A DNA stretch of 64,000 bases from Pirellulales bacterium (GTDB taxonomy: Bacteria; Planctomycetota; Planctomycetia; Pirellulales; PALSA-1355): contig JBGSKX010000006.1 of assembly GCA_041741015.1 (NCBI GenBank), positions 2,495 to 66,494 of the forward strand, written 5' to 3'. Shown here one piece after another: positions 1 to 64,000 of this stretch. Made by a program: the position numbers and the translations under genes. How positions within the stretch are numbered: position 1 is the stretch's first letter; each line of letters begins with the position of its first letter. The notes below the pieces were generated by a model. That model had not been told where the DNA came from. It made no database searches and saw nothing but the letters and a program-made list of their open reading frames with translations.

Positions 1-1329
1 GCACCAGGTGCCGCAACCATAGACTGACGTCCAGCCGTTCGCTTTCCCGGAACAGCACGCTCTCGGAGTTGAACTGATTCGTGGCCCAGCGGATTGCCAG
101 GAGCGCGCAAGCGATGGTCACTGCGATCACCAGCGGTACGTACGGCAACACAGCCAGGTACTCGCCTTCCAGCAGCGAACGCAGTAGCAGCACGACGCCT
201 GTGACCGGAATCAGGCTATTGCCAAAGTTCAGCTCCACGCCGGGCGACATCGGCAGTACCACCAGCGGCATCGTGACCAGCACCAGCGGCATCAGGTAGT
301 ACTGCCCTTCCTTGGTGCTCTTGGCCAACACGGCCAGCGCAAGACAAAGTGCGGAGAACAACGCCGACATCGGCACCAGGGCCACAAAAAGCCACAAGAA
401 CGCGAGCGTCGGCGGCGGACCAAGATTCGGCAGCTGACTCAGCACTAGCGTGCCAGTAATCGCCAGACTGCTTAGGTTCAGCACGGCTGTGGCGATGCTG
501 AAAAGCATGACCGTGAGCAATTTCCCCCACACGATTTCCAGACGTTCGGCCGGACTGCTCAGCAAGGTTTCCAGCGTACCTCGCTCTTTCTCGCCGGCAC
601 ACAGATCGATCGCGGGATAAAAGGCACCCGTCAGTGCCCAGAGGAGCAGCACCAGCGGCAGGATCTTGGACCACGCGGCGGCTCGATGTTGAGACTTTTC
701 GGCCACATCGTGGGTCGCGATCTTAAAAGGTTTCGCCGCGGTAATCGGTAGACCGCGCGATTCCAGGTTCTGCCGACCGAGCTCATCACGCCACTTAAGC
801 AGGACGTCATTCACGCGGCGATAGGCCGTCCGCGACGAATCTCGGGCCAAGTTTGGATAAACGGAAACATCCAACTCTGGCGCGGGCCGTCCGGAAACTT
901 GCCGAAGGGGCTCAATTGCCGCCTTAACGCGTAGTGCAAACTCCGCAGGAAAGCTCACGACTACGTCGTAACCGCCTTCCAGCATCTGTTGCCGAGCCCA
1001 GGCGTCTGCCCCTCGTGACGCGTCTTGAGGGGCCGTCTGGGGCGTGACCTGCAGCAGGTCGGCCGATCGATCGTCGCCGGGCGAGAATAATGTCCCCGAG
1101 AACCGATCGCCGTCAATGAGCGGAGGCAGTTCGCCCGCCGGTGGTGGGTTCACCACGAGAATACGAACCGGATGTTCTCGCAGGAACTGAGTGACCTGAA
1201 AGAAGCTCATGCCCAAAAGCGGATAGAGCACCATTGGGAGAATGGCAATCATGAACAGCGTGCGCCGATCGCGCAATTGGTCGCGAACTTCGCGAGCCAG
1301 GATCAGCTTGACGTTGCGCCAATTCATGG
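1..1329 (-). CDS. ABC-2 / NatB-type transporter permease (partial; the C-terminal end lies beyond the window edge)
   Basis: Missing from the ORF track because no stop codon lies inside the window. My minus-strand translation from the ATG at 1329 reads MNWRNVKLILAREVRDQLRDRRTLFMIAILPMVLYPLLG. A long loop follows, then several hydrophobic spans (ILPLVLLLWALTGAFYP, LLTVMLFSIATAVLNL, FLWLFVALVPMSALFSALCLALAVLA). The gene starts 22 nt after the stop of the upstream ATPase gene. Confidence 0.7.
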
Positions 1330-1351
1330 AGGGTCAATCTGCGAAAGGCCG

Positions 1352-2128
1352 CTAGGCGAACGGCACGCTCGCATGCCGGTGATCATGTTCTTGGATCAGG
1401 AGAAAGAAAAGCTCTTCCAGGTCGGGCTGTTTATGGGTCTCACACAATTCTTCAAGTGTTCCCTCGGAAAGAATATGTCCGCGATGCATGATTGCAATCC
1501 GGTCGCACAGCTTTTCGACTTCCCGCATGATATGCGTGGAAAAGATCACGCATTTGCCCTGGTCACGGAGTTCTGCGATGGACTTGAGTAGGGCCCGGGC
1601 CACGAGGACGTCGAGGCCGCTGGTGGCTTCATCGAAGATCAGTACTGGCGGATCGTGCACGATGGCGCGCGCGATCGAGACTTTCTGCTTCATGCCCGTC
1701 GACATTTTGGCGCCGAGCATGTCGCGAATCTCGTTCATCTGCAGACGGTCGAAAATCTCCTCCATCCGGGAGCGGAGGAAATCACCCTCAAGGCCATATA
1801 GCCGGCCAAAGTATTCGACCATTTCCCACGCGGTCATGCGATCGTAAACGGCCGTGTTGGTGGAGACGAAGCCGATCTGATGGCGGACGTGTGAGGCCTG
1901 GGTGAGCACCTCGTATCCATTGACGCTGGCCGTCCCTCCGGACGGACGGAGAATCGTGCTTAAGATGCGAAGGACGGTAGTTTTCCCGGCGCCGTTGGGC
2001 CCGAGGAGGCCGTAAACCTGGCCCGGCATGGCGTCGAAGCTAACCCCGCCGAGCGCGACGATTTTACCCCGCTTGAGATCAGCGTAGTGCTTAGTGAGGT
2101 GGCGGACGTGGATCATGTGCGGAGCCAA
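1352..2128 (-). CDS. ABC transporter ATP-binding protein (NatA / ABC-2 type)
   Basis: Walker [12 protein letters not shown] signature MSTGMKQK and Walker [13 protein letters not shown]. It lies directly upstream of the permease gene. Confidence 0.92.
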
Positions 2129-2459
2129 AAGGTCAGGAGGTCACGCATTCGTCCAACCACGCAAATCCCGAATCCAACGCGTTCATTGACAACGGTTTAA
2201 GGCTACCATATCCCCTGCTGAACGCCAGCAAGGTACCAGCGACACCAAGATTCATGAAGGACGGCAGCAATTTAGCTTTGCATCTCGAAGCAGCGAAAAT
2301 TCCCATTGCGCACATGCGCAAAAGACACGGAACTAGGGTTTTTTCCTTTGAAAGCGGTAACGCAAAAGATAATAATCCTACTCAACGTGACGGTGTCGCC
2401 ATCCAGGCCAGTGGCGGTCGGGACTAACCAATTTTCATTTCTTCCGGGAGACTTTGCTA

Positions 2460-3227
2460 ATGAAATGTCAAGCGAAACTCGCTGCGACACTATTGGCGCT
2501 TGCGTGCATTGCCCAAACCACCGCCAACGCCGCGGTGTATGTCGTCGACACATCTCAGAGCTCGATTACGATTACTGGAGCGATCGACCTGGGTTTGGAA
2601 GAGACGATTCCGATCATTCCCCAGTCTCCTGGCAGCAATGTGGTTTCGTTGCAAGGGACGCTGGATGTGGACGACCTGGGTGCCACGCTGCTCTTCAATT
2701 CTGCGGCCATTGATGGGATTGAAAACCCCGGCCCCTTCTCGCCAGGCGTTGTTACTCCCGGTGATCCCCCGGTCGTTGGCCCTCCGGCCCCCGGTGATGC
2801 TGCGTTGTACATTGCGGACCCCTCGTTTGGCTCAATCGTGCTGCGGGATCTTCTGATCTCGATCACGGGCAATGCAGATCCGGGCGCTCCGAACTTTGAT
2901 CTAGCCGATCTTACATTATCGATTTTCGGTAGTGGCGATTATGACATCGCGCTTCTCGGCGAAGTTGGAAACCTGGCGCTTGACGGCGAAAGCGCAACGT
3001 TCCCCGGTGGAACCGGTAGCTTGGTGGGTGACACGCTGACAATTCCGATTTCAATCGACATTGTGCAACAGCTCGAAGTTACCCCGGGCAATTTCGCGGA
3101 CGTGATCGTTTCGCTCCAAGGCCAGCTCGTTGCCAATCTGGTCCCAGAGCCGAGCAGCATCGCGATGCTGGGCCTCGGGGTGATTGGTCTGGTTGCGGTC
3201 GGACGTCGACGCTTCCGCAAGGCCTAA
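2460..3227 (+). CDS. PEP-CTERM sorting-domain secreted protein
   Basis: Signal peptide MKCQAKLAATLLALACIAQTTANA. The C-terminus VPEPSSIAMLGLGVIGLVAVGRRRFRKA is a PEP motif, a TM helix and an Arg cluster. GGGAGA lies 9 nt before the ATG at 2460; the track ORF starts at TTG 2454. Confidence 0.8.
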   Translation: MKCQAKLAATLLALACIAQTTANAAVYVVDTSQSSITITGAIDLGLEETIPIIPQSPGSNVVSLQGTLDVDDLGATLLFNSAAIDGIENPGPFSPGVVTPGDPPVVGPPAPGDAALYIADPSFGSIVLRDLLISITGNADPGAPNFDLADLTLSIFGSGDYDIALLGEVGNLALDGESATFPGGTGSLVGDTLTIPISIDIVQQLEVTPGNFADVIVSLQGQLVANLVPEPSSIAMLGLGVIGLVAVGRRRFRKA

Positions 3228-3257
3228 GAATCCATTTGTTTCGTTAGTTGCTGATCC

Positions 3258-3297
3258 AGCTGGCCTTGCCGCATCCTGTGGGAAGGCCAGCTTTTTT
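3258..3297 (+). terminator. Rho-independent terminator candidate
   Basis: Stem agctggcctt / aaggccagct (10 bp) followed by a T-run, about 30 nt after the stop at 3227. Confidence 0.6.
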
Positions 3298-3797
3298 CTT
3301 GCGCTATCCCGCCAACCGCGGCCTGGCAGGATGAGAGGCCTCGAGCTGGTTGATCCTGCAAAATGAATGGTTGCATCTTTCGGCGAAAGTTTCCTATTTT
3401 GCTTGACGTGCGGTTTGAGCCGATTATCATAAGCCTGCAGAGGAACCGCTTTTGTAATTGCAACTCTATCTTGGTTGGGAACGCTAATGGCTGCGGCCGC
3501 CGAGCTGTCGCTCTTTTCGTAGAGCACAACGCTTAGGCACGATGCAACCTTTCTGACGGCGAACCGATTTCGGTCGCCCGTTCCCTTCGGCGCTATATGT
3601 TGCCCACGGACGAATCCAGCGAGACTGGATCATAGCTTCCTGGCGGATGCAGCTCGATTTCGGACGATTCAGCTAGGCGAGAAATCGTGCGCGTTGGCTT
3701 CCAGCGAAGATTCGCAATCGCGGGCCACAGTCATCGAACATTTCTTGCCATCACGTGCACGCCAACTTCATCCGCTGGAAAGGGAGATACCTGTCTA

Positions 3798-4544
3798 ATG
3801 AAAACTGCATTTCGATCGCTTCTGGGCGCCTTGGCCTTGTGTGTTGGCGCATCTCAGCTTCATGCCGCAACGTACGTCATCGACCAGACGCAAAGCTCGA
3901 TTACGATCACCGGGTCGGCACTCGGAATTATTCCAATCGTACAACAGTCCCCCGGATCGAATGTCGCGGTCATCGCGGGCTCGATCGATGCCACTGCAGG
4001 CGGCGGCTTCCTGACCTTCACCGGTGGCGTTGCTGATGCCGTTGAGAAACCCGGACCCTATCTTCCAGGCCCGATTAGTGGTGACCCTCCGGTTGCCGGC
4101 CCGGCCGCTCCGGCCGATGTGGCACTCTATTTGGGCAACGCCTCGACTGGACGTCTGGCACTACGGGATTTTGCGGTGTCCCTATCGGGATCCGCTCCCT
4201 TGGCCGGAAATGATTTCGATTTGACTGCCCTGACGCTCACGGTCACCTCAGGTGCATTGGACTACCAGGTCAGCTTGCTCGCCCTGGTCGGTCACGAGGA
4301 AATCGCCGGACAGACTGCTAATCCTACCGAGGGGACAGGACTGCTGGTCGGCGGGACGCTGACCATTCCGATCAATGTCAGCATCGCATTTGAAGTCACG
4401 GACGGCGATCCACCGGGCATGGCGGTAGTCAACCTGGTTGGCCAAATCGTCGCCACGATTCCTGAACCCGGCACGATCGCCATGCTCGGCCTCGGTGCAG
4501 TCGGCTTGATCGCAGTCGGCCGCCGCCGCCTCCGCCGGGCTTAG
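3798..4544 (+). CDS. PEP-CTERM sorting-domain secreted protein (paralog of 2460..3227)
   Basis: Signal peptide MKTAFRSLLGALALCVGASQLHA and C-terminus IPEPGTIAMLGLGAVGLIAVGRRRLRRA. It shares YV(V/I)D..QSSITITG, QSPGSN and GDPPV(V/A)GP blocks with the upstream gene. AAGGGAGA precedes the ATG at 3798; the track ORF start at 3687 is probably an over-extension. Confidence 0.8.
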   Translation: MKTAFRSLLGALALCVGASQLHAATYVIDQTQSSITITGSALGIIPIVQQSPGSNVAVIAGSIDATAGGGFLTFTGGVADAVEKPGPYLPGPISGDPPVAGPAAPADVALYLGNASTGRLALRDFAVSLSGSAPLAGNDFDLTALTLTVTSGALDYQVSLLALVGHEEIAGQTANPTEGTGLLVGGTLTIPINVSIAFEVTDGDPPGMAVVNLVGQIVATIPEPGTIAMLGLGAVGLIAVGRRRLRRA

Positions 4545-4610
4545 TGGCTTAGCATCTACAAATGCCACCTGAACGTGGCTGCCGTGCGAAGTTGTCGATG
4601 TGCTCATGCA

Positions 4611-4650
4611 AGGGCTGGTTCCGCTGATCGCGGGGCCAGCCCTTTTTTTC
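4611..4650 (+). terminator. Rho-independent terminator candidate
   Basis: Stem agggctgg / ccagccct followed by T7, downstream of the stop at 4544. Confidence 0.6.
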
Positions 4651-4808
4651 GATGGATTCGTCCGTTCGTCCTCCGGAGGTCGTAGGCTAATCTTTTGAGA
4701 ACCCAGAACGGCATTTTGGCGCGACGCCTCTGCGCTGTCATGGATATTGGTTTCCTGTAGGGCGGCATCCCGTTGCGAAATGTTTCTCGATCTCCAAGGA
4801 GTTTGGCG

Positions 4809-6200
4809 ATGCCATTGCACAGCCGCGACCATGTTTGTGACAAACTTGACGACGATATTTATGCCGCAGGCGATCTGGCTCAGACTGCTCCCAGGTATCG
4901 TTTTCCTGAATTCGAACGCAATCCTGACCACGTGTACGCGGCCGTTCACGACGAACTGATGCTCGACGGCAATTCGCGAATGAACCTGGCAACGTTTTGC
5001 CAGACCTGGGGCGAGCCCCAAGCTCAAAAGCTCCTGGGAGAGTGCTGGGACAAGAACATGGTCGACAAGGATGAGTATCCACAAACGGCCGAACTCGAAC
5101 GCCGTTGCGTGCATATGCTCGCGGAACTCTGGAATTCGCCAGTGTCGGAGAATACCATTGGCTGCTCGACCACCGGTTCCAGCGAGGCGGCGATGCTTGG
5201 CGGCCTGGCCATGAAATGGCGCTGGCGCGAGCGTGGGCGCGCTGCAGGTCGGCCGACCGATCGACCGAACATGGTCTGTGGCCCTGTACAAGTCTGCTGG
5301 CATAAGTTCGCGCGCTATTTCGACGTCGAATTGCGCGAAGTGCCGCTTGGTCCCGGCCGCTGGATGCTGACACCGGAGGAAGTCGTACGACGGTGCGACG
5401 AGAACACAATTGGCGTCGTGCCAACGCTGGGCCTGACCTTCACACTCCAGTACGAGCCAGTATCCGAGATCTGCGCGGCATTGGATCGGTTACAGGTGGA
5501 ACGCGGCTGGGACATCCCCGTGCATGTTGACGGCGCCAGCGGCGGGATGATCGCCCCCTTCATTCACAAAGAAGTGCTCTGGGACTTTCGGCTCCCGCGG
5601 GTGAAGTCGATAAATACCTCGGGACATAAATTCGGCCTCACGCCGTTGGGATGCGGTTGGGTGATCTGGCGAGATCGACAGGAGTTGCCGGAAGATCTAA
5701 TCTTCCGCGTGAACTACTTGGGGGGCGACATGCCGACATTCGCGCTGAATTTCTCACGGCCCGGAGGCCAGATCGTCTGTCAGTATTACAACTTCCTGCG
5801 GCTGGGACGCGAGGGATACCAGCGAGTGCATCAGGCTTGCGCCGATACGGGGGTCTACCTGGCCGCGGAGATTGGCAAGTTGGGGCCGTTTGAGATCGTG
5901 TACGACGGGCGCGGCGGAATTCCCGGCGCGTGCTGGAAGCTGCGCGGCGAGGAGGTGACGAATTTTTCGCTGTATGACTTTGCCGACCGACTGCGCACGC
6001 GTGGCTGGCAGGTCCCGGCCTATTCGCTTCCCCAAGATGAAGAACATACGGTTGTGCAACGCGTGCTCGTTCGGCAGGGCGTCAGTCGCGATCTTGCGCA
6101 ACTTTTACTCGACGACTTCAAAGCCGCACTCGCGTTCTTCGCCAAACATCCGGTCGGCAGTCGTCTGGAGGAAAGCGAAGCCGGGGGCTTTCATCACTAA
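4809..6200 (+). CDS. gad: Glutamate decarboxylase (PLP-dependent, GadA/GadB family)
   Basis: [25 protein letters not shown] and [10 protein letters not shown] (PLP-lysine motif) align with my memory of E. coli GadB. AAGGAG lies 7 nt before the ATG at 4809; the track start is 4773. Confidence 0.88.
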
Positions 6201-6229
6201 TAGGATTGCGAGCTCAGCGACGCGGATCC

Positions 6230-7324
6230 TTAGGCGACGGCCGGTTCCAGTGGGGCTTCATCGATGAGCTCGTAGAATACGTTGCGCCGTCGTGGCGTGT
6301 ATCCAAGCTCTCGGATGGCATCCTTCATCTCTTCGAGCGTCAGGTAATGGACCGTGCCGGCGGCTGCCACGACGTTCTCCTCGATCATCAGGCTGCCCAT
6401 GTCGTTGGCCCCGTAGAGTAACGCAATCTGACCGATTTTCAGTCCCTGGGTCACCCAACTCGACTGGATGTTGGCGAAGTTGTCGAGATATAGTCGGCTC
6501 ACGGCCTGGGTTTTCAGGTACTCGAACGAGCCGGCCGGCGCCACGTCGGCCATGTTGTGCCCCGGCTGGAAGGTCCAGCAGATATAGGCGGTGAAGCCGC
6601 CGGTCTCGTCCTGCAGCTGCCTGAGTCGCTCTAGATGCTCGACCCGTTCGGCCAACGTTTCCACGTGCCCAAACATCATCGTCGCCGTGCTGCGGCCGCC
6701 CATTTCGTGCCACACGCGATTAACGTTGAGCCAGTCGTCGGTCAGCACTTTGCCGCGTGTAATGTCCTTCCGCACGCGGTCGACGAGAATCTCGGCACCA
6801 CCGCCCGGAATGCTTCCCAGTCCGGCCGCTTTGAGTCGTTCGAGGACCTCCCGCAGCGGCCGTTTTGAGAGCTTCGTGAAGAAGTGGATCTCCGGCGGGC
6901 TGAAGCCATGCACGTTGACCTGTGGAAAATGCGACTTGATGTCGCGCAACAGATCCTCGTACCACTCGAGTTCCAGGTCAGGATGCAAGCCGCCTTGCAT
7001 CAAAATTTGATCGCCGCCGAGGTCGACGGTCTCCTGAATCTTTTGCAGTAACACGTCGCGTTCGAGGATGTAGCCTTCCTCGTGCTTCGGCTTGCGATAG
7101 AACGCGCAGAAATCGCAGACTGCCGCGCAGACGTTGGTGTAATTGATGTTTCGATCAATGTTGTACGTCCGGTATGACTCGGGATGCAGGCGGCGCGTCA
7201 CCGCGTCAGCGGCCCGCCCCAGCGCCGCCAGGTCGTGGCACTCCAGCAGGCGCAGTCCCTCGTCCGGCGTCAATCGGCCGCCGTCCGCGGCTTTATCCAG
7301 AAGCTTGGCAATCGTTGAATCCAA
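6230..7324 (-). CDS. mqnE: Radical SAM futalosine-pathway enzyme of the MqnE/MqnC/CofH family; probably aminodeoxyfutalosine synthase MqnE
   Basis: NINYTNVCAAVCDFCAFY is a CxxxCxxC radical SAM cluster motif. MMFGHVET, QDETGGFTA, SWVTQG and MIEENVVAAAG are also present. It lies next to mqnA. The MqnE-versus-MqnC choice comes from remembered motifs only. Confidence 0.75.
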   Translation of the reverse strand: MDSTIAKLLDKAADGGRLTPDEGLRLLECHDLAALGRAADAVTRRLHPESYRTYNIDRNINYTNVCAAVCDFCAFYRKPKHEEGYILERDVLLQKIQETVDLGGDQILMQGGLHPDLELEWYEDLLRDIKSHFPQVNVHGFSPPEIHFFTKLSKRPLREVLERLKAAGLGSIPGGGAEILVDRVRKDITRGKVLTDDWLNVNRVWHEMGGRSTATMMFGHVETLAERVEHLERLRQLQDETGGFTAYICWTFQPGHNMADVAPAGSFEYLKTQAVSRLYLDNFANIQSSWVTQGLKIGQIALLYGANDMGSLMIEENVVAAAGTVHYLTLEEMKDAIRELGYTPRRRNVFYELIDEAPLEPAVA

Positions 7325-8126
7325 AGTCGACTCCGGCGGGCGCCAGGCCCAGTTCAGCGGCTTTCTGATAATAGAGTGCCAGTCCGCGATGTTCGCGCTG
7401 GCCGAAGTAAAAATACAGGTTATCGCGCAGGTAACTCAAACACTGCGGCCGAGTCAGGCCAAGTGGAGCCGCTTGGCGCGCGGCGATCTCGTCCAGATGA
7501 GCGACCCCAGCATCGCGAGCCTGGCTGAGGGCGGTGTCCAATCCGTCGAGTTCCGCACCGGCGCGGGCGACCCACATCGCAAACACGAACGGCAATTCCG
7601 CCCAGCGGCACCATTCATCTCCCAAGTCCCAGACGACCTCGAACTGTCCCGGCGGCGAATGGATCGCACGGTCGCCAATGAGCAGTACGGCATCGGCCGA
7701 AGTGTCGGAGATGCTTTTCTCGACGGGCAGTCGCTCAAATCGAGGCTCGAGGCCGTACCGCTCTTTAAGCAGGATTCGCGTGAGCGCGGCGCTTGTGCGA
7801 GAGCCCTCATCCAACGCAAGCGTGCGAATGTGCTCAATCGGACCCCGGCTGAACAGCTTCACCGAAAGCACCGGTCCCCGGCAGCCGATGCAGGCATCGG
7901 AGACGATCGTGTAGGTAGGATCCTGAAAGAATTCGATCGATGGGATCAGGGCGATGTCGAGTGTTCCAGCCGCCAGATGGTCGGCCAGACGGCTCGGGTA
8001 GTCGAACACCAATTTCGCCCGAGGCGCAAGACGTTCGAAGTCGTATACAAGTGGCTTCGTGTTCAGGTAGTTGACCGCGCCAACTCGAAGTTTCTTACCC
8101 GTGGCCATGGGATCCGTTTCAGGCAC
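7293..8126 (-). CDS. mqnA: Chorismate dehydratase MqnA (futalosine pathway, periplasmic-binding-protein fold)
   Basis: The N-terminus KLRVGAVNYLNTKPL is typical of MqnA. An alternative start is Met7 at 8108. The 3' end overlaps the downstream mqnE start by 32 nt. Confidence 0.8.
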   Translation of the reverse strand: MPETDPMATGKKLRVGAVNYLNTKPLVYDFERLAPRAKLVFDYPSRLADHLAAGTLDIALIPSIEFFQDPTYTIVSDACIGCRGPVLSVKLFSRGPIEHIRTLALDEGSRTSAALTRILLKERYGLEPRFERLPVEKSISDTSADAVLLIGDRAIHSPPGQFEVVWDLGDEWCRWAELPFVFAMWVARAGAELDGLDTALSQARDAGVAHLDEIAARQAAPLGLTRPQCLSYLRDNLYFYFGQREHRGLALYYQKAAELGLAPAGVDFGFNDCQASG

Positions 8127-8325
8127 CTCTCGGCAGTGCTCCCGAACACCTGTGGCGTCGGGTGCTTGTGAATCTTTTCACGAAACGTCATTATAAAGAC
8201 CGCATTCGGGGCGCTAAGACCACACAAATAGCCACCCGAACTCCTGCACGGTCGCTTCATTACCAGGGCCCACGGCCTGCCCAAACGTTCCAAACGAGTC
8301 CAGGATAGCGCCACTAGAGCATATT

Positions 8326-9039
8326 TTGATGAAAACGATCGTTCAGATTTCGCTTGATGTTACGACGAAGGAAGAAGCATTAGAAACAGCCGAAATGGCC
8401 ATGCGGGCCGGCGTCGACTGGCTTGAGGCGGGCACACCGCTGATCATCGCCGAAGGCATGCACGGAGTCCGTGCGCTCCGCGAGCGGTTCCCCAAGACTC
8501 CCATTGTCGCCGACCTAAAGACTATGGATGGCGGGTACCTAGAAGCCGAGATGATGGCCAAAGCAGGTGCCACGCACGTCGTGGTGATGGCCCGCGCCCA
8601 TGCAGAAACGATCAAATGCGTGGTCAAAGCCGGCCGTGACTTTGGTGTCCAGGTGATGGGCGACAACATGGTCTGCGAGAGCATGGTCGACGGGGCAAAG
8701 TTCCTGGAGGATCTCGGTTGCGACTTTGTCATTCACCACATCGGCTTTGACGAACGGCGCGGTATTGCAGCCCAGGGCCTGCGAATGCCCAGCCCGCTCG
8801 ATCAATTGCGGGCAGTCGTCGAGGCGGTCAACATCCCGGTGCAGGCTGTCGGCGGCCTGAGCCTGGAGCAGGCGGTGCAGACGCCCGAGTATGGCGCGCC
8901 ACTCGTCGTGCTCGGCGCGCCGTTGACGATCGATGCCGACGCCTTCAAGACGGCCAGCGGCGATGTTGAGTCCTCGTTGCGGCTGATCTGCGAAAAAGTC
9001 CATAGCTATGGCGATATCCCGGTAGGAAAGAAATCATGA
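8326..9039 (+). CDS. 3-hexulose-6-phosphate synthase / 3-keto-L-gulonate-6-P decarboxylase family protein (OMP-decarboxylase fold)
   Basis: VQISLDV, LEAGTPLIIAEG and ADLKTMDGGYLEAEM match the HPS/KGPDC core motifs as I remember them. Confidence 0.75.
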   Translation: MMKTIVQISLDVTTKEEALETAEMAMRAGVDWLEAGTPLIIAEGMHGVRALRERFPKTPIVADLKTMDGGYLEAEMMAKAGATHVVVMARAHAETIKCVVKAGRDFGVQVMGDNMVCESMVDGAKFLEDLGCDFVIHHIGFDERRGIAAQGLRMPSPLDQLRAVVEAVNIPVQAVGGLSLEQAVQTPEYGAPLVVLGAPLTIDADAFKTASGDVESSLRLICEKVHSYGDIPVGKKS

Positions 9040-10058
9040 AGTCTGCAGGTGTAGTCAATTTCGGGCCCGAGCAGTTCAGTGTCGAGATTCGCGAAATCGA
9101 GCGGCCAGAGATTGGTCCGGACGACGTGCTGCTCGAAGTCGGCGCGGTGGGCGTTTGCGGTAGCGATCTGCATCAGTGGACGGCCGAGCACAGTTGGCCG
9201 GTAAATTATCCGGTCGTGCTAGGACACGAGTTCGCCGGCGCTGTCGTCGAGCTGGGAAAGAACGTCAAGGGCTGGCGCGAAGGCGATCGCGGCGTCAGCG
9301 AGACGGCGGCGGTCATCGATCTGGACAGCCCGCTCACGAAGCAAGGGTTGTACAACCTGGATCCCACGCGAAAGGGCTTTGGCTACGGCGTTAACGGCGC
9401 GATGACCAAGTATGTCCGCGTGCCGGTCCGCTGCTTACATCACTTGCCGGACTCGCTGCCGATCGAGAAAGCCGGACTCACCGAACCCTGCTGCGTTGCC
9501 TACAACGCCGTCGCGGTAAACTCAAACGTGAAGCCTGGCGACCGCGTCGTCGTGCTGGGGCCTGGCCCCATCGGACTGCTTTGTGCGGCGATTGCTCGAA
9601 TGCAGGGGGCGGAAGTCGCGGTGGTGGGACTGGAACGCGATCGGCCTCGTCTGGCGATTGGCGAGCTGTTTGGCTGCGTGTCGATCGTCGAAGGTCTCGA
9701 CGCCTGGGCAAAGGCAACCGACGGGCTGGGCGTCGACGGCGTGATCGATGCAGCCGGTATTTCGGCCACGCTCAAGACGGCGCTCGACATCGTCCGGCCA
9801 GCCGGCTGGGTTACGAAGGTCGGGTGGGGAAAGCTCCCTTACGGTCACTCGCTTGATCCGCTGGTGCAGAAAAACGTCACGCTCCGCGGCAGCTATAGCC
9901 ACAACTGGCCAATCTGGGAGCGCGTCATCCGCCTGCTCGACACCGGCGCCCTCGACGTGCAGAAGGTCATCGGCGGTATCTGGCCGCTCGAAGAGTGGCA
10001 CGAGGCTTTCGAGACCATGCACTCGGGCAGGATCGTCAAGGCCGTGCTCAAGCCGTAA
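9036..10058 (+). CDS. Zn-dependent medium-chain alcohol / polyol dehydrogenase
   Basis: GVCGSDLH, GHEFAG and the GPGPIGL Rossmann motif. The start overlaps the upstream stop by 4 nt. Confidence 0.85.
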   Translation: MKSAGVVNFGPEQFSVEIREIERPEIGPDDVLLEVGAVGVCGSDLHQWTAEHSWPVNYPVVLGHEFAGAVVELGKNVKGWREGDRGVSETAAVIDLDSPLTKQGLYNLDPTRKGFGYGVNGAMTKYVRVPVRCLHHLPDSLPIEKAGLTEPCCVAYNAVAVNSNVKPGDRVVVLGPGPIGLLCAAIARMQGAEVAVVGLERDRPRLAIGELFGCVSIVEGLDAWAKATDGLGVDGVIDAAGISATLKTALDIVRPAGWVTKVGWGKLPYGHSLDPLVQKNVTLRGSYSHNWPIWERVIRLLDTGALDVQKVIGGIWPLEEWHEAFETMHSGRIVKAVLKP

Positions 10059-10070
10059 GCGACTGGGATC

Positions 10071-10847
10071 ATGCGCCTCAACGACAGAGTCATCCTGGTT
10101 ACCGGCAGCACCACCGGCATTGGCGAATCGATCGCCCGGTGCGCGGTGGCCGAGGGTGCTCGCGTCCTGATTCATGGCCGCGATGAGGAGCGGGGCAGGG
10201 CGTTGGTCGCGGAGTTGGGTGATCAAACGGCGTTCCACCGGGACGACATCGCCGATCCGGCTGCGCCTGCGCGCATGATTTCGGCCGCCATCAAGGCCTT
10301 CGGCCGGCTCGATGCGCTCGTGAATAACGCCGCTTCAGTGCAGCGCAGCAATCTCGACACGACGACCGTCGACTTCTTCGACAAGATGATCGCGATAAAC
10401 GTTCGAGCGCCGCTGCTCTTGATCCAGGCGGCCGCCCAGCACTTGAAAGCCACGCGTGGGGCCGTGCTCAACATCGGTTCGCTCAATGGATATTGCGGAG
10501 AGCGAAATCTGCTCGCCTATTCGATCTCAAAGGGCGGGCTCATGACTCTCTCGCGGAACCTGGGCGACGCGCTGGCCTTCGAAGGCGTTCGTGTGAACCA
10601 CTTCAACGTGGGATGGGTGCTCACGCCGAACGAGTACGAACAAAAGATCGCAGACGGCTTGCCGCCCGATTGGCCCGAGCGGGTACCGCGCACCAAAGCG
10701 CCTGCCGGCCGGCTGCTGAAGCCCGAGGAGATTGCCGCGGCGGCGGTCTATTGGATCAGCGACGAAAGCTACCCGATCAGTGGCAGCGTGATTGACCTGG
10801 AGCAACATCCCGTGATCGGTCGCAATCCGCCCAAGGAAGTCAACTAA
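10071..10847 (+). CDS. Short-chain dehydrogenase/reductase (SDR)
   Basis: VTGSTTGIG cofactor motif, NNAA, and YSISKGG (YxxxK). Confidence 0.85.
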   Translation: MRLNDRVILVTGSTTGIGESIARCAVAEGARVLIHGRDEERGRALVAELGDQTAFHRDDIADPAAPARMISAAIKAFGRLDALVNNAASVQRSNLDTTTVDFFDKMIAINVRAPLLLIQAAAQHLKATRGAVLNIGSLNGYCGERNLLAYSISKGGLMTLSRNLGDALAFEGVRVNHFNVGWVLTPNEYEQKIADGLPPDWPERVPRTKAPAGRLLKPEEIAAAAVYWISDESYPISGSVIDLEQHPVIGRNPPKEVN

Positions 10848-10938
10848 GCAGGGGTTAGGGTTGAGGAGTGGGGATCGAGGCTCCACATCCGGTCTGCATC
10901 TGATCCCTGGTCCCCAATCTCTAACCCCTACTCTTCTC

Positions 10939-11829
10939 ATGCCACAGCTCGCTGCATTTCCGAAGGCTTACATGGACAACCTGGTCGTCGACGGTTCGAT
11001 GACGATTCGCGATTGGGTCGAGCTCGCCGATTCGAATCTCGATATCGATGGCCTTGAATTCTATAGCGGCTTCCTGGAATTGCAGGACAGCCGCAACTGG
11101 CGCGAAGCGCGCAAGATCGTGGAGGAAAAGGGACTCACCATCCCCATGCTTTGCTGCTCCCCCGATTTCACCCATCCCGACGTTGAGTTCCGCCGTCAAC
11201 AGATCGAACTCGAAAAAGGCTGGATCGACATGACCGCCGAACTCGGCGGACGCTTTTGTCGCGTGCTCTCAGGTCAACGGCGACCTGAGGTGTCGCGCGA
11301 AGAAGGAATTCGCTATGCCGCAGAAAGCATCGAAGCGTGCATTCCTCACGCGCAGGCGTCAGGCATCACGCTGATTATCGAGAATCACTACAAGGACAAT
11401 TACTGGCAGTATCCCGAATTCGCCCAGCATATGGATGTGTTTTGCGATCTTGTGGCGCGCCTGCCGACGAATGGTTTTGGCGTGAATTACGATCCGAGCA
11501 ACACGTTTCTGGCCGGCGAAGATCCGCTCGAACTACTCGAGCGCGTCAAGCATCGCGTGGTAACGATGCATGCCAGCGACCGTTACCTGGCCGAAGGGAC
11601 GATCGAAGACCTTCGCAAGGAAGAAGACAGCGTAGGTTACGCCAGCCGCTTGCGGCACGGCGAGATTGGCAAGGGCATGAACGACTACGACGCGATCTTC
11701 AGCAAACTGGCTGGCGTGGGCTTCGACGGTTGGATCAGCATCGAAGACGGAGTCGACGGCATCGAACAACTAAGGCGAAGCGCCGAGTTCCTCAGACGCA
11801 AAATGGCGGAATACTGGCCGTCAAAGTAG
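10939..11829 (+). CDS. Sugar phosphate isomerase/epimerase (xylose isomerase-like TIM barrel)
   Basis: Family-typical IENHY, NYDPSN and WISIED blocks. The ATG at 10939 is preferred over the TTG track start at 10861. Confidence 0.75.
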   Translation: MPQLAAFPKAYMDNLVVDGSMTIRDWVELADSNLDIDGLEFYSGFLELQDSRNWREARKIVEEKGLTIPMLCCSPDFTHPDVEFRRQQIELEKGWIDMTAELGGRFCRVLSGQRRPEVSREEGIRYAAESIEACIPHAQASGITLIIENHYKDNYWQYPEFAQHMDVFCDLVARLPTNGFGVNYDPSNTFLAGEDPLELLERVKHRVVTMHASDRYLAEGTIEDLRKEEDSVGYASRLRHGEIGKGMNDYDAIFSKLAGVGFDGWISIEDGVDGIEQLRRSAEFLRRKMAEYWPSK

Positions 11830-11839
11830 ATCGCAGACC

Positions 11840-12115
11840 CTAACCCCGAGCTTGCGGCTGAAACTCTCGCTGCTCGCGGCGAAAACCGCGGTGCTGGCAG
11901 TTGTGCTTTGGCGGTCCCATTCGCGCGGCCAGGACGCGTTCGATGTCTTCGGCCGACATCCCGCGCTCGATCATCTCCATCTTGAGCGTGGCTTCCATGT
12001 CGTCTCGCTGCATTTTGCGATTGTTGATGCCGATGATCAGCGTCATGCCCACGACCGTTAGCGCCAGAAGCGGCAAGCAAATGCCCAACACGGCTTCGAT
12101 CGGAAATCCGTTCAT
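11840..12115 (-). CDS. Small single-pass membrane protein, unknown function (paralog A)
   Basis: From Met30 of the track ORF: MNGFPIEAVLGICLPLLALTVVGMTLIIG (TM), then RDDMEATLKMEMIERGMSAEDIERVLAAR. This block is shared almost verbatim with the neighbouring gene. Confidence 0.55.
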   Translation of the reverse strand: MNGFPIEAVLGICLPLLALTVVGMTLIIGINNRKMQRDDMEATLKMEMIERGMSAEDIERVLAARMGPPKHNCQHRGFRREQREFQPQARG

Positions 12116-12137
12116 ATTGTGAACCTTTGAGTTGGCA

Positions 12138-12452
12138 TCAGTTGCACGGCTTGGCGAACCCGCGACGCATTCCAGCCCAAGCAGAATTACGGCCGATCTC
12201 AATCGCCTTCGGGCCGCAGTCCGCCGCGCGAGCCTCCAGCACTTTGCGGATGTCGTCGGCCGACAAGCCGCGCTGGATCATCTCCATTTTGAGAGTGGCC
12301 TCGATGTCATCCATCCGGCTGCGGCGATAATGGTAGGAAACGACCGCCACGAGGCCAATCGATAAACCCCCGATGATGGCGACCAGCCCCAGGAAGATGC
12401 CGCACAACGCGAGCAACTCTTCGCTGGTCAATTGCGACAGAAGTTCGGACAT
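12138..12452 (-). CDS. Small single-pass membrane protein, unknown function (paralog B)
   Basis: From Met17 of the track ORF: MSELLSQLTSEELLALCGIFLGLVAIIGGLSIGLVAVV (TM), then RMDDIEATLKMEMIQRGLSADDIRKVLEAR. Confidence 0.55.
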   Translation of the reverse strand: MSELLSQLTSEELLALCGIFLGLVAIIGGLSIGLVAVVSYHYRRSRMDDIEATLKMEMIQRGLSADDIRKVLEARAADCGPKAIEIGRNSAWAGMRRGFAKPCN

Positions 12453-12619
12453 GGCGACTTTTCCCGGGTCGGTAGCCGTTAAGGCGAATTCCCCGCTCAC
12501 ACCGTATTCGCCCCAGTATGGTCAATCTTGGGGAATTGGCAAGAAAAACGGCCTGTCACCGCACAAATGTCGGCTGTGTCTCAAGCGGATTGGATGCGAG
12601 ACGTGCTTTTACCGGAAGC

Positions 12620-13789
12620 TTATGCCTTCAGCTGCTCATCGTGGCGCATGCCGCTGGGGGGCAGGTCGGCGCGGTGCACATTAGCTAAGGCGGCCTTGGC
12701 GCCGGCGTGCTGCTCGGCGTCATTGTCTTCCCACTCGATCGATACGGCGCCCGAGAAACCAGCCCGGTTGAGCTCGACCAGCAGCTCTTCGGTGTTCGTG
12801 GCGTCGCGCGCCGTGCCCGGCGTCACGAAATTCCAGCCGTTATGCTTGTCGCCCATTGGCTTGTGACCACCCAGTCGGCCATTGCGGGTGTAGCCTTTGT
12901 CGACTTGCACACCCTTGATATGGGCACAGTGAATCCGGTCGCCGTGCGTGCGGATGAAGTCGACGCCGCTCACCCCTTGCCATTCCATGTGCGAGCAATC
13001 GAAATTGAAGCCGGCGGCCTTCTCGAAACCGGCCTTGTCGACAGCGGCCAGGTAGTCGCCGGCACTGGTGATGTCGCCCATCGCGCGTTCACTGGGGTGG
13101 CATTCAAGGTCAAATGTCGTGTCGTACTTGAGGCATGCCTGGAAGACGGGCGCGAAACGCTCAACTAAAAGTTCCAGGCTCACGTCGAATACATTCGGAA
13201 TCTCGTGACCGCCCAATGAGCTCGGCAGCGGCGGGAACAAGAACCAATGACTCCAGCAATGGGCCGGCGAACCGACGAATCCGGAGACGGGAACGACGCG
13301 ATCCTCCAGCTTGCCGATAAAGTGCGCGAGCCGCACGATGTTCACCAGCGTCGTGGCCGCTTGCTTGCGAGCGATTTCAGCCACGTCGTCCGGCACGTAG
13401 TAGGGGTTCGTACGGGGCGGCTTGTTTCCGGCGGCGCGCCACTTTGAGTAGGCTTCGACAGATTCACCGCCTAGGAACTGTAGCGTCTTGGCGCTCGGTT
13501 CGTCGCCCAGTGCCTGGCCTTGCAGGTGAGCGGCCAGTGAGAAGATTTCCAGCCCTCGCTTCTTGGCTTTCGCCACGCGCTCTTCGGCATAGGCCTTCGC
13601 GCCCGCGTCGTCGCCGCAGCGAGCCAGGTCGAGTTCCCAACTGGCTTCTTCCCAGCCGTCAAAACCGGTCTTTGCGATCCAGTCGAGCCACTGATCCTCG
13701 GGCACGTTTCCAAACTGCCCGCGGACGAGGCCAATCTGGTGATAGGAGTGCTTGCCGGAACGGTGCTGCGCGGTTTGATGGTGGCCCAT
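12620..13789 (-). CDS. Sugar phosphate isomerase/epimerase family protein (xylose isomerase-like TIM barrel)
   Basis: Long 389 aa ORF with family-like blocks (GFDGWE, FDLECHPSE, SIEWEDN). The assignment is by general resemblance only. Confidence 0.65.
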   Translation of the reverse strand: MGHHQTAQHRSGKHSYHQIGLVRGQFGNVPEDQWLDWIAKTGFDGWEEASWELDLARCGDDAGAKAYAEERVAKAKKRGLEIFSLAAHLQGQALGDEPSAKTLQFLGGESVEAYSKWRAAGNKPPRTNPYYVPDDVAEIARKQAATTLVNIVRLAHFIGKLEDRVVPVSGFVGSPAHCWSHWFLFPPLPSSLGGHEIPNVFDVSLELLVERFAPVFQACLKYDTTFDLECHPSERAMGDITSAGDYLAAVDKAGFEKAAGFNFDCSHMEWQGVSGVDFIRTHGDRIHCAHIKGVQVDKGYTRNGRLGGHKPMGDKHNGWNFVTPGTARDATNTEELLVELNRAGFSGAVSIEWEDNDAEQHAGAKAALANVHRADLPPSGMRHDEQLKA

Positions 13790-13990
13790 GGCTCGCTCGA
13801 AAGTGGCTGGTTGGTGGGAGGATTGGCCGGCAAATTTACCCGCCGGGAACTTCGCATCTTATTGCATCAAGGGTGAATTGCAAGCACGTCGGCAGGCTCA
13901 AGATGGCGGTGGCCTGGCCCTTAAATTACATTGTCAAGCATACCGGCCGTCGTCGCCGAAGCGCCGTGCTAACCCCACACCGAGACCGTC

Positions 13991-14974
13991 ATGGATCGCC
14001 GCTACTTTTTGCACGCCGCCGGCAGTGCCGGGATCGCCGCTGTTGCGCTGCGTGCCGCAGCCGGCGAGGTAAAGTCCGCCGTGACGATCCGCCGGACCGA
14101 GCCCGATCGCTTCGTGCTCGACTTTTCGCCCAGCGAGCCGCGGCCGCTGCGCATCCTGCAGCTTACCGATACGCACTTCGGCAGCCAGAATGTCGGTGCG
14201 AAGATCAACGACAGTCGCAGCTTTCTGGAGATCCGCCGGCTGGTCGAAGAGCAGAAGCCAGATTTTCTGGTACACACTGGCGACTTCATCAACAACGACC
14301 AGGGCGAGAAGGTCAGCTTTGAAGCGATTGAGGTCTTCGACGACTTGAGCATTCCTTGGACACACGCACTGGGTAATCATGATCACGGCCACCTCAGTGT
14401 CGCGGAGTTCCGCAAACCGATGAAGCACGCCGCAGTGGGCGAGTTCGGTGCTGGTGACAAGACGGAGTACGCTTTCCGCTTCAATATCACCACTGGCGGT
14501 GGCGGCGATCCGCGATACTCCCTGTTCTGCTTCGACTCGGGCTTCAAAGAGCCCAACCGCCGAGTTAGCCAGCCGCAGATCGAATGGTTCGTGGGACAGA
14601 TGAAACGCGACGCGGCCGAGGGTCTTAAGACGCCGAGTCTGGCGATGATTCATATCCCCGTCGTGGAGTTCGAGAGCCTGCGGGCTGCGAACCTGCATAA
14701 AGGGCACTTTGGTGAGCGAGTCTGTTTCGACAGTGACACTGGCGACACGTTCACTGCGCTCAAAAACTCCGGTCGCGTGCGGGCCGTATTCAGCGGCCAC
14801 GATCATGAGAATGACTATGCCGGTATCTGGCAGGGGATCGAACTGGTGTATGGCCGCGTCGGCGGCTGGTCAGGTTATGGTGACCTTGAACGCGGTGGAC
14901 GGCTGATCGAGATCGATCTGGCCACGGGCGGATATACCCATAGGATCGTGACACCCAAGCGGCGCGACGCGTAG
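13991..14974 (+). CDS. Tat-signal metallophosphoesterase (calcineurin-like)
   Basis: The twin-arginine N-terminus is MDRRYFLHAAGSAGIAAVALRAAAG. Metallophosphoesterase motifs present are LTDTHFG, TGDFIN, GNHDH and SGHDHEND. Confidence 0.8.
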   Translation: MDRRYFLHAAGSAGIAAVALRAAAGEVKSAVTIRRTEPDRFVLDFSPSEPRPLRILQLTDTHFGSQNVGAKINDSRSFLEIRRLVEEQKPDFLVHTGDFINNDQGEKVSFEAIEVFDDLSIPWTHALGNHDHGHLSVAEFRKPMKHAAVGEFGAGDKTEYAFRFNITTGGGGDPRYSLFCFDSGFKEPNRRVSQPQIEWFVGQMKRDAAEGLKTPSLAMIHIPVVEFESLRAANLHKGHFGERVCFDSDTGDTFTALKNSGRVRAVFSGHDHENDYAGIWQGIELVYGRVGGWSGYGDLERGGRLIEIDLATGGYTHRIVTPKRRDA

Positions 14975-15005
14975 ATCGGCAAACTGTAAGGAAACAGGTA
15001 CTGCA

Positions 15006-15866
15006 ATGAGACTATCCAAGTTGCGGCTGTCCGATGGCACGCTCACGAGCGGAGTTGTCGAGGACCTTGGGTTTCAGTTGCTGCCGCGCACCGACGTTTA
15101 CGACTCATTGTCGGCGATTCTGGAGTCCCCCGACCCGAAAGCAACCGTCGATGAATTGATCACGGCGAGCCCCGGCTTCGTGCCCTTGGATAGCGTTGAA
15201 TTGCTGGCGCCGATTGACCAACAGGAAGTGTGGGCTGCCGGCGTGACGTATCGACGTAGCCAAGTCGCCCGGATGGAGGAGTCGAAGGGCGCGGCAGTAT
15301 TTTACGATCAAGTCTATCTGGCAGACCGGCCGGAGCTGTTCTTTAAGGCGACGCCGCATCGTGTGGCCGGTTCCGGCCAGGATGTTCGAATTCGTCGTGA
15401 CGCACGCTGGAACGTCCCAGAGCCGGAGTTGGCCTTGGTATTGAACTCACGGCTGGAACTGGTCGGCTTCACGATTGGCAATGATATGAGTTCGCGTGAC
15501 ATCGAAGGGGCGAATCCCCTCTATCTGCCGCAGGCGAAGGTTTACGACGCATGCTGCGGCCTGGGACCCTGGATCACACTAGCTGGCGCGATGCCCTCGC
15601 CTGAGGAAACGACCATCCTGCTAGAAATCGAGCGAAACGATGCGATCGTATTTAGCAACAGTACGAAGGTCTCGCAAATGGCCCGTGGTTTTGCCGATCT
15701 CATCGGCTGGTTGGGGCGCGACAATTCCTTTCCCGCCGGCGCGATTCTCTTGACAGGTACGGGGATTGTTCCGGGCGATGACTTCACGCTCATGCCGGGA
15801 GATGGCGTAAGCATCTGGATTACCGGGATAGGATGTCTGTTCAATCCGGTCGTGCAAGCATCCTGA
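15006..15866 (+). CDS. Fumarylacetoacetate hydrolase (FAH) family protein, 2-keto-3-deoxy-pentonate dehydratase-like
   Basis: WAAGVTY, ELFFKATPHRV, NVPEPELALV, GNDMSSRDIEG and NPLYLPQAKVY resemble the KdaD/FAH family as I remember it. Confidence 0.75.
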   Translation: MRLSKLRLSDGTLTSGVVEDLGFQLLPRTDVYDSLSAILESPDPKATVDELITASPGFVPLDSVELLAPIDQQEVWAAGVTYRRSQVARMEESKGAAVFYDQVYLADRPELFFKATPHRVAGSGQDVRIRRDARWNVPEPELALVLNSRLELVGFTIGNDMSSRDIEGANPLYLPQAKVYDACCGLGPWITLAGAMPSPEETTILLEIERNDAIVFSNSTKVSQMARGFADLIGWLGRDNSFPAGAILLTGTGIVPGDDFTLMPGDGVSIWITGIGCLFNPVVQAS

Positions 15867-16730
15867 TCGCACCCGAGTTGGGGCATTCTGGGTTGAACCT
15901 GCTCCTTGTACGACGCGTATAATCGTTAGAGCCGGAGCAATGGCAGGATTTTGCGTGACCGGAGGCGCGCGATCCGAACGATTTCCTTTCGCTATTTCCC
16001 GATCCTGGGACAACCGCTACCGTCGCCCTAACCGTGGGCGATAAAGGCAATCCACATAATGGTTTGCCACGGGCATCGCTTGCCTGTCCGGCCGCACAGG
16101 AACGCTCGTCACGTGCGCCAGGACCGGAGTGCTCGTTACGACTGGAGAAAGTTTCTAAAGTCGCCCCCCTCCGGGAATCGAAACTAACTTCGGAAGGTTT
16201 GTTCCGCCAGCGACTTTCGCAAGGAGTTGGCGGGATGAACTGCAGGGGGGGACACCTGCCGCAAGACAAGCCATTGTTTTGCTCACGGCTTCGGCCGGGC
16301 ATTTTCACTCGCGTGGATTCGCGCGATTAAAAAGCCTGATCGGGCCGCACGCGCACGCCCCACTTGTATCCGGACGTTTGAGCCAACATGGTTCGTTCCC
16401 AAGACGAACCGTTAGGCGAGGCAAAATCCGCCCTTCGTGAAATGCTGGGCAAGCTTTGCAGCTCAAGGATTTTCCTCCGCGCTTAAACCATCCGGACTGC
16501 CGATGACTGAAGCGAGGCTCGGATCAGAAGGACCTGAACCACGCCCCGAAGAAGCAATTAACAACGTGATGCCCCGACCCAGATGTTTGCGGTAAGGCCG
16601 GTCGCCCCCACGATCGGACCGAAGGAACGGAACAAAGGCCGAACAACCGCAGGCAAGGGGCGATTTAGCTCCGCGGAACTTACCGCGGACGAGTTCCCAC
16701 AATAGCGCGAGTCATTTTGGAGAGCCTGTA

Positions 16731-17303
16731 ATGAAGGTCTTCACCACGGGTCAGGTCGCAAAGATCTGTAAAGTAGCCCCACGTACGGTTAGTAAATGGT
16801 TTGATTCGGGCCGGCTCAAGGGATATCGCATCCCGGGCAGCCAGGACCGCCGCATTCCCCGCGAGTATTTGATCCGCTTCTTGAAAGAGCACGGCATGCC
16901 CCTGGGCGACCTCGAAGACGAGGCCATGGCCAAGGTGCTGCTCGTCGGTCAGGACCAGGTTCTGATTGAGAACCTCAAGCAGAAGCTGCCGATCGACCGT
17001 TCGTTCAAAGTCGCGGTTGCCGCTAGCGGATTCGAAGCCGGCATCCAGGCCGAGAGCTTCCATCCGGACTGCATCATCGTCGACTTCTCGATTGGCCGGG
17101 TTGAAGCCCTGCAGATTTGCCAGAATCTGCGTCGCAACCCCGAGTATGCCGACACGATTCTGATCGCCCTGCTGCCGGACGACGGCAGTTCGACGAGCTT
17201 CGATCGCTCCAGCATCAATGAAACCTTCAAGAAACCGTTTGACGCCGCCTTGCTTGCCGAGCGGATCCGGACCTTGATTGGCGCTCGCAAAGAGCTCGTC
17301 TAA
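16731..17303 (+). CDS. DNA-binding regulator: N-terminal excisionase/MerR-type HTH plus C-terminal receiver-like domain
   Basis: TTGQVAKICKVAPRTVSKWFDSGRLKGYRIPGSQDRRIPREYL is the HTH. The REC-like part is VLLVGQDQ ... CIIVDFSIG ... FKKPF. GGAGA lies before the ATG. Confidence 0.75.
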   Translation: MKVFTTGQVAKICKVAPRTVSKWFDSGRLKGYRIPGSQDRRIPREYLIRFLKEHGMPLGDLEDEAMAKVLLVGQDQVLIENLKQKLPIDRSFKVAVAASGFEAGIQAESFHPDCIIVDFSIGRVEALQICQNLRRNPEYADTILIALLPDDGSSTSFDRSSINETFKKPFDAALLAERIRTLIGARKELV

Positions 17304-17354
17304 CGAGCGGCGCGGTTTCGCCGGGCACTGGGCGCCCAAGACTCGCTAAAACCA

Positions 17355-17392
17355 ACCCGTCGCGGGATGACCCCCCGCGACGGGTTTTTTTT
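17355..17392 (+). terminator. Rho-independent terminator
   Basis: Stem cccgtcgcggg / cccgcgacggg followed by T9, about 50 nt after the stop at 17303. Confidence 0.8.
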
Positions 17393-17619
17393 GCGCGCGT
17401 GGGAAGCGTCTTAGAGTGCATTCTGCTTACTTTACGAAGCAAAGTGCGACCTTCTCGCCCCAGCTCGAAATGCCCCTCGACGCGCCCTGTGCGAAATCTA
17501 GAATGAACGTCGGGTTTCTCGCGCCTCCTGGACCTGCATGCGGGTATTTGGGCTCCAGGGTGATGCTGCAAAATGGTTTGCGGTTGTCATTTCGCGAGTA
17601 AGCGACTCTGGGCAAGCCG

Positions 17620-18099
17620 GTGATGGGCGAACTGACACACTTCGATGCTGAAGGCGCCAGCCGAATGGTCGACGTGGCCGCCAAGCCCGTCACCCAGCGG
17701 GCGGCAACCGCCAGCGGAAGCGTGCGAATGCAGCCCCAAACGCTGGCCCTGATACGAGGCGGCAACAGCGCCAAAGGGGATGTCCTGGAGGTGGCTCGGC
17801 TGGCCGCGATCATGGCAGCCAAGCAAACCAGCGGGCTGATCCCGCTCTGCCACCAAGTGCCGCTGGATGCCGTGGAAGTGAGCTTCGCGTTTCCTGATGA
17901 CCAGCATGTGGCGATCACGGCAACGGCCAGGGCCACGGCCCGAACTGGCGTCGAGATGGAAGCTCTAGTCGCGGTGAGTGTAGCGGGGCTGACGATCTAC
18001 GACATGTGTAAGGCGGTCGATCGGGCTATGGTCGTCGAGCGTGTGCAACTGGAAGCAAAGTCGGGAGGGCGAAGCGGCAACTTTCGCCGTGAGCCGTGA
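17620..18099 (+). CDS. moaC: Cyclic pyranopterin monophosphate synthase MoaC
   Basis: LTHFD, MVDV..K, KGDVL and LIPLCH motifs; the length is about 159 aa. Confidence 0.9.
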
Positions 18100-19157
18100 G
18101 TGAACCAATGACGAGTGTGCATGGCGCTACAGACCAGAAGGACCTTCGTTCGATGAAGCAAGCCACCCGCGAGCAGGATGCCCTCGCGCGCCACTGGAAA
18201 CGCCTGTACGCGCCGATCGCCGATGAGCTGGCCGCCAGCGAATTGCTGCTCCGCAGCGAGCTCACCAGCGACGATCCGTTTGTTGACGGGCTCGTGAAGC
18301 ACGCCTATCGACTTGGCGGCAAGCGGCTGCGGCCGGCGCTCGTGCTGCTGGCCGGCAAAGCTGCGGGCAAGACCTCGCGCGAGCACGTTGTGCTTGCTAC
18401 CGTGCTGGAGATGATTCACACCGCGACACTGGTGCACGACGACGTACTGGACGAAGCAAGTCTCCGCCGGCATCGCGAAACGATCAACGCCCGCAGCGAC
18501 AATGAAGCCAGTGTGCTGGTGGGCGACTTCCTGTTCACGCACTCGTTCTACCTGGCCAGTTCGTTGGAGACGACCTACGCTTGCCGACGGATCGGACACT
18601 CGACGAACATTGTTTGCGCCGGCGAGCTGCGGCAGATCAACAGTCGCGGTAACTTCGAACTCACAGAGCCCGAGTATCTCTCGATCATCGACGCAAAGAC
18701 GGCCGAGCTGTGTGCCTGCTGTTGCCGGCTCGGTGGGCACTATGCCGGCGCGAGCGAAGCGGTCGAGGAATCTCTCGACCGCTACGGTCGCAACCTGGGC
18801 ATCGCATTTCAGATCGCGGATGACATGCTCGACCTGGTCGGCGATGAAGCTTCGATGGGCAAAAGCCTGGGCACCGACCTCGAAAAACAGAAGCTCACGC
18901 TGCCGCTCATCCGTCTGCTCTCCAAGAGCTCGCCCGACGAACGTGTCGAGATCCGCGAGCTGCTGGCTTCCAAGAGCCGAGCAGACCGCAGCCAGATCGC
19001 ACTCTGGCTCGAGCGGGGCGACGGGATGGAGTACGCCCGGCAGACGGCCCGGCGCTATGCGGATCTGGCCCGCGTCGAGGCCGAAGCTCTTCCGGTGGGC
19101 GAAGCCCGGGACGTGCTCGTGTCGCTGAGTGAACTGGTGGTAAGCCGGCAGGACTGA
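18096..19157 (+). CDS. Polyprenyl diphosphate synthase (long-chain trans-IPPS, IspB/HepT-like)
   Basis: First and second Asp-rich motifs LVHDDVLDE and QIADDMLD. The start overlaps the moaC stop by 4 nt. Confidence 0.88.
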
Positions 19158-19166
19158 GCGGAAGGC

Positions 19167-19583
19167 TTAAGTAGCTTCCACACGGCTTCGAGCCGGAATC
19201 GCTGCGATCAGGTGGAGCACGACTCCGCCTAGCGCGAGATAGATTGCCGGACGTGACCAGGGCCGAGCCAATCCACTCAAGTAAGGTTCGGTGCAGAACC
19301 CCGCGAGAAATAGCGGCGGACCGGCTAAGAGTGCGAGAGATCCAAGGAGTTGCAGCCCGCACCGCCAGCGCGCGTCTGCCGGCCTCAAGTAGATGCCCGT
19401 CATAGCATTTGCCACCGACGCCAGCAGGATGTAAACGTGCGTCGAGCGATAGAGCATCCGCGCCGTGTCGTCGTAGCCCCGCAGATGGTCATGGACGCGG
19501 TCCATGTACTGGCCCGTAGCAAGGAAAGCGATGATGCCGAGCAGTCCCACAAGCAGATGGAGCCGGCGAAGCAGAGTGAGCAT
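19167..19583 (-). CDS. Hypothetical integral membrane protein (about 4 TM)
   Basis: 138 aa ORF with four hydrophobic spans and no recognisable motif. Confidence 0.5.
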   Translation of the reverse strand: MLTLLRRLHLLVGLLGIIAFLATGQYMDRVHDHLRGYDDTARMLYRSTHVYILLASVANAMTGIYLRPADARWRCGLQLLGSLALLAGPPLFLAGFCTEPYLSGLARPWSRPAIYLALGGVVLHLIAAIPARSRVEAT

Positions 19584-19724
19584 GAGCGTTGTTAGAATGT
19601 AAAGAAGCGTGGCAGGCGAGCGATTCTAATAGACCATCATCGGCTCACAAGGTTCGTGATCGAGCGCAGACAATCGAAGAATCGGTAGATCGGTGATGTC
19701 CGGAGCTCAAAACTAGAGGGTCTT

Positions 19725-20090
19725 ATGCAAACCGCGAAGCTCGTTCAGGTGCAGCCGATTCTGGGCACGCGTGACCTGGCCGCGGCCGTTCAGTTTTACA
19801 CGGAACGGCTGGGCTTCACGCTGTCGTTCGGCGATCCGACGGTCGAAGTCGGCTACGTTGGCTTGCGACGCGATAAGGTCGAATTGCACTTGCAGTTTCA
19901 ATACGAACACGAAATGTCCACGACGCGATTACGCATCGTGGTCGACGATCCGGACTCGCTGTTCGCCGAATACCGGGACAAAGGCGTGTTTCACGTAGAA
20001 ACCCGGCCGGCCGATACCGCCTGGGGCACGCGGGAATTCGCGTTCTATGATCTCGATCGGAACGGGTTGACGTTTTACCGAGACTTATAA
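19725..20090 (+). CDS. Glyoxalase / bleomycin-resistance (VOC) family protein
   Basis: 121 aa with a VOC-like pattern: QPILGTRDLAAAVQFYTERLGF ... AWGTREFAFYDLDRNGLTF. Confidence 0.75.
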   Translation: MQTAKLVQVQPILGTRDLAAAVQFYTERLGFTLSFGDPTVEVGYVGLRRDKVELHLQFQYEHEMSTTRLRIVVDDPDSLFAEYRDKGVFHVETRPADTAWGTREFAFYDLDRNGLTFYRDL

Positions 20091-20097
20091 GGCAAGC

Positions 20098-20982
20098 TCA
20101 CGCTGGCCACGTACGGCTTTGTTGCATGCGGAACCCTGTGAGTTTGATGTCACCGTTGCTCAAGGCCTCGACGGTTGAGTAGCCGTTATTCTCGGGGCCT
20201 GAGCCCTCAATCATGGCGACCAGCGTGCAATAATGAATGCCGGCGATGTCCTGGTAGTCGTTCTGGTGGCTGTGGCCTTGAAATACGGCCTGGACCCGCC
20301 CTGACTTCTCCAGGATGCGGCGCACTTCGGCAGCGTGGCGGACGGCGTGCACGCCCCCTTCGTCGAGCCGCTGATGAGCGAAGATGATGGTCGGCTGCTT
20401 GTTGCTCGCCAGGTCCGCAGCCAGCCATTCGAGTTGGGCTGCCGGGATGTTCGCGTCCTTCCAGTCGGAGCTCCTGCGGCCGTAGGGCTGGCCGTCGGAG
20501 CGAAAACAGGAGTCCAGTACGACAAAGTGCCAGCCGCCGCGGTCGAACGAATAGTACGACTGCTTGCGACCGATCGCGCCGAGGAACTCCTCCTTGGTGA
20601 GCATGTCGACGCAGTGGTTGCCGAGCACGTAGTGCCGGTCGTCGGCGATCCGTTTAAAATCGCGATTCACGCGTTCCAGATAGCCGAGCTCGACTTCTGG
20701 CGTGTCGGCCGCGTCGATGAAATCGCCTAGTTCGACGAGGAACGCGAGCTTCTCCCTCTCGAACTGCTTGGCCGCCTCAGCAAGCTTTCCGAGCGTTTCT
20801 CGGTAATAGCGCGTGCCGGCCGGTGGCTTGTCGGCGTGGTGCAGGTCGGTGATGAGACCGAAGCGCACGGGCGCTTGCTGGGCGTCATCAGCGAACAAGA
20901 CGCGGGAGTGCGCGGCGGTAGCGAGCAACAGCGCGCCGTGCTTCAGGAAGGCTCGTCGGCCTAGAGGGAACTCGTCAGTCAT
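20098..20982 (-). CDS. Tat-signal metallophosphoesterase
   Basis: The twin-arginine N-terminus is LGRRAFLKHGALLLATAAHS. Motifs present are ITDLHH, LGDFID, GNHC and QGHSHQND. Confidence 0.8.
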   Translation of the reverse strand: MTDEFPLGRRAFLKHGALLLATAAHSRVLFADDAQQAPVRFGLITDLHHADKPPAGTRYYRETLGKLAEAAKQFEREKLAFLVELGDFIDAADTPEVELGYLERVNRDFKRIADDRHYVLGNHCVDMLTKEEFLGAIGRKQSYYSFDRGGWHFVVLDSCFRSDGQPYGRRSSDWKDANIPAAQLEWLAADLASNKQPTIIFAHQRLDEGGVHAVRHAAEVRRILEKSGRVQAVFQGHSHQNDYQDIAGIHYCTLVAMIEGSGPENNGYSTVEALSNGDIKLTGFRMQQSRTWPA

Positions 20983-21245
20983 GGCTGCGCATGAATCCCT
21001 GAGAGGCCAGGTCCAACGTCACAGAGTTGACCACGTCCGGGGCGCATCAATAGATCGTGAAGACAGCGTCATCGTCGCTGCGTGCGACCGCGCTGTCGTC
21101 ACCGAACAATTCCACCGTGCAGCGAATGACACGTCCGTGCGATGAGAATTTCACAAAATGCAAGACATCAGTCGGTTGCATTACCATAGCTTCTTCACCC
21201 GAGCTCACCTTACGACTCGCATCGCTTGCCGCCAATCAATTCCCT

Positions 21246-21848
21246 CTACCGCGCTCGCTTGGCCATCATCTCGTCGAGTTCGTCGACAAAGTCCTGCACG
21301 TCTTTGAACTCGCGGTAGACGCTGGCGAAGCGGACGAAGGCCACCTGGTCCAGCTTCCGCAGATGCTGCATCACCAGCTCGCCGAGCATCGTGCTGGGAA
21401 CCTCGGGCTCGCCGCGGGCGTAGACTTCGCTCTCGATGGCTACCACGATCGCTTCGATCTGCTCGTCGCTCACGGGGCGTTTCCAACAGGCCTTTTCCAG
21501 GCCTTGGCGGATCTTCTGGCGATCGAACGGAGATCGGGTGCCGTCTTTCTTGACGACTTTGAGCTGCCGCTGTTCGCTTCGCTCGCAGGTCGTGTACTGC
21601 CGGCGGCAAGCCAGGCACTCGCGCTGGCGGCGGACGGCGAAGCCTCCTTCTGAGATCTCGGTTTCCAGCACGCGATTCGCATCGTCGTGGCAGAAGGGGC
21701 AGCGGATCGCGTCGTCGAAGCGTTCGTAAGTGTTATAGCGGGTCTGGCAGCCCAGGCACTCGCGGCGGCGCCGAATCGCGAAGCCGTCGTGGCTGGCGCG
21801 TGAGTCGATCACCTTATCGTTGTCGATGCCGCAGTTGGGACATTTCAT
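21246..21848 (-). CDS. nrdR: Transcriptional repressor NrdR with a tandemly duplicated N-terminal zinc ribbon
   Basis: From the ATG at 21848, the first module is MKCPNCG..KVIDSR..IRRRRECLGCQTRYNTYE. A second module follows: IRCPFCH..RVLETE..VRRQRECLACRRQYTTCE. After it comes the ATP-cone (VVKKDGTRSPFDRQKI ... VAFVRFASVYREF). The track ORF start at 21956 is probably an over-extension. Confidence 0.85.
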   Translation of the reverse strand: MKCPNCGIDNDKVIDSRASHDGFAIRRRRECLGCQTRYNTYERFDDAIRCPFCHDDANRVLETEISEGGFAVRRQRECLACRRQYTTCERSEQRQLKVVKKDGTRSPFDRQKIRQGLEKACWKRPVSDEQIEAIVVAIESEVYARGEPEVPSTMLGELVMQHLRKLDQVAFVRFASVYREFKDVQDFVDELDEMMAKRAR

Positions 21849-22092
21849 GCGCGTCGCGCTCAATCGCACGGGATTGTACCGGTAGCTCTCATGATAACAG
21901 GAACCCGGGCGGCAACCAGCATGGGAGATTGCCGGTTTAGCGTCCAGCACCCGCAAAGAATTGGTCGCGGCCGACGAATGACCTGCAGCCGACTGAGCCG
22001 TCTGGTACGCCGCGGCAGGGCAGCGCTATAATGGCCCACGCGGCAAGCCCACGGGCAGCTGTCCACCAATCATTTGCGGAGAACACTCTGGC

Positions 22093-22770
22093 ATGAAATG
22101 CCCCATTTGTACGAAGGACACGGCCGCGGGATCGGCCTTTTGCCAGCACTGCGGCGCGAAGCTGCCCGACGGCGTCGAGACGGCCACCAGCAGCCCTTCG
22201 ACGAAACCACAGCCCGTGATGAGCGAGCCGGTCGCGAGCGGCCGATCGGGACGCGTGACCGACGTGCCTGAGGAAACGATCTGGGAAGGAACTTATTCGC
22301 CCAAGGCGATGCTGGGGGCGTTCGTCCTGTGTGGAATTCTGAGCGTGCTGCTGGTGGTGGGCGGGGTGATTTTTTTATCGACCGTGCCGCTGCTTGGCGC
22401 GGTGCTCTTGGGGGCGATTGCTGTGGTCTGGCTGGCGGCACTGGCGAAACTGGCGGTCAATCGGCTGGGACGCAGCTACAAGCTTACCAACCAGATGTTC
22501 TATCATCGCGAAGGTGTTCTGACGCGGACCACCGATCGCATCGAGCTGATCGAGATTCACGACGTGGCCTGGACGCAGGGACTCGTCGAACGGGCCGTGG
22601 GCGTGGGTACGATCACGATCACCTCGGCCGACCGCACGCACGGCAAGCTTGAGCTAAAAGGCATCGAGAACGCCGAAGATGTGGCGGGGAAGATCGATAA
22701 GGCACGTCGGGCCGAGCAGGTTCGCCGCGGCCGGCGCATCGATTTCAGCAGCATTGATCATCAGACTTGA
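22093..22770 (+). CDS. Zinc-ribbon / two-TM / bacterial PH (YdbT/DUF304-like) domain membrane protein
   Basis: N-terminal MKCPICTK...CQHCG, two hydrophobic spans, then YKLTNQMFYHREGVLTRTTDRIELIEIHDV..TITITS, which is typical of membrane-flanked bPH domains. Confidence 0.65.
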   Translation: MKCPICTKDTAAGSAFCQHCGAKLPDGVETATSSPSTKPQPVMSEPVASGRSGRVTDVPEETIWEGTYSPKAMLGAFVLCGILSVLLVVGGVIFLSTVPLLGAVLLGAIAVVWLAALAKLAVNRLGRSYKLTNQMFYHREGVLTRTTDRIELIEIHDVAWTQGLVERAVGVGTITITSADRTHGKLELKGIENAEDVAGKIDKARRAEQVRRGRRIDFSSIDHQT

Positions 22771-22856
22771 AACGCTGCACGCGACGAATGGTACGCAGCG
22801 TAAGTGAGTCAAGCCAGAAGAACTCCTCGTTGCGGTGACGCAAACAGCGCGAGCGA

Positions 22857-24389
22857 TTATTCTTCCTCGTGATGGCCGTTTGTGGCGGCTGGCTCGGGGG
22901 CGCTGTCCGGGCCTTCGCTCCAATCACGCCGCTGGCGGCTGCTGGGAATGTTCATAGCCTTGCGATATTTGGTCACCGTGCGGCGGGCGACCGTAAGGCC
23001 GTGCTTGCCAAGCTCGCGAACGAGTTCGTCATCACTGAGCGGGTGCTGCTTGTTCTCGTTGTCGATGATTTCCTGCAGCTTCAGGCGGACCGTATCCCAG
23101 GCGACTTCTTCGCCATCGGCGCTCACGGTGCCCCCGCAGAAAAACCGCTTCAACGGAAAGATGCCGCGCGGGGTTTGAATCCACTTGTCGTCGACTGCCC
23201 GGCTGACCGTGGTGACATGCACGCCAACTTTGTCGGCGATCTGCTGCATTTTCAAGGGCTCGATCGACTCGGGGCCCTTGTTCAGGAACTCGGTCTGGTG
23301 ATCGACGATCGCCTGGGCCACGCGAGTCAGCGTGTTACGACGCTGCTCGATCGATTCGATGAGCCACTGGGCGGAGTTGATCTTCCGCTTGATATATTCG
23401 CGAGTCTCGGCGTTGGTCTTCTCACTCATCAGAATGTTGCGGTACGTCGGACTGATGTACAGCTTGGGCGTGCGGCCATCCTCGAGCCGAACGCGGTACT
23501 TGCCGTCGTCACCAAGCTCGACAAATACGTCTGGAATCACGTTCGGCACAAAGACTTCGCCGAAGCTCGCACCCGGTTTGGGATTGAGCTTTCGCAACTC
23601 TTCGCGCGTTTCCTGGATGAGCGCGATCGAATAACCGGTCTTGCGTTCGATGGCCGGCAGTCGATTGTGTTCAAGGTCTTCCAGGTGGCTGGAGATGATC
23701 GTCTTGAGTTGTTCGTAGTGCGGCATGCCCGGCGTGAGCTGCAGGAGCAGACACTCGCGCAGATCGCGAGCGGCGACTCCCGGCGGGTCGAGCTTCTGCA
23801 CGATCACCAGCGCACGCTGGGCCAGGACCAACTGCTCGGGTGGAGAATTCGGATCGATCAGATCTTCGAGCCGCGACTGCAGGTAGCCATTCGCATCGAG
23901 GTTGTAGATGATGCGGTCGCACATCGCCCGGAGTTCGGGGGCGAGGTTGAACCAGCCGAGTTGATCGTGCAGGTAGTCTTGCAGCGACTGGGGCCGGGCG
24001 ACCATGTTGGCCATCGCGTCGTGCTTGCGGTCGCCTTCTTCTTCGATCCGCGTGCTGGACGGGCGGGTACGTTCCTCGAACTGGTCGGGGAACTCCTCGT
24101 CCATGTTCAGCAGGCGTTCGAAGTCGTCCTCGTTGTTCTTGCTTTCATCGACGACCAACTCGCGCTCTTCCTCGCTCGGCGCGTCGGGGTTTTCGACGTC
24201 GACGGGCTCCTCCGGAAGATCCGAGTCCTCCTCGGTGAGTTCCAGCGCAGGGTTTTCCTGAATCTCCTGCTCGATCCGCTCCTGCAACGCCATGATGGGC
24301 AATTGCAGGATTTCCATCGACTGGATCATCCGCGGTGCAAGCACCTGCTTCTGAACCAATCGCAATTCCTGGCCAAATGAAAGTCGCAT
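22857..24389 (-). CDS. rpoN: RNA polymerase sigma-54 factor RpoN
   Basis: N-terminal Gln/Leu-rich region I (LRLVQKQVLAPRMIQSMEILQLP), an acidic region II, and the C-terminal RpoN box ARRTVTKYRKAMNIPSSRQRR. Confidence 0.93.
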   Translation of the reverse strand: MRLSFGQELRLVQKQVLAPRMIQSMEILQLPIMALQERIEQEIQENPALELTEEDSDLPEEPVDVENPDAPSEEERELVVDESKNNEDDFERLLNMDEEFPDQFEERTRPSSTRIEEEGDRKHDAMANMVARPQSLQDYLHDQLGWFNLAPELRAMCDRIIYNLDANGYLQSRLEDLIDPNSPPEQLVLAQRALVIVQKLDPPGVAARDLRECLLLQLTPGMPHYEQLKTIISSHLEDLEHNRLPAIERKTGYSIALIQETREELRKLNPKPGASFGEVFVPNVIPDVFVELGDDGKYRVRLEDGRTPKLYISPTYRNILMSEKTNAETREYIKRKINSAQWLIESIEQRRNTLTRVAQAIVDHQTEFLNKGPESIEPLKMQQIADKVGVHVTTVSRAVDDKWIQTPRGIFPLKRFFCGGTVSADGEEVAWDTVRLKLQEIIDNENKQHPLSDDELVRELGKHGLTVARRTVTKYRKAMNIPSSRQRRDWSEGPDSAPEPAATNGHHEEE

Positions 24390-24504
24390 GAAAGTTCAAC
24401 TTGTTCCGTCGTGTACCTGGTCGTTCGCGCTAGTCACGCGACGACGCTCGCTGGCGCAGCTCTTGCTGTTGTGTTCGTCTGATCGGGCCAGGTTTATTTT
24501 TCCG

Positions 24505-25098
24505 TTAGAACTTCTGCCGACCTGCCAGGGCGTCGGCCAGAATCTCTTTGTTAGCAAATTCTAGCACGCTGCCGCTGGTGATGCCCCGGGCCAGCCGGGT
24601 GATCTCCACAGGCAAACCGGCCAATAAGTTCGAGATATACAGTGCCGTTCCGTCTCCTTCGAGGGTCGGATTCGTGGCCATGATCACTTCGCGGAACGTG
24701 CCCCCCCGGACCCGCTCGACTAGCGCCTCGATGGTCAAATTCTCCGGACCGACGCCATCCAGCGGTGCGATCCTACCGAGCAGTACGTGATATAGTCCGC
24801 GATAAGTGCCCGGCTGTTCGAGGGCCAGTAGATCTCGCGGCTGCTCGACGATGCAGAGTTGGCTGCGGTCCCGCCTCGCGTCGCGGCAGATCTCACACTC
24901 GTCCTGCTCCGTGAGATTATAGCAAGTTCGGCAGTACCGAACGTTTTCTTTCACATGACGGATGGCGTCGGCCAAGGCCAATGCTTCCGATTGGTGAACC
25001 CTGAGAATATGGTAGGCCAGCCGCTCGGCCGACTTTTTGCCGATGCCCGGCAGCTTGGCGAACTCCTCCACCAGCCTGGTTACCGATTCACTGATCAA
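24505..25098 (-). CDS. recR: Recombination protein RecR
   Basis: [15 protein letters not shown] (HhH), the zinc finger [16 protein letters not shown], and a Toprim-like C-terminal part. Confidence 0.93.
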
Positions 25099-25185
25099 GC
25101 GGCAATTGTCCTAAAAATGGTGGTAGGCGTCGGGAAACTGTGAGGTAGATCGCGGGGGACGCTTGGCGGAATCGCCGAGCTGGCT

Positions 25186-25563
25186 TCAGCCCTGAGTTCC
25201 GGAACTACCCCCCGAAAGTTGTGACAGCATGTCATTCATGCCCGGCATATCCAGTCCGGCGGTGAGCGACTTCATGGCCTCGGCGTGCAGTTCGCGGCTC
25301 TTGGCCAGTGCCTGATTCATCGCTGCAGGCACCAGGTCTTCGATCAACTCGCGGTCGCCGCCGGTGATCAGCGAAGGATCGATACGGCAAGAGAGAATCT
25401 CGCCGGCGCCGTTGGCTTCGACGGTTACCAGTCCGCCGCCAGCAGTGCCTTCGACGCGCTTGGATTTGAGCTCGTCGGCGATTTGCGTCAGCCGGCCGCC
25501 CATTTGTTGAGCCTGTTTGAGGATGCTACCGAGGTTGGCGAGTTTCCCGAGTCCTTCGAACAT
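25186..25563 (-). CDS. ybaB: Nucleoid-associated protein YbaB/EbfC
   Basis: From the ATG at 25563: MFEGLGKLANLGSILKQAQQMGGRL ... GGGLVTVEANGAGEILSCRIDPSL. It sits in the dnaX-ybaB-recR order. The track start at 25638 would overlap dnaX. Confidence 0.88.
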   Translation of the reverse strand: MFEGLGKLANLGSILKQAQQMGGRLTQIADELKSKRVEGTAGGGLVTVEANGAGEILSCRIDPSLITGGDRELIEDLVPAAMNQALAKSRELHAEAMKSLTAGLDMPGMNDMLSQLSGGSSGTQG

Positions 25564-25594
25564 GTCAAGTCTCACAAAGTGGTTTCGACGATGT

Positions 25595-27358
25595 TCAGTT
25601 CGCGGCTTCGGGATCTTCGACACGCACGATTTGAGCATCGAATAATTCAGTCGCTCGGCGAACCATGGCGTGCTCTTTCAGTTCGGCCACGCGTTGCCTT
25701 TGCGGAGCCGCGCGGCGTACCTGGGCCGCAGCCTGATGGGGTTCGTCCGCAATCGTAGCAAACTCAAGCTTTACACGGCCGCCCGCGACGCTTGAAAGTG
25801 CCTGTTCAATCTCGGCTACCTGCCGCTCGCAGAACGCTCTGCAGGCAGTATACTTCGCGCGAAATGTAGCGACCAGCCGATTGCCGCCAGGCGCGCTTGC
25901 GCTTTCACAGAAGTCTGCGTTCTGATGCAACAGCCCTTCGAGGCTGGCGAGCGCGGCATCCCAGATGCGTTTAGCATTCCCACTCGTCACTTCGGCCGGC
26001 GGTAGCGATGCGGAGGTTAATGATTGCGGCGTCGCTGGCTCGCTGTCCGCTGACTCTGATTGGGGTGAGACTGGCTCATGTTTTTTTTTTGCTGCCAGAT
26101 CGGACACCGCGGGGACATTGCTAGGAGTAGCGCTCGGCCTGATCGGCCCAGTTGATACAGGCAGGCCGCCGGTTTGCAGTCCCTGGATCAACTCCGAAAG
26201 GTCGTCGAGGTTCTCAAGACTCGCGATCCGCACCAGGGCCATTTCGACCAGGGTGCGCGACTGCGTACTGTAGCGCATCCGCGAGAGGGTGTGATCGATG
26301 ATCTGCATGATCGCCAAGACGGATTCCAGTCCGGCGCCTCTCCCCGCTTCCGCAAGGTACGCGTGTTGTGCAGGAGCGGTATGCAGCAGTGCCTCGGCCG
26401 GGCAGCCGACGGCAGAGACCATAACGTCGCGAAAGTAGCCCAGGAGTTGTTCAAGCAGTTGGCCGACGTCAACGCCTTCACTGGCGGCGGAATCCAGATC
26501 GGCGATGGCCGCCGCGGCATCCCGCCCGAGCAGGTGATCGACCAGCGTGGTCAAGCGAGCTTCACCAGCCGTGCCCAAGAGCGCATGGACGTCGGCCGCC
26601 GTGATTCGCGCCCCACCGATCGCCAGAATCTGCTCCAAGAGCGACTGGCTGTCGCGCATCGAACCGGCCGCCCGGCGGGCCAGAATGGTAAGTGCCTCGG
26701 GCTCCGCCTCAACACGCTCGGCCGAGACGATCTGCGAGAGTCGCTCGACGATCGAGGCGATGTGAATCCCCGCGAAGTCGAACCGCTGGCAGCGCGAGAG
26801 GATCGTGATCGGAATCTTCGATGCTTCGGTCGTGCAGAAGATGAATTTCACATGCTCAGGCGGTTCCTCGAGCGTCTTGAGCAAGGCGTTGAAAGCCTCA
26901 CGCGTGAGCATGTGGACTTCGTCGATAATGTAAATCTTGAACCGTGCCCGGCTCGGCCGGACATTCACGTTCTGGCGGAGCGAGCGAATTTCGTCAATGC
27001 CGCGGTTGCTGGCACCGTCAATCTCGATGACGTCGACGTCGGCGCCGGCCGTGATGTCACGGCAGATCTCGCACTCGTTGCAAGGTGTGGCCGTGGGGCC
27101 GTGAACGCAATTCAGCGACTTGGCGAGAATCCGGGCGGACGAGGTTTTACCAACACCACGAGCACCGGTGAACAGGTAGGCGTGACCGACTCGACCGGCG
27201 GCGATGGCGCCTGTCAGCGCTCGGGCGACGTGATCTTGCCCGATTAGCTCGTCAAACGACTGGGGCCGATAGCGGCGGGCAACGACCACGTACTCGCCGG
27301 AACGGGGAGCGTCACCGGCTGAGTTATCGATCGGAGGTTTTCCAGCCGGAGCGGCCAT
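25595..27358 (-). CDS. dnaX: DNA polymerase III subunits tau/gamma (DnaX)
   Basis: YRPQSFDELIGQDHV, GARGVGKTS (Walker A), the zinc module CNECEICRDI, IIDEVHML and TRCQRF. Start chosen at the ATG at 27358 (MAAPAGKPP...). The track extension to 27511 runs into the SRP RNA. Confidence 0.9.
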   Translation of the reverse strand: MAAPAGKPPIDNSAGDAPRSGEYVVVARRYRPQSFDELIGQDHVARALTGAIAAGRVGHAYLFTGARGVGKTSSARILAKSLNCVHGPTATPCNECEICRDITAGADVDVIEIDGASNRGIDEIRSLRQNVNVRPSRARFKIYIIDEVHMLTREAFNALLKTLEEPPEHVKFIFCTTEASKIPITILSRCQRFDFAGIHIASIVERLSQIVSAERVEAEPEALTILARRAAGSMRDSQSLLEQILAIGGARITAADVHALLGTAGEARLTTLVDHLLGRDAAAAIADLDSAASEGVDVGQLLEQLLGYFRDVMVSAVGCPAEALLHTAPAQHAYLAEAGRGAGLESVLAIMQIIDHTLSRMRYSTQSRTLVEMALVRIASLENLDDLSELIQGLQTGGLPVSTGPIRPSATPSNVPAVSDLAAKKKHEPVSPQSESADSEPATPQSLTSASLPPAEVTSGNAKRIWDAALASLEGLLHQNADFCESASAPGGNRLVATFRAKYTACRAFCERQVAEIEQALSSVAGGRVKLEFATIADEPHQAAAQVRRAAPQRQRVAELKEHAMVRRATELFDAQIVRVEDPEAAN

Positions 27359-27411
27359 CGCAACTCGAGAGGGGGCATCATGCACAAAGCAGCGTGGGGC
27401 AGAATAGACCA

Positions 27412-27552
27412 AGGCCCGCGGTAGCGACCTCGGATGAGAGACCCATCGCACAAAGAGATGACTGCTTATGGCTGCTGACTTTCGTCCCTGACCAGGTTCG
27501 CAGGTCCCCATTGCGAGGGCCTCTCATCGGAGGCCGCCAGGCCGCGAGGAGG
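27412..27552 (-). ncRNA. ffs: Signal recognition particle RNA (small bacterial 4.5S type); ends approximate
   Basis: The minus strand reads CCUGGUCAGGGACGAAAGUCAGCAGCCAUAAGCAG. This matches the remembered E. coli 4.5S domain IV, CCAGGUCAGGUCCGGAAGGAAGCAGCCAAGGCAG, with a GNRA tetraloop and the AGCAGCC loop. The flanks pair into one long hairpin (CCUCCGAUGAGAG with CUCUCAUCCGAGG, CGCA with UGCG, CUGC with GCAG). It lies directly upstream of dnaX on the same strand, as in the Bacillus scr-dnaX-yaaK-recR arrangement. Confidence 0.78.
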
Positions 27553-27839
27553 TGCGTACCAATTCTTACGCACGAAGGTCGCCCCGTCAAAGGGGCAGCG
27601 GAAGTGCCGCGAAATGGATTCGCGCGCCGTCAATTGTGCGACAACTGATCGCATGCGAATCACGCATCGGATCGCAACGAAGCCGCAACGATCATACGGC
27701 CGCCACCAATTCTCTTGCGAGATTCACGATTTGCGGAAATCGCCGCGAGTAACGCGGGATTTTGTAACCTTTTGGTTCGGGTGATGCGTAGAATGATTTC
27801 GGCGACAGGCGCGGGCAAACTGATGGTGGGGCGTGTAAA

Positions 27840-29852
27840 ATGAGAGTCGCTAGATTCTGGAAGTGGACCGCCGTGGTCTTCATGACGGTGCTGCTGGCGC
27901 TGCCTGAGAGCACAGCCTGGGCTCAACGAGGGGGCGGCAGCCGAGGCGGCGGAAGTGGTGGTCGCAACAGTGGTGGCGGTGGCGGCGGAGCACGCTCGAT
28001 GGGCGGTGGGGGCGGCGGAAGTCGCAGTTTCTCGTCACGCGGCGGCGGTCCGTCGGTGTCTCGTAGCGGCAGCGGTTCGTCGATGTCACGCGGCTCGGCG
28101 CCGAGCATGCGTGGTTTTTCTTCCTCGAATCTCGGTGGCCGATCGGGTGGTTCACCCTCTAGTTCGCGCAGCTTCTCCGCTCCGAGTCGAAGTTCTACGC
28201 CCAGCGTGCGGAGTTTTTCCGGTTCCGGCGGTCGCTCGTCGATGAGCGAGAGCCGTAATCCCAGTTCGATCTCACGCTCGCCCAGCATGCGCGATTTCTC
28301 GGCTGGTAATCTCGGACGGTCGATTGACCGCGGCAGTGCTGGGCGTTTGGCTTCGCCGGGCGGCGGGCGAAGTTCGTCGGGGAATCCAACGGTGCGATCT
28401 GGCGGCTCGCCGGAATCTCGAAACTTCGCCGATCGTAACTTCTCATCGAGGAGCAATCTGACGCAAAGCGGCGGGCCGCAGCGCAACGCCAACCAGCGGT
28501 TCGAGGCCAACCGCCAGAATCTCGGGAACATCAGCCGAGGACCATCACGCGGCAACACCGTAGGGGCGGCTACTCCCGGTCGCACGGACGGAAATCGGTC
28601 CGATTTTGTCGCTCGCAACTTCGGCTCGACAAGAAACCCGATCCGCGTAGGCGATGGAAATGGACGGCCAGGTTCACCGGGCGATGACTTTCGCCGTGGC
28701 GATGGCAATCGCGGTGATTGGACTCGAGGCGATGGTAATCGGGGAGACTGGAATCGGGGCGAGTGGGCCCGCGGCGACGGCAATCGCGATGGAAATCGTG
28801 GAGGCGACTGGAATCGCAATAACAACTGGAACCGTGGCGATTGGGGCCGTAACGACTGGAATCGCGGCGACTGGGGAAAGAACAACTGGGGTCGCACCGA
28901 TTGGAACCGCCACGGTTGGAATCGGTGGGGCAACAGCTGGAACCACGGCTGGAATAATAATTGGAATAACAACTGGTGGGGAGGTAATCGTGGCTGGTGG
29001 GGCTACGGACGAAATGTCTGGTGGACCCCTGGCTGGAATAACTGGGCCTGGGGTTGGGGGTGGCCACTCATCGGTTGGAACAATTGGGGATTGGGTTGGG
29101 GGCTCGGCTGGGGCTTAAGTAACGTCGGTTGGGGCGGTTACGGTTACCCCACGTATTACGACACTACCTACGTTTATCCCACAACGACGCTCTACGCGGA
29201 CGCGACCGACGTGATTGTTCCCCAAGCACAGCAACCGGCGCTCGACCCGCTGGCAACCACGGGCGACTTCGTGTCCGATGGCGAAGCGGCGTTTCGCGCC
29301 GGTCGCTATCAAGACGCGCTTCGGTTGTGGCAACACTCGATGGTCGACGATCCGGACAATGGCGCGGTTGTGCTGCTGATGGCTCAGGCCCTGTTCGCGC
29401 TCGGCCAATATCAGTCGGCTGCAAACGCGACCCAAATGGGCATGCAAATGCTGCCGGAAACCGAGTGGGGCAATGTTGTTCGTAATTACACCCAGCTCTA
29501 CGGCAACATCGAGGATTACACCAACCAGGTGCGGGCAGCGGAGAAAGCTCGCGACACGCGAGCGGACGACGGGGCAGCGCGGTTCCTGCTCGGTTTTCAC
29601 TTCGGGTACTTGAACTATCCGAAGCAAGCCGTGCGTGAGCTGGATGCGGCGCTGGTGATCGAACCTCGCGATGTGGGGGCGGAAAAACTTCGCGACATCT
29701 TCGCCGCTCAAGCGGGGATGCCCGCCCGACCGCACACCGCGCAGCCCGCCGATGGACAACCGGCTGGTGGTGCTCCGGCTCCCGGCTCGCCAAGGCTTGG
29801 CCCAGATCAGAAGCCCGTCACGCCGCCGGCCCCGGTGGGTACGGATGCCTAA
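27840..29852 (+). CDS. Secreted low-complexity protein: signal peptide, Ser/Gly/Arg-rich repeats, Trp/Asn/Gly-rich repeats, TPR-like C-terminal domain
   Basis: Signal peptide MRVARFWKWTAVVFMTVLLALPESTAWA. It is the longest ORF at this locus (670 aa). The C-terminal part (GEAAFRAGRYQDALRLW ... ALFALGQYQSAANA) looks like TPR helices. The 349 aa antisense ORF reads as a mirror of the repeats. Confidence 0.75.
   Translation: MRVARFWKWTAVVFMTVLLALPESTAWAQRGGGSRGGGSGGRNSGGGGGGARSMGGGGGGSRSFSSRGGGPSVSRSGSGSSMSRGSAPSMRGFSSSNLGGRSGGSPSSSRSFSAPSRSSTPSVRSFSGSGGRSSMSESRNPSSISRSPSMRDFSAGNLGRSIDRGSAGRLASPGGGRSSSGNPTVRSGGSPESRNFADRNFSSRSNLTQSGGPQRNANQRFEANRQNLGNISRGPSRGNTVGAATPGRTDGNRSDFVARNFGSTRNPIRVGDGNGRPGSPGDDFRRGDGNRGDWTRGDGNRGDWNRGEWARGDGNRDGNRGGDWNRNNNWNRGDWGRNDWNRGDWGKNNWGRTDWNRHGWNRWGNSWNHGWNNNWNNNWWGGNRGWWGYGRNVWWTPGWNNWAWGWGWPLIGWNNWGLGWGLGWGLSNVGWGGYGYPTYYDTTYVYPTTTLYADATDVIVPQAQQPALDPLATTGDFVSDGEAAFRAGRYQDALRLWQHSMVDDPDNGAVVLLMAQALFALGQYQSAANATQMGMQMLPETEWGNVVRNYTQLYGNIEDYTNQVRAAEKARDTRADDGAARFLLGFHFGYLNYPKQAVRELDAALVIEPRDVGAEKLRDIFAAQAGMPARPHTAQPADGQPAGGAPAPGSPRLGPDQKPVTPPAPVGTDA
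28680..29180 (+). repeat. In-frame degenerate short repeats encoding the RGDGN / GDWNR / WNN / GWG tracts
   Basis: Reiterated ggcgatggcaatcg, gactggaatcg and ggctgg units. The translation is RGDGNRGDWTRGDGNRGDWNRGEW...NWNRGDWGRNDWNRGDWGKNNWGRTDWNRHGWNRWGNSWNHGWNNNWNNNWWGG...GWGWPLIGWNNWGLGWGLGWGL. Confidence 0.8.
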
Positions 29853-29879
29853 AGCATTTTAGTCACCTTGAAACGTTAT

Positions 29880-29918
29880 GCCCGCTGCTGAGGTCTCTTG
29901 GCAGCGGGCATTTGTTGC
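29880..29918 (+). terminator. Rho-independent terminator candidate
   Basis: Stem gcccgctgc / gcagcgggc followed by atttgttg, about 30 nt after the stop at 29852. Confidence 0.55.
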
Positions 29919-29939
29919 ACGGCTGACGGAACATTCCGA

Positions 29940-30635
29940 TCACTCGCCGGGGGTGGTGACCAGCAGTTTTTCGGCAGCCGCCTGACCAAGTGTCGTTTCC
30001 GCCCCAGCAATCCGCACGGTGATGACGCCGCCTTCGGGTGTGTTGGCAATCACTTCTCCTGCCACACCGAGGGGTAAACCTGCGTTGCTCAAAAAACGCA
30101 GGAACTCGGGCGACTGGTCAATGACGCGCGAGAGCTGGAAGGTGTCGCCGACCTGGCACTCGGCCAGCGAACGGCTCTTGGGGACTTTTAGCGTGCCATC
30201 GGAGCTTGGAATCGGGTCGCCATGAGGATCGGCCTCGGGGTGGCCGAGGAACGCGTCGATGCGGTCGATGAGGCGATCGCTCACCGCATGTTCCATATGC
30301 TCGGCTTCTTCGTGGACTTCGTCCCAGCTGAGATCGAGCGTCTTGACGAGGAAAAGCTCGATAAGGCGGTGCCGCCGCACAACGCGGAGCGCCAGGGCCG
30401 AGCCGGCGCCTGTGAGCCGCACGCCCTCGTACGGCGTGTACGTGACCAGCTTACTCTCGCTGAGAGTTTTAAGCATGCTGGTTACTGTGCCGGGCGATAC
30501 TCCCAGGGCCGTAGCTAACTGCCCAGTCGCGGCATGGCCGTCGCTGGTATGGCAGATCTGGTAGATCGATTTGATGTAGTTCTCGACCGTCAGGCTTGGC
30601 AAGGCCGCCTCCCCGCACTTTCGACGTCTGCGCAC
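29940..30635 (-). CDS. DtxR/MntR-family metal-dependent transcriptional regulator with a C-terminal FeoA/SH3-like domain
   Basis: LTVENYIKSIYQI, the winged HTH ATGQLATALGVSPGTVTSMLKTL, the metal-site region EVHEEAEHMEHA..HPE.DPHGDPIP, and the C-terminal GDTFQLSRV. Confidence 0.85.
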   Translation of the reverse strand: MRRRRKCGEAALPSLTVENYIKSIYQICHTSDGHAATGQLATALGVSPGTVTSMLKTLSESKLVTYTPYEGVRLTGAGSALALRVVRRHRLIELFLVKTLDLSWDEVHEEAEHMEHAVSDRLIDRIDAFLGHPEADPHGDPIPSSDGTLKVPKSRSLAECQVGDTFQLSRVIDQSPEFLRFLSNAGLPLGVAGEVIANTPEGGVITVRIAGAETTLGQAAAEKLLVTTPGE

Positions 30636-30791
30636 GAATGAACCGCCAGTGGTATTCTAGCCCTCAATTGCGCAGGGAGCCATGAGAGCCAACGATTCTC
30701 GCGGCGGCCGGGTTGCCGGGCCCATTGCGGGAAGCACATGCTCGCGAGATGATGGCGGCAACTATTCGCCCGGGTTGCTTAGGAATCGGTC

Positions 30792-31742
30792 GTGCGTCCC
30801 TTAAACGAGCTTGCTCACGAATTGTGCGAACAACTGGTAGCCGAGGCTGCCGACTTGCGCGTTTCCGTCGCACAGTCGGGTAACGGCGTGCGACTGATCG
30901 ATTGCGGAATCACTGCCTCTGGCGGTTTGGAAGCTGGCCGACGACTGGCCGAGATCTGCCTTTCGGGACTGGGGCAAGTCAGCTACGTGCCGTCGCAATT
31001 GGCGGAAACCCCGGGCTTGGCGGTGCAAGTTGTCACGGATCGTCCACTCGAAGCCTGCATGGCTTCGCAGTATGCCGGCTGGCAGATCGCCGAAGGCAAA
31101 TACTTCGCGATGGGATCGGGTCCGATGCGGTCGCTTGCTCGCAAGGAGCCGCTGTTCGCCAAGATTGGATATCAGGAGTCTGCGAAAGTAGCCATCGGAG
31201 TGCTGGAAACCAGCAAGGTTCCGCCAGACGAGTTGTGCCACAAACTGGCGGAGGAGTGCGGCGTCTCGCCTGAAAAGCTCACATTGCTCATGGCGTCCAC
31301 TGCGAGCCTGGCCGGCATGGTGCAGATCGTCGCCCGAAGCGTCGAAACAGCGATGCACAAGCTGTTTGAACTGGGCTTCGATTTAGCACGCGTCGAGAGC
31401 GGCTTCGGAACGGCGCCGCTGCCGCCGGCATCTGCAGATAACCTGGTGGCGATTGGACGTACCAACGACGCAATTCTGTACGGCGGTGAGGTGACGCTGT
31501 TCGTGCGCGGCGATGACGCCAGCCTCGAGCAACTCGGCCCCAAGGTTCCCAGCGGTGCGTCGTCCGATCATGGGCAGCCGTTTGCCGCGATCTTCGCACG
31601 TGCGGGGCAAGATTTTTACAAGATCGATCCGCACCTGTTCAGTCCTGCACGGATCGTGCTTTCGAACCTGGACACGGGCCGCACGTTCGCGTTCGGTCGG
31701 ACGTTGCCACGGGTGATTCACGAATCTTTCGATCTGCGGTAG
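30792..31742 (+). CDS. mch: Methenyltetrahydromethanopterin cyclohydrolase (Mch)
   Basis: About 316 aa with LIDCGI, GGLEAGRRLAEICLSGLG, SQYAGWQI, FAMGSGPMRSLA, GRTNDAILYGG and DFYKIDPHLFSPA, as remembered for the methylotroph and planctomycete Mch. Confidence 0.85.
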   Translation: MRPLNELAHELCEQLVAEAADLRVSVAQSGNGVRLIDCGITASGGLEAGRRLAEICLSGLGQVSYVPSQLAETPGLAVQVVTDRPLEACMASQYAGWQIAEGKYFAMGSGPMRSLARKEPLFAKIGYQESAKVAIGVLETSKVPPDELCHKLAEECGVSPEKLTLLMASTASLAGMVQIVARSVETAMHKLFELGFDLARVESGFGTAPLPPASADNLVAIGRTNDAILYGGEVTLFVRGDDASLEQLGPKVPSGASSDHGQPFAAIFARAGQDFYKIDPHLFSPARIVLSNLDTGRTFAFGRTLPRVIHESFDLR

Positions 31743-31753
31743 GTGCGAATCTC

Positions 31754-32635
31754 ATGCACTTTGCCGTTCTCTGCTCACCGACGAGCTGGTATTTACAGGA
31801 CCTGCGCCGAGCGGCCGCTGGGGACCACGAGCTCACGCCGATTGCATTTCGCGACCTTGCTGCCGAGCTGGGGCCGTCTGGTCCGCGATTCATCGCGGGA
31901 GGTCTCGATCTTGCGGCCGTCGACGTGTTACTGGTCCGGACGATGCCGCCCGCATCGCTCGAGCAGGTTGTGATGCGAATGGACGTCCTGGGGCGACTTG
32001 AAGCGGCAGGAACGCTGGTCGTCAACTCCGCCCGGGCAGTGGAAGCCGCGGTGGACAAGTACCTGGCGAGCGCGAAGCTCGCTGCAGCAGGACTGAAGAC
32101 TCCCGAAACCATTGTGTGTCAGACCGTCGACGCAGCCATGGAGGCGTTTGCCCGCTTGGGCGGAGACGTGGTGCTGAAGCCGCTGTTTGGCGGCGAAGGT
32201 CGTGGAATCGCGCGGCTGGAAGATGAGGCGATCGCCCAACGCACGTTCAGCCTGCTCACCGGACTGGGGGCCGTGCTTTACGTGCAGCGGTTCGTCCCCC
32301 ATGATGGATGGGACATTCGCGTGCTGGTGGTCGGCGAGGGGATGTGGGCGATGCGGAGACGTAACCCGCTTGATTGGCGGACCAATGTGAGCCGCGGGGC
32401 GATAGCCGAGGCGATTGAATGCGATCCGCACTGGGCTCAACTGGCGCGGCGCGCGGCCGATGCGATTGGCGCCGTGATTGCCGGAGTCGATTTGCTGCCT
32501 GGCCGCGATCATGAGCTACACGTAATTGAAGTTAACGCGGTGCCTGGCTGGCAGGCGTTGGCGCGAACGCTGGAAGTCGACATCGCCCGCGAAGTACTCG
32601 ACTATGTTGGCGGGCAGGTCGCGAGGCAACAGTAA
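31754..32635 (+). CDS. ATP-grasp ligase of the RimK family (H4MPT-cluster associated, MptN-like)
   Basis: ATP-grasp blocks VVLKPLFGGEGRGI, YVQRFV and DIRVLVVG are present, and IEVNAVPGW follows them. The gene starts 12 nt after the mch stop. Confidence 0.75.
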   Translation: MHFAVLCSPTSWYLQDLRRAAAGDHELTPIAFRDLAAELGPSGPRFIAGGLDLAAVDVLLVRTMPPASLEQVVMRMDVLGRLEAAGTLVVNSARAVEAAVDKYLASAKLAAAGLKTPETIVCQTVDAAMEAFARLGGDVVLKPLFGGEGRGIARLEDEAIAQRTFSLLTGLGAVLYVQRFVPHDGWDIRVLVVGEGMWAMRRRNPLDWRTNVSRGAIAEAIECDPHWAQLARRAADAIGAVIAGVDLLPGRDHELHVIEVNAVPGWQALARTLEVDIAREVLDYVGGQVARQQ

Positions 32636-32661
32636 CCGTAGGCCAACGAGCGAAGTGATTC

Positions 32662-34353
32662 ATGTCCCGCGTGACGAACTCGACGGCGATTGCTGCTGTG
32701 CCCGCGCCCGTGAACGTAGCGCGGCGGTTGGCGGCAATGGCCGAGCGTATGCCGGGCGCGGTTGCCGTTGCCGTGCCGCGAAAAAGTCGGGGCCGGTTCG
32801 CGTACGACAGGTGCACGTTCGCGGAACTCGAAGCGGAGACAAATCGTATCGCGAGTGGCCTGCGCACATTGGGCGTCACGCCCGGGACGCGGATCGCGCT
32901 GCTCGTCAAGCCAAGCCGCGAATTCATCGCGCTGGTGTTCGGACTGTTCAAGGCCGGTGCGGTGATCATCCTGATTGATCCGGGCATGGGGCGGCGCAAT
33001 CTGCTGCGCTGTCTGGCCGATGCCGAGCCGGCAGGTTTCATTGCAATTCCTGCTGTGCATGGGCTGCGCCGCCTATTGCGATCGCGTTTCCCCAAGGCGC
33101 GGTTCAATGTCACGGTCGGGCGGCGGCTGTTCTGGGACGGAATTACTTACGCCGAGCTGCTCGAGCTGGGTTCATCCAAGCCGACATGCCAGGAGACCTC
33201 GGCCGACGATCCCGCCGCGATCATTTTCACCACAGGCAGTACGGGACCTCCCAAAGGCGTACTGTACCGCCATGGGAACTTCGACCGCCAGGTGAGAGAG
33301 ATCTCCGAGTTTTACGGAATTCAGCCGGGAGAGATCGATGTACCCGGCTTTCCACTTTTCGGGCTGTTTAATGCGGCGATGGGTGTGACGACGGTCATTC
33401 CCATCATGGACGCCTCGCGTCCCGCGCGCATCGATCCCAAGAAGTTCGTGGCCGTCGTGCAGGACTGGCAAGCCACGCAGTCGTTTGGCTCGCCGGCGAT
33501 TTGGAACCGCGTCGGCCAATACTGCGAAAAGCACAACGTGCGGCTGCCGCTGCAGCGTGTGATATCGGCCGGAGCGCCGGTGCCACCCCACGTGCTGGCG
33601 CGTATGAAAGCGGCGATCGCTTCGGACGGCGACGTGCATACCCCCTACGGAGCCACCGAGGCATTACCCGTCGCGTCGCTCTCGGCCAGCGAGATCTTGT
33701 CCGAAACGCGCCATCATTGGGCTCAGGGTGGGGGGACCTGCGTCGGCGGCCACTTTCCGGGCATCCAGTGGAAGATCATCGCGATCACGGATGAGCCGAT
33801 CGAATCGATCGACGACGTGCGGGAGCTTCCCCAAGGACAGATTGGCGAAATCATCGTCACGGGGTCGGTGGTCACACACGAGTATGTGACTCGCCGCGAA
33901 TCGAACGCCCTGGCGAAGATTTCCGACGGCCCACGCGTCTGGCACCGCATGGGGGACGTTGGCTATCTGGACGAGCGTGGCCGCTTTTGGTTCTGTGGCC
34001 GGAAAGCTCACCGGGTAGAAACCACGCACGGACCGATGTACTCGATTCCCTGCGAAGCGATCTTCAATCAGCATCCGGTAGTATACCGCTCAGCGCTCGT
34101 GGGCGTCGGGCAGACGGGTAAGCAGCGGCCGGTGATCATTGTCGAGCCATGGCCGGGAATGCGGCCACGCTGGCGAAAGGCGCGTGAAGCACTCATTGTG
34201 GAACTCGCACAGCTCGGTAAAGCGAATCCACTGACCGTTTCCATAGAGCAGTTTCTGATACACCCGGCGATGCCGGTGGACATTCGGCATAACGCCAAGA
34301 TATTTCGCGAGAAGTTGGCTCCCTGGGCGGCTCGCAAACTGGGATGGCACTAA
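32662..34353 (+). CDS. AMP-dependent synthetase/ligase (fatty-acyl-AMP ligase / OleC-like beta-lactone synthetase family)
   Basis: Adenylate-forming core motifs FTTGSTGPPKG, YGATE and GDVGYLDERGRFWFCGRK. It is followed, with a 10-nt overlap, by an OleD-like reductase. Confidence 0.8.
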   Translation: MSRVTNSTAIAAVPAPVNVARRLAAMAERMPGAVAVAVPRKSRGRFAYDRCTFAELEAETNRIASGLRTLGVTPGTRIALLVKPSREFIALVFGLFKAGAVIILIDPGMGRRNLLRCLADAEPAGFIAIPAVHGLRRLLRSRFPKARFNVTVGRRLFWDGITYAELLELGSSKPTCQETSADDPAAIIFTTGSTGPPKGVLYRHGNFDRQVREISEFYGIQPGEIDVPGFPLFGLFNAAMGVTTVIPIMDASRPARIDPKKFVAVVQDWQATQSFGSPAIWNRVGQYCEKHNVRLPLQRVISAGAPVPPHVLARMKAAIASDGDVHTPYGATEALPVASLSASEILSETRHHWAQGGGTCVGGHFPGIQWKIIAITDEPIESIDDVRELPQGQIGEIIVTGSVVTHEYVTRRESNALAKISDGPRVWHRMGDVGYLDERGRFWFCGRKAHRVETTHGPMYSIPCEAIFNQHPVVYRSALVGVGQTGKQRPVIIVEPWPGMRPRWRKAREALIVELAQLGKANPLTVSIEQFLIHPAMPVDIRHNAKIFREKLAPWAARKLGWH

Positions 34354-35351
34354 TGCGCGTGCTAGTCACTGGCGGCGGAGGTTTTCTAGGCCGCGCGATC
34401 ATCGAGCAACTGCTCGCTCGGGGCGACGAGGTTCGCAGCCTCGCGCGGGGCAATTACCCTGAGTTGGAAGCACGCGGCGTCGAATGTCTGCGCGGCGACA
34501 TTCGCGATGCAGCCAGAGTGTCCAGTGCGTGCGCCGACTGCGAGCTGGTGTTTCATACGGCCGCCGTGGCGGGCATCTGGGGACCTTGGGAGCACTTCTA
34601 CGGGATCAATGTGCTGGGGACACGGAACGTTATTGCGGCTTGTCGCGAGCGCAAAGTGCCGAAGCTCGTTTATACGAGCAGCCCCAGCGTGACATTCGGC
34701 GGTAACCCGCAGGAGAACGTTGACGAGAGCGTGGGCTACGCGAGCCGCTGGCTGTGCCATTACGCCCAGACCAAGGCGCTGGGCGAGCAGGAAGCCCTGG
34801 CTGCGAACACGCGGGCACTGGCGGTCTGCGCCTTGCGACCGCATTTGATTTGGGGGCCGGGCGACCAGCACTTGATTCCGCGGTTGATCGAGCGAGCTCG
34901 CAGCGGGCAGTTGCGCCGCGTCGGAAACGGCAAGAATCTGATCGACATGGTGTATGTGGACAACGCAGCCGCAGCTCATGTGCAGGCGGCCGAGGCCCTG
35001 TTGCCGGGTTCGCCGGTAGCGGGCCGGGCCTACTTCATCAGCCAAGGAGAGCCGGTCAACTGCTGGCAGTGGATCGACGAACTGCTCGGGCTCTCGGGTT
35101 TGCCGCCCGTCGAGCGGAGCATCTCGCTGTCGGCGGCGTGGCAGGTTGGTGCGGCCATGGAATGGGCGTACCGGTTGCTGCGTCTGACGGGTGAGCCGCG
35201 AATGACTCGATTTCTGGCGGGCCAGTTAGGGATGTCGCATTACTTCGACATCACGGCGGCGCGGCGAGATTTTGGCTATCGGCCTGGGGTCGGCAAAGAG
35301 GCTGGAATGGAGCGTTTACGCGTCACTCTGCGCGCGGATGAGTCGCATTAG
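34344..35351 (+). CDS. NAD(P)-dependent 3-beta-hydroxysteroid dehydrogenase/epimerase family reductase (OleD-like)
   Basis: VLVTGGGGFLG, the YAQTK YxxxK motif, ALRPHLIWGPGDQHLIPRL and AYFISQGEP. Confidence 0.8.
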   Translation: MALMRVLVTGGGGFLGRAIIEQLLARGDEVRSLARGNYPELEARGVECLRGDIRDAARVSSACADCELVFHTAAVAGIWGPWEHFYGINVLGTRNVIAACRERKVPKLVYTSSPSVTFGGNPQENVDESVGYASRWLCHYAQTKALGEQEALAANTRALAVCALRPHLIWGPGDQHLIPRLIERARSGQLRRVGNGKNLIDMVYVDNAAAAHVQAAEALLPGSPVAGRAYFISQGEPVNCWQWIDELLGLSGLPPVERSISLSAAWQVGAAMEWAYRLLRLTGEPRMTRFLAGQLGMSHYFDITAARRDFGYRPGVGKEAGMERLRVTLRADESH

Positions 35352-35547
35352 ACAAGCTTTGCGATACCGAATTGAGCGCTTTGCAGAGCAAAGTCATTCG
35401 CGACCGCGCAGGGGGCGTTTCACGCGCCTGGCGAGGCCTTGCCAGTGGCACGGAAAGCCGCTAATTTCAAGGGTTTGAGCGAGGTGGTCGAGGCGTGCGT
35501 AAGATCATGGTGTCAGGACGTTTTTGGATCTACACGGAAGTCGCGCC

Positions 35548-36804
35548 ATGATTGCCAACCCAGCCACCCAGCGACCGGATCACGAGCGAATCGTGATTAC
35601 CGGAGTCGGCCTTGCCGCTCCGAACGGCAACTCGCTGAGCGAGTTTCGCGAGGCTCTGCTCAACGGTCGCAGCGGCGTTTCGGAGTACGAGATTCGCTAC
35701 GTCGGCAAGACCTTGGCCGGCGTCTGCAATTTCGACGAGCTTCGCTACCAGAAGAAGAAGGAACTGCGCCGCGGCACCCGGGCGGCCAGCGTCGGCATCT
35801 ACTGTGCGAACGAAGCCGTGAAGGATGCCGGGCTGGACTGGCCCAACGTCGACAAGTCGATGGTGGGCATCTACATCGGCGTGACCGAGCACGGCAACGT
35901 CGAGACAGAAAACGAAATTTATGAGCTGCGCGGCTTCGACTATGACACGAAGTTCTGGTCGCATCACCACAATCCGCGAACAGTTGCGAACAATCCCGCC
36001 GGCGAGATCTCGCTGAACATGGGAATCACGGGGCCGCACTACACGGTGGGCGCCGCCTGTGCGGCGGGTAACGCCGGTTTGATCCAGGGTGCGCAGATGC
36101 TGCGGCTGGGCGAGTGCGACGTCGCGATTGCCGGCGGTGTTTCCGAGAGCGTGCGAACGTTCGGCATTTTTGCCAGCTTCGCCAGCCAGGGTGCGCTGGC
36201 CACGCATGCCGATCCGGCCAAGGCCTCGCGCCCGTTCGACACCGAGCGGAACGGGATCGTGGTGGCCGAAGGGGGCTGCCTGTACATCCTCGAGCGGCTG
36301 AGCGACGCCAAGCGGCGCGGCGCGAAGATCTATGGCGAAGTGGCCGGCTACGCAATGAACAGCGACGCGAGCGACTTCGTGCTGCCGAACCCGGTGCGCC
36401 AGGCTGAGTGTGTGCAACTGGCATTGCGGCGGGCGCGCTTGACGCCCCAGCAGGTGGACATCGTGAGCACGCACGCGACGGGGACCTCGAGCGGAGACGT
36501 GCAGGAGTGCACGGCGCTGCGCAGCGTGTTCGCCGGTTCGGAATCGACCTGGTTCAATAACGCCAAGAGTTTCATTGGCCACGCGATGGGTGCCGCCGGT
36601 TCGCTGGAGTTGGGCGGAAACCTGCCGGCGTTTGCCGACGGCGTGTGCCATCCTACGATCAACGTTGACACGCTCGACCCCGAGTGTGCCCTGGACGGAC
36701 TGGTGGTCAACGAGGCCCGCGAAAAGAATCGCGTGAACGTCATTCTGAACAATTCGTTCGGAATGCTCGGGATCAACTCGGTCGTCATCATTACCCGCAT
36801 CTAA
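35548..36804 (+). CDS. Beta-ketoacyl-ACP synthase (FabF/FabB-type KS)
   Basis: RIVITGVGL, active-site Cys in GAACAAG, and the His pair in STHATGT and FIGHAMGAAG. The ATG at 35548 is preferred over TTG 35524. Confidence 0.88.
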   Translation: MIANPATQRPDHERIVITGVGLAAPNGNSLSEFREALLNGRSGVSEYEIRYVGKTLAGVCNFDELRYQKKKELRRGTRAASVGIYCANEAVKDAGLDWPNVDKSMVGIYIGVTEHGNVETENEIYELRGFDYDTKFWSHHHNPRTVANNPAGEISLNMGITGPHYTVGAACAAGNAGLIQGAQMLRLGECDVAIAGGVSESVRTFGIFASFASQGALATHADPAKASRPFDTERNGIVVAEGGCLYILERLSDAKRRGAKIYGEVAGYAMNSDASDFVLPNPVRQAECVQLALRRARLTPQQVDIVSTHATGTSSGDVQECTALRSVFAGSESTWFNNAKSFIGHAMGAAGSLELGGNLPAFADGVCHPTINVDTLDPECALDGLVVNEAREKNRVNVILNNSFGMLGINSVVIITRI

Positions 36805-36834
36805 CGAGCCTGCTTCACTGGAGAACCTGAGGGC

Positions 36835-37095
36835 ATGGGTCCTGCTGAAATCAAAGAGACGATTCTCGACATCCTGGAAGGCATCGCGCCGGACGAAGAT
36901 CTGAGCGGCCTGAAGGATGACGTGCCGCTGCGCGAGCAACTGGAGCTCGACAGCATGGACTTTCTGGACATCGTGATGGAGCTCCGCAAGCGTTACCGGG
37001 TGCAGATTCCCGAGGACGACTACCTGGAGCTGGCCACGATGAACAGCACGGTGAACTACCTGACGCCGCTGATGAAGGACCTGGAGAAGGTCTGA
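36835..37095 (+). CDS. Acyl carrier protein
   Basis: 86 aa with the phosphopantetheine attachment motif LELDSMDFLDIV. Confidence 0.88.
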   Translation: MGPAEIKETILDILEGIAPDEDLSGLKDDVPLREQLELDSMDFLDIVMELRKRYRVQIPEDDYLELATMNSTVNYLTPLMKDLEKV

Positions 37096-37212
37096 TCCTC
37101 CCTCGGACGAACTGATCCCAATGGGCCAAAAGAACCCGTTGGGCGAATCCGCGAATCGCACCAAATCCCACCTGGCAACATCCGCGACGCCAGTCGCGAG
37201 CTAAGAGCGTTC

Positions 37213-38637
37213 ATGTCCAGCTACGACACGATCATCATTGGCGCGGGATTGTCAGGACTGGCGGCCGGCATTCGGCTCGCGCACTACGATCGGCGGGTGT
37301 GCATCCTCGAACGGCACACCACGATCGGCGGACTGAACTCGTTCTATCGCCTGGGCGGGCGAAACTACGACGTCGGCCTCCACGCCGTGACGAATTACAC
37401 CCCCAAAGGCGCTCGCAAAGGCCCGCTCGCCCGGCTGTTACGCCAGTTGCGGTTCCGCTGGGAAGACTTCGCCCTGGTGCCGCAGATCGGCTCACAGATC
37501 GCATTTCCGGGCATTTCGCTCAATTTCACAAACGACTTCGAATTGTTCCGCAGCGAAGTGCACCAGGCGTTTCCCGCCGAACGGGCGAATTTCGACAAGT
37601 TGTCCGCGGCGATTATGGACTACGACGACCTGGATGGCGCGCTTGCCTCGCAGTCGGCCCGGAGTATCGTGACGCAGTGGATCCGCGACCCGCTGCTGAT
37701 CGACATGTTGTTCTGCCCGCTGCAGTACTACGGCGGCGCCCGCGAGCACGACATGGACTTCGGGCAATTCTCGATCATGTTCCGCAGCATCTTTCAGGAA
37801 GGTTTCGCGCGACCCTGGTCGGGCATCCGCCAGATTCTTAAGAACCTGGTACGTCGGTTTAAAGAACTGGGGGGCGAGCTGCGTTTGCGAGCCGGCGTGC
37901 AACGGATGGAAGTCGACGACGATCGTGTGAGCCGGATTGTGCTGGACGACGGCAGTGAGATCACGGCCGATCGTGTGCTTTCCTCGGCGGGGCTCGTGGA
38001 AACTCTGGCGATGGTCGATCAGCGGCCCGCGCGGACTCCGCAGCCGGGTCAGCTGTCGTTCGTCGAGGGGATCGCCGTGCTGAATGAGCAGCCGCAGACA
38101 CTCGGTTGCGATCGCTCGGTCATCTTCTTCAACGATTCGGACAAGTTCCGCTGGCAGAAGCCGGATGAACTGGTGGATGTGACGAGCGGGGTGGTCTGCC
38201 TGCCGAACAATTTCAAGTTCGATCGCCCGCTGGAAGACGCCATGGTTCGCGTGACAGCGCTGGCAAACTACGACCGGTGGCGCTCGCTGCCGCCGGTCGA
38301 CTATCAGGCTGCCAAACAGGCGACTTACGAACGGATTATGGAGATAGTCGGGCGATTCATTCCGGAGTACCGGGCGCGCACCGTGGCCAGCGACATGTTC
38401 ACGCCGATGACTGTCGAACGGTTCACCGGTCACGCCAATGGCGCCATTTACGGTTCGCCCGAGAAACGCAAGCACGGGACGACGCATCTGAAGAACTTAT
38501 TCCTGTGTGGCACCGACCAGGGGTTCGTGGGCATCATCGGCGCGATGTTCAGCGGCATCATGATCGCCAATCGGCACGTGCTGGGCACTGTTTCCACGGA
38601 CCTCGAACAAGTCGCGGCCGTCGGCGTCGACTTCTAA
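37213..38637 (+). CDS. FAD-dependent oxidoreductase of the phytoene desaturase (CrtI) family
   Basis: N-terminal dinucleotide fold DTIIIGAGLSGLAAGIRLA ... ILERHTTIGG. The length (474 aa) and overall layout are CrtI-like. Confidence 0.75.
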   Translation: MSSYDTIIIGAGLSGLAAGIRLAHYDRRVCILERHTTIGGLNSFYRLGGRNYDVGLHAVTNYTPKGARKGPLARLLRQLRFRWEDFALVPQIGSQIAFPGISLNFTNDFELFRSEVHQAFPAERANFDKLSAAIMDYDDLDGALASQSARSIVTQWIRDPLLIDMLFCPLQYYGGAREHDMDFGQFSIMFRSIFQEGFARPWSGIRQILKNLVRRFKELGGELRLRAGVQRMEVDDDRVSRIVLDDGSEITADRVLSSAGLVETLAMVDQRPARTPQPGQLSFVEGIAVLNEQPQTLGCDRSVIFFNDSDKFRWQKPDELVDVTSGVVCLPNNFKFDRPLEDAMVRVTALANYDRWRSLPPVDYQAAKQATYERIMEIVGRFIPEYRARTVASDMFTPMTVERFTGHANGAIYGSPEKRKHGTTHLKNLFLCGTDQGFVGIIGAMFSGIMIANRHVLGTVSTDLEQVAAVGVDF

Positions 38638-38667
38638 GAGAAAGGCGCGCTCCGCCGCGATTGCTGT

Positions 38668-40113
38668 ATGGCCCGAGACTTTCTAAAAGGCGCGCGAGAC
38701 AGCTACGACTGCATCGTCATCGGCAGCGGTCTGGCCGGAATGACGGCCGCCAATACGCTGGCTCGTGCCGGGCAGTCGGTACTGCTGCTCGAGCAGCATT
38801 ACAAGCTGGGGGGCATGGCCACCTGGTTCAAACGCCCCGGCGGGCACATTTTCGACATCTCGCTGCATGGTTTTCCGGTCGGGATGATCAAGAGCTGCCG
38901 CCGCTATTGGTCGAAGGAGATTGCCGATTCGATCGTGCAGCTCAGGAACATCCGCTTCGACAATCCGATGTTCTCGCTGACGACGACGTTCAATCGCGAG
39001 GATTTCACGCGGCTGCTGATCGAGAAATTCCAGGTACCCGAGGCCGACGTGGTGGCGTTTTTCGACGCCGCACGCGGCATGAACTTCTACGACGATCAGT
39101 CGACCACCGTCGGCCAACTGTTCCAGAAGTTTTTTCCCGGTCGCGAAGACGTGATCCGGCTGCTGATGGAGCCGATTACGTACGCCAACGGTTCGACGCT
39201 GGAGGATCCTGCGATCAGCTATGGCATCGTGTTTTCGAACTTCATGTCCAAGGGCGTATTCACGTTCGAGGGCGGAACCGATCGGCTGATCGATCTGATG
39301 CACAAGGAGCTTGTGGCCAGCGGCGTCGACGTGCGAATTCGTTGCGACGTGGAAAAAATCCTGGTCCGCGACGGCCGCGTATGTGGAGTGCGGGTCAACG
39401 GTCGTGACATCGCCGCCCGCTCGGTCGTCTCGAATGCGAATCTGAAAAGCACGATCTTCCGCATGGTCGGCGAGGAGCATTTCGACCGCAAGTTCGTCGA
39501 CGACGCGCAGGCCGTGCGGCTCAATAATTCAAGTTGCCAGGTGTATATGGCGCTCAAGCCGGGAAGCGACCTGGATGAGAGCCTGGGCGACCTGCTGTTC
39601 AGTTCAACTGCGCCGTTATTTCGGACGGACGCATTGCTGTCGCGAGACATCACTAGCCGAACGTATTCTTTCTACTATCCCCGCACGCGGCCCGGCAGCG
39701 ATCGATCGCTGATTGTGTCGAGCACAAACGCTCGCTACGAGGACTGGGCGAAACTCTCGAAGGAAGAATACGAGGACAGCAAGCGAGACCTGGTTGAAAC
39801 AACGATCGATGCTCTCGCACGCTATATTCCCGACATTCGCGCGCGACTGGCGCATGCCGAGGCCTCCACGCCAATTACCTTCCGTCATTACACCCAGCAC
39901 TTAAATGGGGCCAGCTTCGGCACGAAGTTCGAGGGGCTCGCCGTGAGCAGGGCAATTCCAGAACAGGTCGGCGGCTTGTATCACGCGGGCAGTGTTGGAA
40001 TCATCATGTCTGGCTGGCTGGGCGCGATGAACTACGGTGTGATCGTGGCCAACGACGTCGATTCCTGGTTGCTGAAATCCGCAACGCGCCCGCCTCTCGC
40101 CGCCACCGCGTGA
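38668..40113 (+). CDS. FAD-dependent oxidoreductase of the phytoene desaturase (CrtI) family (second copy)
   Basis: [19 protein letters not shown] ... [10 protein letters not shown]. It is 481 aa and similar in architecture to the previous gene. Confidence 0.75.
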
Positions 40114-40572
40114 ATGAGATCCCCCATGAGCTTGCAAGAGATCGAACAAGCGATTCCGCATCGTCCGCCGTTCCTGCTGGTCGACGAAATCGTGGACCGC
40201 GGTGAGGACTGGATCATCTGCCGGAAGACGTTCCACGGGGACGAGTACTTTTACGCTGGCCACTATCCGGAGTTTCCAATCACGCCGGGCGTGTTACTGT
40301 GCGAAGCAGCGATGCAGGCCGGCGCGATTTTGCTCTCGCATCGCGAAACGCCACCGGAGGGTGGAATTCCAGTTGCGGCGGGTTTGAACAACGTGCGTTT
40401 CCGGCGGATGGTTCGGCCGGGCGACACCATCGAAATGGAAGTCAGGCTCACAAACCGCATCTCGAAAGCCTGGTTCCTATCGGCAAAAGTTTCCTGCGGC
40501 GGGCAGCTTGCCGTCCGCATGGACTTCATCTGCGCCGTGGCCCAGCCGGAAATGAATGGCAACGGCAACTAA
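40114..40572 (+). CDS. FabZ/FabA-like 3-hydroxyacyl-ACP dehydratase (hotdog fold)
   Basis: [14 protein letters not shown] and [20 protein letters not shown] (catalytic His and Glu context). The start abuts the previous stop (TGAATG). Confidence 0.85.
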
Positions 40573-40588
40573 CGGGACCCGGTGCCGA

Positions 40589-41404
40589 ATGGCCACTGAT
40601 TTTCTGCAACTGGCCGGCAAAACGATCCTCGTGTTCGGCTTGGCAAATCGCAAGAGCGTCGCCTGGCACGTGGGCCAGGTGCTGCGAGAGGCCGACGCAA
40701 ATGTGGTTTATGTCGTACGCAGCGAACAACGCCGCGACGGAGTGCGGAAGCTGCTTGGACCGGAGACGGACATTTACGTCTGCGACGTCGAGCATCAGGA
40801 CCAGATCGAGCGAATCGCCGCTGAAGTCTCTGCGCGGCATCCCAAGCTGCATGGCCTCGTGCATTCGATCGCGTTTGCCGACTACGGCGAAGGGCCGAGG
40901 CCGTTTCATGAAACGTCGCGGTCGGCATTCCTGCGCGCGGTGGATATTTCCTGTTTTTCACTGGTGGCGCTGGCCAACGCGTTTAAGCCCGCGCTGGATG
41001 TGAGTGCGTCGGTCGTAGCGATCTCGATCTCAACCACACGGATGGCGGCCGAGAACTACGGCTACATGGCGCCGGTGAAGGCTGCGCTCGATTCTTCGCT
41101 CGTGTTCCTAGCGAAGTCGTTTAGCCGGTTCTCCGAAGTACGGTTCAATGCCGTCTCGCCGGGCTTGCTCAAAACTTCGGCCTCGGCCGGCATTCCCGGC
41201 TACATCGACAGCTACCTGTACGCCGAGCAGGTAACTCTTCGCCGCCGCGCGCTTCAAACCGCGGAAGTGGCGAGCACCGTCGCATTTTTGTTGAGCCCGC
41301 GCTCCAGCGGCATCAATGCTCAGCAATTGGTAATCGACGCCGGCATGAGCGTGAATTATTTCGACGAGCGGATTGTGCAGCGGTGCGTGGACTTGGCCGA
41401 GTGA
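40589..41404 (+). CDS. FabI-like enoyl-ACP reductase (SDR)
   Basis: [34 protein letters not shown] (the Y..K of FabI) and [12 protein letters not shown] align with my memory of E. coli FabI. ATG at 40589. Confidence 0.8.
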
Positions 41405-41587
41405 TCTCTTCTGAGAACCGCTCTGATTTGTTTGCGTGCGAATCTCACCGGCAGCGCCGAGCTGCTTGACCGGAAAGTTGGTCGCTTGCGATTCCAAATG
41501 TGGTCTCGCGGCAACCAGTCCGATCGGGTGGCGAGCAGCGATCAAGGCGCAATCCCTTACAGCCACTGGCTTTCGGTCCGGATATTG

Positions 41588-41616
41588 TTGACACTCGACA
41601 GAGAAGCTCTTAGTTT
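41588..41616 (+). promoter_or_regulatory. Sigma-70-type promoter candidate for kaiCB
   Basis: TTGACA (41588-41593), a 17-nt spacer, then TAGTTT (41611-41616). It sits in a local AT-rich island about 130 nt upstream of the kaiC start region. Confidence 0.35.
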
Positions 41617-41742
41617 AAAATTTCGCAGAATCGGTCGCGGCTATCCTTCCGGTGTCTTTTTTGCACAGGGACGCCGCCGCGATTGATACGACGATGCGGG
41701 CGTACAAGGCGGGTCTCCCCGCTGTCTAGTCTGTTCGGAGAC

Positions 41743-43491
41743 GTGACATTGAGTGTTTCCACCGCAAAATCTGCTGCGCCGCAATTGGCGAAGGCCCCGA
41801 CCGGCATCGATGGCTTCGACCAGATCACCGGGGGCGGGCTGCCGCAGGGGCGCCCCTCGCTGGTGTGCGGCAGCGCCGGCTGCGGCAAAACACTGTTCGG
41901 TCTCGAGTTCATCATTCATGGAGCGACCCAGTTTAATGAGCCCGGCGTGATCATGACGTTCGAGGAGACCGAGCGTGATCTGACCGAAAACGTGCGTTCG
42001 CTGGGCCACGACCTGGAGCAGCTCTCGGCCGATGGAAAAATCATGATCGATCACGTGCGCGTCGAGCGGAGCGAGATCGAAGAGGCGGGCGAATACAACC
42101 TCGACGGCTTGTTCCTCAGGCTCGGACTGGCGATCGATGCTATCTGCGCAAAGCGCGTGATGCTCGACACGCTCGAAGCGCTGTTCTCGGGATTCACCAA
42201 CGAAGCCATCTTGCGCGCCGAGCTGCGGCGACTGTTTTTGTGGCTTAAAGATCGCGAAGTCACGACGGTGATCACCGGCGAGCGTGGCGACGGCGCACTC
42301 ACGCGGCAGGGTCTGGAAGAGTACGTCTCCGACTGCGTGGTCCTGCTCGATCATCGAGTGCTGGACCAGGTGTCGACGCGTCGATTGCGGATTGTGAAGT
42401 ATCGCGGCAGCGCGCATGGCACGAATGAGTATCCGTTCCTGATCGATGAAGACGGTATTTCCGTGCTCCCGATCACATCGTTGAGCCTGAAGCACCAGGC
42501 CTCTGAAGAGCGAATCTCGACTGGCATCGCACGGCTCGACGAGATGCTGGGCGGCGGATTCTATCGGGGCACGAGCATTCTCATCTCGGGAACTGCCGGG
42601 ACCGGCAAGAGCAGCTTGGCGGCGTATATGGTAGAGGCGGCGTGTCGGCGCGGCGAACGCTGCTTGTACTTTGCCTTCGAGGAGGCTCCCGCACAGATCG
42701 TGCGAAACATGCGGAGCATTGGCCTGAACCTGGGGCAGTGGACTGACAACGGCTTGCTGCAGTTTCATGCCCAGCGCCCTTCGCTGTACGGACTCGAGAT
42801 GCACCTGGCCGTGATGCACAAAGCCATCGAGGATGCCAAGCCGTCGGTGGTTGTGATCGATCCGATCAGCAACCTCTCGAGCGGCGGCACACTGGGCGAA
42901 GCGGGCGCGATGCTGGTGCGGATCATCGACTTTCTCAAGGTCAAAGGCATTACCACGCTGCTTACGAATCTGACTTCGGACGCCTCGGCCCGCGAGTCGA
43001 CCGACGTCGGCGTTTCCTCGCTGGTCGATTCCTGGATTCTGCTGCGCGACATCGAACTTGGCGGCGAGCGCAACCGCGGGTTGTACATCATCAAATCGCG
43101 CGGCACCGCCCACTCCAACCAGATTCGCGAGTTCCTCTTGACCGACAAGGGAATCGATTTGCTGGATGTTTACGTCGGCCCCGAAGGCGTGCTCACAGGC
43201 TCGATGCGATTGGCCCAGGAAGCCCGCGAGCGGGCGGTCGAAGTTGCCAAAAGCCAGGAGGACGACCGCCGCGCTCGGATTCTGGATCGGAAGCGGAAGG
43301 CGATTGCGGCGCAGATCGCGGCACTGGAAGCGGAACTGTCGGCCGACGAGACCGAGGCCGAGGAGGACGCCGAGAAACTGTCGCAGCGGATTGCTCGGAT
43401 GGCGCAGGATCGACACGAAATGGCAGTTAGCCGCAAAGCAGATGGAAATGGCATATCAAACAAGGGGATGAAAGTCGGAGACCAGGGATGA
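41743..43491 (+). CDS. kaiC: Circadian-clock-type ATPase KaiC (double RecA domain) with a C-terminal coiled-coil-like extension
   Basis: The N-terminal CI domain has [22 protein letters not shown] and TFEETERD. The CII domain has [18 protein letters not shown] and FAFEEAPAQ. The phosphosite region is [16 protein letters not shown]. The start is uncertain: in-frame GTG 41743, TTG 41749 (GGAGA 9 nt upstream), or the track TTG 41683. Confidence 0.9.
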
Positions 43492-43820
43492 GCGAATCGC
43501 ACATACAAGTCAATGATGGCGCAAAAGCCGACGAGGGCTTTTGGGAACTGAGGCTCTATGTGGCCGGACAGACTGGCAAGAGCATGATCGCGATGCAGAA
43601 TCTGCAGCGCATCTGCGACGAGCATCTGGCTGGGCAGTACCGAATCGAAGTGGTCGATCTGCTCAAACAGCCGCAACTGGCCAAGGGGGATCAGATCGTC
43701 GCGATTCCCACCTTGGTGCGCTCGCTGCCCAACCCGGTCCGCAAGATCATTGGCGATCTTTCCAATACCGAAAAGACGCTGGTCGGTTTGCAATTGCGTC
43801 CCGCCGTCGGCTCGAGCTAA
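43488..43820 (+). CDS. kaiB: KaiB
   Basis: [27 protein letters not shown] ... [40 protein letters not shown]. The ATG overlaps the kaiC stop (ATGA). Confidence 0.92.
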
Positions 43821-43834
43821 GGACTTCGCTCCGA

Positions 43835-45505
43835 ATGACCGATGTCACACGAACGATGGATGCACCCGCCGCGGAACTGCAACGCGAGAACGCGTATTTG
43901 CGGCAGCGCGTCGCCGAGCTTGAAGAGACACTCGAAGTCCTGACCGCGATCCGCACTGGACAGGTGGATGCGTTGATCGTGGACGACGATACTGATCGCC
44001 CGGAGGTGCGCACCCTGGAATCTGCGGACAGGATCCATCTGCGCCTGGCGCAGCAGGCCGCCAACGCCGGGACCTGGGAATGGGATCTGGCGAACCGGTA
44101 CGTGCGCGGCTCGGAAAGCTTCTGGTCGCTGTTGGGAATCACGCCCGCGCCCGCGCAATTGCCCGAAGAATATTGGCCAGACCTGATGGCGACCGAAGAC
44201 CAAGAGCGGATCCAGACGCGGCTGCAACAGGCGCTCAAAGCTGAAGATGAGTTTTATGAGGAACTGCGGATCACGCGCGTCGATAGTGAGCCGCGCTGGC
44301 TGGCGGTGCGGGGACGTATCGTACGCGGGTTTGAAGGCAGGGCAGCGCGCGTGATTGGGATCAGCCTGGACATTACCGAGCGAAAAGCGATTGAAGACGC
44401 TCTGCGGCTGGCCGATCGGCGCAAGGATGAGTTTCTGGCCATGCTGGCACACGAACTGCGCAATCCGTTGGCTGCCATCGGCAACGCGTTTCGGTTGTTT
44501 CGGGGTGTCAGCCTGAGCGAATCGGAGCGAGACTGGACCGGAGAAGTTCTGGAGCGGCAGATTCTGCAGCTTCAAAGCCTGATTGACGATCTGCTCGACA
44601 TCTCGCGGATTACCCAAGGCAAGGTCAAGCTACGGCGGAGAACGCTGGAAATCAATGAGCTGTTGGGACGCGTGACGGAAACCTTGCGGCCGCGGTTTGC
44701 CGCCGCGCAGCAGAATTTGTCCGTCGAGCTCTCCGGGGAGTCGCTGTGGGTTCATGCCGATGAATCGCGGCTCGAGCAAGTGTTCGTCAATTTGCTGACG
44801 AATGCGGCCAAATACACCAAAATGGGCGGCCGTATCTGGCTCAGCGGCCGCCGCGAAGGTAATGAGGTGGTCATCATCGTCAAGGACACCGGCATCGGCA
44901 TTGTGCCGGAAATGCTGCCCCGCGTGTTTGAACTGTTTGCCCAGGCCGAGCGCGGGCTGGAGCGAACAGAAGGAGGCCTCGGGATCGGCCTTTCACTGGT
45001 TCGCCGAATTGTGGAACTGCACGAGGGGAGTGTTACCGCGTACAGTGAAGGTTCGGGGCAGGGGAGCGAGTTCACGGTTCGCTTGCCCGCGTGTGAATCG
45101 CAAAAGAAGTCCGTTCCACTGGAGGCTCCCGTTATCGAAACCTCGGCAAATCCACGTCGCGTATTGATCGTCGATGACAATCGCGACGCTGCTCAGACCA
45201 TGGCCCTGCTGATCAAGCTTTCGGGTCACGAGACGGCCACCGCGCACGACGGACCGGAAGCGCTGGCCATGCTGGACGTAGTGAAACCGGAGGTGGCGCT
45301 GCTCGATATCGGCTTGCCCAAGATGGACGGCTATGAGCTGGCGCGACGAATTCGTGAGCGGGTGAGCGACGTCTATCTGATCGCGGTGTCCGGATATGGG
45401 CAGCCGGAGGATAAAGCGCGTTCCAGCGAAGCAGGCTTCGACGAGCACTTTGTCAAGCCGGTCGATTCGACGCAGTTGATTGCGAGCTTGACGCGCCGGC
45501 GCTAG
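43835..45505 (+). CDS. Hybrid sensor histidine kinase/response regulator (coiled coil, PAS, HisKA, HATPase, REC)
   Basis: From the ATG at 43835. PAS-like GTWEWDL ... ITERK and the H-box FLAMLAHELRNPL. The N and G boxes are NLLTNAAKYT, DTGIGI and GLGIGLSLV. The REC domain has VLIVDDNRD ... ALLDIGLPKMDG ... FVKP. The track start at 43541 overlaps kaiB and is probably an over-extension. Confidence 0.88.
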   Translation: MTDVTRTMDAPAAELQRENAYLRQRVAELEETLEVLTAIRTGQVDALIVDDDTDRPEVRTLESADRIHLRLAQQAANAGTWEWDLANRYVRGSESFWSLLGITPAPAQLPEEYWPDLMATEDQERIQTRLQQALKAEDEFYEELRITRVDSEPRWLAVRGRIVRGFEGRAARVIGISLDITERKAIEDALRLADRRKDEFLAMLAHELRNPLAAIGNAFRLFRGVSLSESERDWTGEVLERQILQLQSLIDDLLDISRITQGKVKLRRRTLEINELLGRVTETLRPRFAAAQQNLSVELSGESLWVHADESRLEQVFVNLLTNAAKYTKMGGRIWLSGRREGNEVVIIVKDTGIGIVPEMLPRVFELFAQAERGLERTEGGLGIGLSLVRRIVELHEGSVTAYSEGSGQGSEFTVRLPACESQKKSVPLEAPVIETSANPRRVLIVDDNRDAAQTMALLIKLSGHETATAHDGPEALAMLDVVKPEVALLDIGLPKMDGYELARRIRERVSDVYLIAVSGYGQPEDKARSSEAGFDEHFVKPVDSTQLIASLTRRR

Positions 45506-45510
45506 GCCGA

Positions 45511-45543
45511 GAAAGCGGCGAATCGCGAGTGGGCAACCGCTTT
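45511..45543. terminator. Hairpin between convergent genes (possible bidirectional terminator)
   Basis: gaaagcgg / ccgctttc 8-bp stem between the kinase stop (45505) and the topA stop (45557). There is no strong U-run. Confidence 0.3.
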
Positions 45544-45556
45544 CAGAAGGTCGCGT

Positions 45557-48286
45557 CTAGAAGGGGGCGTCGTCCGAGGCCGCCGACTTCTTCTTGACGG
45601 TGGTTTTCTTCTTCGTGCCCTTCTTGGCCGGTGCCTTTTTGGCGGGAGTTGCGCCATTCTCGGCCGCAGCCTTTTTCTTCGCGGGTGCCTTCTTGGCGGT
45701 CTTTCGCTTGGCCGATTTCTTCGAAGGGCCTAGCGCCGCCCGGGCAGCCAGTAATTCCAGCGCCTGTTCGCGGGTGAGTGCATCAGCCGTGAGCCCCTTG
45801 GGCAGCGAGGCGTTTGTTTCACCGTCGTTCAGGTATAGCCCATAGCGGCCCTCAAGCAGCTGGATCTTCTGCTTCGTCACCGGTGACTCGTCAAACACCT
45901 TAAGCGGCTCGCGCGGGGCGCCGAAGCCCCGCCGAACGGCCTTCGGCTGGGCGAGCAATTCGAGGGCTTGTTCAAGCGTCACGTCGATCGGTGAAAGGTC
46001 TGCCGGCAAGCTGCGAGTCTCGGAACCTGCCTTGATGTAGGGTCCGAAGCGGCCGTTCTGGGCCACGATCGGTTCGCCGTTGCCGGGGAAGATGCCGAGT
46101 TCGCGTGGCAGCGATAACAGCCTAAGCGCGACATCGACCGTGACATCTTCCGGCTTCATGCCCTTGAGCAGCGAGGCGTTTTTCGGCTTCTCTTCATCCT
46201 CCGGCGTTCCCCGCTGAATGTATGGCCCGAAGCGGCCTACTTTCAGGAAGATCGGCTTGCCGGACTCGGGGTCGTGACCCAGTGGCTCTTCGGCTTGGGC
46301 GGCCTGGCTGAGAATCTCGAGCGCGGCTTGGACCGAGAGTTCGTCGGGCGCCATCTCTTCGCGCAGGCTGCCGCGACGCTCGCCCTGTTCGATGAACGGT
46401 CCATAGCGCCCGACGCGAACGAAAATCGGTTCTTCGCCTTCCGGTTGACCGATCAAGATGCGGCCGATGTCGCGGGCATCGACCTCGTCCACTTTATTGG
46501 CCAGTAGTTTTTTGAGCCCCGGCTTGCCGTTGCCGAAATAGAACTGCCGCAAGTAGTCGACGTGCCCCGATTCGCCGCGGCTGATCGCATCGAGATCGTC
46601 TTCCATTTGGGCCGTGAACTTGTAGTCGACTAGTTCCGGCAGGTGGGCCGTTAGCAACTGCGCGACGGAGAATGCCACCCAGGTCGGCACCAGGGCGTTC
46701 CCTTTCTTGAAGACGTACTCGCGCGCGAGAATCGTATCGATGATCGAGGCGTACGTGCTCGGGCGGCCGATCCCCATTTCTTCCAGCGCCCGGGTGAGCG
46801 AGGCTTCGCTGTAGCGCGCCGGAGGCTGGGTGGTGTGGCTTTTGGGTTCAAGTTCGCTGAGGTCGAGCGGCTCGCCCACCACGACGCTCGGCAGCACGGT
46901 GTCGCGTTCGGCGAGGTCGGCCTGCGGATCGTCGCTGCCTTCGACGTAGGCCCGCAGATATCCGGCGAAATCGATGGTTTTTCCGCCGACTTGGAAGATC
47001 GCGCCGTCGCCTTCGATGGTAATCGTGATGCGCCGGCCGTGCGCGTCGGCCATCTGGCTGGCGACGGTCCGCTTCCAGATCAGATCGTACAGCCGGAATT
47101 GATCGGCGTTTAGTTCGTTACGCAGCGTTTCGGGGAGCGCGAAAGGATGGCCCGCGGGGCGGATGGCTTCGTGAGCTTCCTGGGCGTTCTTGACCTTGGT
47201 TTGATAGGTCCGCGGCGCGTCGGGCAGATACTCGCTGCCGTACTGCGAACGCACCAGATCTCGCGCCGCATCGACGGCCACCTTGGCCAGGTTCGTCGAG
47301 TCGGTTCGCATGTAAGTAATGTGGCCGTTCTCGTAGAGGCTCTGGGCAGCCTGCATGGTGCGTTTGGCGGTGAAGCCAAGTTTGCGGTTGGCCTCCTGTT
47401 GCAGCGTGCTGGTGGTGAACGGCGGATATGGTTTCGTAGTGAAAGGCTTGTCGTCGAGCGCCGTGACGGTGAAGCTGGCTCGGCCCAGACGCTCGAGGAG
47501 CACAGCCGCGCCGCCTTCATCGAGCAGTAGCAGCGACTCGTCCTTGATCTTGCCGGTGGCGGCGTCGAAATCTTTGCCGCTGGGAATCTTACGGCCGTCG
47601 ACGGAGACGAGTTCCGCCTGGAACGACTGCTGATCGCGCTTGGAAAACTTGCCGAGCAAATCCCAGTAGGTCGCCGAAACGAAGGCCATTCGCTGGCGTT
47701 CGCGTTCGACGATCAGCCGCACGGCAACGCTCTGCACGCGACCGGCGGAGAGTTTAGGCCGCACCTTGCGCCACAAGAGTGGCGAGACTTCATAGCCATA
47801 CAGCCGGTCGATGATCCGCCGGGCTTCTTGAGCTTTGACCAGGTCTTCATCGATCGATCGCGTGTGTTCGAGCGCGTCGCTGATCGCTTCTTTCGTGATT
47901 TCGTGGAAGACGAGCCGGTGGACGGGGACCTTCGGCTTCAAGAGTTCGTTGAGATGCCAACTAATGGCTTCTCCTTCGCGGTCTTCGTCCGTCGCCAGGT
48001 AGAGGTCCTTCGCCTCTTTCAGCAGGTCCTTTAACTTGCGAACCTGCTGGGTCTTGCCCGGCGGAATGATATAGACCGGGTCGAAGTCGCTGTTGACGTT
48101 CACGCCCAGGTGGGCCCAATCCTCTCCTTTATATTGAGCCGGAATCTGTTTTGCCCCCTGGGGCAAGTCACGCACGTGGCCAATGCTGGCCTCGACCGTG
48201 AAGTCGCTGCCCAGAAACTTGCTGATCGTGCGTGCCTTGGCCGGCGATTCGACGATCACCAGTGATTTGCCGTTTTTCTTGGCCAT
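45557..48286 (-). CDS. topA: DNA topoisomerase I with Cys-free C-terminal repeats and a Lys-rich tail
   Basis: Toprim N-terminus LVIVESPAKARTI and an active-site region around YITYMRTDS. Four G(R)(F/Y)GP(Y/F)I repeats carry no cysteines. The tail is KKSAKRKTAKKAPAKKKAA..KKGTKKKTTVKKK. Confidence 0.93.
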   Translation of the reverse strand: MAKKNGKSLVIVESPAKARTISKFLGSDFTVEASIGHVRDLPQGAKQIPAQYKGEDWAHLGVNVNSDFDPVYIIPPGKTQQVRKLKDLLKEAKDLYLATDEDREGEAISWHLNELLKPKVPVHRLVFHEITKEAISDALEHTRSIDEDLVKAQEARRIIDRLYGYEVSPLLWRKVRPKLSAGRVQSVAVRLIVERERQRMAFVSATYWDLLGKFSKRDQQSFQAELVSVDGRKIPSGKDFDAATGKIKDESLLLLDEGGAAVLLERLGRASFTVTALDDKPFTTKPYPPFTTSTLQQEANRKLGFTAKRTMQAAQSLYENGHITYMRTDSTNLAKVAVDAARDLVRSQYGSEYLPDAPRTYQTKVKNAQEAHEAIRPAGHPFALPETLRNELNADQFRLYDLIWKRTVASQMADAHGRRITITIEGDGAIFQVGGKTIDFAGYLRAYVEGSDDPQADLAERDTVLPSVVVGEPLDLSELEPKSHTTQPPARYSEASLTRALEEMGIGRPSTYASIIDTILAREYVFKKGNALVPTWVAFSVAQLLTAHLPELVDYKFTAQMEDDLDAISRGESGHVDYLRQFYFGNGKPGLKKLLANKVDEVDARDIGRILIGQPEGEEPIFVRVGRYGPFIEQGERRGSLREEMAPDELSVQAALEILSQAAQAEEPLGHDPESGKPIFLKVGRFGPYIQRGTPEDEEKPKNASLLKGMKPEDVTVDVALRLLSLPRELGIFPGNGEPIVAQNGRFGPYIKAGSETRSLPADLSPIDVTLEQALELLAQPKAVRRGFGAPREPLKVFDESPVTKQKIQLLEGRYGLYLNDGETNASLPKGLTADALTREQALELLAARAALGPSKKSAKRKTAKKAPAKKKAAAENGATPAKKAPAKKGTKKKTTVKKKSAASDDAPF

Positions 48287-48637
48287 CTTCCGTTATGTGT
48301 CCTTGCTGCCGTTGGGGGCAGTCCATCGCCTAAAACTCGGGATCTTGCTGGGAAAATCGGCCCGATGGACCGCCTCATGCCACGAACGAATATCAGACTC
48401 TCTTAATTCATTCTCCGCTTTTGGCAAGCAGGTCTTCATGCCAGCGACGGCTATTGTCGATCGCAAGTCATTACTCCGCAGTCACTTACTAAAACGCTGG
48501 TTTTCTTGCTGCCGGCTACCGCAATCGCTCTCGCGGTACTGGCTTAATGGGCCGGTCCCCCAACTGTCAAGCCGACTTGGAGCAAAGCCAACAGTCAGGT
48601 CCCCCCGAAGGTAGGCCTCCTGCTTGACAGGAAGTAT

Positions 48638-48660
48638 CTGTACTAGTACAACTAGTACAG
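48638..48660. promoter_or_regulatory. Perfect inverted repeat, candidate GntR/YtrA operator overlapping a promoter
   Basis: The repeat is CTGTACTAGT-aca-ACTAGTACAG, with 10-bp perfect arms. It ends right at the first possible start codon of the GntR gene. TTGACA at 48624-48629 followed by 17 nt and TACAAC (48647-48652) would put the -10 element inside the repeat. Confidence 0.55.
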
Positions 48661-49074
48661 TTGGGGAGCAATGTGGAATTCAGCATCCAAGTCACGACCG
48701 GTGTTCCGATTTATCAACAGCTTGCCGAGCAAATCTGCGCCGGCATCGCTCGAGGGCGACTCACGCCCGATGAGCGGCTCCCGTCGGTGCGTGAGCTATC
48801 ACAAACACTGGTGATCAACCCGAACACCGTGGCCCGCGCTTACACAGAGCTCGAGCGGCAAGGGGCAGTTTATACGCGACCAGGAATGGGGGTCTTCGTC
48901 CGCTCCGCGCGACCTACTCTCACACGCCAGGAGCGGCAGTCCCGGCTGCAAGACGCGGTGGACAAGCTGCTGATCGAGGCCGTGGGACTGGGCTGTGACA
49001 GTGGCGAAGTGCTGGAGTTGATCGACAGCTGCATCAAACAGTTCCAATGGCAAACGGGTTCAACGACGAGCTAA
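48661..49074 (+). CDS. GntR-family transcriptional regulator (short YtrA-like subfamily)
   Basis: PIYQQLAEQICAGIARGRLTPDERLPSVRELSQTLVINPNTVARAYTELERQGAVYTRPGMGVFV is a winged HTH, followed by a short C-terminal helix pair. Start is TTG 48661 or GTG 48673. Confidence 0.85.
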   Translation: MGSNVEFSIQVTTGVPIYQQLAEQICAGIARGRLTPDERLPSVRELSQTLVINPNTVARAYTELERQGAVYTRPGMGVFVRSARPTLTRQERQSRLQDAVDKLLIEAVGLGCDSGEVLELIDSCIKQFQWQTGSTTS

Positions 49075-49151
49075 TTGGGTTTGTTTGAAGGTACGCGCAA
49101 TACTCTGAAACTTACGGGGATGGCCATGAGCGACGCATCGTCATCGAAGAG

Positions 49152-50054
49152 TTGACGAAATACTACGGTCCGCGGTGCGTGGTCAACACCGTCAACCTCC
49201 GTGTGCCGGCCGGTTGTGTCTACGGATTTCTGGGCCGCAACGGCGCCGGCAAATCCACGCTCGTCAAAATGTTGATGGGCATGGTTCAGCCGGATGCCGG
49301 CTCGTCGCAACTCTTGGGTAGTGATAGTGGCACGCTAACTTCGGCCACGCGCGCTCGCGTGGCCTATCTGGCGGAAGGCCATCCACTTTATCGCTGGATG
49401 ACGGTAGCGCAGGCGGCTCGTTTTGCACAGGCGTTCTATTCGCCGGAGCGGTGGCACGGCCGCTTCCTGGACGAGATCTTGGATCACTTTCGGATCTCGC
49501 CGAAGAGCAAGGTGGGCCGTTTGTCGAACGGCCAGCGAGCCCAGGTGAGCCTGGCGCTGGCGCTTGCTCCCGATCCGGAGCTCTTGGTGCTGGACGATCC
49601 GACGTTGGGCCTCGATACCGTTGTGCGCCGCGATTTTCTGGAATCGATGATTCATCTGATCCAGCGCAGTGGGCGCACGATCTTTTTCAGCTCGCACATT
49701 CTGAGCGACGTGGAACGCGTGGCCGATCGGATTGGTGTGCTGGTCGACGGCGTCCTGCGGGTCGATTGTCCAACCGACACGTTCAAAGCGGCGCTCCGCC
49801 GCGTCGTGCTGGAATTCTCCGGTAGTGTGCCGCGGTTTCCCGATTGCGAGGGACTGGTCAGCCAGCGTCAAATCGGCAATCGGCTGGAGATCGTCGTCGT
49901 GCACTTTGGGGATGTGCACCGCGAACTGGCCGCAGGCCTGGGCGCGATCCACGTCGAGGAGGTGGAAATGAATCTGGAGGACGCGTTCATCGCCTATACC
50001 CGCGGCGAAACGCGACCGCTGCCCTCATTCGATCGGGAGCCAATCCGATGCTAA
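49152..50054 (+). CDS. ABC transporter ATP-binding protein (start codon problematic, see findings)
   Basis: Walker A GRNGAGKST, signature LSNGQRAQ and Walker B LLVLDDPTLGLD. The conserved N-terminal strand ERRIVIEEL is encoded in frame upstream of the first canonical start. Confidence 0.85.
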   Translation: MTKYYGPRCVVNTVNLRVPAGCVYGFLGRNGAGKSTLVKMLMGMVQPDAGSSQLLGSDSGTLTSATRARVAYLAEGHPLYRWMTVAQAARFAQAFYSPERWHGRFLDEILDHFRISPKSKVGRLSNGQRAQVSLALALAPDPELLVLDDPTLGLDTVVRRDFLESMIHLIQRSGRTIFFSSHILSDVERVADRIGVLVDGVLRVDCPTDTFKAALRRVVLEFSGSVPRFPDCEGLVSQRQIGNRLEIVVVHFGDVHRELAAGLGAIHVEEVEMNLEDAFIAYTRGETRPLPSFDREPIRC

Positions 50055-50719
50055 AGGCGCTGGTTTGGAAAGAAACTCGCGAGCTCGCTCCGCTGGTGGC
50101 GCTGGCAGTCATTGCCGAGCTCCTGTTCTATCTCCCGCTGAACATGTTCCCGCTGAACATGTTTGTCAGCATCAACCTGAATTATGACGATGGGGGGCGG
50201 ATCCCCTTTGTCAAAACTTCGCTCGAGAACTGGTTGCTCGTAGTTGGTGGGGCGACTGGCATCGCCTTGGGATTCTGGCAAACCGCCGGCGAACTCGGCC
50301 GGGGAACGTTTTTGTTTTTGCTGCATCGCCCGGTCGATCGCACGACCGTGTTCACCGCGAAGTTGGCGGTGGGAGTTGCACTGACGTTGCTGGTAGCCGG
50401 CGTGCCAATTCTGGGCTACGCGCTTTGGGCGGCAACGCCCGGGACGCATGCGAGCCCGTTTTTCTGGTCGATGACCATTGGAACCTGGCTGCTTTGGTTC
50501 CGTTTGCCGCTGTTTTACCTGGGGGCGTACCTCAGTGGACTGCGGCCTGGACGCTGGCTGGGGAGTCGTGCGTTGCCGCTGTTTGCGGCGCCATTGTTAT
50601 TCCTGATGTTGTCTATTGTCGCGTCCTGGCCACTGGTCTCTGTGGCACTCACCTTGCTGGTCGAGCTGGCCTATCTAATTGCGATTTACTTCGTTGCGCA
50701 GTCTCGCGACTACTCCTAA
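50048..50719 (+). CDS. Integral membrane protein, probable ABC-2-type permease partner
   Basis: From the ATG at 50048, which overlaps the ATPase stop (ATGCTAA): MLKALVWKETRELAPLVALAV, then about 6 hydrophobic spans. The track start at 49844 is an over-extension. Confidence 0.65.
   Translation: MLKALVWKETRELAPLVALAVIAELLFYLPLNMFPLNMFVSINLNYDDGGRIPFVKTSLENWLLVVGGATGIALGFWQTAGELGRGTFLFLLHRPVDRTTVFTAKLAVGVALTLLVAGVPILGYALWAATPGTHASPFFWSMTIGTWLLWFRLPLFYLGAYLSGLRPGRWLGSRALPLFAAPLLFLMLSIVASWPLVSVALTLLVELAYLIAIYFVAQSRDYS
50135..50164 (+). repeat. Perfect 15-bp tandem duplication inside the permease gene
   Basis: cccgctgaacatgtt occurs twice back to back (50135-50149 and 50150-50164). It encodes PLNMF-PLNMF in frame. 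Confidence 0.95.
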
Positions 50720-50752
50720 GTTAACCCATCCGCGCTCTCGAAGGAGACGGCC

Positions 50753-52228
50753 ATGTCTGCTCGCTGGAAGAAAGCTTCGCTGGGCGCGTCGCTCGTGCTG
50801 GCGACAATTCTGGGCGTTGGCCTGTTCGCGGCCTGGTTCTTCGTCTTCATCACGGGTGACAACGCCATCCGTCCTTACCGAGCCCAAGAAGCCTCCAAAC
50901 AGCTTGTATTCACCCGCGACGGTGAAGCTTTGGTGGAGATCTATCCGGCAGGTTATCGAGGCGACCTCGATCCCATTTACCAGACGCTCGAGGGCCGGCC
51001 CTACTTGCCGAAGGAAGGAAGCGTCGCGCGCTTAGATCCGCTCGATTTAGTGGATGATTACGCGCAGGTCATTCGTCCAGCATCCGACGTCAACACTGAC
51101 TCCGTCTACGTCGATCGCAATGACTGGTCGATGCGGATGCTGGGGATGGGCGCTCTTTCGCCGACGAAAACGTACTGGTACCTGATTTACAATCTGAATC
51201 ACGAAGGGACCGCCGCGTTCGTTGGCTACGACGCGCGCACCCGGCGGCGAATGGGTTATTTCGGTCGGCGCGGATTCAGTACCGATCCCCCCGCCCCCGC
51301 AGACTCGTTCAAGATTCCCTTCGATCTGTTTGTCGACGGTGGATGGAGTGCCGCCTACTTTACTCGCGGATCCGAGCCAAACTATGACGTCGCTCTGCAC
51401 GAGGACATGTTCCTGGTCTCGGACGGCGAACTTCTGAGAGTGAGTTTGGCGAACCAAACGGTGGAGTCGTTTTCGCTGCCAGAGAAAGTGATCGCCTTGG
51501 GCAGATACACGCCGCACACCGGAGTCTTACCGCGTCATTCTCGTCGCAACGCGATGGTCGTGCGGCTGCCGAGTGAGTTGCGGCTGTTCAGCCTGCAAGG
51601 AGAACCGCTCGGCGCGATTCCGTTGAAGCCTGAGCTGCAGGATAAGAGTCTGACGCTGTACAACCTCGAGTCCGGGGAGTTCATTTTGGAAGCGACCGTG
51701 GCCGGTGTTCGCGAAGCACCACCGACCGTCACCTGGTTTGCCGCCGACGGCAAGGAACTGCGCCATATGGTTGCGGATGTCTTTCCGCCTCGGCCCAAGA
51801 GGCCGTGGGAGGACTGGGTATTTCTGGGGATCGTGAATGTTCCGGTGTTGTATACAGTCGTGTGGCCAGTGGCGGCGTATTTCGAGGTGAACCGGGGGGC
51901 TGCGCCCGACATGACCACGGCCTTTGCCCAGTTGCTGAGCCGGTTCTGGGCGCCGTACACGCTGCTGGTCCTGATCTGCCTGGCGCTGGCCGTTCGGACG
52001 TATCGTCGGCACGCGCGGTACGAGTCGCGAGGTGCCGCGGCCTGGGCAATCTTCGTCCTGCTGACGGGGCCGTTCGGCATGGCGGCCTACCTGCTGCATC
52101 GTGAGTGGCCGGTTCGCACCGCATGCGAACATTGCGGCCGACCGACGCCACGCAATCGCAGCCAGTGCTTAGTCTGTGCCGAGCCGTTTCCGGCGCCTGA
52201 GCGGCGCGGGATTGAAATCTTCGCCTGA
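50753..52228 (+). CDS. Hypothetical membrane protein: N-terminal TM, large extracytoplasmic domain, three C-terminal TM spans, C-terminal zinc-ribbon-like CxxC..CxxC
   Basis: 491 aa ORF, co-directional and 33 nt after the permease gene. The C-terminus carries CEHCGRPTPRNRSQCLVCAEPF. No family was recognised. Confidence 0.6.
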   Translation: MSARWKKASLGASLVLATILGVGLFAAWFFVFITGDNAIRPYRAQEASKQLVFTRDGEALVEIYPAGYRGDLDPIYQTLEGRPYLPKEGSVARLDPLDLVDDYAQVIRPASDVNTDSVYVDRNDWSMRMLGMGALSPTKTYWYLIYNLNHEGTAAFVGYDARTRRRMGYFGRRGFSTDPPAPADSFKIPFDLFVDGGWSAAYFTRGSEPNYDVALHEDMFLVSDGELLRVSLANQTVESFSLPEKVIALGRYTPHTGVLPRHSRRNAMVVRLPSELRLFSLQGEPLGAIPLKPELQDKSLTLYNLESGEFILEATVAGVREAPPTVTWFAADGKELRHMVADVFPPRPKRPWEDWVFLGIVNVPVLYTVVWPVAAYFEVNRGAAPDMTTAFAQLLSRFWAPYTLLVLICLALAVRTYRRHARYESRGAAAWAIFVLLTGPFGMAAYLLHREWPVRTACEHCGRPTPRNRSQCLVCAEPFPAPERRGIEIFA

Positions 52229-52441
52229 TGTGCCCGTCAGGCAGACACGGGCTGGTCGAGCCTGGGATTCGCTCCAAACCCCGGCTGCCTTTGGCATTGC
52301 ATCGGGCGGAGCTTCGGCCCTACAATTCCCGCAAGCGCACAAAAGTGCCGCGCCGCTAGCGTTCTCAACCGCCTTGGGCGGCGCTGGCTTTCGACCAGGC
52401 ATTCGTTTTTCGCACCCGCAGACGCACAAAGGACTGTTTCC

Positions 52442-54895
52442 GTGGCAAGTCCGTTTTCCTTGTTCCGCAAGAACCAGAAGATCCTGATGGCCGTCTTCGG
52501 CGTGGCTGCCATGATCGCCTTCGTGTTTCTTGGCCCGCTCTCGCAGTACATGGGCGGCGGCCGACCCGAGGGTGGCAATCCCGTGATCGTCGAGACGAAG
52601 TACGGCGACCTCAAGGCGAGCGAACTGCAGGGTCTCGAATATCAGCGTGAACTGGTCAATCGATTCATCGAAGCGCTGGTCGTCGAATCCGCGGCCAAGC
52701 AATTCTCTCAGCCTGGAATGGACAATCGCTGGCTGCAGCAGATTGCCCAGCAACAGTTCATGATGTGGCACAATCGCATCATGGAGCACGCCTCGGGTGG
52801 ACCGGAGCAGCAGGCGGTCGAGACAATGCTAATGGCCGAACGGGCCAAGCAGATGGGCCTGGTGGTGAGCGATCAGACGATCAACGACATGATTCGGCAG
52901 ATCTCGTCTGATAGCTTGTCTCCCGCCGAGATTCAGACAATCATTCGCCGCCTGCAGCCCCAGCGGCCGATCAGTGTCACGCGGTTGTTTGATGCGTTTC
53001 GGACCGAACTTCTGGCGATGCAGTACTACCAGTTTTTCGTGAGCTCGCTGGCCGATGTGCCGCCGGCTCAGCGGTTCGAATACTTCTCGCGTTTGAATCG
53101 GCGCGTGAAGTCCGAATTGATGCCGCTGGCAGTGGCGGATTTCGTGAGCCAGGCGCCGGAACCGACCGATGCTGAGGTGAAGGAGTTCTACGAAAAATAT
53201 AAGAACGCCTATCCCGATCCGACGTCCCCTGAACCCGGCTTCAATAAGCCCAAGCGGGCATCGTTCCAGTACTTCAAGGCCACCCTCGATCCGCTGGCGG
53301 AGCAACTCAAGGGTGAAGTGAGCGAGGAAGAGATCGCGAAGTTCTATGAAGAGAACAAGCAGCGCTTCCCGGCGATGAGCCTGAACAATCCGGCCGCAAC
53401 GGCGCCGGCCGGAGAGGAACCCGCCGCCGAATCACCTGTGGCCGAGAAGCCTGCGGAAGAAACTCCCGCCGCGGAGACGCCTGCGGAAGAGAAACCAGCC
53501 GACGCTCCGGCGGAGGAGAAACCTGCCGAAGAGACGCCCGCCACAGAGCCAGCGCCCGAGGAGAAGGCACCGGAAGAGAAGGCGCCCGAAGGTGAACCGG
53601 CCCCGAGCGAATCGCCCCAAGCACGGCGTGCTTCGGGCCAGGTGTTCCGGCTGGTGAGCCTGCAGGAGGAAAAACCCGCAGAGGAAGCCCCGGCGACTGA
53701 ATCGCCTGCCGAAGAGAAGCCCGCTGACGAGGTCCCTGCCACGGAAGCACCGGCCGAGGTCGCGCCGGCTGAAGCGACGCCGGCAGAACAGAAGCCCGCC
53801 GCGGAAACCCCGACCGAGGATAAGCCAGTCGAAGAGACGCCAAAGAATCCCGGTGACGAGGTGGTGCCCGAGCCGGCCGTGCCAGAGGCGGCACCGCAGT
53901 TCGAGCCGCTTGAAAAGGTAAAGGACGAGATTCGCGACATCCTCGCGCAGCAGAAGGCCGCCGAAAAGCTGCAAGCGCAGTTCGAAGAGCTTTCCGGACA
54001 GATGAAACGGTATGCCGACGAACACGACATCTACTCCGTTGAAAAGCAGACGAATGCGAAGGCGATCGCGCCGCAGCCGCTGGACTTCAACAAGCTGGCC
54101 GAAGGAAAGAATGTTGAAGTTGGCGAACTAAAGTCGGTCACGCCGCTGCAGGCCATGAAATCGGACATCGGCAAGTCGTTCCGCGAGACGCAGAGCGCCG
54201 TGCCAGGCCAGGGACGGCAAATACCGTTCGTACAGTTCGCGTTCGCCGAGAATCTGCCCGAGTATCGTGCGGAAATGGACCAGGACGGCGAGAACAACTT
54301 CTATCTGTTCTGGAAGACGAGCGAAGAACCGGCCTACGTTCCGCCACTGGATGAGATTCGCAGCGAAGTGGTGCAAGCCTGGAAACTCAACAAAGCTCGC
54401 GAACTGGCAAAGAAACGCGGCGGGGAATATGCCGAACAGGCCCGGACGCAGAAAAAGTCGCTGGCCGAGCTATTTGGTTCGCAGCCAAACATGAAGGTAA
54501 GCGAGCCGGTGCCTTTCAGTTGGCTCACTCTGGGGAATGTGCCGCTGCAACAGGGCGCAGAGCCGCGACTGAGCGAGGTCGACGGTGTCGACCAGGCCGG
54601 CCCCGACTTTATGCGAATGGTTTTCGGCTTATCGGCCGGGGGCGTGGGCGTTGCATTCAACCAGCCAAAGGATATCGTCTACGTGGTTCGGGCGATCGAG
54701 TTCGAGCCGTCTGAAGAACAGCTTCGGGACGAGTTTGCCCGCGAAAACCCGATGCGATACTTGTCCGCTGCGCGCGAGGATCAGCGGGCGATCTATCGCA
54801 ACTGGATCGAAGATCTAAAGTCCGACGCCGACGTTCGCTGGCTGCGACAAGCTGACGTCCGCCGCTCGACCGCCGCCAGCGAGGCGGAGTTTTAA
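52442..54895 (+). CDS. PpiD/SurA-like periplasmic chaperone with a long Pro/Ala/Glu-rich insertion
   Basis: The N-terminus FSLFRKNQKILMAVFGVAAMIAFVF is a typical PpiD anchor. SurA-N-like helices follow. A low-complexity block sits at roughly 53385-53900 (AEKPAEETPAAETPAEEKPADAPAEEKPAEETP...). Confidence 0.65.
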   Translation: MASPFSLFRKNQKILMAVFGVAAMIAFVFLGPLSQYMGGGRPEGGNPVIVETKYGDLKASELQGLEYQRELVNRFIEALVVESAAKQFSQPGMDNRWLQQIAQQQFMMWHNRIMEHASGGPEQQAVETMLMAERAKQMGLVVSDQTINDMIRQISSDSLSPAEIQTIIRRLQPQRPISVTRLFDAFRTELLAMQYYQFFVSSLADVPPAQRFEYFSRLNRRVKSELMPLAVADFVSQAPEPTDAEVKEFYEKYKNAYPDPTSPEPGFNKPKRASFQYFKATLDPLAEQLKGEVSEEEIAKFYEENKQRFPAMSLNNPAATAPAGEEPAAESPVAEKPAEETPAAETPAEEKPADAPAEEKPAEETPATEPAPEEKAPEEKAPEGEPAPSESPQARRASGQVFRLVSLQEEKPAEEAPATESPAEEKPADEVPATEAPAEVAPAEATPAEQKPAAETPTEDKPVEETPKNPGDEVVPEPAVPEAAPQFEPLEKVKDEIRDILAQQKAAEKLQAQFEELSGQMKRYADEHDIYSVEKQTNAKAIAPQPLDFNKLAEGKNVEVGELKSVTPLQAMKSDIGKSFRETQSAVPGQGRQIPFVQFAFAENLPEYRAEMDQDGENNFYLFWKTSEEPAYVPPLDEIRSEVVQAWKLNKARELAKKRGGEYAEQARTQKKSLAELFGSQPNMKVSEPVPFSWLTLGNVPLQQGAEPRLSEVDGVDQAGPDFMRMVFGLSAGGVGVAFNQPKDIVYVVRAIEFEPSEEQLRDEFARENPMRYLSAAREDQRAIYRNWIEDLKSDADVRWLRQADVRRSTAASEAEF

Positions 54896-54954
54896 CTCCA
54901 ACTTCGTCGGCAGCTTAATCGAACCCTGGGCGTAGACCGCTCGAGGGTTTCGCC

Positions 54955-57204
54955 CTATCTCCGCGGCTTGAGCATGACCATGCCCAAGGGTGGCAGGACG
55001 ATTGGCACCGAGTACGGGCGGCCGTCCCAGGGTAGTTCTTCGGCCATGATGCCGGGACCGTTCCCCAGGTTGCTGCCCCCGTAGAACGTCGAGTCGCTGT
55101 TAATGACTTCTTCGTACCAGCACTGCTCGGGCACGCCGATGCGGTGCATTGTCCGTGGCACAGGCGTGAAGTTGCAGACCGCGATAATGAAGTCCTGCGG
55201 ATTTTTGGCCCGCCGCAGATAAGCGAGCGTGCTCTGCTCCCAGTTGTGGCACTCGACCCACTCAAAGCCCTTACTGTCGAAATCGACTTCGTGCAGGGCC
55301 GGTTCGCGGCGATAGAGATGATTGAGGTCCGCGACGAAGCGTTTGAGTCCCTGGTGGGTGTCCCACTGCAGCAGGTCCCACTGCAAGTTCGTGTCGTAGT
55401 TCCACTCGTTCCACTGGCCGAACTCGCAGCCCATGAACATCAGCTTCTTGCCGGGATGCGAGAACATGTAGCCGTACAGCAGCCGCAGGTTGGCGAACTT
55501 CTGCCACAGGTCGCCCGGCATCTGATCGAGCAGCGAACCCTTGCCGTGCACGACTTCATCATGCGAGAAGGGGAGCATGAAGTTCTCGCTGAAGGCGTAT
55601 ATCAGGCTGAACGTCAACTCGTCGTGGTGAAACTTGCGGTGGACCGGCTCGTGTCGCATGTAGCGGAGCGTGTCGTTCATCCAGCCCATGTTCCACTTGA
55701 GGCTGAAGCCCATGCCGCCGAGATAGGTTGGCCGCGAGACGCCGGTCCAGGCGGTTGATTCCTCGGCGATCGTGAGCACGCCAGGATACTGGGCATGCGT
55801 CTGTTCGTTGAATTCCTTGAGAAAGCTGATCGCCTTGAGGTTTTCGCGTCCGCCGTATTCGTTGGGGATCCACTGGCCCGGTCCACGACTGTAGTCGAGG
55901 TAGATCATCGAGGCCACGGCATCCACGCGCAGCCCGTCAATGTGGTAGTGGTCGAGCCAGAACAGGGCATTTGAAACAAGGTAGTTGCGGACCTCGTTGC
56001 GGCCGTAATTGAAAATCACGGTGCCCCAGTCGGGGTGCTCGCCCTGGCGCGGGTCGGCGTGCTCGTAGAGATGCGTGCCGTCGAACATCCGCAGGCCGTG
56101 GGCATCGCGAGGGAAGTGGGCCGGCACCCAGTCAATCAGCACTCCGATGTTATTCCGGTGGCAGTAGTCGACGAAGTACATGAAGTCGTCGGGCGTCCCA
56201 TAGCGGCTGGTAACCGAGTAGTAGCCGACGGTCTGGTAGCCCCAGCTTCCAGTGAACGGATGCTCGCTGATCGGCATCAGTTCGAGGTGCGTGTAGCCCA
56301 TTTCCTGGCAGTAGGCCACGAGCCGGTGCGCCAGTTCGCGGTAGTTGAGCCAGCCGTTGGGGTTCTCGGTCGAGCGCTGCCAGCTACCAAGGTGCACTTC
56401 ATAGACCGACATCGGCGCGTCGAGCGCGTGATTGCGATGGCGACAGGCCATCCACGCGTTGTCGTTCCACGTGTATTGCGAGAGGTCAGTCACGATCGAC
56501 GCCGTACGCGGCGGCAATTCGGCGGCGAAGCCGTAAGGATCGGACTTCTCGAGCACCTGGTCGCGATGGCGAATGTGGTACTTGTAGATCGCCCCCGCTT
56601 CCAGGCCCGGCATGAACAGTTCCCAGATGCCGCTGGGAACGTGCTTGCGCATCGGATGGCGGCGCGAGTCCCATTCGTTGAAGTCGCCGACGACGCTGAC
56701 CCCGGTGGCATTGGGCGCCCAGACGGCGAAGTTTACGCCGCGCACGGAGTCGATCGTGCGGATCTGTGCGCCCAGCTTCTGGTAGCTGGCCCAATGCTTG
56801 CCTTCGCCGAGCAAGTACAAATCGAATTCAGAGAGCAGCGGCGGAAAGGCATACGGATCGTGCATGGTGCGTTCGGTTCCCCGCGTGTCGGCGGTCTTTA
56901 ACTGATAGCGATGCTGCGGTTGCTTGTTTTCCAGCGGGCAAATAGCTTCAAAGACCCCGGCCGGGTGGATCTGCCGCATGGGTTGGTTGCGACGATGTTC
57001 GGGATCGACCACCCAGGCCTGCGACGTGCCCGGTAGGTATGCGCGAACAGCCAATGCCCGGCGTCCCGCGGTCATGACCTCGTGCGGTCCGAGTAGCGCG
57101 AATGGATTCTCATCGTGGCCGTCCAACAGGGGGCCCAGCTTATCCAACTCCACCGTGGTGCGCGTCGTCATCGTCATCTTGTTCCTAGTGATTCTTGAGC
57201 ACAT
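54955..57204 (-). CDS. glgB: 1,4-alpha-glucan branching enzyme GlgB
   Basis: GH13 motifs are present: [27 protein letters not shown] and [10 protein letters not shown]. An N-terminal CBM48-like region is also present. Confidence 0.93.
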
Positions 57205-57277
57205 GAGGGGGTAAGTCTAGCCGCAAAATCCGCCGAGCTTACCCAGGATCAAGCCCAACCCCCGAACTTGACCCGAC

Positions 57278-57859
57278 TTATTGAAACCGAATGAGGGGCG
57301 AACTTCGCCCGCGCGACAGGCTAAGCCAGGCCCTCGCCACGGCGAGCTGGAATCGCAGCCAGTCCAACACCGCCGGCCAGAGCCCGGTAGCTGTTCGGGC
57401 TCGCTGCCGCTGATTATCAACCGTCGCCAGGTGTGGCGTGACCGCCGCGGCCGCAGCCGTATGCGGTGGATCAAAACGCCAGACCCGGCATTCCAGCTCG
57501 TGAAACTGCAGCGCCCGATCGACGCGCTGCCACAGGTCGCGATTCTTGACCGGGACCATTTCGCCGTAGTGCTCCCACTCCCAGTTGTTCTCGCGCCAGT
57601 CTTCCAGGCCGAAGGCCAGGCCGCGATTCACATATTTGCTGGGAGTGACAAGCGTCACTCGCGAGGGCTGTTCCAGGGCTTCAAGCCCCCGAACTACGGC
57701 TAGCAGCTCGAGGCGGTCGCCGCCTACGTCAGGCTCCGTATCGGTCGCTTCGAGCTGCTTTGCGCCATCATCGGATTGCAAGACGAACCGCCATTGCCCT
57801 TGCTCATCCTGCCGGCAGGATTCGGAGAACAGCAAGTAATGCGGGGTGGCTACTTTCAT
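57278..57859 (-). CDS. RNase HI-like protein with a degenerate catalytic site
   Basis: From the ATG at 57859: RLELLAVVRGLEAL and PVKNRDLWQRVDRAL align with E. coli RNase HI NRMELMAAIVALEAL and PVKNVDLWQRLDAAL. The D10 context reads LFSESC and the D70 context reads LVTPSKYV. The C-terminal GH..NE..D..LA block is absent. Confidence 0.65.
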   Translation of the reverse strand: MKVATPHYLLFSESCRQDEQGQWRFVLQSDDGAKQLEATDTEPDVGGDRLELLAVVRGLEALEQPSRVTLVTPSKYVNRGLAFGLEDWRENNWEWEHYGEMVPVKNRDLWQRVDRALQFHELECRVWRFDPPHTAAAAAVTPHLATVDNQRQRARTATGLWPAVLDWLRFQLAVARAWLSLSRGRSSPLIRFQ

Positions 57860-58149
57860 CGGGGAGGTCTTCAGGATGGTCGATTCGAGTGCCAGGTGTG
57901 CTCGCACGGCGTCTTTCGCTTGCCGAAGACAAAGGATGCGCGAACACCCTTTGCCAGGGCCCGATGCGACTTCGCCTAGGGCGGTCAGCCCGAGCCACGT
58001 GGTTTAAGATATCGTCAGCCGCCGCGCAGACTCTCTACCTTCGCCAAACGGAAGAGTGGAATTCCTCACCAGCCGGGCGCTTCTATAGCGAAGATGCGGA
58101 TTGCAGCCGCGATGGGCCAGGGCGCTGCAGTGCGCGCGAGCACTCGCGC

Positions 58150-58204
58150 AAAAAAGAGCGGCGCGGACGTCAACCTGATCCATCAGGTCTGCGCCCGCGC
58201 CGCC
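58150..58204 (-). terminator. Rho-independent terminator candidate (minus strand)
   Basis: The minus strand reads GCGGCGCGGGCGCAGACCUGAUGGAUCAGGU...CCGCGCCGC followed by UCUUUUUUG, about 60 nt after the stop at 58266. Confidence 0.55.
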
Positions 58205-58265
58205 GGAGGTTGCGGTTCCGACTTGTTCGTGCGCGTCGACTAGGCGACGCGTTTCACTGCGTCTT

Positions 58266-59009
58266 CTAGGCGACTAGCTTCACCGTGGCGACTTCGCCCG
58301 TGATTCCGCACAGGAATTCTTCGAAGATCCGCTGATCGAGGGCCGAGGCAGAATCGCTTTCCGGGTGGAATTGTGTGCCGAAGGCCAACCACTCGGTGGT
58401 GCTTTCGATGGCTTCGATGACGCCATCGGGACAGCGGGCGGAAACCATGAAGCCGGGGGCGACGTCGTCGATAGCCATGTGGTGCAGGCTGTTGACCCGG
58501 ATTTCGCCGTCGCCATAGACCCGCTCCATGAGCGTGCCGGGCACGACTTCCAGACCGTGGCGATGGGCCGGATCGATCAGGTCCTTGTGCGGCAGGGCCT
58601 TGGGCAGATCTTCCGGAATATGCAGAAAGAGCGTGCCGCCGAGCGTAACGTTGATCAGTTGCATGCCCGTGCCGACGCCGAAGACGGGCATCCGCCGCTT
58701 GGCAATGTTCGCCATTAGCCGGCGATCGAACTCTTCGCGGCGAGCGTCGATCGGACGCACCGAGGGATGCAGCATGTAGCCGTCGCGACGTGGATCGAGA
58801 TCACCGCCGCCCACGAGTACCACGCCGTCCAGCATGTCCAGAAGGCGGTTCAAGTCGGCGTCTTCTCGGGTCGGGGGCAGAATAACCGGCACCCCGCCGG
58901 CCTCGAGAATGGAATCGTAGTATCCGGCACAAACATAGGTGAAGGCGGGGGCATCCTTCTTGGCGGCGCGAAAGTCGGCATTCAGACCAATTAGCGGCTT
59001 CGATCGCAT
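58266..59009 (-). CDS. Class I glutamine amidotransferase-like / peptidase C26 (PuuD-like) protein lacking the nucleophile Cys
   Basis: From the ATG at 59009, with AGGAG 9 nt upstream: MRSKPLIGLNADF ... VLVGGGDLDP ... FGTQFHPE. The nucleophile elbow reads PVFGVGTGMQ instead of the remembered P.F.ICRG.Q. Confidence 0.75.
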   Translation of the reverse strand: MRSKPLIGLNADFRAAKKDAPAFTYVCAGYYDSILEAGGVPVILPPTREDADLNRLLDMLDGVVLVGGGDLDPRRDGYMLHPSVRPIDARREEFDRRLMANIAKRRMPVFGVGTGMQLINVTLGGTLFLHIPEDLPKALPHKDLIDPAHRHGLEVVPGTLMERVYGDGEIRVNSLHHMAIDDVAPGFMVSARCPDGVIEAIESTTEWLAFGTQFHPESDSASALDQRIFEEFLCGITGEVATVKLVA

Positions 59010-59503
59010 GTGATTGCACTCCTGCGACATTTCCTTTGTCGCGATGAAAGAACAGGGCGGAACAGAACGCCACGAGGCCGCGGTCCCGTGCGGGAAAGAA
59101 TGCTGAGGCGATAGCCCTCGCGTCGGGCAGCTGTCGCGCCACGCTCGCTGGTCGGCTACACATGAAGCCGAAGCGAGTCCCCCAGTTCGGGCGAGCGCAT
59201 CAAAAGAGGACGAATCTCGCATCGTCCCTGATGCGGACACCACTGCCGGGGGAAAGCTGCTGCCTTGAAGGGCCCTTCCTGGGCGCCCATCGCCGGAGCA
59301 ATTTTTCCCAATGGGTGTTGTTGTGCGGCCTCGAAACTCCTCTACGGCATTGCCGTGTTGTCCCGCGATGGGGAATGCAAGTGGAGTCGGAATGTAAGCC
59401 GCAGCGCGAGATTTACAAGCGCCTTCGCTTATTTTGGACCGACCGAAAAACGCTAGCACAACATCCTGTTAACAAACAGTTTAGAGCGCGGTAGCATGAC
59501 AGC

Positions 59504-60580
59504 ATGAAGTACACGAAAGTCGCGCTAGAGGGCCTCGCCTACACGCTGCCCGAGGAAATCGTCAGCTCTACGGACCTCGAAGCCCGACTGGAGCCGCTCT
59601 ACCGCCGGCTGCGGCTGCCCGAGGGACGCCTGGAACTCATGACCGGAATTCGCGAACGGCGCTTCTGGCCTGTCGGCACGCTGCCGGGGGACCACAGCAT
59701 CGTCAGCGTGCGCAAGCTGCTGGAAAATGCGCAGCTCGATCCGCGCGAGGTTGGGATGCTGGTGCACGCCTCGGTCTGTCGCGACTATATCGAGCCGGCC
59801 ACCGCCTGCCGGGTACATCACGATGCGGGTCTGCCGGCCGAGTGCCTGGTGTACGACATTTCGAACGCCTGCCTGGGCATCCTGAATGGCATGATCCAGG
59901 TGGCGAACGCGATTGAGCTGGGCCAGGTTCGGGCCGGCATCGTCGTGGGCACGGAAGACGCCCGGCCAATCGTCGAAAACACGATTCGGCTGCTTAACAC
60001 CGACAATTCGCTCACGCGCGACCAGATGAAATTGGCCGTCGCCACTCTGACGCTCGGCTCGGGGAGCGTGGCGGTGCTGCTCACACATCGTGAGTTAGGC
60101 CGTAAGGAGAGCCGGATTCTGGCCGCCCACGGCCGGGCTCACACGGTGGGGAACGCTCTCTGCCGCGGGACGTATCAGCCGGTGCCAGGTGCTGATGGTT
60201 CGATCACGAGCGTCGCGCCGGTCATGCAGACGGACAGCGAGCTGCTGCTGGTCGAAGGCATCGCCGCAGCTGGGCCGACGTTCCAGGGCTTTCTGGGGGA
60301 GGCGGCGTGGTCGCGGGCGGACATCTCTCGCACGATCTGCCACCAAGTGGGGAGCGCTCACCGAAAATTGATGCTGAGCACGTTGGAACTCGATCCGACG
60401 CGGGACTTCACAACCTACGAAACACTCGGAAACACGGGCTCCGTGGCGCTGCCCATTACGCTGGCAAAGGCGGCCGAAGCCGGGGTGCTGCGGGCCGGCG
60501 ATCGCGCGGCCTTGATGGGCATTGGCTCGGGAGTGAATGTGCTGATGATGGCCGTCGAGTGGCAGTGCAGGGCGTCCTAA
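59504..60580 (+). CDS. Thiolase-fold condensing enzyme, FabH-like; closest to my memory of the OleA type
   Basis: SVCRDYIEPATA, DISNACLGILNGM, ATLTLGSGS, LCRG, TDSELLLVEGI, CHQVG, LGNTGSVALPITL and GDRAALMGIGSGVN align block by block with my recollection of Xanthomonas OleA. Confidence 0.8.
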   Translation: MKYTKVALEGLAYTLPEEIVSSTDLEARLEPLYRRLRLPEGRLELMTGIRERRFWPVGTLPGDHSIVSVRKLLENAQLDPREVGMLVHASVCRDYIEPATACRVHHDAGLPAECLVYDISNACLGILNGMIQVANAIELGQVRAGIVVGTEDARPIVENTIRLLNTDNSLTRDQMKLAVATLTLGSGSVAVLLTHRELGRKESRILAAHGRAHTVGNALCRGTYQPVPGADGSITSVAPVMQTDSELLLVEGIAAAGPTFQGFLGEAAWSRADISRTICHQVGSAHRKLMLSTLELDPTRDFTTYETLGNTGSVALPITLAKAAEAGVLRAGDRAALMGIGSGVNVLMMAVEWQCRAS

Positions 60581-60999
60581 CCGTCCTGCTCGTCGTCCGC
60601 CTCGTCCAGCCTCTCGGGCCCTTCGGCAATGGCATAGGCCGTGGCATGGCTGCGGCAATGCGAGATGCTGATGTGCATCGTGTCGATGCCGCGGGCCTCG
60701 AGCACGTCGCGCGCTCCTCCTCGGAGTACGACCGAGGGGCGTCCGCCGGGATCATTGCGGACTTCGATGTCGCGCCAGCTGATGCCTTTGCGCCAACCGG
60801 TGCCGAGCGCCTTGAGCACGGCTTCCTTGGCGGCCCAGCGACCGGCGAAGTGTTGTGTGGCCTGTTTGCGGGTCTGGCAGTATTGAATCTCGTGCGGTGT
60901 GTAGACCCGGGTAATGAACAGCTCGCCGTGGCGCTCGATCATCTGCGCAATGCGGAGGCACTCGATGATGTCGGTGCCGATGCCGAGGATCTGACTCAT
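60577..60999 (-). CDS. acpS: Holo-ACP synthase (4'-phosphopantetheinyl transferase AcpS)
   Basis: From the ATG at 60999: ILGIGTDIIEC, FAGRWAAKEAVLKALG and ISISHC. The track start at 61482 is an over-extension across the upstream gene. Confidence 0.88.
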   Translation of the reverse strand: MSQILGIGTDIIECLRIAQMIERHGELFITRVYTPHEIQYCQTRKQATQHFAGRWAAKEAVLKALGTGWRKGISWRDIEVRNDPGGRPSVVLRGGARDVLEARGIDTMHISISHCRSHATAYAIAEGPERLDEADDEQDG

Positions 61000-61508
61000 A
61001 CGCTCTCGTTGCCCTGCTGTTCGGTGTGCTTTTGCTCGCGTTGTACTCTTGGCACCGCGCCAACTACGACCAAGCCGCATGCGGTCGCGACAATCAGGAG
61101 CACGTCGAGCGGCCACCACACGGGCTGGCTGCGAACACGCGCTGCCAGGTGTTCGCCAAAGGTCGGCCGCACATCCGTTTGGTTCGCCATGGCCGCAGCC
61201 AGCGGATGGCTGGCTGCAATCTGTTCGTCCAGCGCCGCGAGTCGCGTCTGATGTCCAATGTAGTCCTGGGCCACTACGAGCAACAGACCCCAGGCGCCCG
61301 TGCAGCCGATGAGCAGGGCCAGGCTCGACACAAGCGCCACCCGATTGAGCACTACCAGCAGGCCGCCGAAGATCAGGCCCACCGCGAGCGGAAACAACAC
61401 GGCCGGAGCGAACTGCTGCTGTTGGATCTGAAAGGCAATCCAGGACAGGGCGAGCGCCGCAAGCGTGCCGCCCCCGAACCACACAAGATAGCGCTCCAGC
61501 GGGTTCAT
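60996..61508 (-). CDS. Hypothetical membrane protein (about 4 TM)
   Basis: 170 aa with hydrophobic spans. Its stop overlaps the acpS start by 4 nt, and it lies 15 nt downstream of trpS. Confidence 0.55.
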   Translation of the reverse strand: MNPLERYLVWFGGGTLAALALSWIAFQIQQQQFAPAVLFPLAVGLIFGGLLVVLNRVALVSSLALLIGCTGAWGLLLVVAQDYIGHQTRLAALDEQIAASHPLAAAMANQTDVRPTFGEHLAARVRSQPVWWPLDVLLIVATACGLVVVGAVPRVQREQKHTEQQGNESV

Positions 61509-61523
61509 TCGTGCCTGGCCTAC

Positions 61524-62486
61524 TCAGGTTAATCCGCAGGCCTGTTTCGCGCGAGCCAGCACCTGGCCTGCCTTCTTCCTGGCTCGAGACGCTCCGTCGG
61601 CCAGAATCTCGCGCACTTTGTCGGGCTGTGAGGCCAACTCCGCGCGGCGCTCCCGCGCCGGTCGGAAATAGCGCTCCGCCGCATCGGCCAGGGCCTTCTT
61701 CACTTCGCCATAACCGAAACCGCCGCGCTGGTAGAGCGCCGCCATGCTTGCGATCTCGTCCGATGTGGCGACCAGCGAGTAAAGCTGGAAGAGGTGATCG
61801 CCGGTCGGCTCCTTGGGCTCTTCCATCGGGCGCGAATCGGTCGTGATCCGCATGATCTTCTTCCGCTGTGCTTTGGGGTCTTCGAAGATTTCGAGCGTAT
61901 TGTTGTAGCTTTTGGACATCTTTTCGCCGTCGGTGCCGGGCACCTTGGCCGAGCTGTCGAGAATCTTCGCCTTGGGAAGCGTGAAGGTCTGGCCGAAATG
62001 ATGGTTGAAGCTTTGCGCCAAGTCGCGCGCGACTTCAATGTGCTGGATCTGATCGTCTCCCACGGGTACGATGTCGGCGTCGTAGGCCAGGATGTCGGCG
62101 GCCATCAGCACGGGATACGTGAAGAGGCCCGCGTCGGCGTTGAGCCCCTTTGCTTTCTTATCTTTGTAGGCGTGACAGCGCTCGAGCAGCCCCATCGGCG
62201 TGCCGGTGAGCAGCAGCCAGCAGAGCTCCGAGACTTCCGGAACATCCGACTGGACGAACAGCGTCGCGCGATTCGGATCGAGACCCAGGGCGACCAGGTC
62301 GATTGCAGCGTCGAGCGTGTAGCCTGCCAGCAGTTTGGGATCGCGCACAGTCGTGAGCGCGTGCAGGTTGGCGACGAAGTAGTACGACTCGTCTTCGTCT
62401 TGCAGGTAGATGTACTGGCGAATCGCGCCGAAGTAGTTACCCCAGTGCGGGCGGCCGGTGGGCTGAATGCCGGAAAGTACGCGCAT
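61524..62486 (-). CDS. trpS: Tryptophan--tRNA ligase
   Basis: [18 protein letters not shown] (HIGH-type motif) and KMSKS; the length is 320 aa. Confidence 0.93.
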
Positions 62487-62498
62487 GAATGCAATCGG

Positions 62499-63482
62499 TT
62501 AGAGAGTCTTGGAAGTGGTCTCAGGAGGCGGCGACAGCGGCACCACGGGGCTCGCCGGCCAGGGACGCTTAAGCGTCCCGACGATATCGATAATTCGCTC
62601 AGCTCCAAGTTCGGCCACTGCCGTGGGCAGAGCGTCCAAGATCGTCATCGTGGCGGTCGGGTTATAAAAGTTCGCGGTGCCGATCTGCACGGCGCTCGCG
62701 CCGGCCACGAGAAACTCCATGACGTCGTCGATCGTGGCGATTCCGCCGATTCCAACCACGGGAATCGAGACCGCTTGCGCTACCTGGTAAACACAGCGCA
62801 GGGCAATTGGCTTGATCGCCGGGCCGCTAAGTCCGCCCACGCCATTACCCAGGATGGGTTTTCGCTTGCGCCAGTTAACGGCCATGCCCAGACAGGTGTT
62901 CACGGCCGAGATCGCGTCCGCGCCGCCATCGGCCGCGGCTCTGGCGACGCTGGCAATGTCGGCCACGTTTGGCGTCAGCTTGGCCAGGATCGGCAGGCTG
63001 GTCGCGCGGCGAGCACCTTCGACAACCTTGCGGCACATCGCCGGATCGACGCCGAAATCCACGCCGCCAGAGACGTTGGGGCAAGATACGTTGAGCTCGA
63101 TCGCCGCGACGCCGGGAAGTCCGTCGAGCCGCGCAGCCATTTCGGTGAATTCGTTCAGGTCATGACCCGCAATGCTGACGATTGTGGGCGCGGGCAAACT
63201 ACCGAGATAAGGGAGGTGATGGGCGATAAACGCCTCGATGCCGTCGTTGTCGAGACCGATCGAGTTGAGCATCCCGCCGGTCGTCTCAACCGTCCGCCAG
63301 GGAGCGTTGCCGCCACGCGGTTGCGGCGTGATCGTCTTCGGTACGATGCCGCCCAGGCGGCCCAGATCGACAAGTCCCGCCATCTCGCGGGCGTAGCCAA
63401 ACGTGCCCGAGGCGACCAGAATCGGGTTCGCCAGCCGCAAGCGGCCGAGAGGTACCGAGAGGTCGACGGAAACTGCAGTCAC
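62499..63482 (-). CDS. pyrD: Dihydroorotate dehydrogenase, class 1 catalytic subunit
   Basis: [28 protein letters not shown] (Cys base, class 1), KLTPN and VVGIGGI. The start is probably GTG at 63482 ([10 protein letters not shown]...). The track ORF runs to 63713 with a non-homologous-looking extension. Confidence 0.85.
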
Positions 63483-63696
63483 GGATGGAATCTCGAGAAT
63501 CTGGCTGGTGGGAGCGTAGTAGACACCACTGGCTAATGTACCGGTGCGCTCGGAGGGCGGCAACGCGGGACGGGGCGCGCGTTCGTGGGCGGCGCGGAAA
63601 CTCAACGCGTCAACGCAACAAGGCGAGCCGCTCGCACTTGCGCGGAGCGGCTCGCCCAGAGAATATTCCATTCGCAGTGTGGCAGACGACGCGTGG

Positions 63697-63915
63697 CTAG
63701 ATGATGCCACCATGCGTGCGATAGGGCGACAAATGGCTCGGCTGGTCGAGGAACCAGATTCGCTGCCATTCCTCGAGGAATAACCGCAGGTTCTCGGACG
63801 TGAAGATCAGCTCTTGCGTCCGTGTCGCGGGGTCACCCGAATAGATCGGGATGATGCAACCCGTGGTGGCACCGAGCGGTAGACACAAGATCGCAGCCAT
63901 GAGCAGCCTGCGCAT
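63697..63915 (-). CDS. Small putative lipoprotein
   Basis: From the ATG at 63915: [20 protein letters not shown] is a signal peptide with a lipobox-like LGATTGC, followed by about 50 more residues. Confidence 0.4.
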
Positions 63916-64000
63916 CACACGACTCCTTCGTGAACGGCAGCACCCGCCGGAAAGACACTTCCGGGTCAGTGCAGAACGCATCCTTGGTTGCCTTCCGCTC

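Follow-up and report, generated by a model that had tools for sequence, protein, structure and literature searches.

A long-tailed KaiC encoded together with KaiB and a hybrid histidine kinase in a Pirellulales planctomycete

Genes and proteins of the kai locus

The window, by which we mean the whole 64-kb stretch of DNA that was analysed, contains a genuine KaiC-KaiB-sensor kinase operon of a Pirellulales planctomycete. Three genes, kaiC, kaiB and a gene for a hybrid histidine kinase, follow one another tightly on the + strand (Table 1). The ATG of kaiB at 43488 forms an ATGA overlap with the TGA stop codon of kaiC (43489-43491), and the TAA stop of kaiB (43818-43820) is separated by a 14-nt gap from the ATG of the kinase gene. 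This 4-nt overlap and the short gap are compatible with a single transcript for all the three genes, and the tight spacing described in a first-pass annotation of this DNA is thus confirmed. Its assignment of the host to the planctomycetes also holds, since all the named close relatives of TopA belong to Pirellulales, Planctomycetia or Planctomycetota. The same annotation let the locus begin at 41588, which is not the start of a coding sequence: it lies in another frame than kaiC, whose earliest ORF start in frame is 41683, and kaiC itself starts with TTG, according to a Logan contig gene call and an identical 580-aa protein at NCBI. What stands at 41588 is the TTGACA hexamer of an element that resembles a promoter and is conserved across five related genomes. 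In these genomes, GTTGACAC and TAG..T of the element are invariant and kept at a fixed spacing in an intergenic alignment whose mean column identity is just 48%, and the element is retained regardless of whether kaiC or a REC gene alone lies downstream. A generic promoter scan made no call at this element because its -10 is non-consensus.

KaiC has two tandem KaiC ATPase domains (Pfam PF06745 twice, E 4e-110). Its score against the NCBIfam model NF006799 is 747 bits (cutoff 408) while that against the cyanobacterial KaiC equivalog TIGR02655 is 366, under the cutoff of 546. The protein matches KaiC of Rhodobacter sphaeroides (hereafter KaiC-RS; PDB 8DBA) over the full length with 690 bits, whereas the other solved KaiC structures reach at most 376 bits. 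In the alignment with 8DBA, residues 34-583 of the query are paired with residues 4-553 of the chain with two single-residue gaps in the core and none in the tail. The identity to 8DBA/8FWI is 58% for the whole protein, with 62% for the core part and 34% for the tail part. Top matches in a Foldseek search are dodecameric KaiC-RS chains, aligned over 523-551 columns including the tail, and cyanobacterial KaiC is aligned over about 465 columns with 38-39% identity. Both Walker A loops and both catalytic Glu pairs, which had been recognized by the first-pass annotation, are indeed (nearly) invariant among 82 aligned members of the family. The phosphorylatable region that it pointed out at 43015-43020 aligns to S413/S414 of KaiC-RS, and the two serines are conserved in 81/82 and 82/82 sequences, respectively. 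Such a Ser-Ser pair is a hallmark of KaiC2 as opposed to the Ser/Thr pair of KaiC1 and KaiC3 (Pitsawong, 2023; PMC10076222). The question of the KaiC subgroup raised by the first-pass annotation is answered by the Ser-Ser sites, the tail and the NF006799 match, which place the protein in the long-tailed KaiC2 / KaiC-RS clade. Another position to be mentioned is the equivalent of Arg385, for which an inhibitory role has been described (preprint 10.64898/2026.04.01.715469). It is a non-basic Ser378 in this KaiC; among relatives, alignment A1 (58 sequences) shows a basic residue there (Lys) just once, and Lys and Arg are absent among its commonest residues in the 82-sequence alignment. Since the residue is Ser, it would not be inhibitory, which may hint toward KaiA-independent autophosphorylation.

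KaiB shows the KaiB thioredoxin-like domain (Pfam PF07689, 97 bits with a cutoff of 27, E 5e-28), and its best PDB match is KaiB-RS (8FWJ_M, 2e-29). It stays under both NCBIfam equivalog cutoffs, with 99.2 vs 110 bits for NF006798 and 93.7 vs 145.3 for TIGR02654, and is a KaiB homologue outside the curated cyanobacterial-type equivalogs. These scores count against the hourglass reading of the module described below. As for KaiA, none was detected by a Pfam scan of the predicted proteins of the 64-kb window, and tblastn of the window with an approximate KaiA sequence as a query gave a best E of 1.6. Thus, the earlier claim that the module has no kaiA stands for this window, to which the established absence extends.

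The PAS, HisKA, HATPase and REC domains previously assigned to the kinase are all recovered by Pfam (PAS_3, residues 93-176; HisKA, 197-262; HATPase_c, 309-419; Response_reg, 443-552). Besides the canonical residues in Table 1, its REC domain carries Ser where Thr or Ser is conserved. The segment near the N-terminus of the kinase, with its AIRtGqVDALIV motif, corresponds to the pattern L..R..L.EAEE.L.AIR.GEVDA.VV....V.TL..A, which is conserved among the kinases encoded after kaiB at 20 loci from several phyla. No KaiB Pfam match was found in the kinase at E <= 0.01, and NF006800 matches its kinase core only, with 140 bits (cutoff 342), in agreement with the remark of the first-pass annotation that the KaiB-like domain of SasA is missing. 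A SasA-type output kinase is ruled out by this lack of an N-terminal KaiB-like thioredoxin-fold domain, and a CikA-type one is also ruled out, as there is no GAF match and the receiver keeps the phospho-accepting Asp491.

Table 1. Positions of genes, motifs and other features of the kai locus in the window
Feature	Position	Strand	Basis
Promoter-like element TTGACAC-N16-TAGTTT(AAAAT)	41588..41622	+	upstream of kaiC; conserved, five related genomes
3.46-kb segment absent from sister genomes (kaiC leader, kaiC, kaiB, kinase residues 1-~433)	41673..45133	+	
kaiC, 580 aa, KaiC2 / KaiC-RS type	41749..43491	+	Pfam, NCBIfam, PDB 8DBA matches
CI Walker A, GSAGCGKT	41869..41892	+	G..G.GK invariant, 82 sequences
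CI catalytic Glu pair (FEETE)	41959..41973	+	EE invariant, 82/82 sequences
CII Walker A, GTAGTGKS	42589..42612	+	G..G.GK invariant
CII catalytic Glu pair (FEEAP)	42676..42690	+	EE invariant, 82/82 sequences
Ser378, equivalent of RS Glu369 / S. elongatus Arg385 (inhibitory residue)	42880..42882	+	aligns to E of RS 'AFTESGD'
Ser423-Ser424 phosphosites (RS S413/S414)	43015..43020	+	paired with 'GLSSL' in 8DBA
C-terminal helix, residues 484-564, homologous to KaiC-RS coiled coil	43198..43440	+	AF2 and tail statistics
Tail-end motif, family consensus DRxxMAxSRxAD	43408..43443	+	conserved; recognisable across phyla
Final 16 residues of KaiC, predicted disordered	43441..43488	+	pLDDT <50 for 564-580; variable among relatives
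kaiB, 110 aa	43488..43820	+	Pfam KaiB
Hybrid sensor histidine kinase, 556 aa	43835..45505	+	Pfam; Logan contig gene call; identical NCBI protein
N-terminal helical segment and AIRtGqVDALIV motif of kinase	43868..43981	+	conserved, 20 loci
Phospho-accepting His206 (HELRNPL) of kinase	44450..44452	+	H-box conserved among Kai-linked kinases
Canonical REC domain: DD447-448, Asp491 (nt 45305-45307), Lys541	45161..45490	+	Pfam Response_reg 1e-23

The C-terminal tail of KaiC

How similar is the tail of this KaiC to the coiled coil of KaiC-RS? The first-pass annotation described a tail of about 95 residues. There are indeed 95 residues past the CII core, but this count includes the A-loop region, and the true extension is about 60 aa beyond the 519-residue cyanobacterial KaiC chains in PDB; the published extension of the long-tailed clade is about 50 aa (Pitsawong, 2023; PMC10076222). 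It also called the tail heptad-like, for which the support is weak, as p in the best a/d register test is 0.18 for the single tail and 0.025 when the family profile is used. The coiled coil of KaiC-RS has a dual register, Ala/Arg vs Leu/Ile (PMC10076222), and the non-significant periodicity of the single tail is consistent with such an arrangement. The putative coiled coil is assigned from homology to the solved one of KaiC-RS and not from heptads.

It might be supposed that the tail is just a charged, low-complexity or disordered appendage resembling that of KaiC-RS in composition, for A, E, R and K are abundant in it and, as described above, its single-register periodicity is non-significant for a single sequence. 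Against this, a Smith-Waterman comparison of the tail alone with the RS tail gives z = 7.5, with none of 2000 composition-preserving shuffles reaching the score, and a tail profile built from this KaiC and 80 relatives scores 28 bits against the RS tail where 1000 shuffles stay at or below 6.8 bits. AlphaFold2 predicts, for the monomer, one continuous helix of 81 residues (484-564) with block-mean pLDDT of 73-92, the helix region is gap-free in the alignment of 82 sequences, and Arg562 is invariant in 58 sequences. We therefore give hardly any credence to a resemblance in composition. Structure prediction and conservation in orthologs had both been named beforehand as checks on the tail. The former gives a confident helix, not disorder, over 484-564, and the latter reveals tails of 76-117 aa in 80/80 relatives sampled across many phyla. 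Together with the full-length 8DBA alignment and the Foldseek matches, the tail statistics and the predicted helix support the earlier proposal that the tail is a coiled coil of the Rhodobacter type. The motif at the end of the tail, to which Arg562 belongs, may have a conserved function.

Loss of the module in sister genomes and its possible function

Three close Pirellulales relatives (L084, L086 and L090) share synteny with the window on both sides of the locus without having kaiC, kaiB and the sensor part of the kinase; all that they retain is the promoter-like element plus a separate gene that encodes REC alone. In blastn against L084, the matching blocks end at 41400 and restart at 45134; the junctions were also read directly in the sequences, and the G+C content of the missing 3.46-kb segment, 0.606, is the same as that of its flanks. 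A more distant relative has the complete module at the same site. Thus, the module is dispensable and has been lost repeatedly, by at least two independent deletions of kaiC, kaiB and the sensor-kinase part, both of which spared the promoter-like element and left the REC gene intact. This pattern of loss is one new detail of the locus.

What does the module do, then? We consider it fairly probable that a KaiBC pair of the KaiC2 / KaiC-RS type works here with its co-transcribed hybrid kinase by an hourglass mechanism like that of R. sphaeroides KaiBC, the reference for this mechanism (Pitsawong, 2023; PMC10076222). KaiC hexamers would pair tail to tail via their 81-residue C-terminal helices to form a dodecamer with a 12-helix bundle, which would keep the A-loops exposed, so that KaiC might autophosphorylate Ser423/Ser424 without KaiA at high ATP/ADP. 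KaiB would then bind the post-hydrolysis CI ring and accelerate dephosphorylation as ATP/ADP falls. With these steps of phosphorylation and dephosphorylation, the KaiBC pair would be a resettable hourglass, not a free-running clock, and would report time spent in a given energy state. Output probably passes through the PAS-HisKA-HATPase-REC kinase, which is likely to dock on KaiC and/or KaiB and would turn their state into phosphotransfer via its own REC to partner proteins. For this KaiC, we infer the dodecamer, the kinetics, the sensing of ATP/ADP and the coupling to the kinase by analogy. Besides the KaiB scores, several points count against the hourglass: the host is presumably a non-phototroph, in which nothing obvious would supply the day-night change in ATP/ADP by which the hourglass of Rhodobacter is driven; the loss from close relatives means that the function of the module is non-essential; the heptad periodicity of the single tail is non-significant; clock-independent roles are ascribed to other KaiBC or KaiC2B2 systems; and the lack of KaiA is established for the 64-kb window only.

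Another possibility is that the module serves signalling of stress or nutrient state without timing, with KaiC as a phosphorylation-state switch feeding the kinase. Such a role has been proposed for homologues in Legionella and Pseudomonas and for KaiC2B2 of Synechocystis, and the literature ascribes clock-independent functions to several non-cyanobacterial KaiBC systems as well as to the latter. In Pseudomonas, KaiC influences resistance to stress and is phosphorylated in a way that follows culture age (bioRxiv 10.1101/2022.01.26.477890). The presumed heterotrophy of the host and the dispensability of the module in sister genomes also fit this idea. On the other hand, KaiC here is far nearer to the hourglass KaiC-RS than to any other solved KaiC, and keeps all the checked residues of the RS mechanism. 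Moreover, the two ideas differ mainly in emphasis, since an hourglass driven by ATP/ADP is a metabolic-state sensor too. Signalling without timing is possible in our view, though rather unlikely. It is extremely improbable that the module sustains a circadian oscillation by itself, as cyanobacterial KaiABC does: both KaiC and KaiB are truly homologous to the clock proteins, but the window has no KaiA, KaiC falls short of the TIGR02655 cutoff, the closest characterised system is unable to oscillate alone, and the Ser-Ser sites with exposed A-loops lead to constitutive, fast phosphorylation (PMC10076222).

Returning to the hourglass, what could its output reach? That the deletions spared REC may suggest that this domain functions as a node in a broader phosphorelay and receives input from further kinases. 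It is conceivable, although we regard it as speculative and unlikely, that the Kai timer is a detachable input in front of a REC domain able to work alone. If this is true, KaiBC and the kinase would add an energy-state input of 'elapsed time' to the REC node in a non-phototroph, and sister strains with the module and with REC only would be natural knock-outs for the role of a KaiBC hourglass outside photosynthetic bacteria.

Relation to known Kai systems

The locus is a member of a known and very widespread KaiBC family and not a new type of clock. kaiB lies directly 3' of kaiC in 71/80 related loci, and of the 63 loci with sufficient flank, 24 continue with a homologous kinase gene on the same strand, which includes REC in 18 cases. 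The central idea of the first-pass annotation, a KaiA-less KaiBC module with a Rhodobacter-type KaiC tail, has as much support as can be had from an analysis of sequence. Any novelty implied by it is not supported: the long-tailed KaiC2-type clade was defined, with its tail and Ser-Ser sites, in a tree that already includes Planctomycetes (Pitsawong, 2023; PMC10076222), and the kaiC-kaiB-PAS/HK operon has been published for Rhodopseudomonas palustris and R. sphaeroides (Ma, 2016; PMC4794148).

Cyanobacterial KaiABC shares with this module homologous KaiC and KaiB, double RecA-like rings, EE pairs and a histidine kinase as output. It differs in that KaiC here is 38-39% identical, has Ser-Ser for Ser-Thr and about 60 extra C-terminal residues, and is not accompanied by KaiA within the window; compared with SasA and CikA, the kinase lacks a KaiB-like domain at its N-terminus and its receiver is canonical, not a pseudo-receiver. 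In Pseudomonas, KaiC-like proteins are also encoded beside a PAS-containing or hybrid kinase, and KaiC binds the PAS domain of the adjacent kinase (preprint bioRxiv 10.1101/2022.01.26.477890). However, they belong to other KaiC groups, the neighbour genes described for the three Pseudomonas groups do not comprise kaiB, and the function reported is stress resistance.

The system of R. sphaeroides (Cereibacter sphaeroides; 8DBA, 8FWI, 8FWJ; PMC10076222) has much more in common with the present one: KaiC of 58% identity over the full length, Ser-Ser phosphosites, a homologous C-terminal helix of equal length, the lack of kaiA (here within the window), the gene order of kaiC, kaiB and PAS/HK, and a KaiB that is the best solved match of KaiB here. 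Its host is a purple phototroph and not a Pirellulales planctomycete, the tails are just 34% identical, and Glu369 of RS is replaced by Ser. It has also been characterised biochemically, whereas the dodecamer and the response to ATP/ADP here are deduced from sequence. The R. palustris operon has the same kaiC-kaiB-PAS/HK order with a single predicted promoter reported, and a kaiC-dependent proto-circadian phenotype in vivo, while the module here is known from its genes (PMC4794148). Among planctomycetes, the cultured Caulifigura coniformis (CP036271.1) has the same three-gene locus, with a gene already annotated as KaiC whose 591-aa product is 69% identical, a 4-nt overlap of kaiB and kaiC, and a PAS-HisKA-HATPase-REC kinase 12 nt further on; its kinase, with 690 aa and two PAS regions, is longer than the one here, and the locus lies in a different genomic neighbourhood.

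Operon layout and neighbourhood

The kai locus consists of three plus-strand genes with near-zero intergenic space, of which the first encodes a protein with two KaiC ATPase domains (Pfam, E 4e-110), the second a KaiB (5e-28), and the third a protein with PAS_3 (93-176), HisKA (197-262), HATPase_c (309-419) and Response_reg (443-552) domains. The tight arrangement described in the first-pass annotation was confirmed: the ATG of kaiB overlaps the TGA stop of the kaiC frame at 43489-43491 (ATGA), and the kinase ATG follows after a gap of 14 nt. That annotation let the module begin at 41588, which as a CDS start is out of frame with kaiC, in whose frame no ORF starts before 41683; the observation as a whole holds with such slight corrections of its coordinates. 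The TTG start of KaiC comes from the gene call of the Logan contig, an identical 580-aa protein is found at NCBI, and a GGAG lies 8 nt 5' of this TTG. The opposite strand carries nothing but a long antisense ORF of a type common in high-G+C DNA (591 aa, 41641-43416), which was rejected as an artefact because the gene opposite it has homology at E = 0. No RNA gene was detected in the locus by Rfam and tRNA scans, and a generic scan of 41300-45700 for promoters and terminators gave nothing above shuffle expectation.

Features of the kai locus and of its surroundings, in window positions
Feature	Position	Strand	Remark
Two PEP-CTERM proteins	2454-3227, 3687-4544	+	missed by the GC3 filter
Orphan response regulator	16731-17303	+	HTH_17, then receiver
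NrdR-like repressor	21246-21956	-	235 aa; two zinc-ribbon matches ahead of ATP-cone
Small bacterial SRP RNA	27430-27528	-	Rfam RF00169, 64.7 bits; overlaps 5' end of longest dnaX ORF (25595-27511)
Methenyl-tetrahydromethanopterin cyclohydrolase gene	30792-31742		Pfam MCH, E 5e-124
Lipid or aryl-polyene-like cluster	32662-41404		directly upstream of kaiC
Promoter-like element	41588-41622	+	GTTGACAC-N16-TAG..T
kaiC	41749-43491	+	580 aa, TTG start
Ser378 of KaiC	42880-42882	+	non-basic residue; equivalent to S. elongatus Arg385 and R. sphaeroides Glu369
Ser-Ser of KaiC	43015-43020	+	candidate phosphosites
Helix-end motif of KaiC, residues 554-565	43408-43443	+	DRxxMAxSRxAD; conserved across phyla
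kaiB	43488-43820	+	
Hybrid histidine kinase	43835-45505	+	
Kinase N-terminal segment, residues 12-49	43868-43981	+	L..R..L.EAEE.L.AIR.GEVDA.VV....V.TL..A; common to Kai-linked kinases of several phyla

The cluster immediately upstream contains genes for an acyl-AMP ligase, a 3β-HSD-like reductase, a ketosynthase, an ACP, two FAD amine-oxidase/desaturase-like enzymes, a FabA/ApeI-like dehydratase and an SDR, and is conserved in two of the Pirellulales genomes compared at this site (L084 and L086). Downstream of the kinase lies topA in convergent orientation, and the named close relatives of its product (73-83% identity) are all from Pirellulales, Planctomycetia or Planctomycetota. Other genes of the window, for methenyl-H4MPT cyclohydrolase, sigma-54 and a CofH/MqnC-family radical SAM enzyme, form a set that fits Planctomycetota; among non-methylotrophs, the cyclohydrolase of the H4MPT pathway is typical of Planctomycetes. 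Farther away, the overlap of the SRP RNA with the longest dnaX ORF places the true dnaX start further downstream, the NrdR-like repressor is longer than NrdR proteins usually are, the two PEP-CTERM genes sit where the G+C of the window is lowest (0.553 for 2001-4000), and the orphan response regulator is 25 kb from the kai operon.

Relation of KaiC and its tail to the R. sphaeroides protein

What kind of KaiC is encoded here? The motifs quoted in the first-pass annotation, that is, both Walker A loops, both Glu pairs and the Ser-Ser, are all present, and they are invariant or nearly so in an 82-sequence alignment of the family. By far the best match among solved structures is KaiC of R. sphaeroides (KaiC-RS; 8DBA, 690 bits), with which query residues 34-583 align to chain residues 4-553 with two single-residue gaps, both in the core, while the next class of structures reaches at most 376 bits in alignments that go no further than the end of CII. 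With KaiC-RS the protein shares 58% identity over its whole length, the core being 62% and the tail 34% identical. Among NCBIfam models, the protein scores above the cutoff of NF006799 (general KaiC) and below that of TIGR02655 (cyanobacterial model), and the best solved match of the accompanying KaiB is the R. sphaeroides KaiB of the KaiBC-RS complex. The long-tailed KaiC clade falls mostly within kaiC2 and carries a pair of serine phosphosites; in KaiC-RS the tail builds a 12-helix coiled-coil bundle which joins two hexamers and keeps the A-loop exposed, so that phosphorylation is independent of KaiA (Pitsawong et al., PMC10076222). The KaiC of the window has every sequence feature that marks this clade. 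A basic residue at the position of Arg385 has been proposed to damp the catalytic Glu in slow KaiCs (preprint 10.64898/2026.04.01.715469), and thus Ser378 fits an active autokinase; the equivalent position is Lys in only one of the 58 sequences of a KaiC alignment, and its commonest residues in the 82-sequence alignment include no basic one.

The tail, whose conservation in orthologs had been singled out beforehand as a point on which the Rhodobacter-type reading would stand or fall, is present in 80 of the 80 best-scoring relatives. These were taken from more than 585 KaiC relatives found in the genome scan, are 59-68% identical, and span at least a dozen phyla, among them Acidobacteriota, Verrucomicrobiota, Planctomycetota, Bacteroidota, Myxococcota, Nitrospirota and Chloroflexota; their tails are 76-117 residues long and align without gaps through the helix, which speaks for breadth and not for universality because a best-scoring set favours long-tailed proteins. 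Aligned on its own with the RS tail, the tail scores 91, compared with 40.9 ± 6.7 for composition-preserving shuffles (z = 7.5, none of 2000 reaching it), and a tail profile of the window protein and the 80 relatives scores 28 bits, the best of 1000 shuffles giving 6.8 bits. By these sequence comparisons, the likeness of the two tails is homology rather than composition.

AlphaFold2, run with the 58-sequence alignment, predicts a single continuous helix at 484-564 (block-mean pLDDT 73-92) followed by sixteen disordered residues, and the tail is therefore not predicted to be disordered as a whole. With 1.5 Å per residue, the length of the predicted helix would be about 120 Å, compared with about 115 Å reported for the KaiC-RS coiled coil (PMC10076222). 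Foldseek placed 8FWI, 8FWJ and 8DBA at the top ranks, over 523-551 aligned columns. The coiled-coil propensity that had been read from the sequence stands only in part: tested for one hydrophobic a/d seam, this sequence gives no significant signal (p = 0.18) and the family profile a modestly significant one (p = 0.025). Tail hydrophobicity showed no significant signal at period 3.5 in a Fourier analysis, and the heptad repeat was accordingly dropped as independent evidence of a coiled coil. In KaiC-RS, packing in the unphosphorylated register is only through the Cβ atoms of Ala and Arg, and in the phosphomimetic register through Leu and Ile (PMC10076222). With two such alternative registers, two overlapping weak seams are to be expected, and a weak periodicity is no contradiction. 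By analogy with KaiC-RS, the KaiC of the window would form a dodecamer, and the motif at the end of the helix, whose Arg562 is invariant in 58 sequences, may contact the CII domain in the facing hexamer.

The kinase and the history of the module

The gene order is shared widely. Directly 3' of kaiC lies kaiB in 71 of the 80 related loci, and among the 63 loci whose downstream sequence extends for 3.5 kb or more, a homologous same-strand kinase comes next in 24, with a match that reaches through the receiver (REC) in 18. Half of the related loci (40 of 80; L004, L012, L013, L018, L021 and about 35 others) have a second, tandem and more divergent kaiB (37-57% identical) about 400-600 nt downstream of kaiC. 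The window has one kaiB only; no description of the second gene was found in the parts of the KaiBC literature consulted.

The H-box His of the kinase is residue 206, and its receiver is canonical (DD447-448, Asp491 and Lys541). As the first-pass annotation stated, the kinase has no KaiB-like domain and is thus not SasA-like; having neither a GAF domain nor a pseudo-receiver, it is not CikA-like either. Its N-terminal segment, shared by kinases encoded downstream of kaiB in several phyla, precedes a poorly conserved PAS domain; the PAS domains of these kinases are only 8-38% identical. The sole direct evidence of coupling in a related setting is that a Pseudomonas KaiC binds the PAS domain of the adjoining kinase (preprint, bioRxiv 10.1101/2022.01.26.477890).

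At the same site, the window (41673-45133) was compared with four other Pirellulales genomes: L084 (10782-11360), L086 (9739-10485), L090 (1035-1624) and L088 (1-3371). The window, taken as the reference, has the promoter-like element, kaiC, kaiB and the full kinase. Its sister L084 (TopA 97.6%, ketosynthase 99.5% identical in amino acids) has the promoter-like element and a 114-aa REC gene that is 95.6% identical to kinase residues 443-556; L090, which groups with L084, has only a REC of 129 aa at the same junction; and L086, the outgroup to the window and L084 (TopA 90.5%), has only a REC with a different spacer. L088, the most distant by nucleotide identity of the SDR gene (75-78% versus 82-89%), has the module behind the same promoter-like element, in the order SDR, kaiC (81% aa), kaiB (87%) and kinase N-terminus (76%). 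L084, L086 and L090 are syntenic on both sides and are without kaiC, kaiB and kinase residues 1 to about 433, but all retain the promoter-like element together with a stand-alone REC gene. Colinearity of L084 with the window runs to 41400 and resumes at 45134; the only sequence in between, about 200 nt, comprises the promoter-like element, about ten codons of the kinase linker in frame, and the REC gene. In the short spacers of L084 and L086, no remnant of kaiC, kaiB or the kinase core was found; only linker and REC remain. In G+C, the segment specific to the window matches its flanks.

The series is most economically read as an ancestral module at this site that underwent at least two deletions, each of which left the promoter and a stand-alone REC in place. 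It may also be that a single loss was followed by re-gain through homologous replacement, or that a REC-only state is the deeper ancestry, which is conceivable because there are many stand-alone REC relatives at 63-89% identity. It is less likely that the module was gained by an in-frame fusion to a REC gene already resident there, since the more distant L088 has the module at the same site, and since the REC and the kinase core vary in parallel in their identity to Kai-linked kinases of other phyla, so that the REC is an integral part of the kinase and not a captured gene. Judged by its loss from sister genomes, the module is accessory, whether it works as a timer or as a switch.

In five related genomes the promoter-like element stays invariant within an intergenic alignment that averages only 48% column identity, and this invariance is the best evidence that it is probably the promoter of the operon. 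Its -10 is non-consensus and was missed by the generic scan, so that only the comparison of genomes made it recognisable.

Probable mode of action and known systems

No KaiA domain was found among the predicted proteins scanned across the 64-kb window, and at this scope the claim of a KaiA-less system is borne out; tblastn with an approximate S. elongatus KaiA query returned noise only and is a weak test. How would such a system most likely work? By homology with KaiBC-RS, the KaiC hexamers would dimerise via their C-terminal helices, and the exposed A-loops would allow rapid, KaiA-independent autophosphorylation of Ser423 and Ser424 at high ATP/ADP. When ATP/ADP drops, KaiB would bind the post-hydrolysis CI ring and speed up dephosphorylation, and the result would be an hourglass reset by the energy state of the cell. 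The co-transcribed hybrid kinase is the probable read-out, perhaps coupled through its N-terminal or PAS region as the Pseudomonas case suggests. The pseudo-receivers of CikA and KaiA dock on KaiB or KaiC, and from this, coupling through the REC of the kinase is also possible. Cycles of nutrients or oxygen, or indirect diel cycles, and not photosynthesis would drive the system in a presumed heterotroph. The main rival, a switch for stress or metabolic state without a timing role, as proposed for other KaiBC and KaiC2B2 systems, appears less likely; it would use the same parts as the hourglass, the chief difference being whether the cell makes use of the delay as such.

The breadth of long-tailed KaiCs underlines the question of what a KaiA-less hourglass does in non-phototrophs. 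A modest added value of the locus is the natural series at one syntenic site, in which close relatives have either the whole module or the promoter and REC only, and which offers a possible guide to comparative or genetic work on the output pathway.

Sequence comparison thus supports the earlier interpretation as a KaiA-less KaiBC system with a Rhodobacter-type tail, and with this locus Pirellulales gain a well-supported KaiBC-kinase operon of the KaiC-RS type. The three genes are arranged alike in the cultured planctomycete Caulifigura coniformis, where a 4-nt overlap joins kaiB to kaiC (591 aa, 69% identical, annotated as KaiC) and a PAS-HisKA-HATPase-REC kinase begins 12 nt later. A 'kaiC-B-PAS/HK operon' has been described in R. 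palustris and R. sphaeroides (Ma et al. 2016, PMC4794148), and planctomycete KaiCs, such as those of Rhodopirellula maiorica and Paludisphaera borealis, are included in the supplementary tree of Pitsawong et al. (PMC10076222). The locus raises no new question of its own, being explained by published work in which the clade, the mechanism of the tail and the operon have all been described.

What the first reader, a model, noticed from the sequence alone, without database searches (positions are those of the whole stretch)
59504..60999. OleA-type thiolase located 24 kb from the OleC/OleD-like genes, converging on acpS; no OleB in the window
The 358 aa FabH-like protein aligns block by block with my recollection of Xanthomonas OleA. 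The shared blocks are SV(S/C)RDY(L/I)EP(S/A)TA with the Glu, (A/S)NACL with the Cys, LCRG, TD..LLL(I/V)EGI, HQV(S/G) with the His, G(N)(I/T)G with the Asn, and GDR.AL.GIGSG.N. The match is closer to OleA than to housekeeping FabH.

Together with the OleC/OleD-like pair at 32662-35351, this gives three of the four Ole functions. They are split between two loci, and no alpha/beta-hydrolase OleB is visible.

Its stop codon overlaps the stop of the convergent holo-ACP synthase gene (shared CTAA at 60577-60580). That places the ACP-activating enzyme next to a condensing enzyme that may feed the orphan cluster's private ACP.

A missing OleB would predict a beta-lactone or a 2-alkyl-3-hydroxy acid rather than an olefin, unless oleB lies elsewhere in the genome.
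Basis: partly seen in the sequence, partly recalled or inferred. Interest (0 to 1): 0.55.

Follow-up and report, generated by a model that had tools for sequence, protein, structure and literature searches.

The report
Planctomycete OleA gene displaced by inversion
This gene encodes a genuine OleA, the enzyme that joins two fatty chains head-to-head to start long-chain hydrocarbon synthesis; it is an ordinary member of a known family that a local DNA inversion separated from its partner genes and placed next to an unrelated housekeeping gene.

Summary
The ORF at 59504-60580 (+) is a 358-aa OleA-family thiolase, not FabH. Its stop overlaps the stop of convergent acpS (CTAA, 60577-60580). OleC/OleD-like genes lie 24 kb away, and the window has no OleB.

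The interpretation needs correcting in three ways.

1. The two "loci" were ancestrally one. In related Pirellulales, OleA sits directly against the FabI end of a conserved cluster: Mch-MptN-OleC-OleD-KS-ACP-flavoenzyme x2-FabZ-FabI.
2. The acpS adjacency is a by-product of inverting the TopA...OleA block. In ancestral-type genomes acpS converges on topA instead. The OleA-acpS juxtaposition occurs only in a shallow subclade (OleA at least 80% identical).
3. A missing OleB is unlikely. Pirellulales carry a highly conserved OleB ortholog elsewhere in the genome, always overlapping a CitG-like gene. It is closer to Xanthomonas OleB than to haloalkane dehalogenase. A C31:9 alkene is reported for a cultured Pirellulales member.

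The likely product is therefore a long-chain olefin, not a beta-lactone. I could not search the rest of this genome. Ole genes in Planctomycetes have been known since 2010, so this is a new member of a known kind. The more interesting point is the physical coupling of ole genes to a dedicated FAS-like/flavoenzyme set.

The parts
59504..60580 (+). oleA: OleA-family thiolase (head-to-head Claisen condensing enzyme), 358 aa. Residues in window numbering: Glu in IEPATA (about residue 96), Cys in SNACLG (about 122), His in CHQVG, Asn in GNTG.
   Evidence: PDB phmmer: all 12 top hits are X. campestris OleA structures, E 1.6e-55 to 5.4e-54 over the full length; the best FabH hit is 7.6e-20. NF006720: 436.7 bits against a cutoff of 285. 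Calibration on the same model: Xc OleA 477.6, E. coli FabH 110.5. Catalytic residues and OleA-type indels are shown.
60577..60999 (-). acpS (holo-ACP synthase), 140 aa. It is convergent with oleA and their stop codons overlap. It is the last gene of a housekeeping pyrD-trpS-orf170-acpS string.
   Evidence: PF01648 at 1.2e-22; sequence. The same string is seen in L002, L165 and L168. In ancestral-type genomes it converges on topA.
59010..59503 (.). Divergent intergenic region between the GATase start (about 59009) and the oleA start. oleA is monocistronic.
   Evidence: GATase conserved start at 59009, giving 247 aa as in relatives. One sigma-70-like match at 59469-59497, which is a consensus match only.
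45557..60580 (.). Block inverted relative to the ancestral layout: topA(-), GntR-like(+), ABC(+), two unknowns(+), 817-aa protein(+), glgB(-), RNase H(-), GATase(-), oleA(+).
   Evidence: The same internal order occurs in L169/L170, L168, L167 and L165, but with the flanks swapped. Ancestral: acpS><topA ... oleA><FabI-like. Window: FabI-like...(KaiC,HK)><topA ... oleA><acpS.
32662..34353 (+). oleC-like (olefin beta-lactone synthetase family), 563 aa.
   Evidence: NF006754 696.8 bits (cutoff 478). It scores 577.9 and 522.8 on the two lineage-specific OleC models. Bona fide Xc OleC scores 564 on the Shewanella model. 47% identity to Xc OleC over 544 aa.
34344..35351 (+). oleD-like (2-alkyl-3-oxoalkanoate reductase family), 335 aa.
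   Evidence: NF042422 411.9 bits and NF042423 398.3 bits, both full length and both below the 580 cutoffs; PF01073.
35524..41404 (+). Dedicated FAS-like set. KS 35524-36804; ACP 36835-37095; CrtI-like flavoenzymes 37213-38637 and 38668-40113; FabZ-like 40114-40572; FabI-like 40556-41404.
   Evidence: KS has the Cys-His-His triad plus Lys; FabZ-like has the His/Glu motif; FabI-like has Y-x6-K; ACP has the DSM serine. Conserved order in 14-22 of 80 OleC loci.
30792..32635 (+). mch and mptN-like (RimK-family ATP-grasp) directly upstream of oleC. The 293-aa ORF is not OleB.
   Evidence: TIGR03120 401.9 bits; TIGR00768 179.8 bits. Mch-MptN-OleC is conserved in 43-46 of 80 loci.

Best explanation
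The ORF encodes a bona fide OleA. By homology (not assayed here), this is a homodimeric thiolase that loads one long acyl thioester on its active-site Cys. It uses a Glu from the partner subunit to deprotonate the alpha-carbon, then condenses it non-decarboxylatively with a second acyl thioester to give a 2-alkyl-3-oxo acid. OleD (reduction) and OleC (ATP-dependent beta-lactone formation) are encoded in the cluster at 32.7-35.4 kb. An OleB ortholog, which decarboxylates the beta-lactone to a cis-olefin, is most likely encoded elsewhere in the genome next to a CitG-like gene, as in other Pirellulales. The end product would then be a long-chain, probably polyunsaturated, hydrocarbon such as the C31:9 alkene found in Pirellulales. 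Ancestrally, oleA lay convergent to and immediately next to the oleC-oleD-KS-ACP-flavoenzyme x2-FabZ-FabI cluster. In this lineage an inversion of the roughly 15-kb topA...oleA block moved oleA 24 kb from the cluster and placed it against acpS. The acpS adjacency is therefore incidental. Shown here: family membership, catalytic residues, synteny, the rearrangement, and the existence of OleB orthologs in the order. Inferred: enzyme activity, the acyl-ACP feed from the cluster's ACP, the presence of oleB in this particular genome, and the identity of the product.
For: OleA identity. The top 12 PDB hits are Xc OleA, at E about 1e-55 over the full length, against 7.6e-20 for the best FabH. On NF006720 the window protein scores 436.7, Xc OleA 477.6 and E. 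coli FabH 110.5 (cutoff 285). On the FabH model TIGR00747 they score 81, 114 and 503. Identity is 33% over 353 aa to Xc OleA against 23% over 149 aa to EcFabH. E117, C143, H285 and N315 are all conserved. FabH has Phe at the Glu position and lacks a 16-aa OleA segment. These are the defining residues according to PMC8180931.

Synteny. OleA is convergent on the FabI-like end of the same cluster in L166 (44-bp gap, with everything through OleC-MptN-Mch contiguous), L170, L007, L008, L010, L003, L004 and L167.

Inversion. One 27-kb contig (L169/L170) shows orf171-AcpS><TopA...GlgB-RNaseH-GATase-OleA><FabI...OleC, and L168 agrees. The window-type layout occurs only in L002 (94%) and L165 (80%).

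OleB. An HLD-family hydrolase is conserved at 69% identity or more in over 120 clusters from Pirellulales. Many carry the JGI name cis-3-alkyl-4-acyloxetan-2-one decarboxylase. These proteins are 35-38% identical (162-188 bits) to Xc OleB against 26-30% (87-116 bits) to DhaA. They share OleB-specific motifs and the Asp/His catalytic residues. In L051 and L060 the gene is on the same contig as OleC-OleD, about 9 kb away.

Chemistry. [quoted passage not shown] Evidence that OleA uses acyl-ACP in vivo: PMC6463001.
Against: OleB was not found in this genome, because only 64 kb are available and the collection scans were exhausted. The window lacks the OleB-CitG-PTPS block that follows DnaX in L172, although it has the same NrdR-bPH-RpoN-DnaX block. 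Loss of OleB in this lineage is therefore not excluded. The OleC and OleD homologs score below NCBIfam's lineage-specific equivalog cutoffs. No activity, product or expression data exist for this organism. The KaiC-histidine kinase pair (41683-45505) between FabI and TopA is not accounted for by a simple single inversion. No repeats mark the breakpoints.
Confidence: 0.75

Rival explanations
1. OleA, OleC and OleD act without any OleB in this organism, so the pathway ends at a cis-beta-lactone or a 2-alkyl-3-hydroxy acid lipid.
For: No OleB in the 64-kb window. In L172, OleB follows DnaX, but in the window that position holds TPR-DtxR-Mch-MptN-OleC, so the OleB block is at least not where one relative has it. 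oleACD clusters lacking oleB are known to make beta-lactone natural products (PMC7064751).
Against: OleB orthologs are more conserved across Pirellulales (69-100% identity) than OleA or OleC (about 55-65%). They are normally not adjacent to the other ole genes, so absence from a 64-kb window says little. A C31:9 olefin is found in Pirellulales (PMC6995999). From my own knowledge, the known beta-lactone clusters (lipstatin, nocardiolactone) are actinobacterial secondary-metabolite clusters with two OleA paralogs. Only one OleA is present here, and the genes sit among core housekeeping genes.
Confidence: 0.15
2. The protein is an OleA-like KAS III that primes the cluster's private ACP/KS system by decarboxylative condensation with malonyl-ACP. 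It would be an initiator, not a head-to-head condensing enzyme.
For: The cluster has KS, ACP, FabZ-like and FabI-like genes but no FabH-type initiator, FabD or FabG. OleA and FabH share a fold and the Cys-His-Asn triad.
Against: The OleA-specific Glu117 base and the OleA-type insertion are conserved throughout the clade and are absent from FabH. The protein scores 337 bits higher on the OleA model than on the best FabH model. OleC and OleD in the same conserved cluster require a 2-alkyl-3-oxo acid, which is the OleA product.
Confidence: 0.06
3. It is the housekeeping FabH of fatty-acid synthesis, and sits next to acpS as part of a lipid-synthesis neighbourhood.
For: Automated annotations call the family '3-oxoacyl-ACP synthase III'. 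It is adjacent to acpS.
Against: It scores 81 and 99 bits on the FabH models against cutoffs of 292 and 249. The acpS adjacency is lineage-specific and derived. Xc OleA, the biochemical and structural reference, falls in the same NCBIfam model, and E. coli FabH does not.
Confidence: 0.02

Closest known systems
Xanthomonas campestris OleA (PDB 3ROW, 3S20, 4KU3 and others; EC 2.3.3.20)
   Same: Alignable over the full length (33% identity, E about 1e-55). It falls in the same NCBIfam model, NF006720. E117, C143, H285 and N315 are conserved, as is the OleA-specific segment that FabH lacks. It is genomically tied to OleC and OleD homologs.
   Different: It is not in an oleABCD operon. It is monocistronic and convergent to its partner cluster, and here it is displaced 24 kb by an inversion. 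It carries an extra insertion after the CRG motif that varies in length (roughly 9-29 aa across the clade; 14 aa in the window). The partner cluster contains a private KS/ACP/FabZ/FabI set and two CrtI-like flavoenzymes that Xanthomonas lacks. OleB is encoded at a separate site.
Shewanella/Photobacterium Ole pathway fed by the Pfa synthase (C31:9 hentriacontanonaene)
   Same: The same class of end product is expected, since C31:9 is reported in Pirellulales (PMC6995999). OleA probably takes acyl chains directly from a dedicated ACP (PMC6463001). ole genes are linked to the machinery that makes the special acyl precursor (PMC3098273).
   Different: No Pfa-type multidomain synthase lies next to the ole genes. 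Instead there are discrete type II-like enzymes plus two amine-oxidase/CrtI-like flavoproteins.
oleACD beta-lactone natural-product clusters (lipstatin, nocardiolactone)
   Same: OleA, OleC and OleD homologs are clustered without an adjacent OleB.
   Different: A conserved OleB ortholog exists elsewhere in Pirellulales genomes. There is a single OleA rather than a pair. The setting is chromosomal and among core genes, conserved across an order, rather than a sporadic secondary-metabolite island.
FASII-like clusters with phytoene-desaturase-like genes in Desulfotalea psychrophila and Kuenenia (Rattray et al. 2009, PMC2649909)
   Same: FabF paralog, ACP and two amine-oxidase/phytoene-desaturase-like flavoenzymes. 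The organism (D. psychrophila) makes C31:8/C31:9 hydrocarbons without a Pfa synthase.
   Different: I could not retrieve those sequences, so homology to the window's flavoenzymes is untested. No radical SAM genes lie in the window's cluster. Here the set is physically fused to oleC/oleD and, ancestrally, to oleA.
FabH / KAS III (E. coli FabH, PDB 1HN9)
   Same: Thiolase fold and Cys-His-Asn triad.
   Different: 23% identity over only 149 aa. Phe instead of the catalytic Glu. It lacks the 16-aa OleA segment. It scores below the cutoff on the OleA model, and the window protein scores below the cutoff on the FabH models.

Membership tests
OleA (thiolase superfamily; NCBIfam NF006720/PRK09258; EC 2.3.3.20) | Full-length similarity to structurally and biochemically characterised OleA that exceeds similarity to FabH; score above the curated model cutoff | tested here: met
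   PDB: OleA at 1.6e-55 (residues 3-353) against the best FabH at 7.6e-20. NF006720 436.7 bits against a cutoff of 285. Calibration: Xc OleA 477.6, EcFabH 110.5.
OleA (thiolase superfamily; NCBIfam NF006720/PRK09258; EC 2.3.3.20) | Catalytic Cys143 with the His285/Asn315 oxyanion hole | tested here: met
   SNACLG, CHQVG and GNTG align with ANACLA, IHQVS and GNIG. Roles are from PMC8180931.
OleA (thiolase superfamily; NCBIfam NF006720/PRK09258; EC 2.3.3.20) | Glu117 general base in a [LIVYF]-E-P motif, contributed by the opposite subunit | tested here: met
   The window has I-E-P-A-T-A and Xc has L-E-P-S-T-A. The Glu is conserved in all 11 Pirellulales sequences aligned. E. coli FabH has Phe. 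The trailing [VIL] of the motif as printed in PMC8180931 is Ala in both Xc OleA and the window protein. The cross-subunit geometry was not modelled.
OleA (thiolase superfamily; NCBIfam NF006720/PRK09258; EC 2.3.3.20) | Genomic association with oleC and oleD | tested here: met
   24 kb apart in the window. Directly adjacent in L166, L170, L007, L008, L010, L003, L004 and L167.
OleA (thiolase superfamily; NCBIfam NF006720/PRK09258; EC 2.3.3.20) | Non-decarboxylative head-to-head Claisen condensation of two long-chain acyl thioesters | not testable with these tools
   Requires an enzyme assay.
OleA (thiolase superfamily; NCBIfam NF006720/PRK09258; EC 2.3.3.20) | Placement inside the OleA clade in a broad thiolase phylogeny | not tested
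   The only outgroup sequence in hand was E. coli FabH. I relied instead on profile scores and diagnostic residues and indels.
FabH / KAS III | Score above the TIGR00747 / NF006829 cutoffs | tested here: not met
   81.2 and 99.1 bits against cutoffs of 292.1 and 249. E. coli FabH scores 503 and 476.
Canonical oleABCD olefin operon | Four ole genes contiguous, or an oleBC fusion | tested here: not met
   oleA is convergent to, or displaced from, oleCD. No OleB is adjacent to OleC in any of 80 planctomycete loci. OleC is 563 aa and is not a fusion.
Canonical oleABCD olefin operon | OleB (beta-lactone decarboxylase) present in the genome | not testable with these tools
   It is absent from the window and the rest of the genome is unavailable. 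At the order level, orthologs are widespread, conserved and closer to Xc OleB than to DhaA.
oleACD beta-lactone natural-product cluster | No oleB anywhere in the genome | not testable with these tools
   Same limitation. The order-level evidence argues against it.
oleACD beta-lactone natural-product cluster | Paired OleA homologs (LstA/LstB type). This feature rests on my own knowledge of the lipstatin and nocardiolactone clusters. | tested here: not met
   There is a single OleA-like gene in the window and in each relative locus examined.

The most novel reading that the evidence does not exclude
The ancestrally contiguous Pirellulales cluster is oleC-oleD-KS-ACP-two CrtI-like flavoenzymes-FabZ-FabI, convergent on oleA. 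It may be a self-contained, Pfa-synthase-independent pathway. A dedicated type II FAS-like module plus flavin-dependent desaturases or isomerases would build a polyunsaturated acyl-ACP. OleA would condense that acyl-ACP directly, giving the C31:9 hydrocarbon of planctomycetes. This would be the 'novel PUFA/PUHC route' that Rattray et al. (2009) hypothesised for Desulfotalea and Kuenenia but never tied to ole genes.
Probability: 0.35. Interest if true: 0.65.

Novelty: new member of a known kind. Interest (0 to 1): 0.3.

Why it matters
As an OleA, it adds little. Ole genes and C31:9 hydrocarbons in Planctomycetes have been known since 2010, and metagenomic surveys already count planctomycete oleC genes as hydrocarbon producers (PMC10176705). 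Two results are useful.

1. A caution for genome mining. In Pirellulales the four ole genes are routinely dispersed: oleA is convergent or displaced, and oleB sits in a separate OleB-CitG-like operon. 'oleACD without oleB nearby' therefore must not be read as a beta-lactone cluster.
2. A testable hypothesis. ole genes are consistently fused to a private KS/ACP/FabZ/FabI set and to two uncharacterised CrtI-like flavoenzymes. This suggests how bacteria that have no Pfa synthase next to their ole genes could make the polyunsaturated precursors of C31:9.

Tried and rejected
1. The 293-aa ORF directly upstream of OleC (31754-32635), which is the canonical OleB position, is a RimK/MptN ATP-grasp ligase.
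2. The 1-1.9 kb gaps between OleC and OleD in relatives hold a low-complexity/zinc-ribbon protein, not a hydrolase.
3. The roughly 270-300-aa ORFs upstream of OleC in Thermoguttaceae loci are DUF1559, ARMT1-like or unknown.
4. An exact-match lookup of the window's OleA found only a 2.3-kb contig, so the source genome could not be walked.
5. Sukovich et al. 2010 (PMC2893475) is not held, so gene layouts in cultured planctomycetes could not be checked from that paper.
6. No OleB crystal structure or OleB-specific NCBIfam model exists to score against. I instead used Xc OleB, recovered from a metagenome locus whose OleA is 100% identical to the 3ROW sequence.
7. My first inversion model (breakpoints FabI|OleA and KaiC|acpS) was wrong in detail. 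Ancestral-type genomes show acpS against topA, not KaiC. KaiC-HK remains unexplained.
8. There are no inverted repeats at the breakpoints.
9. Matching contig lengths between the OleA, OleB and AcpS hit lists, to place OleB in a close relative's genome, gave no OleB match. Both lists are truncated at 120.
10. I did not run a structure prediction or a broad phylogeny. Sequence evidence was already decisive for OleA against FabH.
Full report
OBSERVATION. The ORF at 59504-60580 (+) exists. It is 358 aa, starts with ATG, and has coding-type composition for this 60% GC genome (GC3 0.80). Its TAA stop (60578-60580) shares the tetranucleotide CTAA (60577-60580) with the TAG stop of a convergent gene at 60577-60999 (-). 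That gene is a 140-aa AcpS-type phosphopantetheinyl transferase (PF01648, 1.2e-22). OleC-like (32662-34353) and OleD-like (34344-35351) genes are real. I found no alpha/beta-hydrolase in the window, either by Pfam/NCBIfam scans of about 43 ORFs or by tblastn. The tblastn queries were a verified haloalkane dehalogenase (E<=10), X. campestris OleB, and planctomycete OleB orthologs.

WHAT THE PROTEIN IS. Against all PDB chains, the 12 best hits are the X. campestris OleA structures (3ROW, 3S20, 4KTI, 4KU3 and others). They score E 1.6e-55 to 5.4e-54 and align residues 3-353. The best FabH is 35 orders of magnitude weaker. The protein scores 436.7 bits on NCBIfam NF006720 (cutoff 285) and only 81-99 bits on the FabH models. 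NF006720 is labelled merely '3-oxoacyl-ACP synthase III', so I calibrated it. Bona fide Xc OleA scores 477.6 and E. coli FabH scores 110.5. On the FabH model TIGR00747 the order reverses (503 for FabH, 114 for Xc OleA, 81 for the window protein). A MAFFT alignment shows the OleA catalytic set defined in PMC8180931. The general-base Glu117 lies in an [LIVYF]-E-P motif (window IEPATA, Xc LEPSTA, FabH Phe instead). Cys143, His285 and Asn315 are also present. A 16-residue segment present in OleA and absent from FabH is present in the window protein. Pirellulales OleAs carry an additional insertion of variable length after the CRG motif. There is only one OleA/KAS III-like gene in the window.

ORGANISM AND FAMILY DISTRIBUTION. 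The closest named genome is a Pirellulales MAG (Bin_30_5, JALHMI01), which is 98% identical over OleC. Thousands of homologs exist in Pirellulales and other Planctomycetota, and some are annotated by JGI as acyl-CoA:acyl-CoA alkyltransferase. Ole genes in Planctomycetes have been known since Sukovich et al. 2010, as cited in PMC7158056 and PMC10176705.

THE TWO 'LOCI' ARE ANCESTRALLY ONE. In L166 (OleA 71% identical) the genes are contiguous: Mch-MptN-OleC-OleD-KS-ACP-FAD1-FAD2-FabZ-FabI, convergent on OleA with a 44-bp gap, followed by GATase. The same OleA><FabI junction occurs in L170, L007, L008, L010 and L003. In L004, L167 and L170 it carries small insertions (PT-HINT genes; cytochrome c and a helicase; a methyltransferase). 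Upstream of OleA, the GlgB-RNase H-GATase string is invariant. OleA is therefore functionally tied to the OleC/OleD cluster by conserved synteny. It is always its own transcription unit on the opposite strand.

THE acpS ADJACENCY IS AN INVERSION BY-PRODUCT. A single 27-kb contig (L169/L170) shows the ancestral layout: orf171-AcpS -> <- TopA, GntR, ABC, three further ORFs, GlgB, RNase H, GATase <- OleA -> <- FabI...OleC. L168 agrees. The window contains the same TopA...OleA block (45557-60580) in the same internal order, but with its flanks exchanged. The cluster's FabI end now faces TopA, and acpS faces OleA. This is the result of inverting that block. The OleA-acpS juxtaposition is found only in the window, L002 (94%) and L165 (80%). 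In L165 there is an 83-bp spacer rather than overlapping stops. acpS is the last gene of a housekeeping pyrD-trpS-orf170-acpS string in every layout. In L169 its stop overlaps topA's by 4 bp, so overlapping convergent ends are simply how this compact gene terminates. Convergent genes cannot be co-transcribed, so nothing supports a functional OleA-AcpS pairing. Two loose ends remain. A KaiC/histidine-kinase pair (41683-45505) lies between FabI and TopA and is not in the ancestral-type loci. No repeats mark the breakpoints.

OleB. None of 80 planctomycete OleC loci has a hydrolase next to OleC. The DhaA probe did hit a roughly 280-aa HLD-family protein about 9 kb from OleC-OleD in L051 (Bythopirellula) and L060. 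That family is strikingly conserved: more than 120 clusters at 69% identity or above, including Bythopirellula goksoeyrii and Lacipirellula. Many members are named cis-3-alkyl-4-acyloxetan-2-one decarboxylase (OleB) by JGI. I recovered authentic Xc OleB from a metagenome locus whose OleA is 100% identical to the 3ROW sequence. The planctomycete proteins are 35-38% identical (162-188 bits) to it, against 26-30% (87-116 bits) to DhaA. They share OleB-specific motifs (NTxAF, Y[LV]APY[DN]SW, F[MV]xDIP[LR]S) and the Asp/His catalytic residues. In all four contexts seen, OleB overlaps a CitG-like gene and is followed by PTPS-like and FliG genes. So in Pirellulales, oleB is normally unlinked or only loosely linked to the other ole genes. 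Its absence from a 64-kb window is expected. Chemically, the Pirellulales isolate Lacipirellula parvula contains n-C31:9, 'often present in planctomycetes' (PMC6995999). I could not search the remainder of this genome. I put the probability that oleB is present elsewhere at about 0.8.

HOW IT MOST LIKELY WORKS. By homology to Xc OleA (PMC8180931), an acyl chain is transferred to the active-site Cys. Glu from the partner subunit deprotonates its alpha-carbon. A non-decarboxylative Claisen condensation with a second acyl thioester then gives a 2-alkyl-3-oxo acid. OleD reduces this, OleC closes the beta-lactone, and OleB decarboxylates it to a cis-olefin (PMC7064751). The partner cluster encodes apparently functional enzymes: a KS with Cys-His-His and Lys, an ACP with the DSM serine, a FabZ-type dehydratase, and a FabI-type reductase with Y-x6-K. 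It also encodes two flavoenzymes only remotely related to CrtI (4DGK at 3.7e-11 for one, no PDB hit for the other). Work in Shewanella/Photobacterium indicates that OleA takes acyl-ACP in vivo (PMC6463001). It is therefore reasonable, but inferred, that the cluster's ACP delivers a specialised, possibly polyunsaturated, acyl chain to OleA. Rattray et al. (PMC2649909) proposed that FabF/ACP/phytoene-desaturase-like clusters make the precursors of C31:8/C31:9 hydrocarbons in Desulfotalea, which lacks a Pfa synthase. The Pirellulales arrangement physically joins such a gene set to ole genes. I rate this reading at about 0.35, because I could not test homology to the Desulfotalea/Kuenenia genes or the absence of a Pfa synthase.

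VERDICT. This is a correct and careful observation of an ordinary thing: a genuine OleA in a lineage long known to have Ole genes. It was separated from its cluster and parked next to acpS by a recent inversion. The beta-lactone prediction and the acpS functional link are not supported. It is a new member of a known kind, with interest about 0.3. The attached cluster architecture is the part worth following up.

Noticed in passing
window 35524-41404 (and L166, L170, L005, L007, L056, L064 and others): A private KS-ACP-two CrtI-like flavoenzymes-FabZ-FabI set is fused to oleC-oleD and conserved across Pirellulales. One flavoenzyme has only a weak CrtI hit (4DGK, 3.7e-11 over about 85 aa) and the other has no PDB sequence hit. 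This is a possible Pfa-independent route to polyunsaturated OleA substrates.
   Followed up: partly
window 30792-32635; L051, L060, L171, L172: ole genes are interleaved with tetrahydromethanopterin-pathway genes. Mch-MptN lies immediately upstream of OleC in 43-46 of 80 loci. The OleB ortholog overlaps a CitG-like gene and is followed by a PTPS-like gene in 4 of 4 loci. Whether this is functional or just frozen synteny is unknown.
   Followed up: partly
window 41683-45505: A KaiC-like ATPase and a hybrid PAS histidine kinase/response regulator sit between the FabI-like gene and topA. They are absent from that position in ancestral-type loci, and the simple inversion model does not explain them.
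   Followed up: no
L004 11179-14964; L167 11165-15941; L170 11110-12817: The OleA|FabI junction is a hotspot for insertions in relatives: two PT-HINT genes in L004, a cytochrome c plus a DEAD helicase in L167, and an N6/N4 methyltransferase in L170. It is also one breakpoint of the inversion in the window's lineage.
   Followed up: no
window OleA residues about 241-262 (about 60224-60289): Pirellulales OleAs carry an insertion after the CRG motif that is absent from X. campestris OleA. Its length and sequence vary (roughly 9-29 aa across the clade; 14 aa in the window). Its structural position relative to the acyl channels was not modelled.
   Followed up: no
window 21246-27511 vs L172 3694-9575: The NrdR-bPH-RpoN-(RecR/YbaB)-DnaX block that precedes Mch-MptN-OleC in the window precedes OleB-CitG in L172. 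This hints that oleB and oleCD may once have been neighbours behind DnaX.
   Followed up: partly
L169 1148-1151; window 60577-60580: The acpS stop overlaps its convergent neighbour by 4 bp both before the inversion (topA in L169) and after it (oleA in the window and L002). In L165 an 83-bp spacer separates oleA and acpS.
   Followed up: partly
window 59469-59497: The only sigma-70-like promoter match in the region ends 7 nt before the oleA ATG. It is either a chance match or a near-leaderless transcript.
   Followed up: no
window 2454-3227 and 3687-4544: Two adjacent PEP-CTERM-tailed proteins (PF07589).
   Followed up: no
window 49844-50719, 50753-52228, 52442-54895, 7143-8171, 60996-61508: Conserved ORFs with no, or nearly no, Pfam/NCBIfam match. 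The first three travel with the TopA...GlgB block in all relatives.
   Followed up: no
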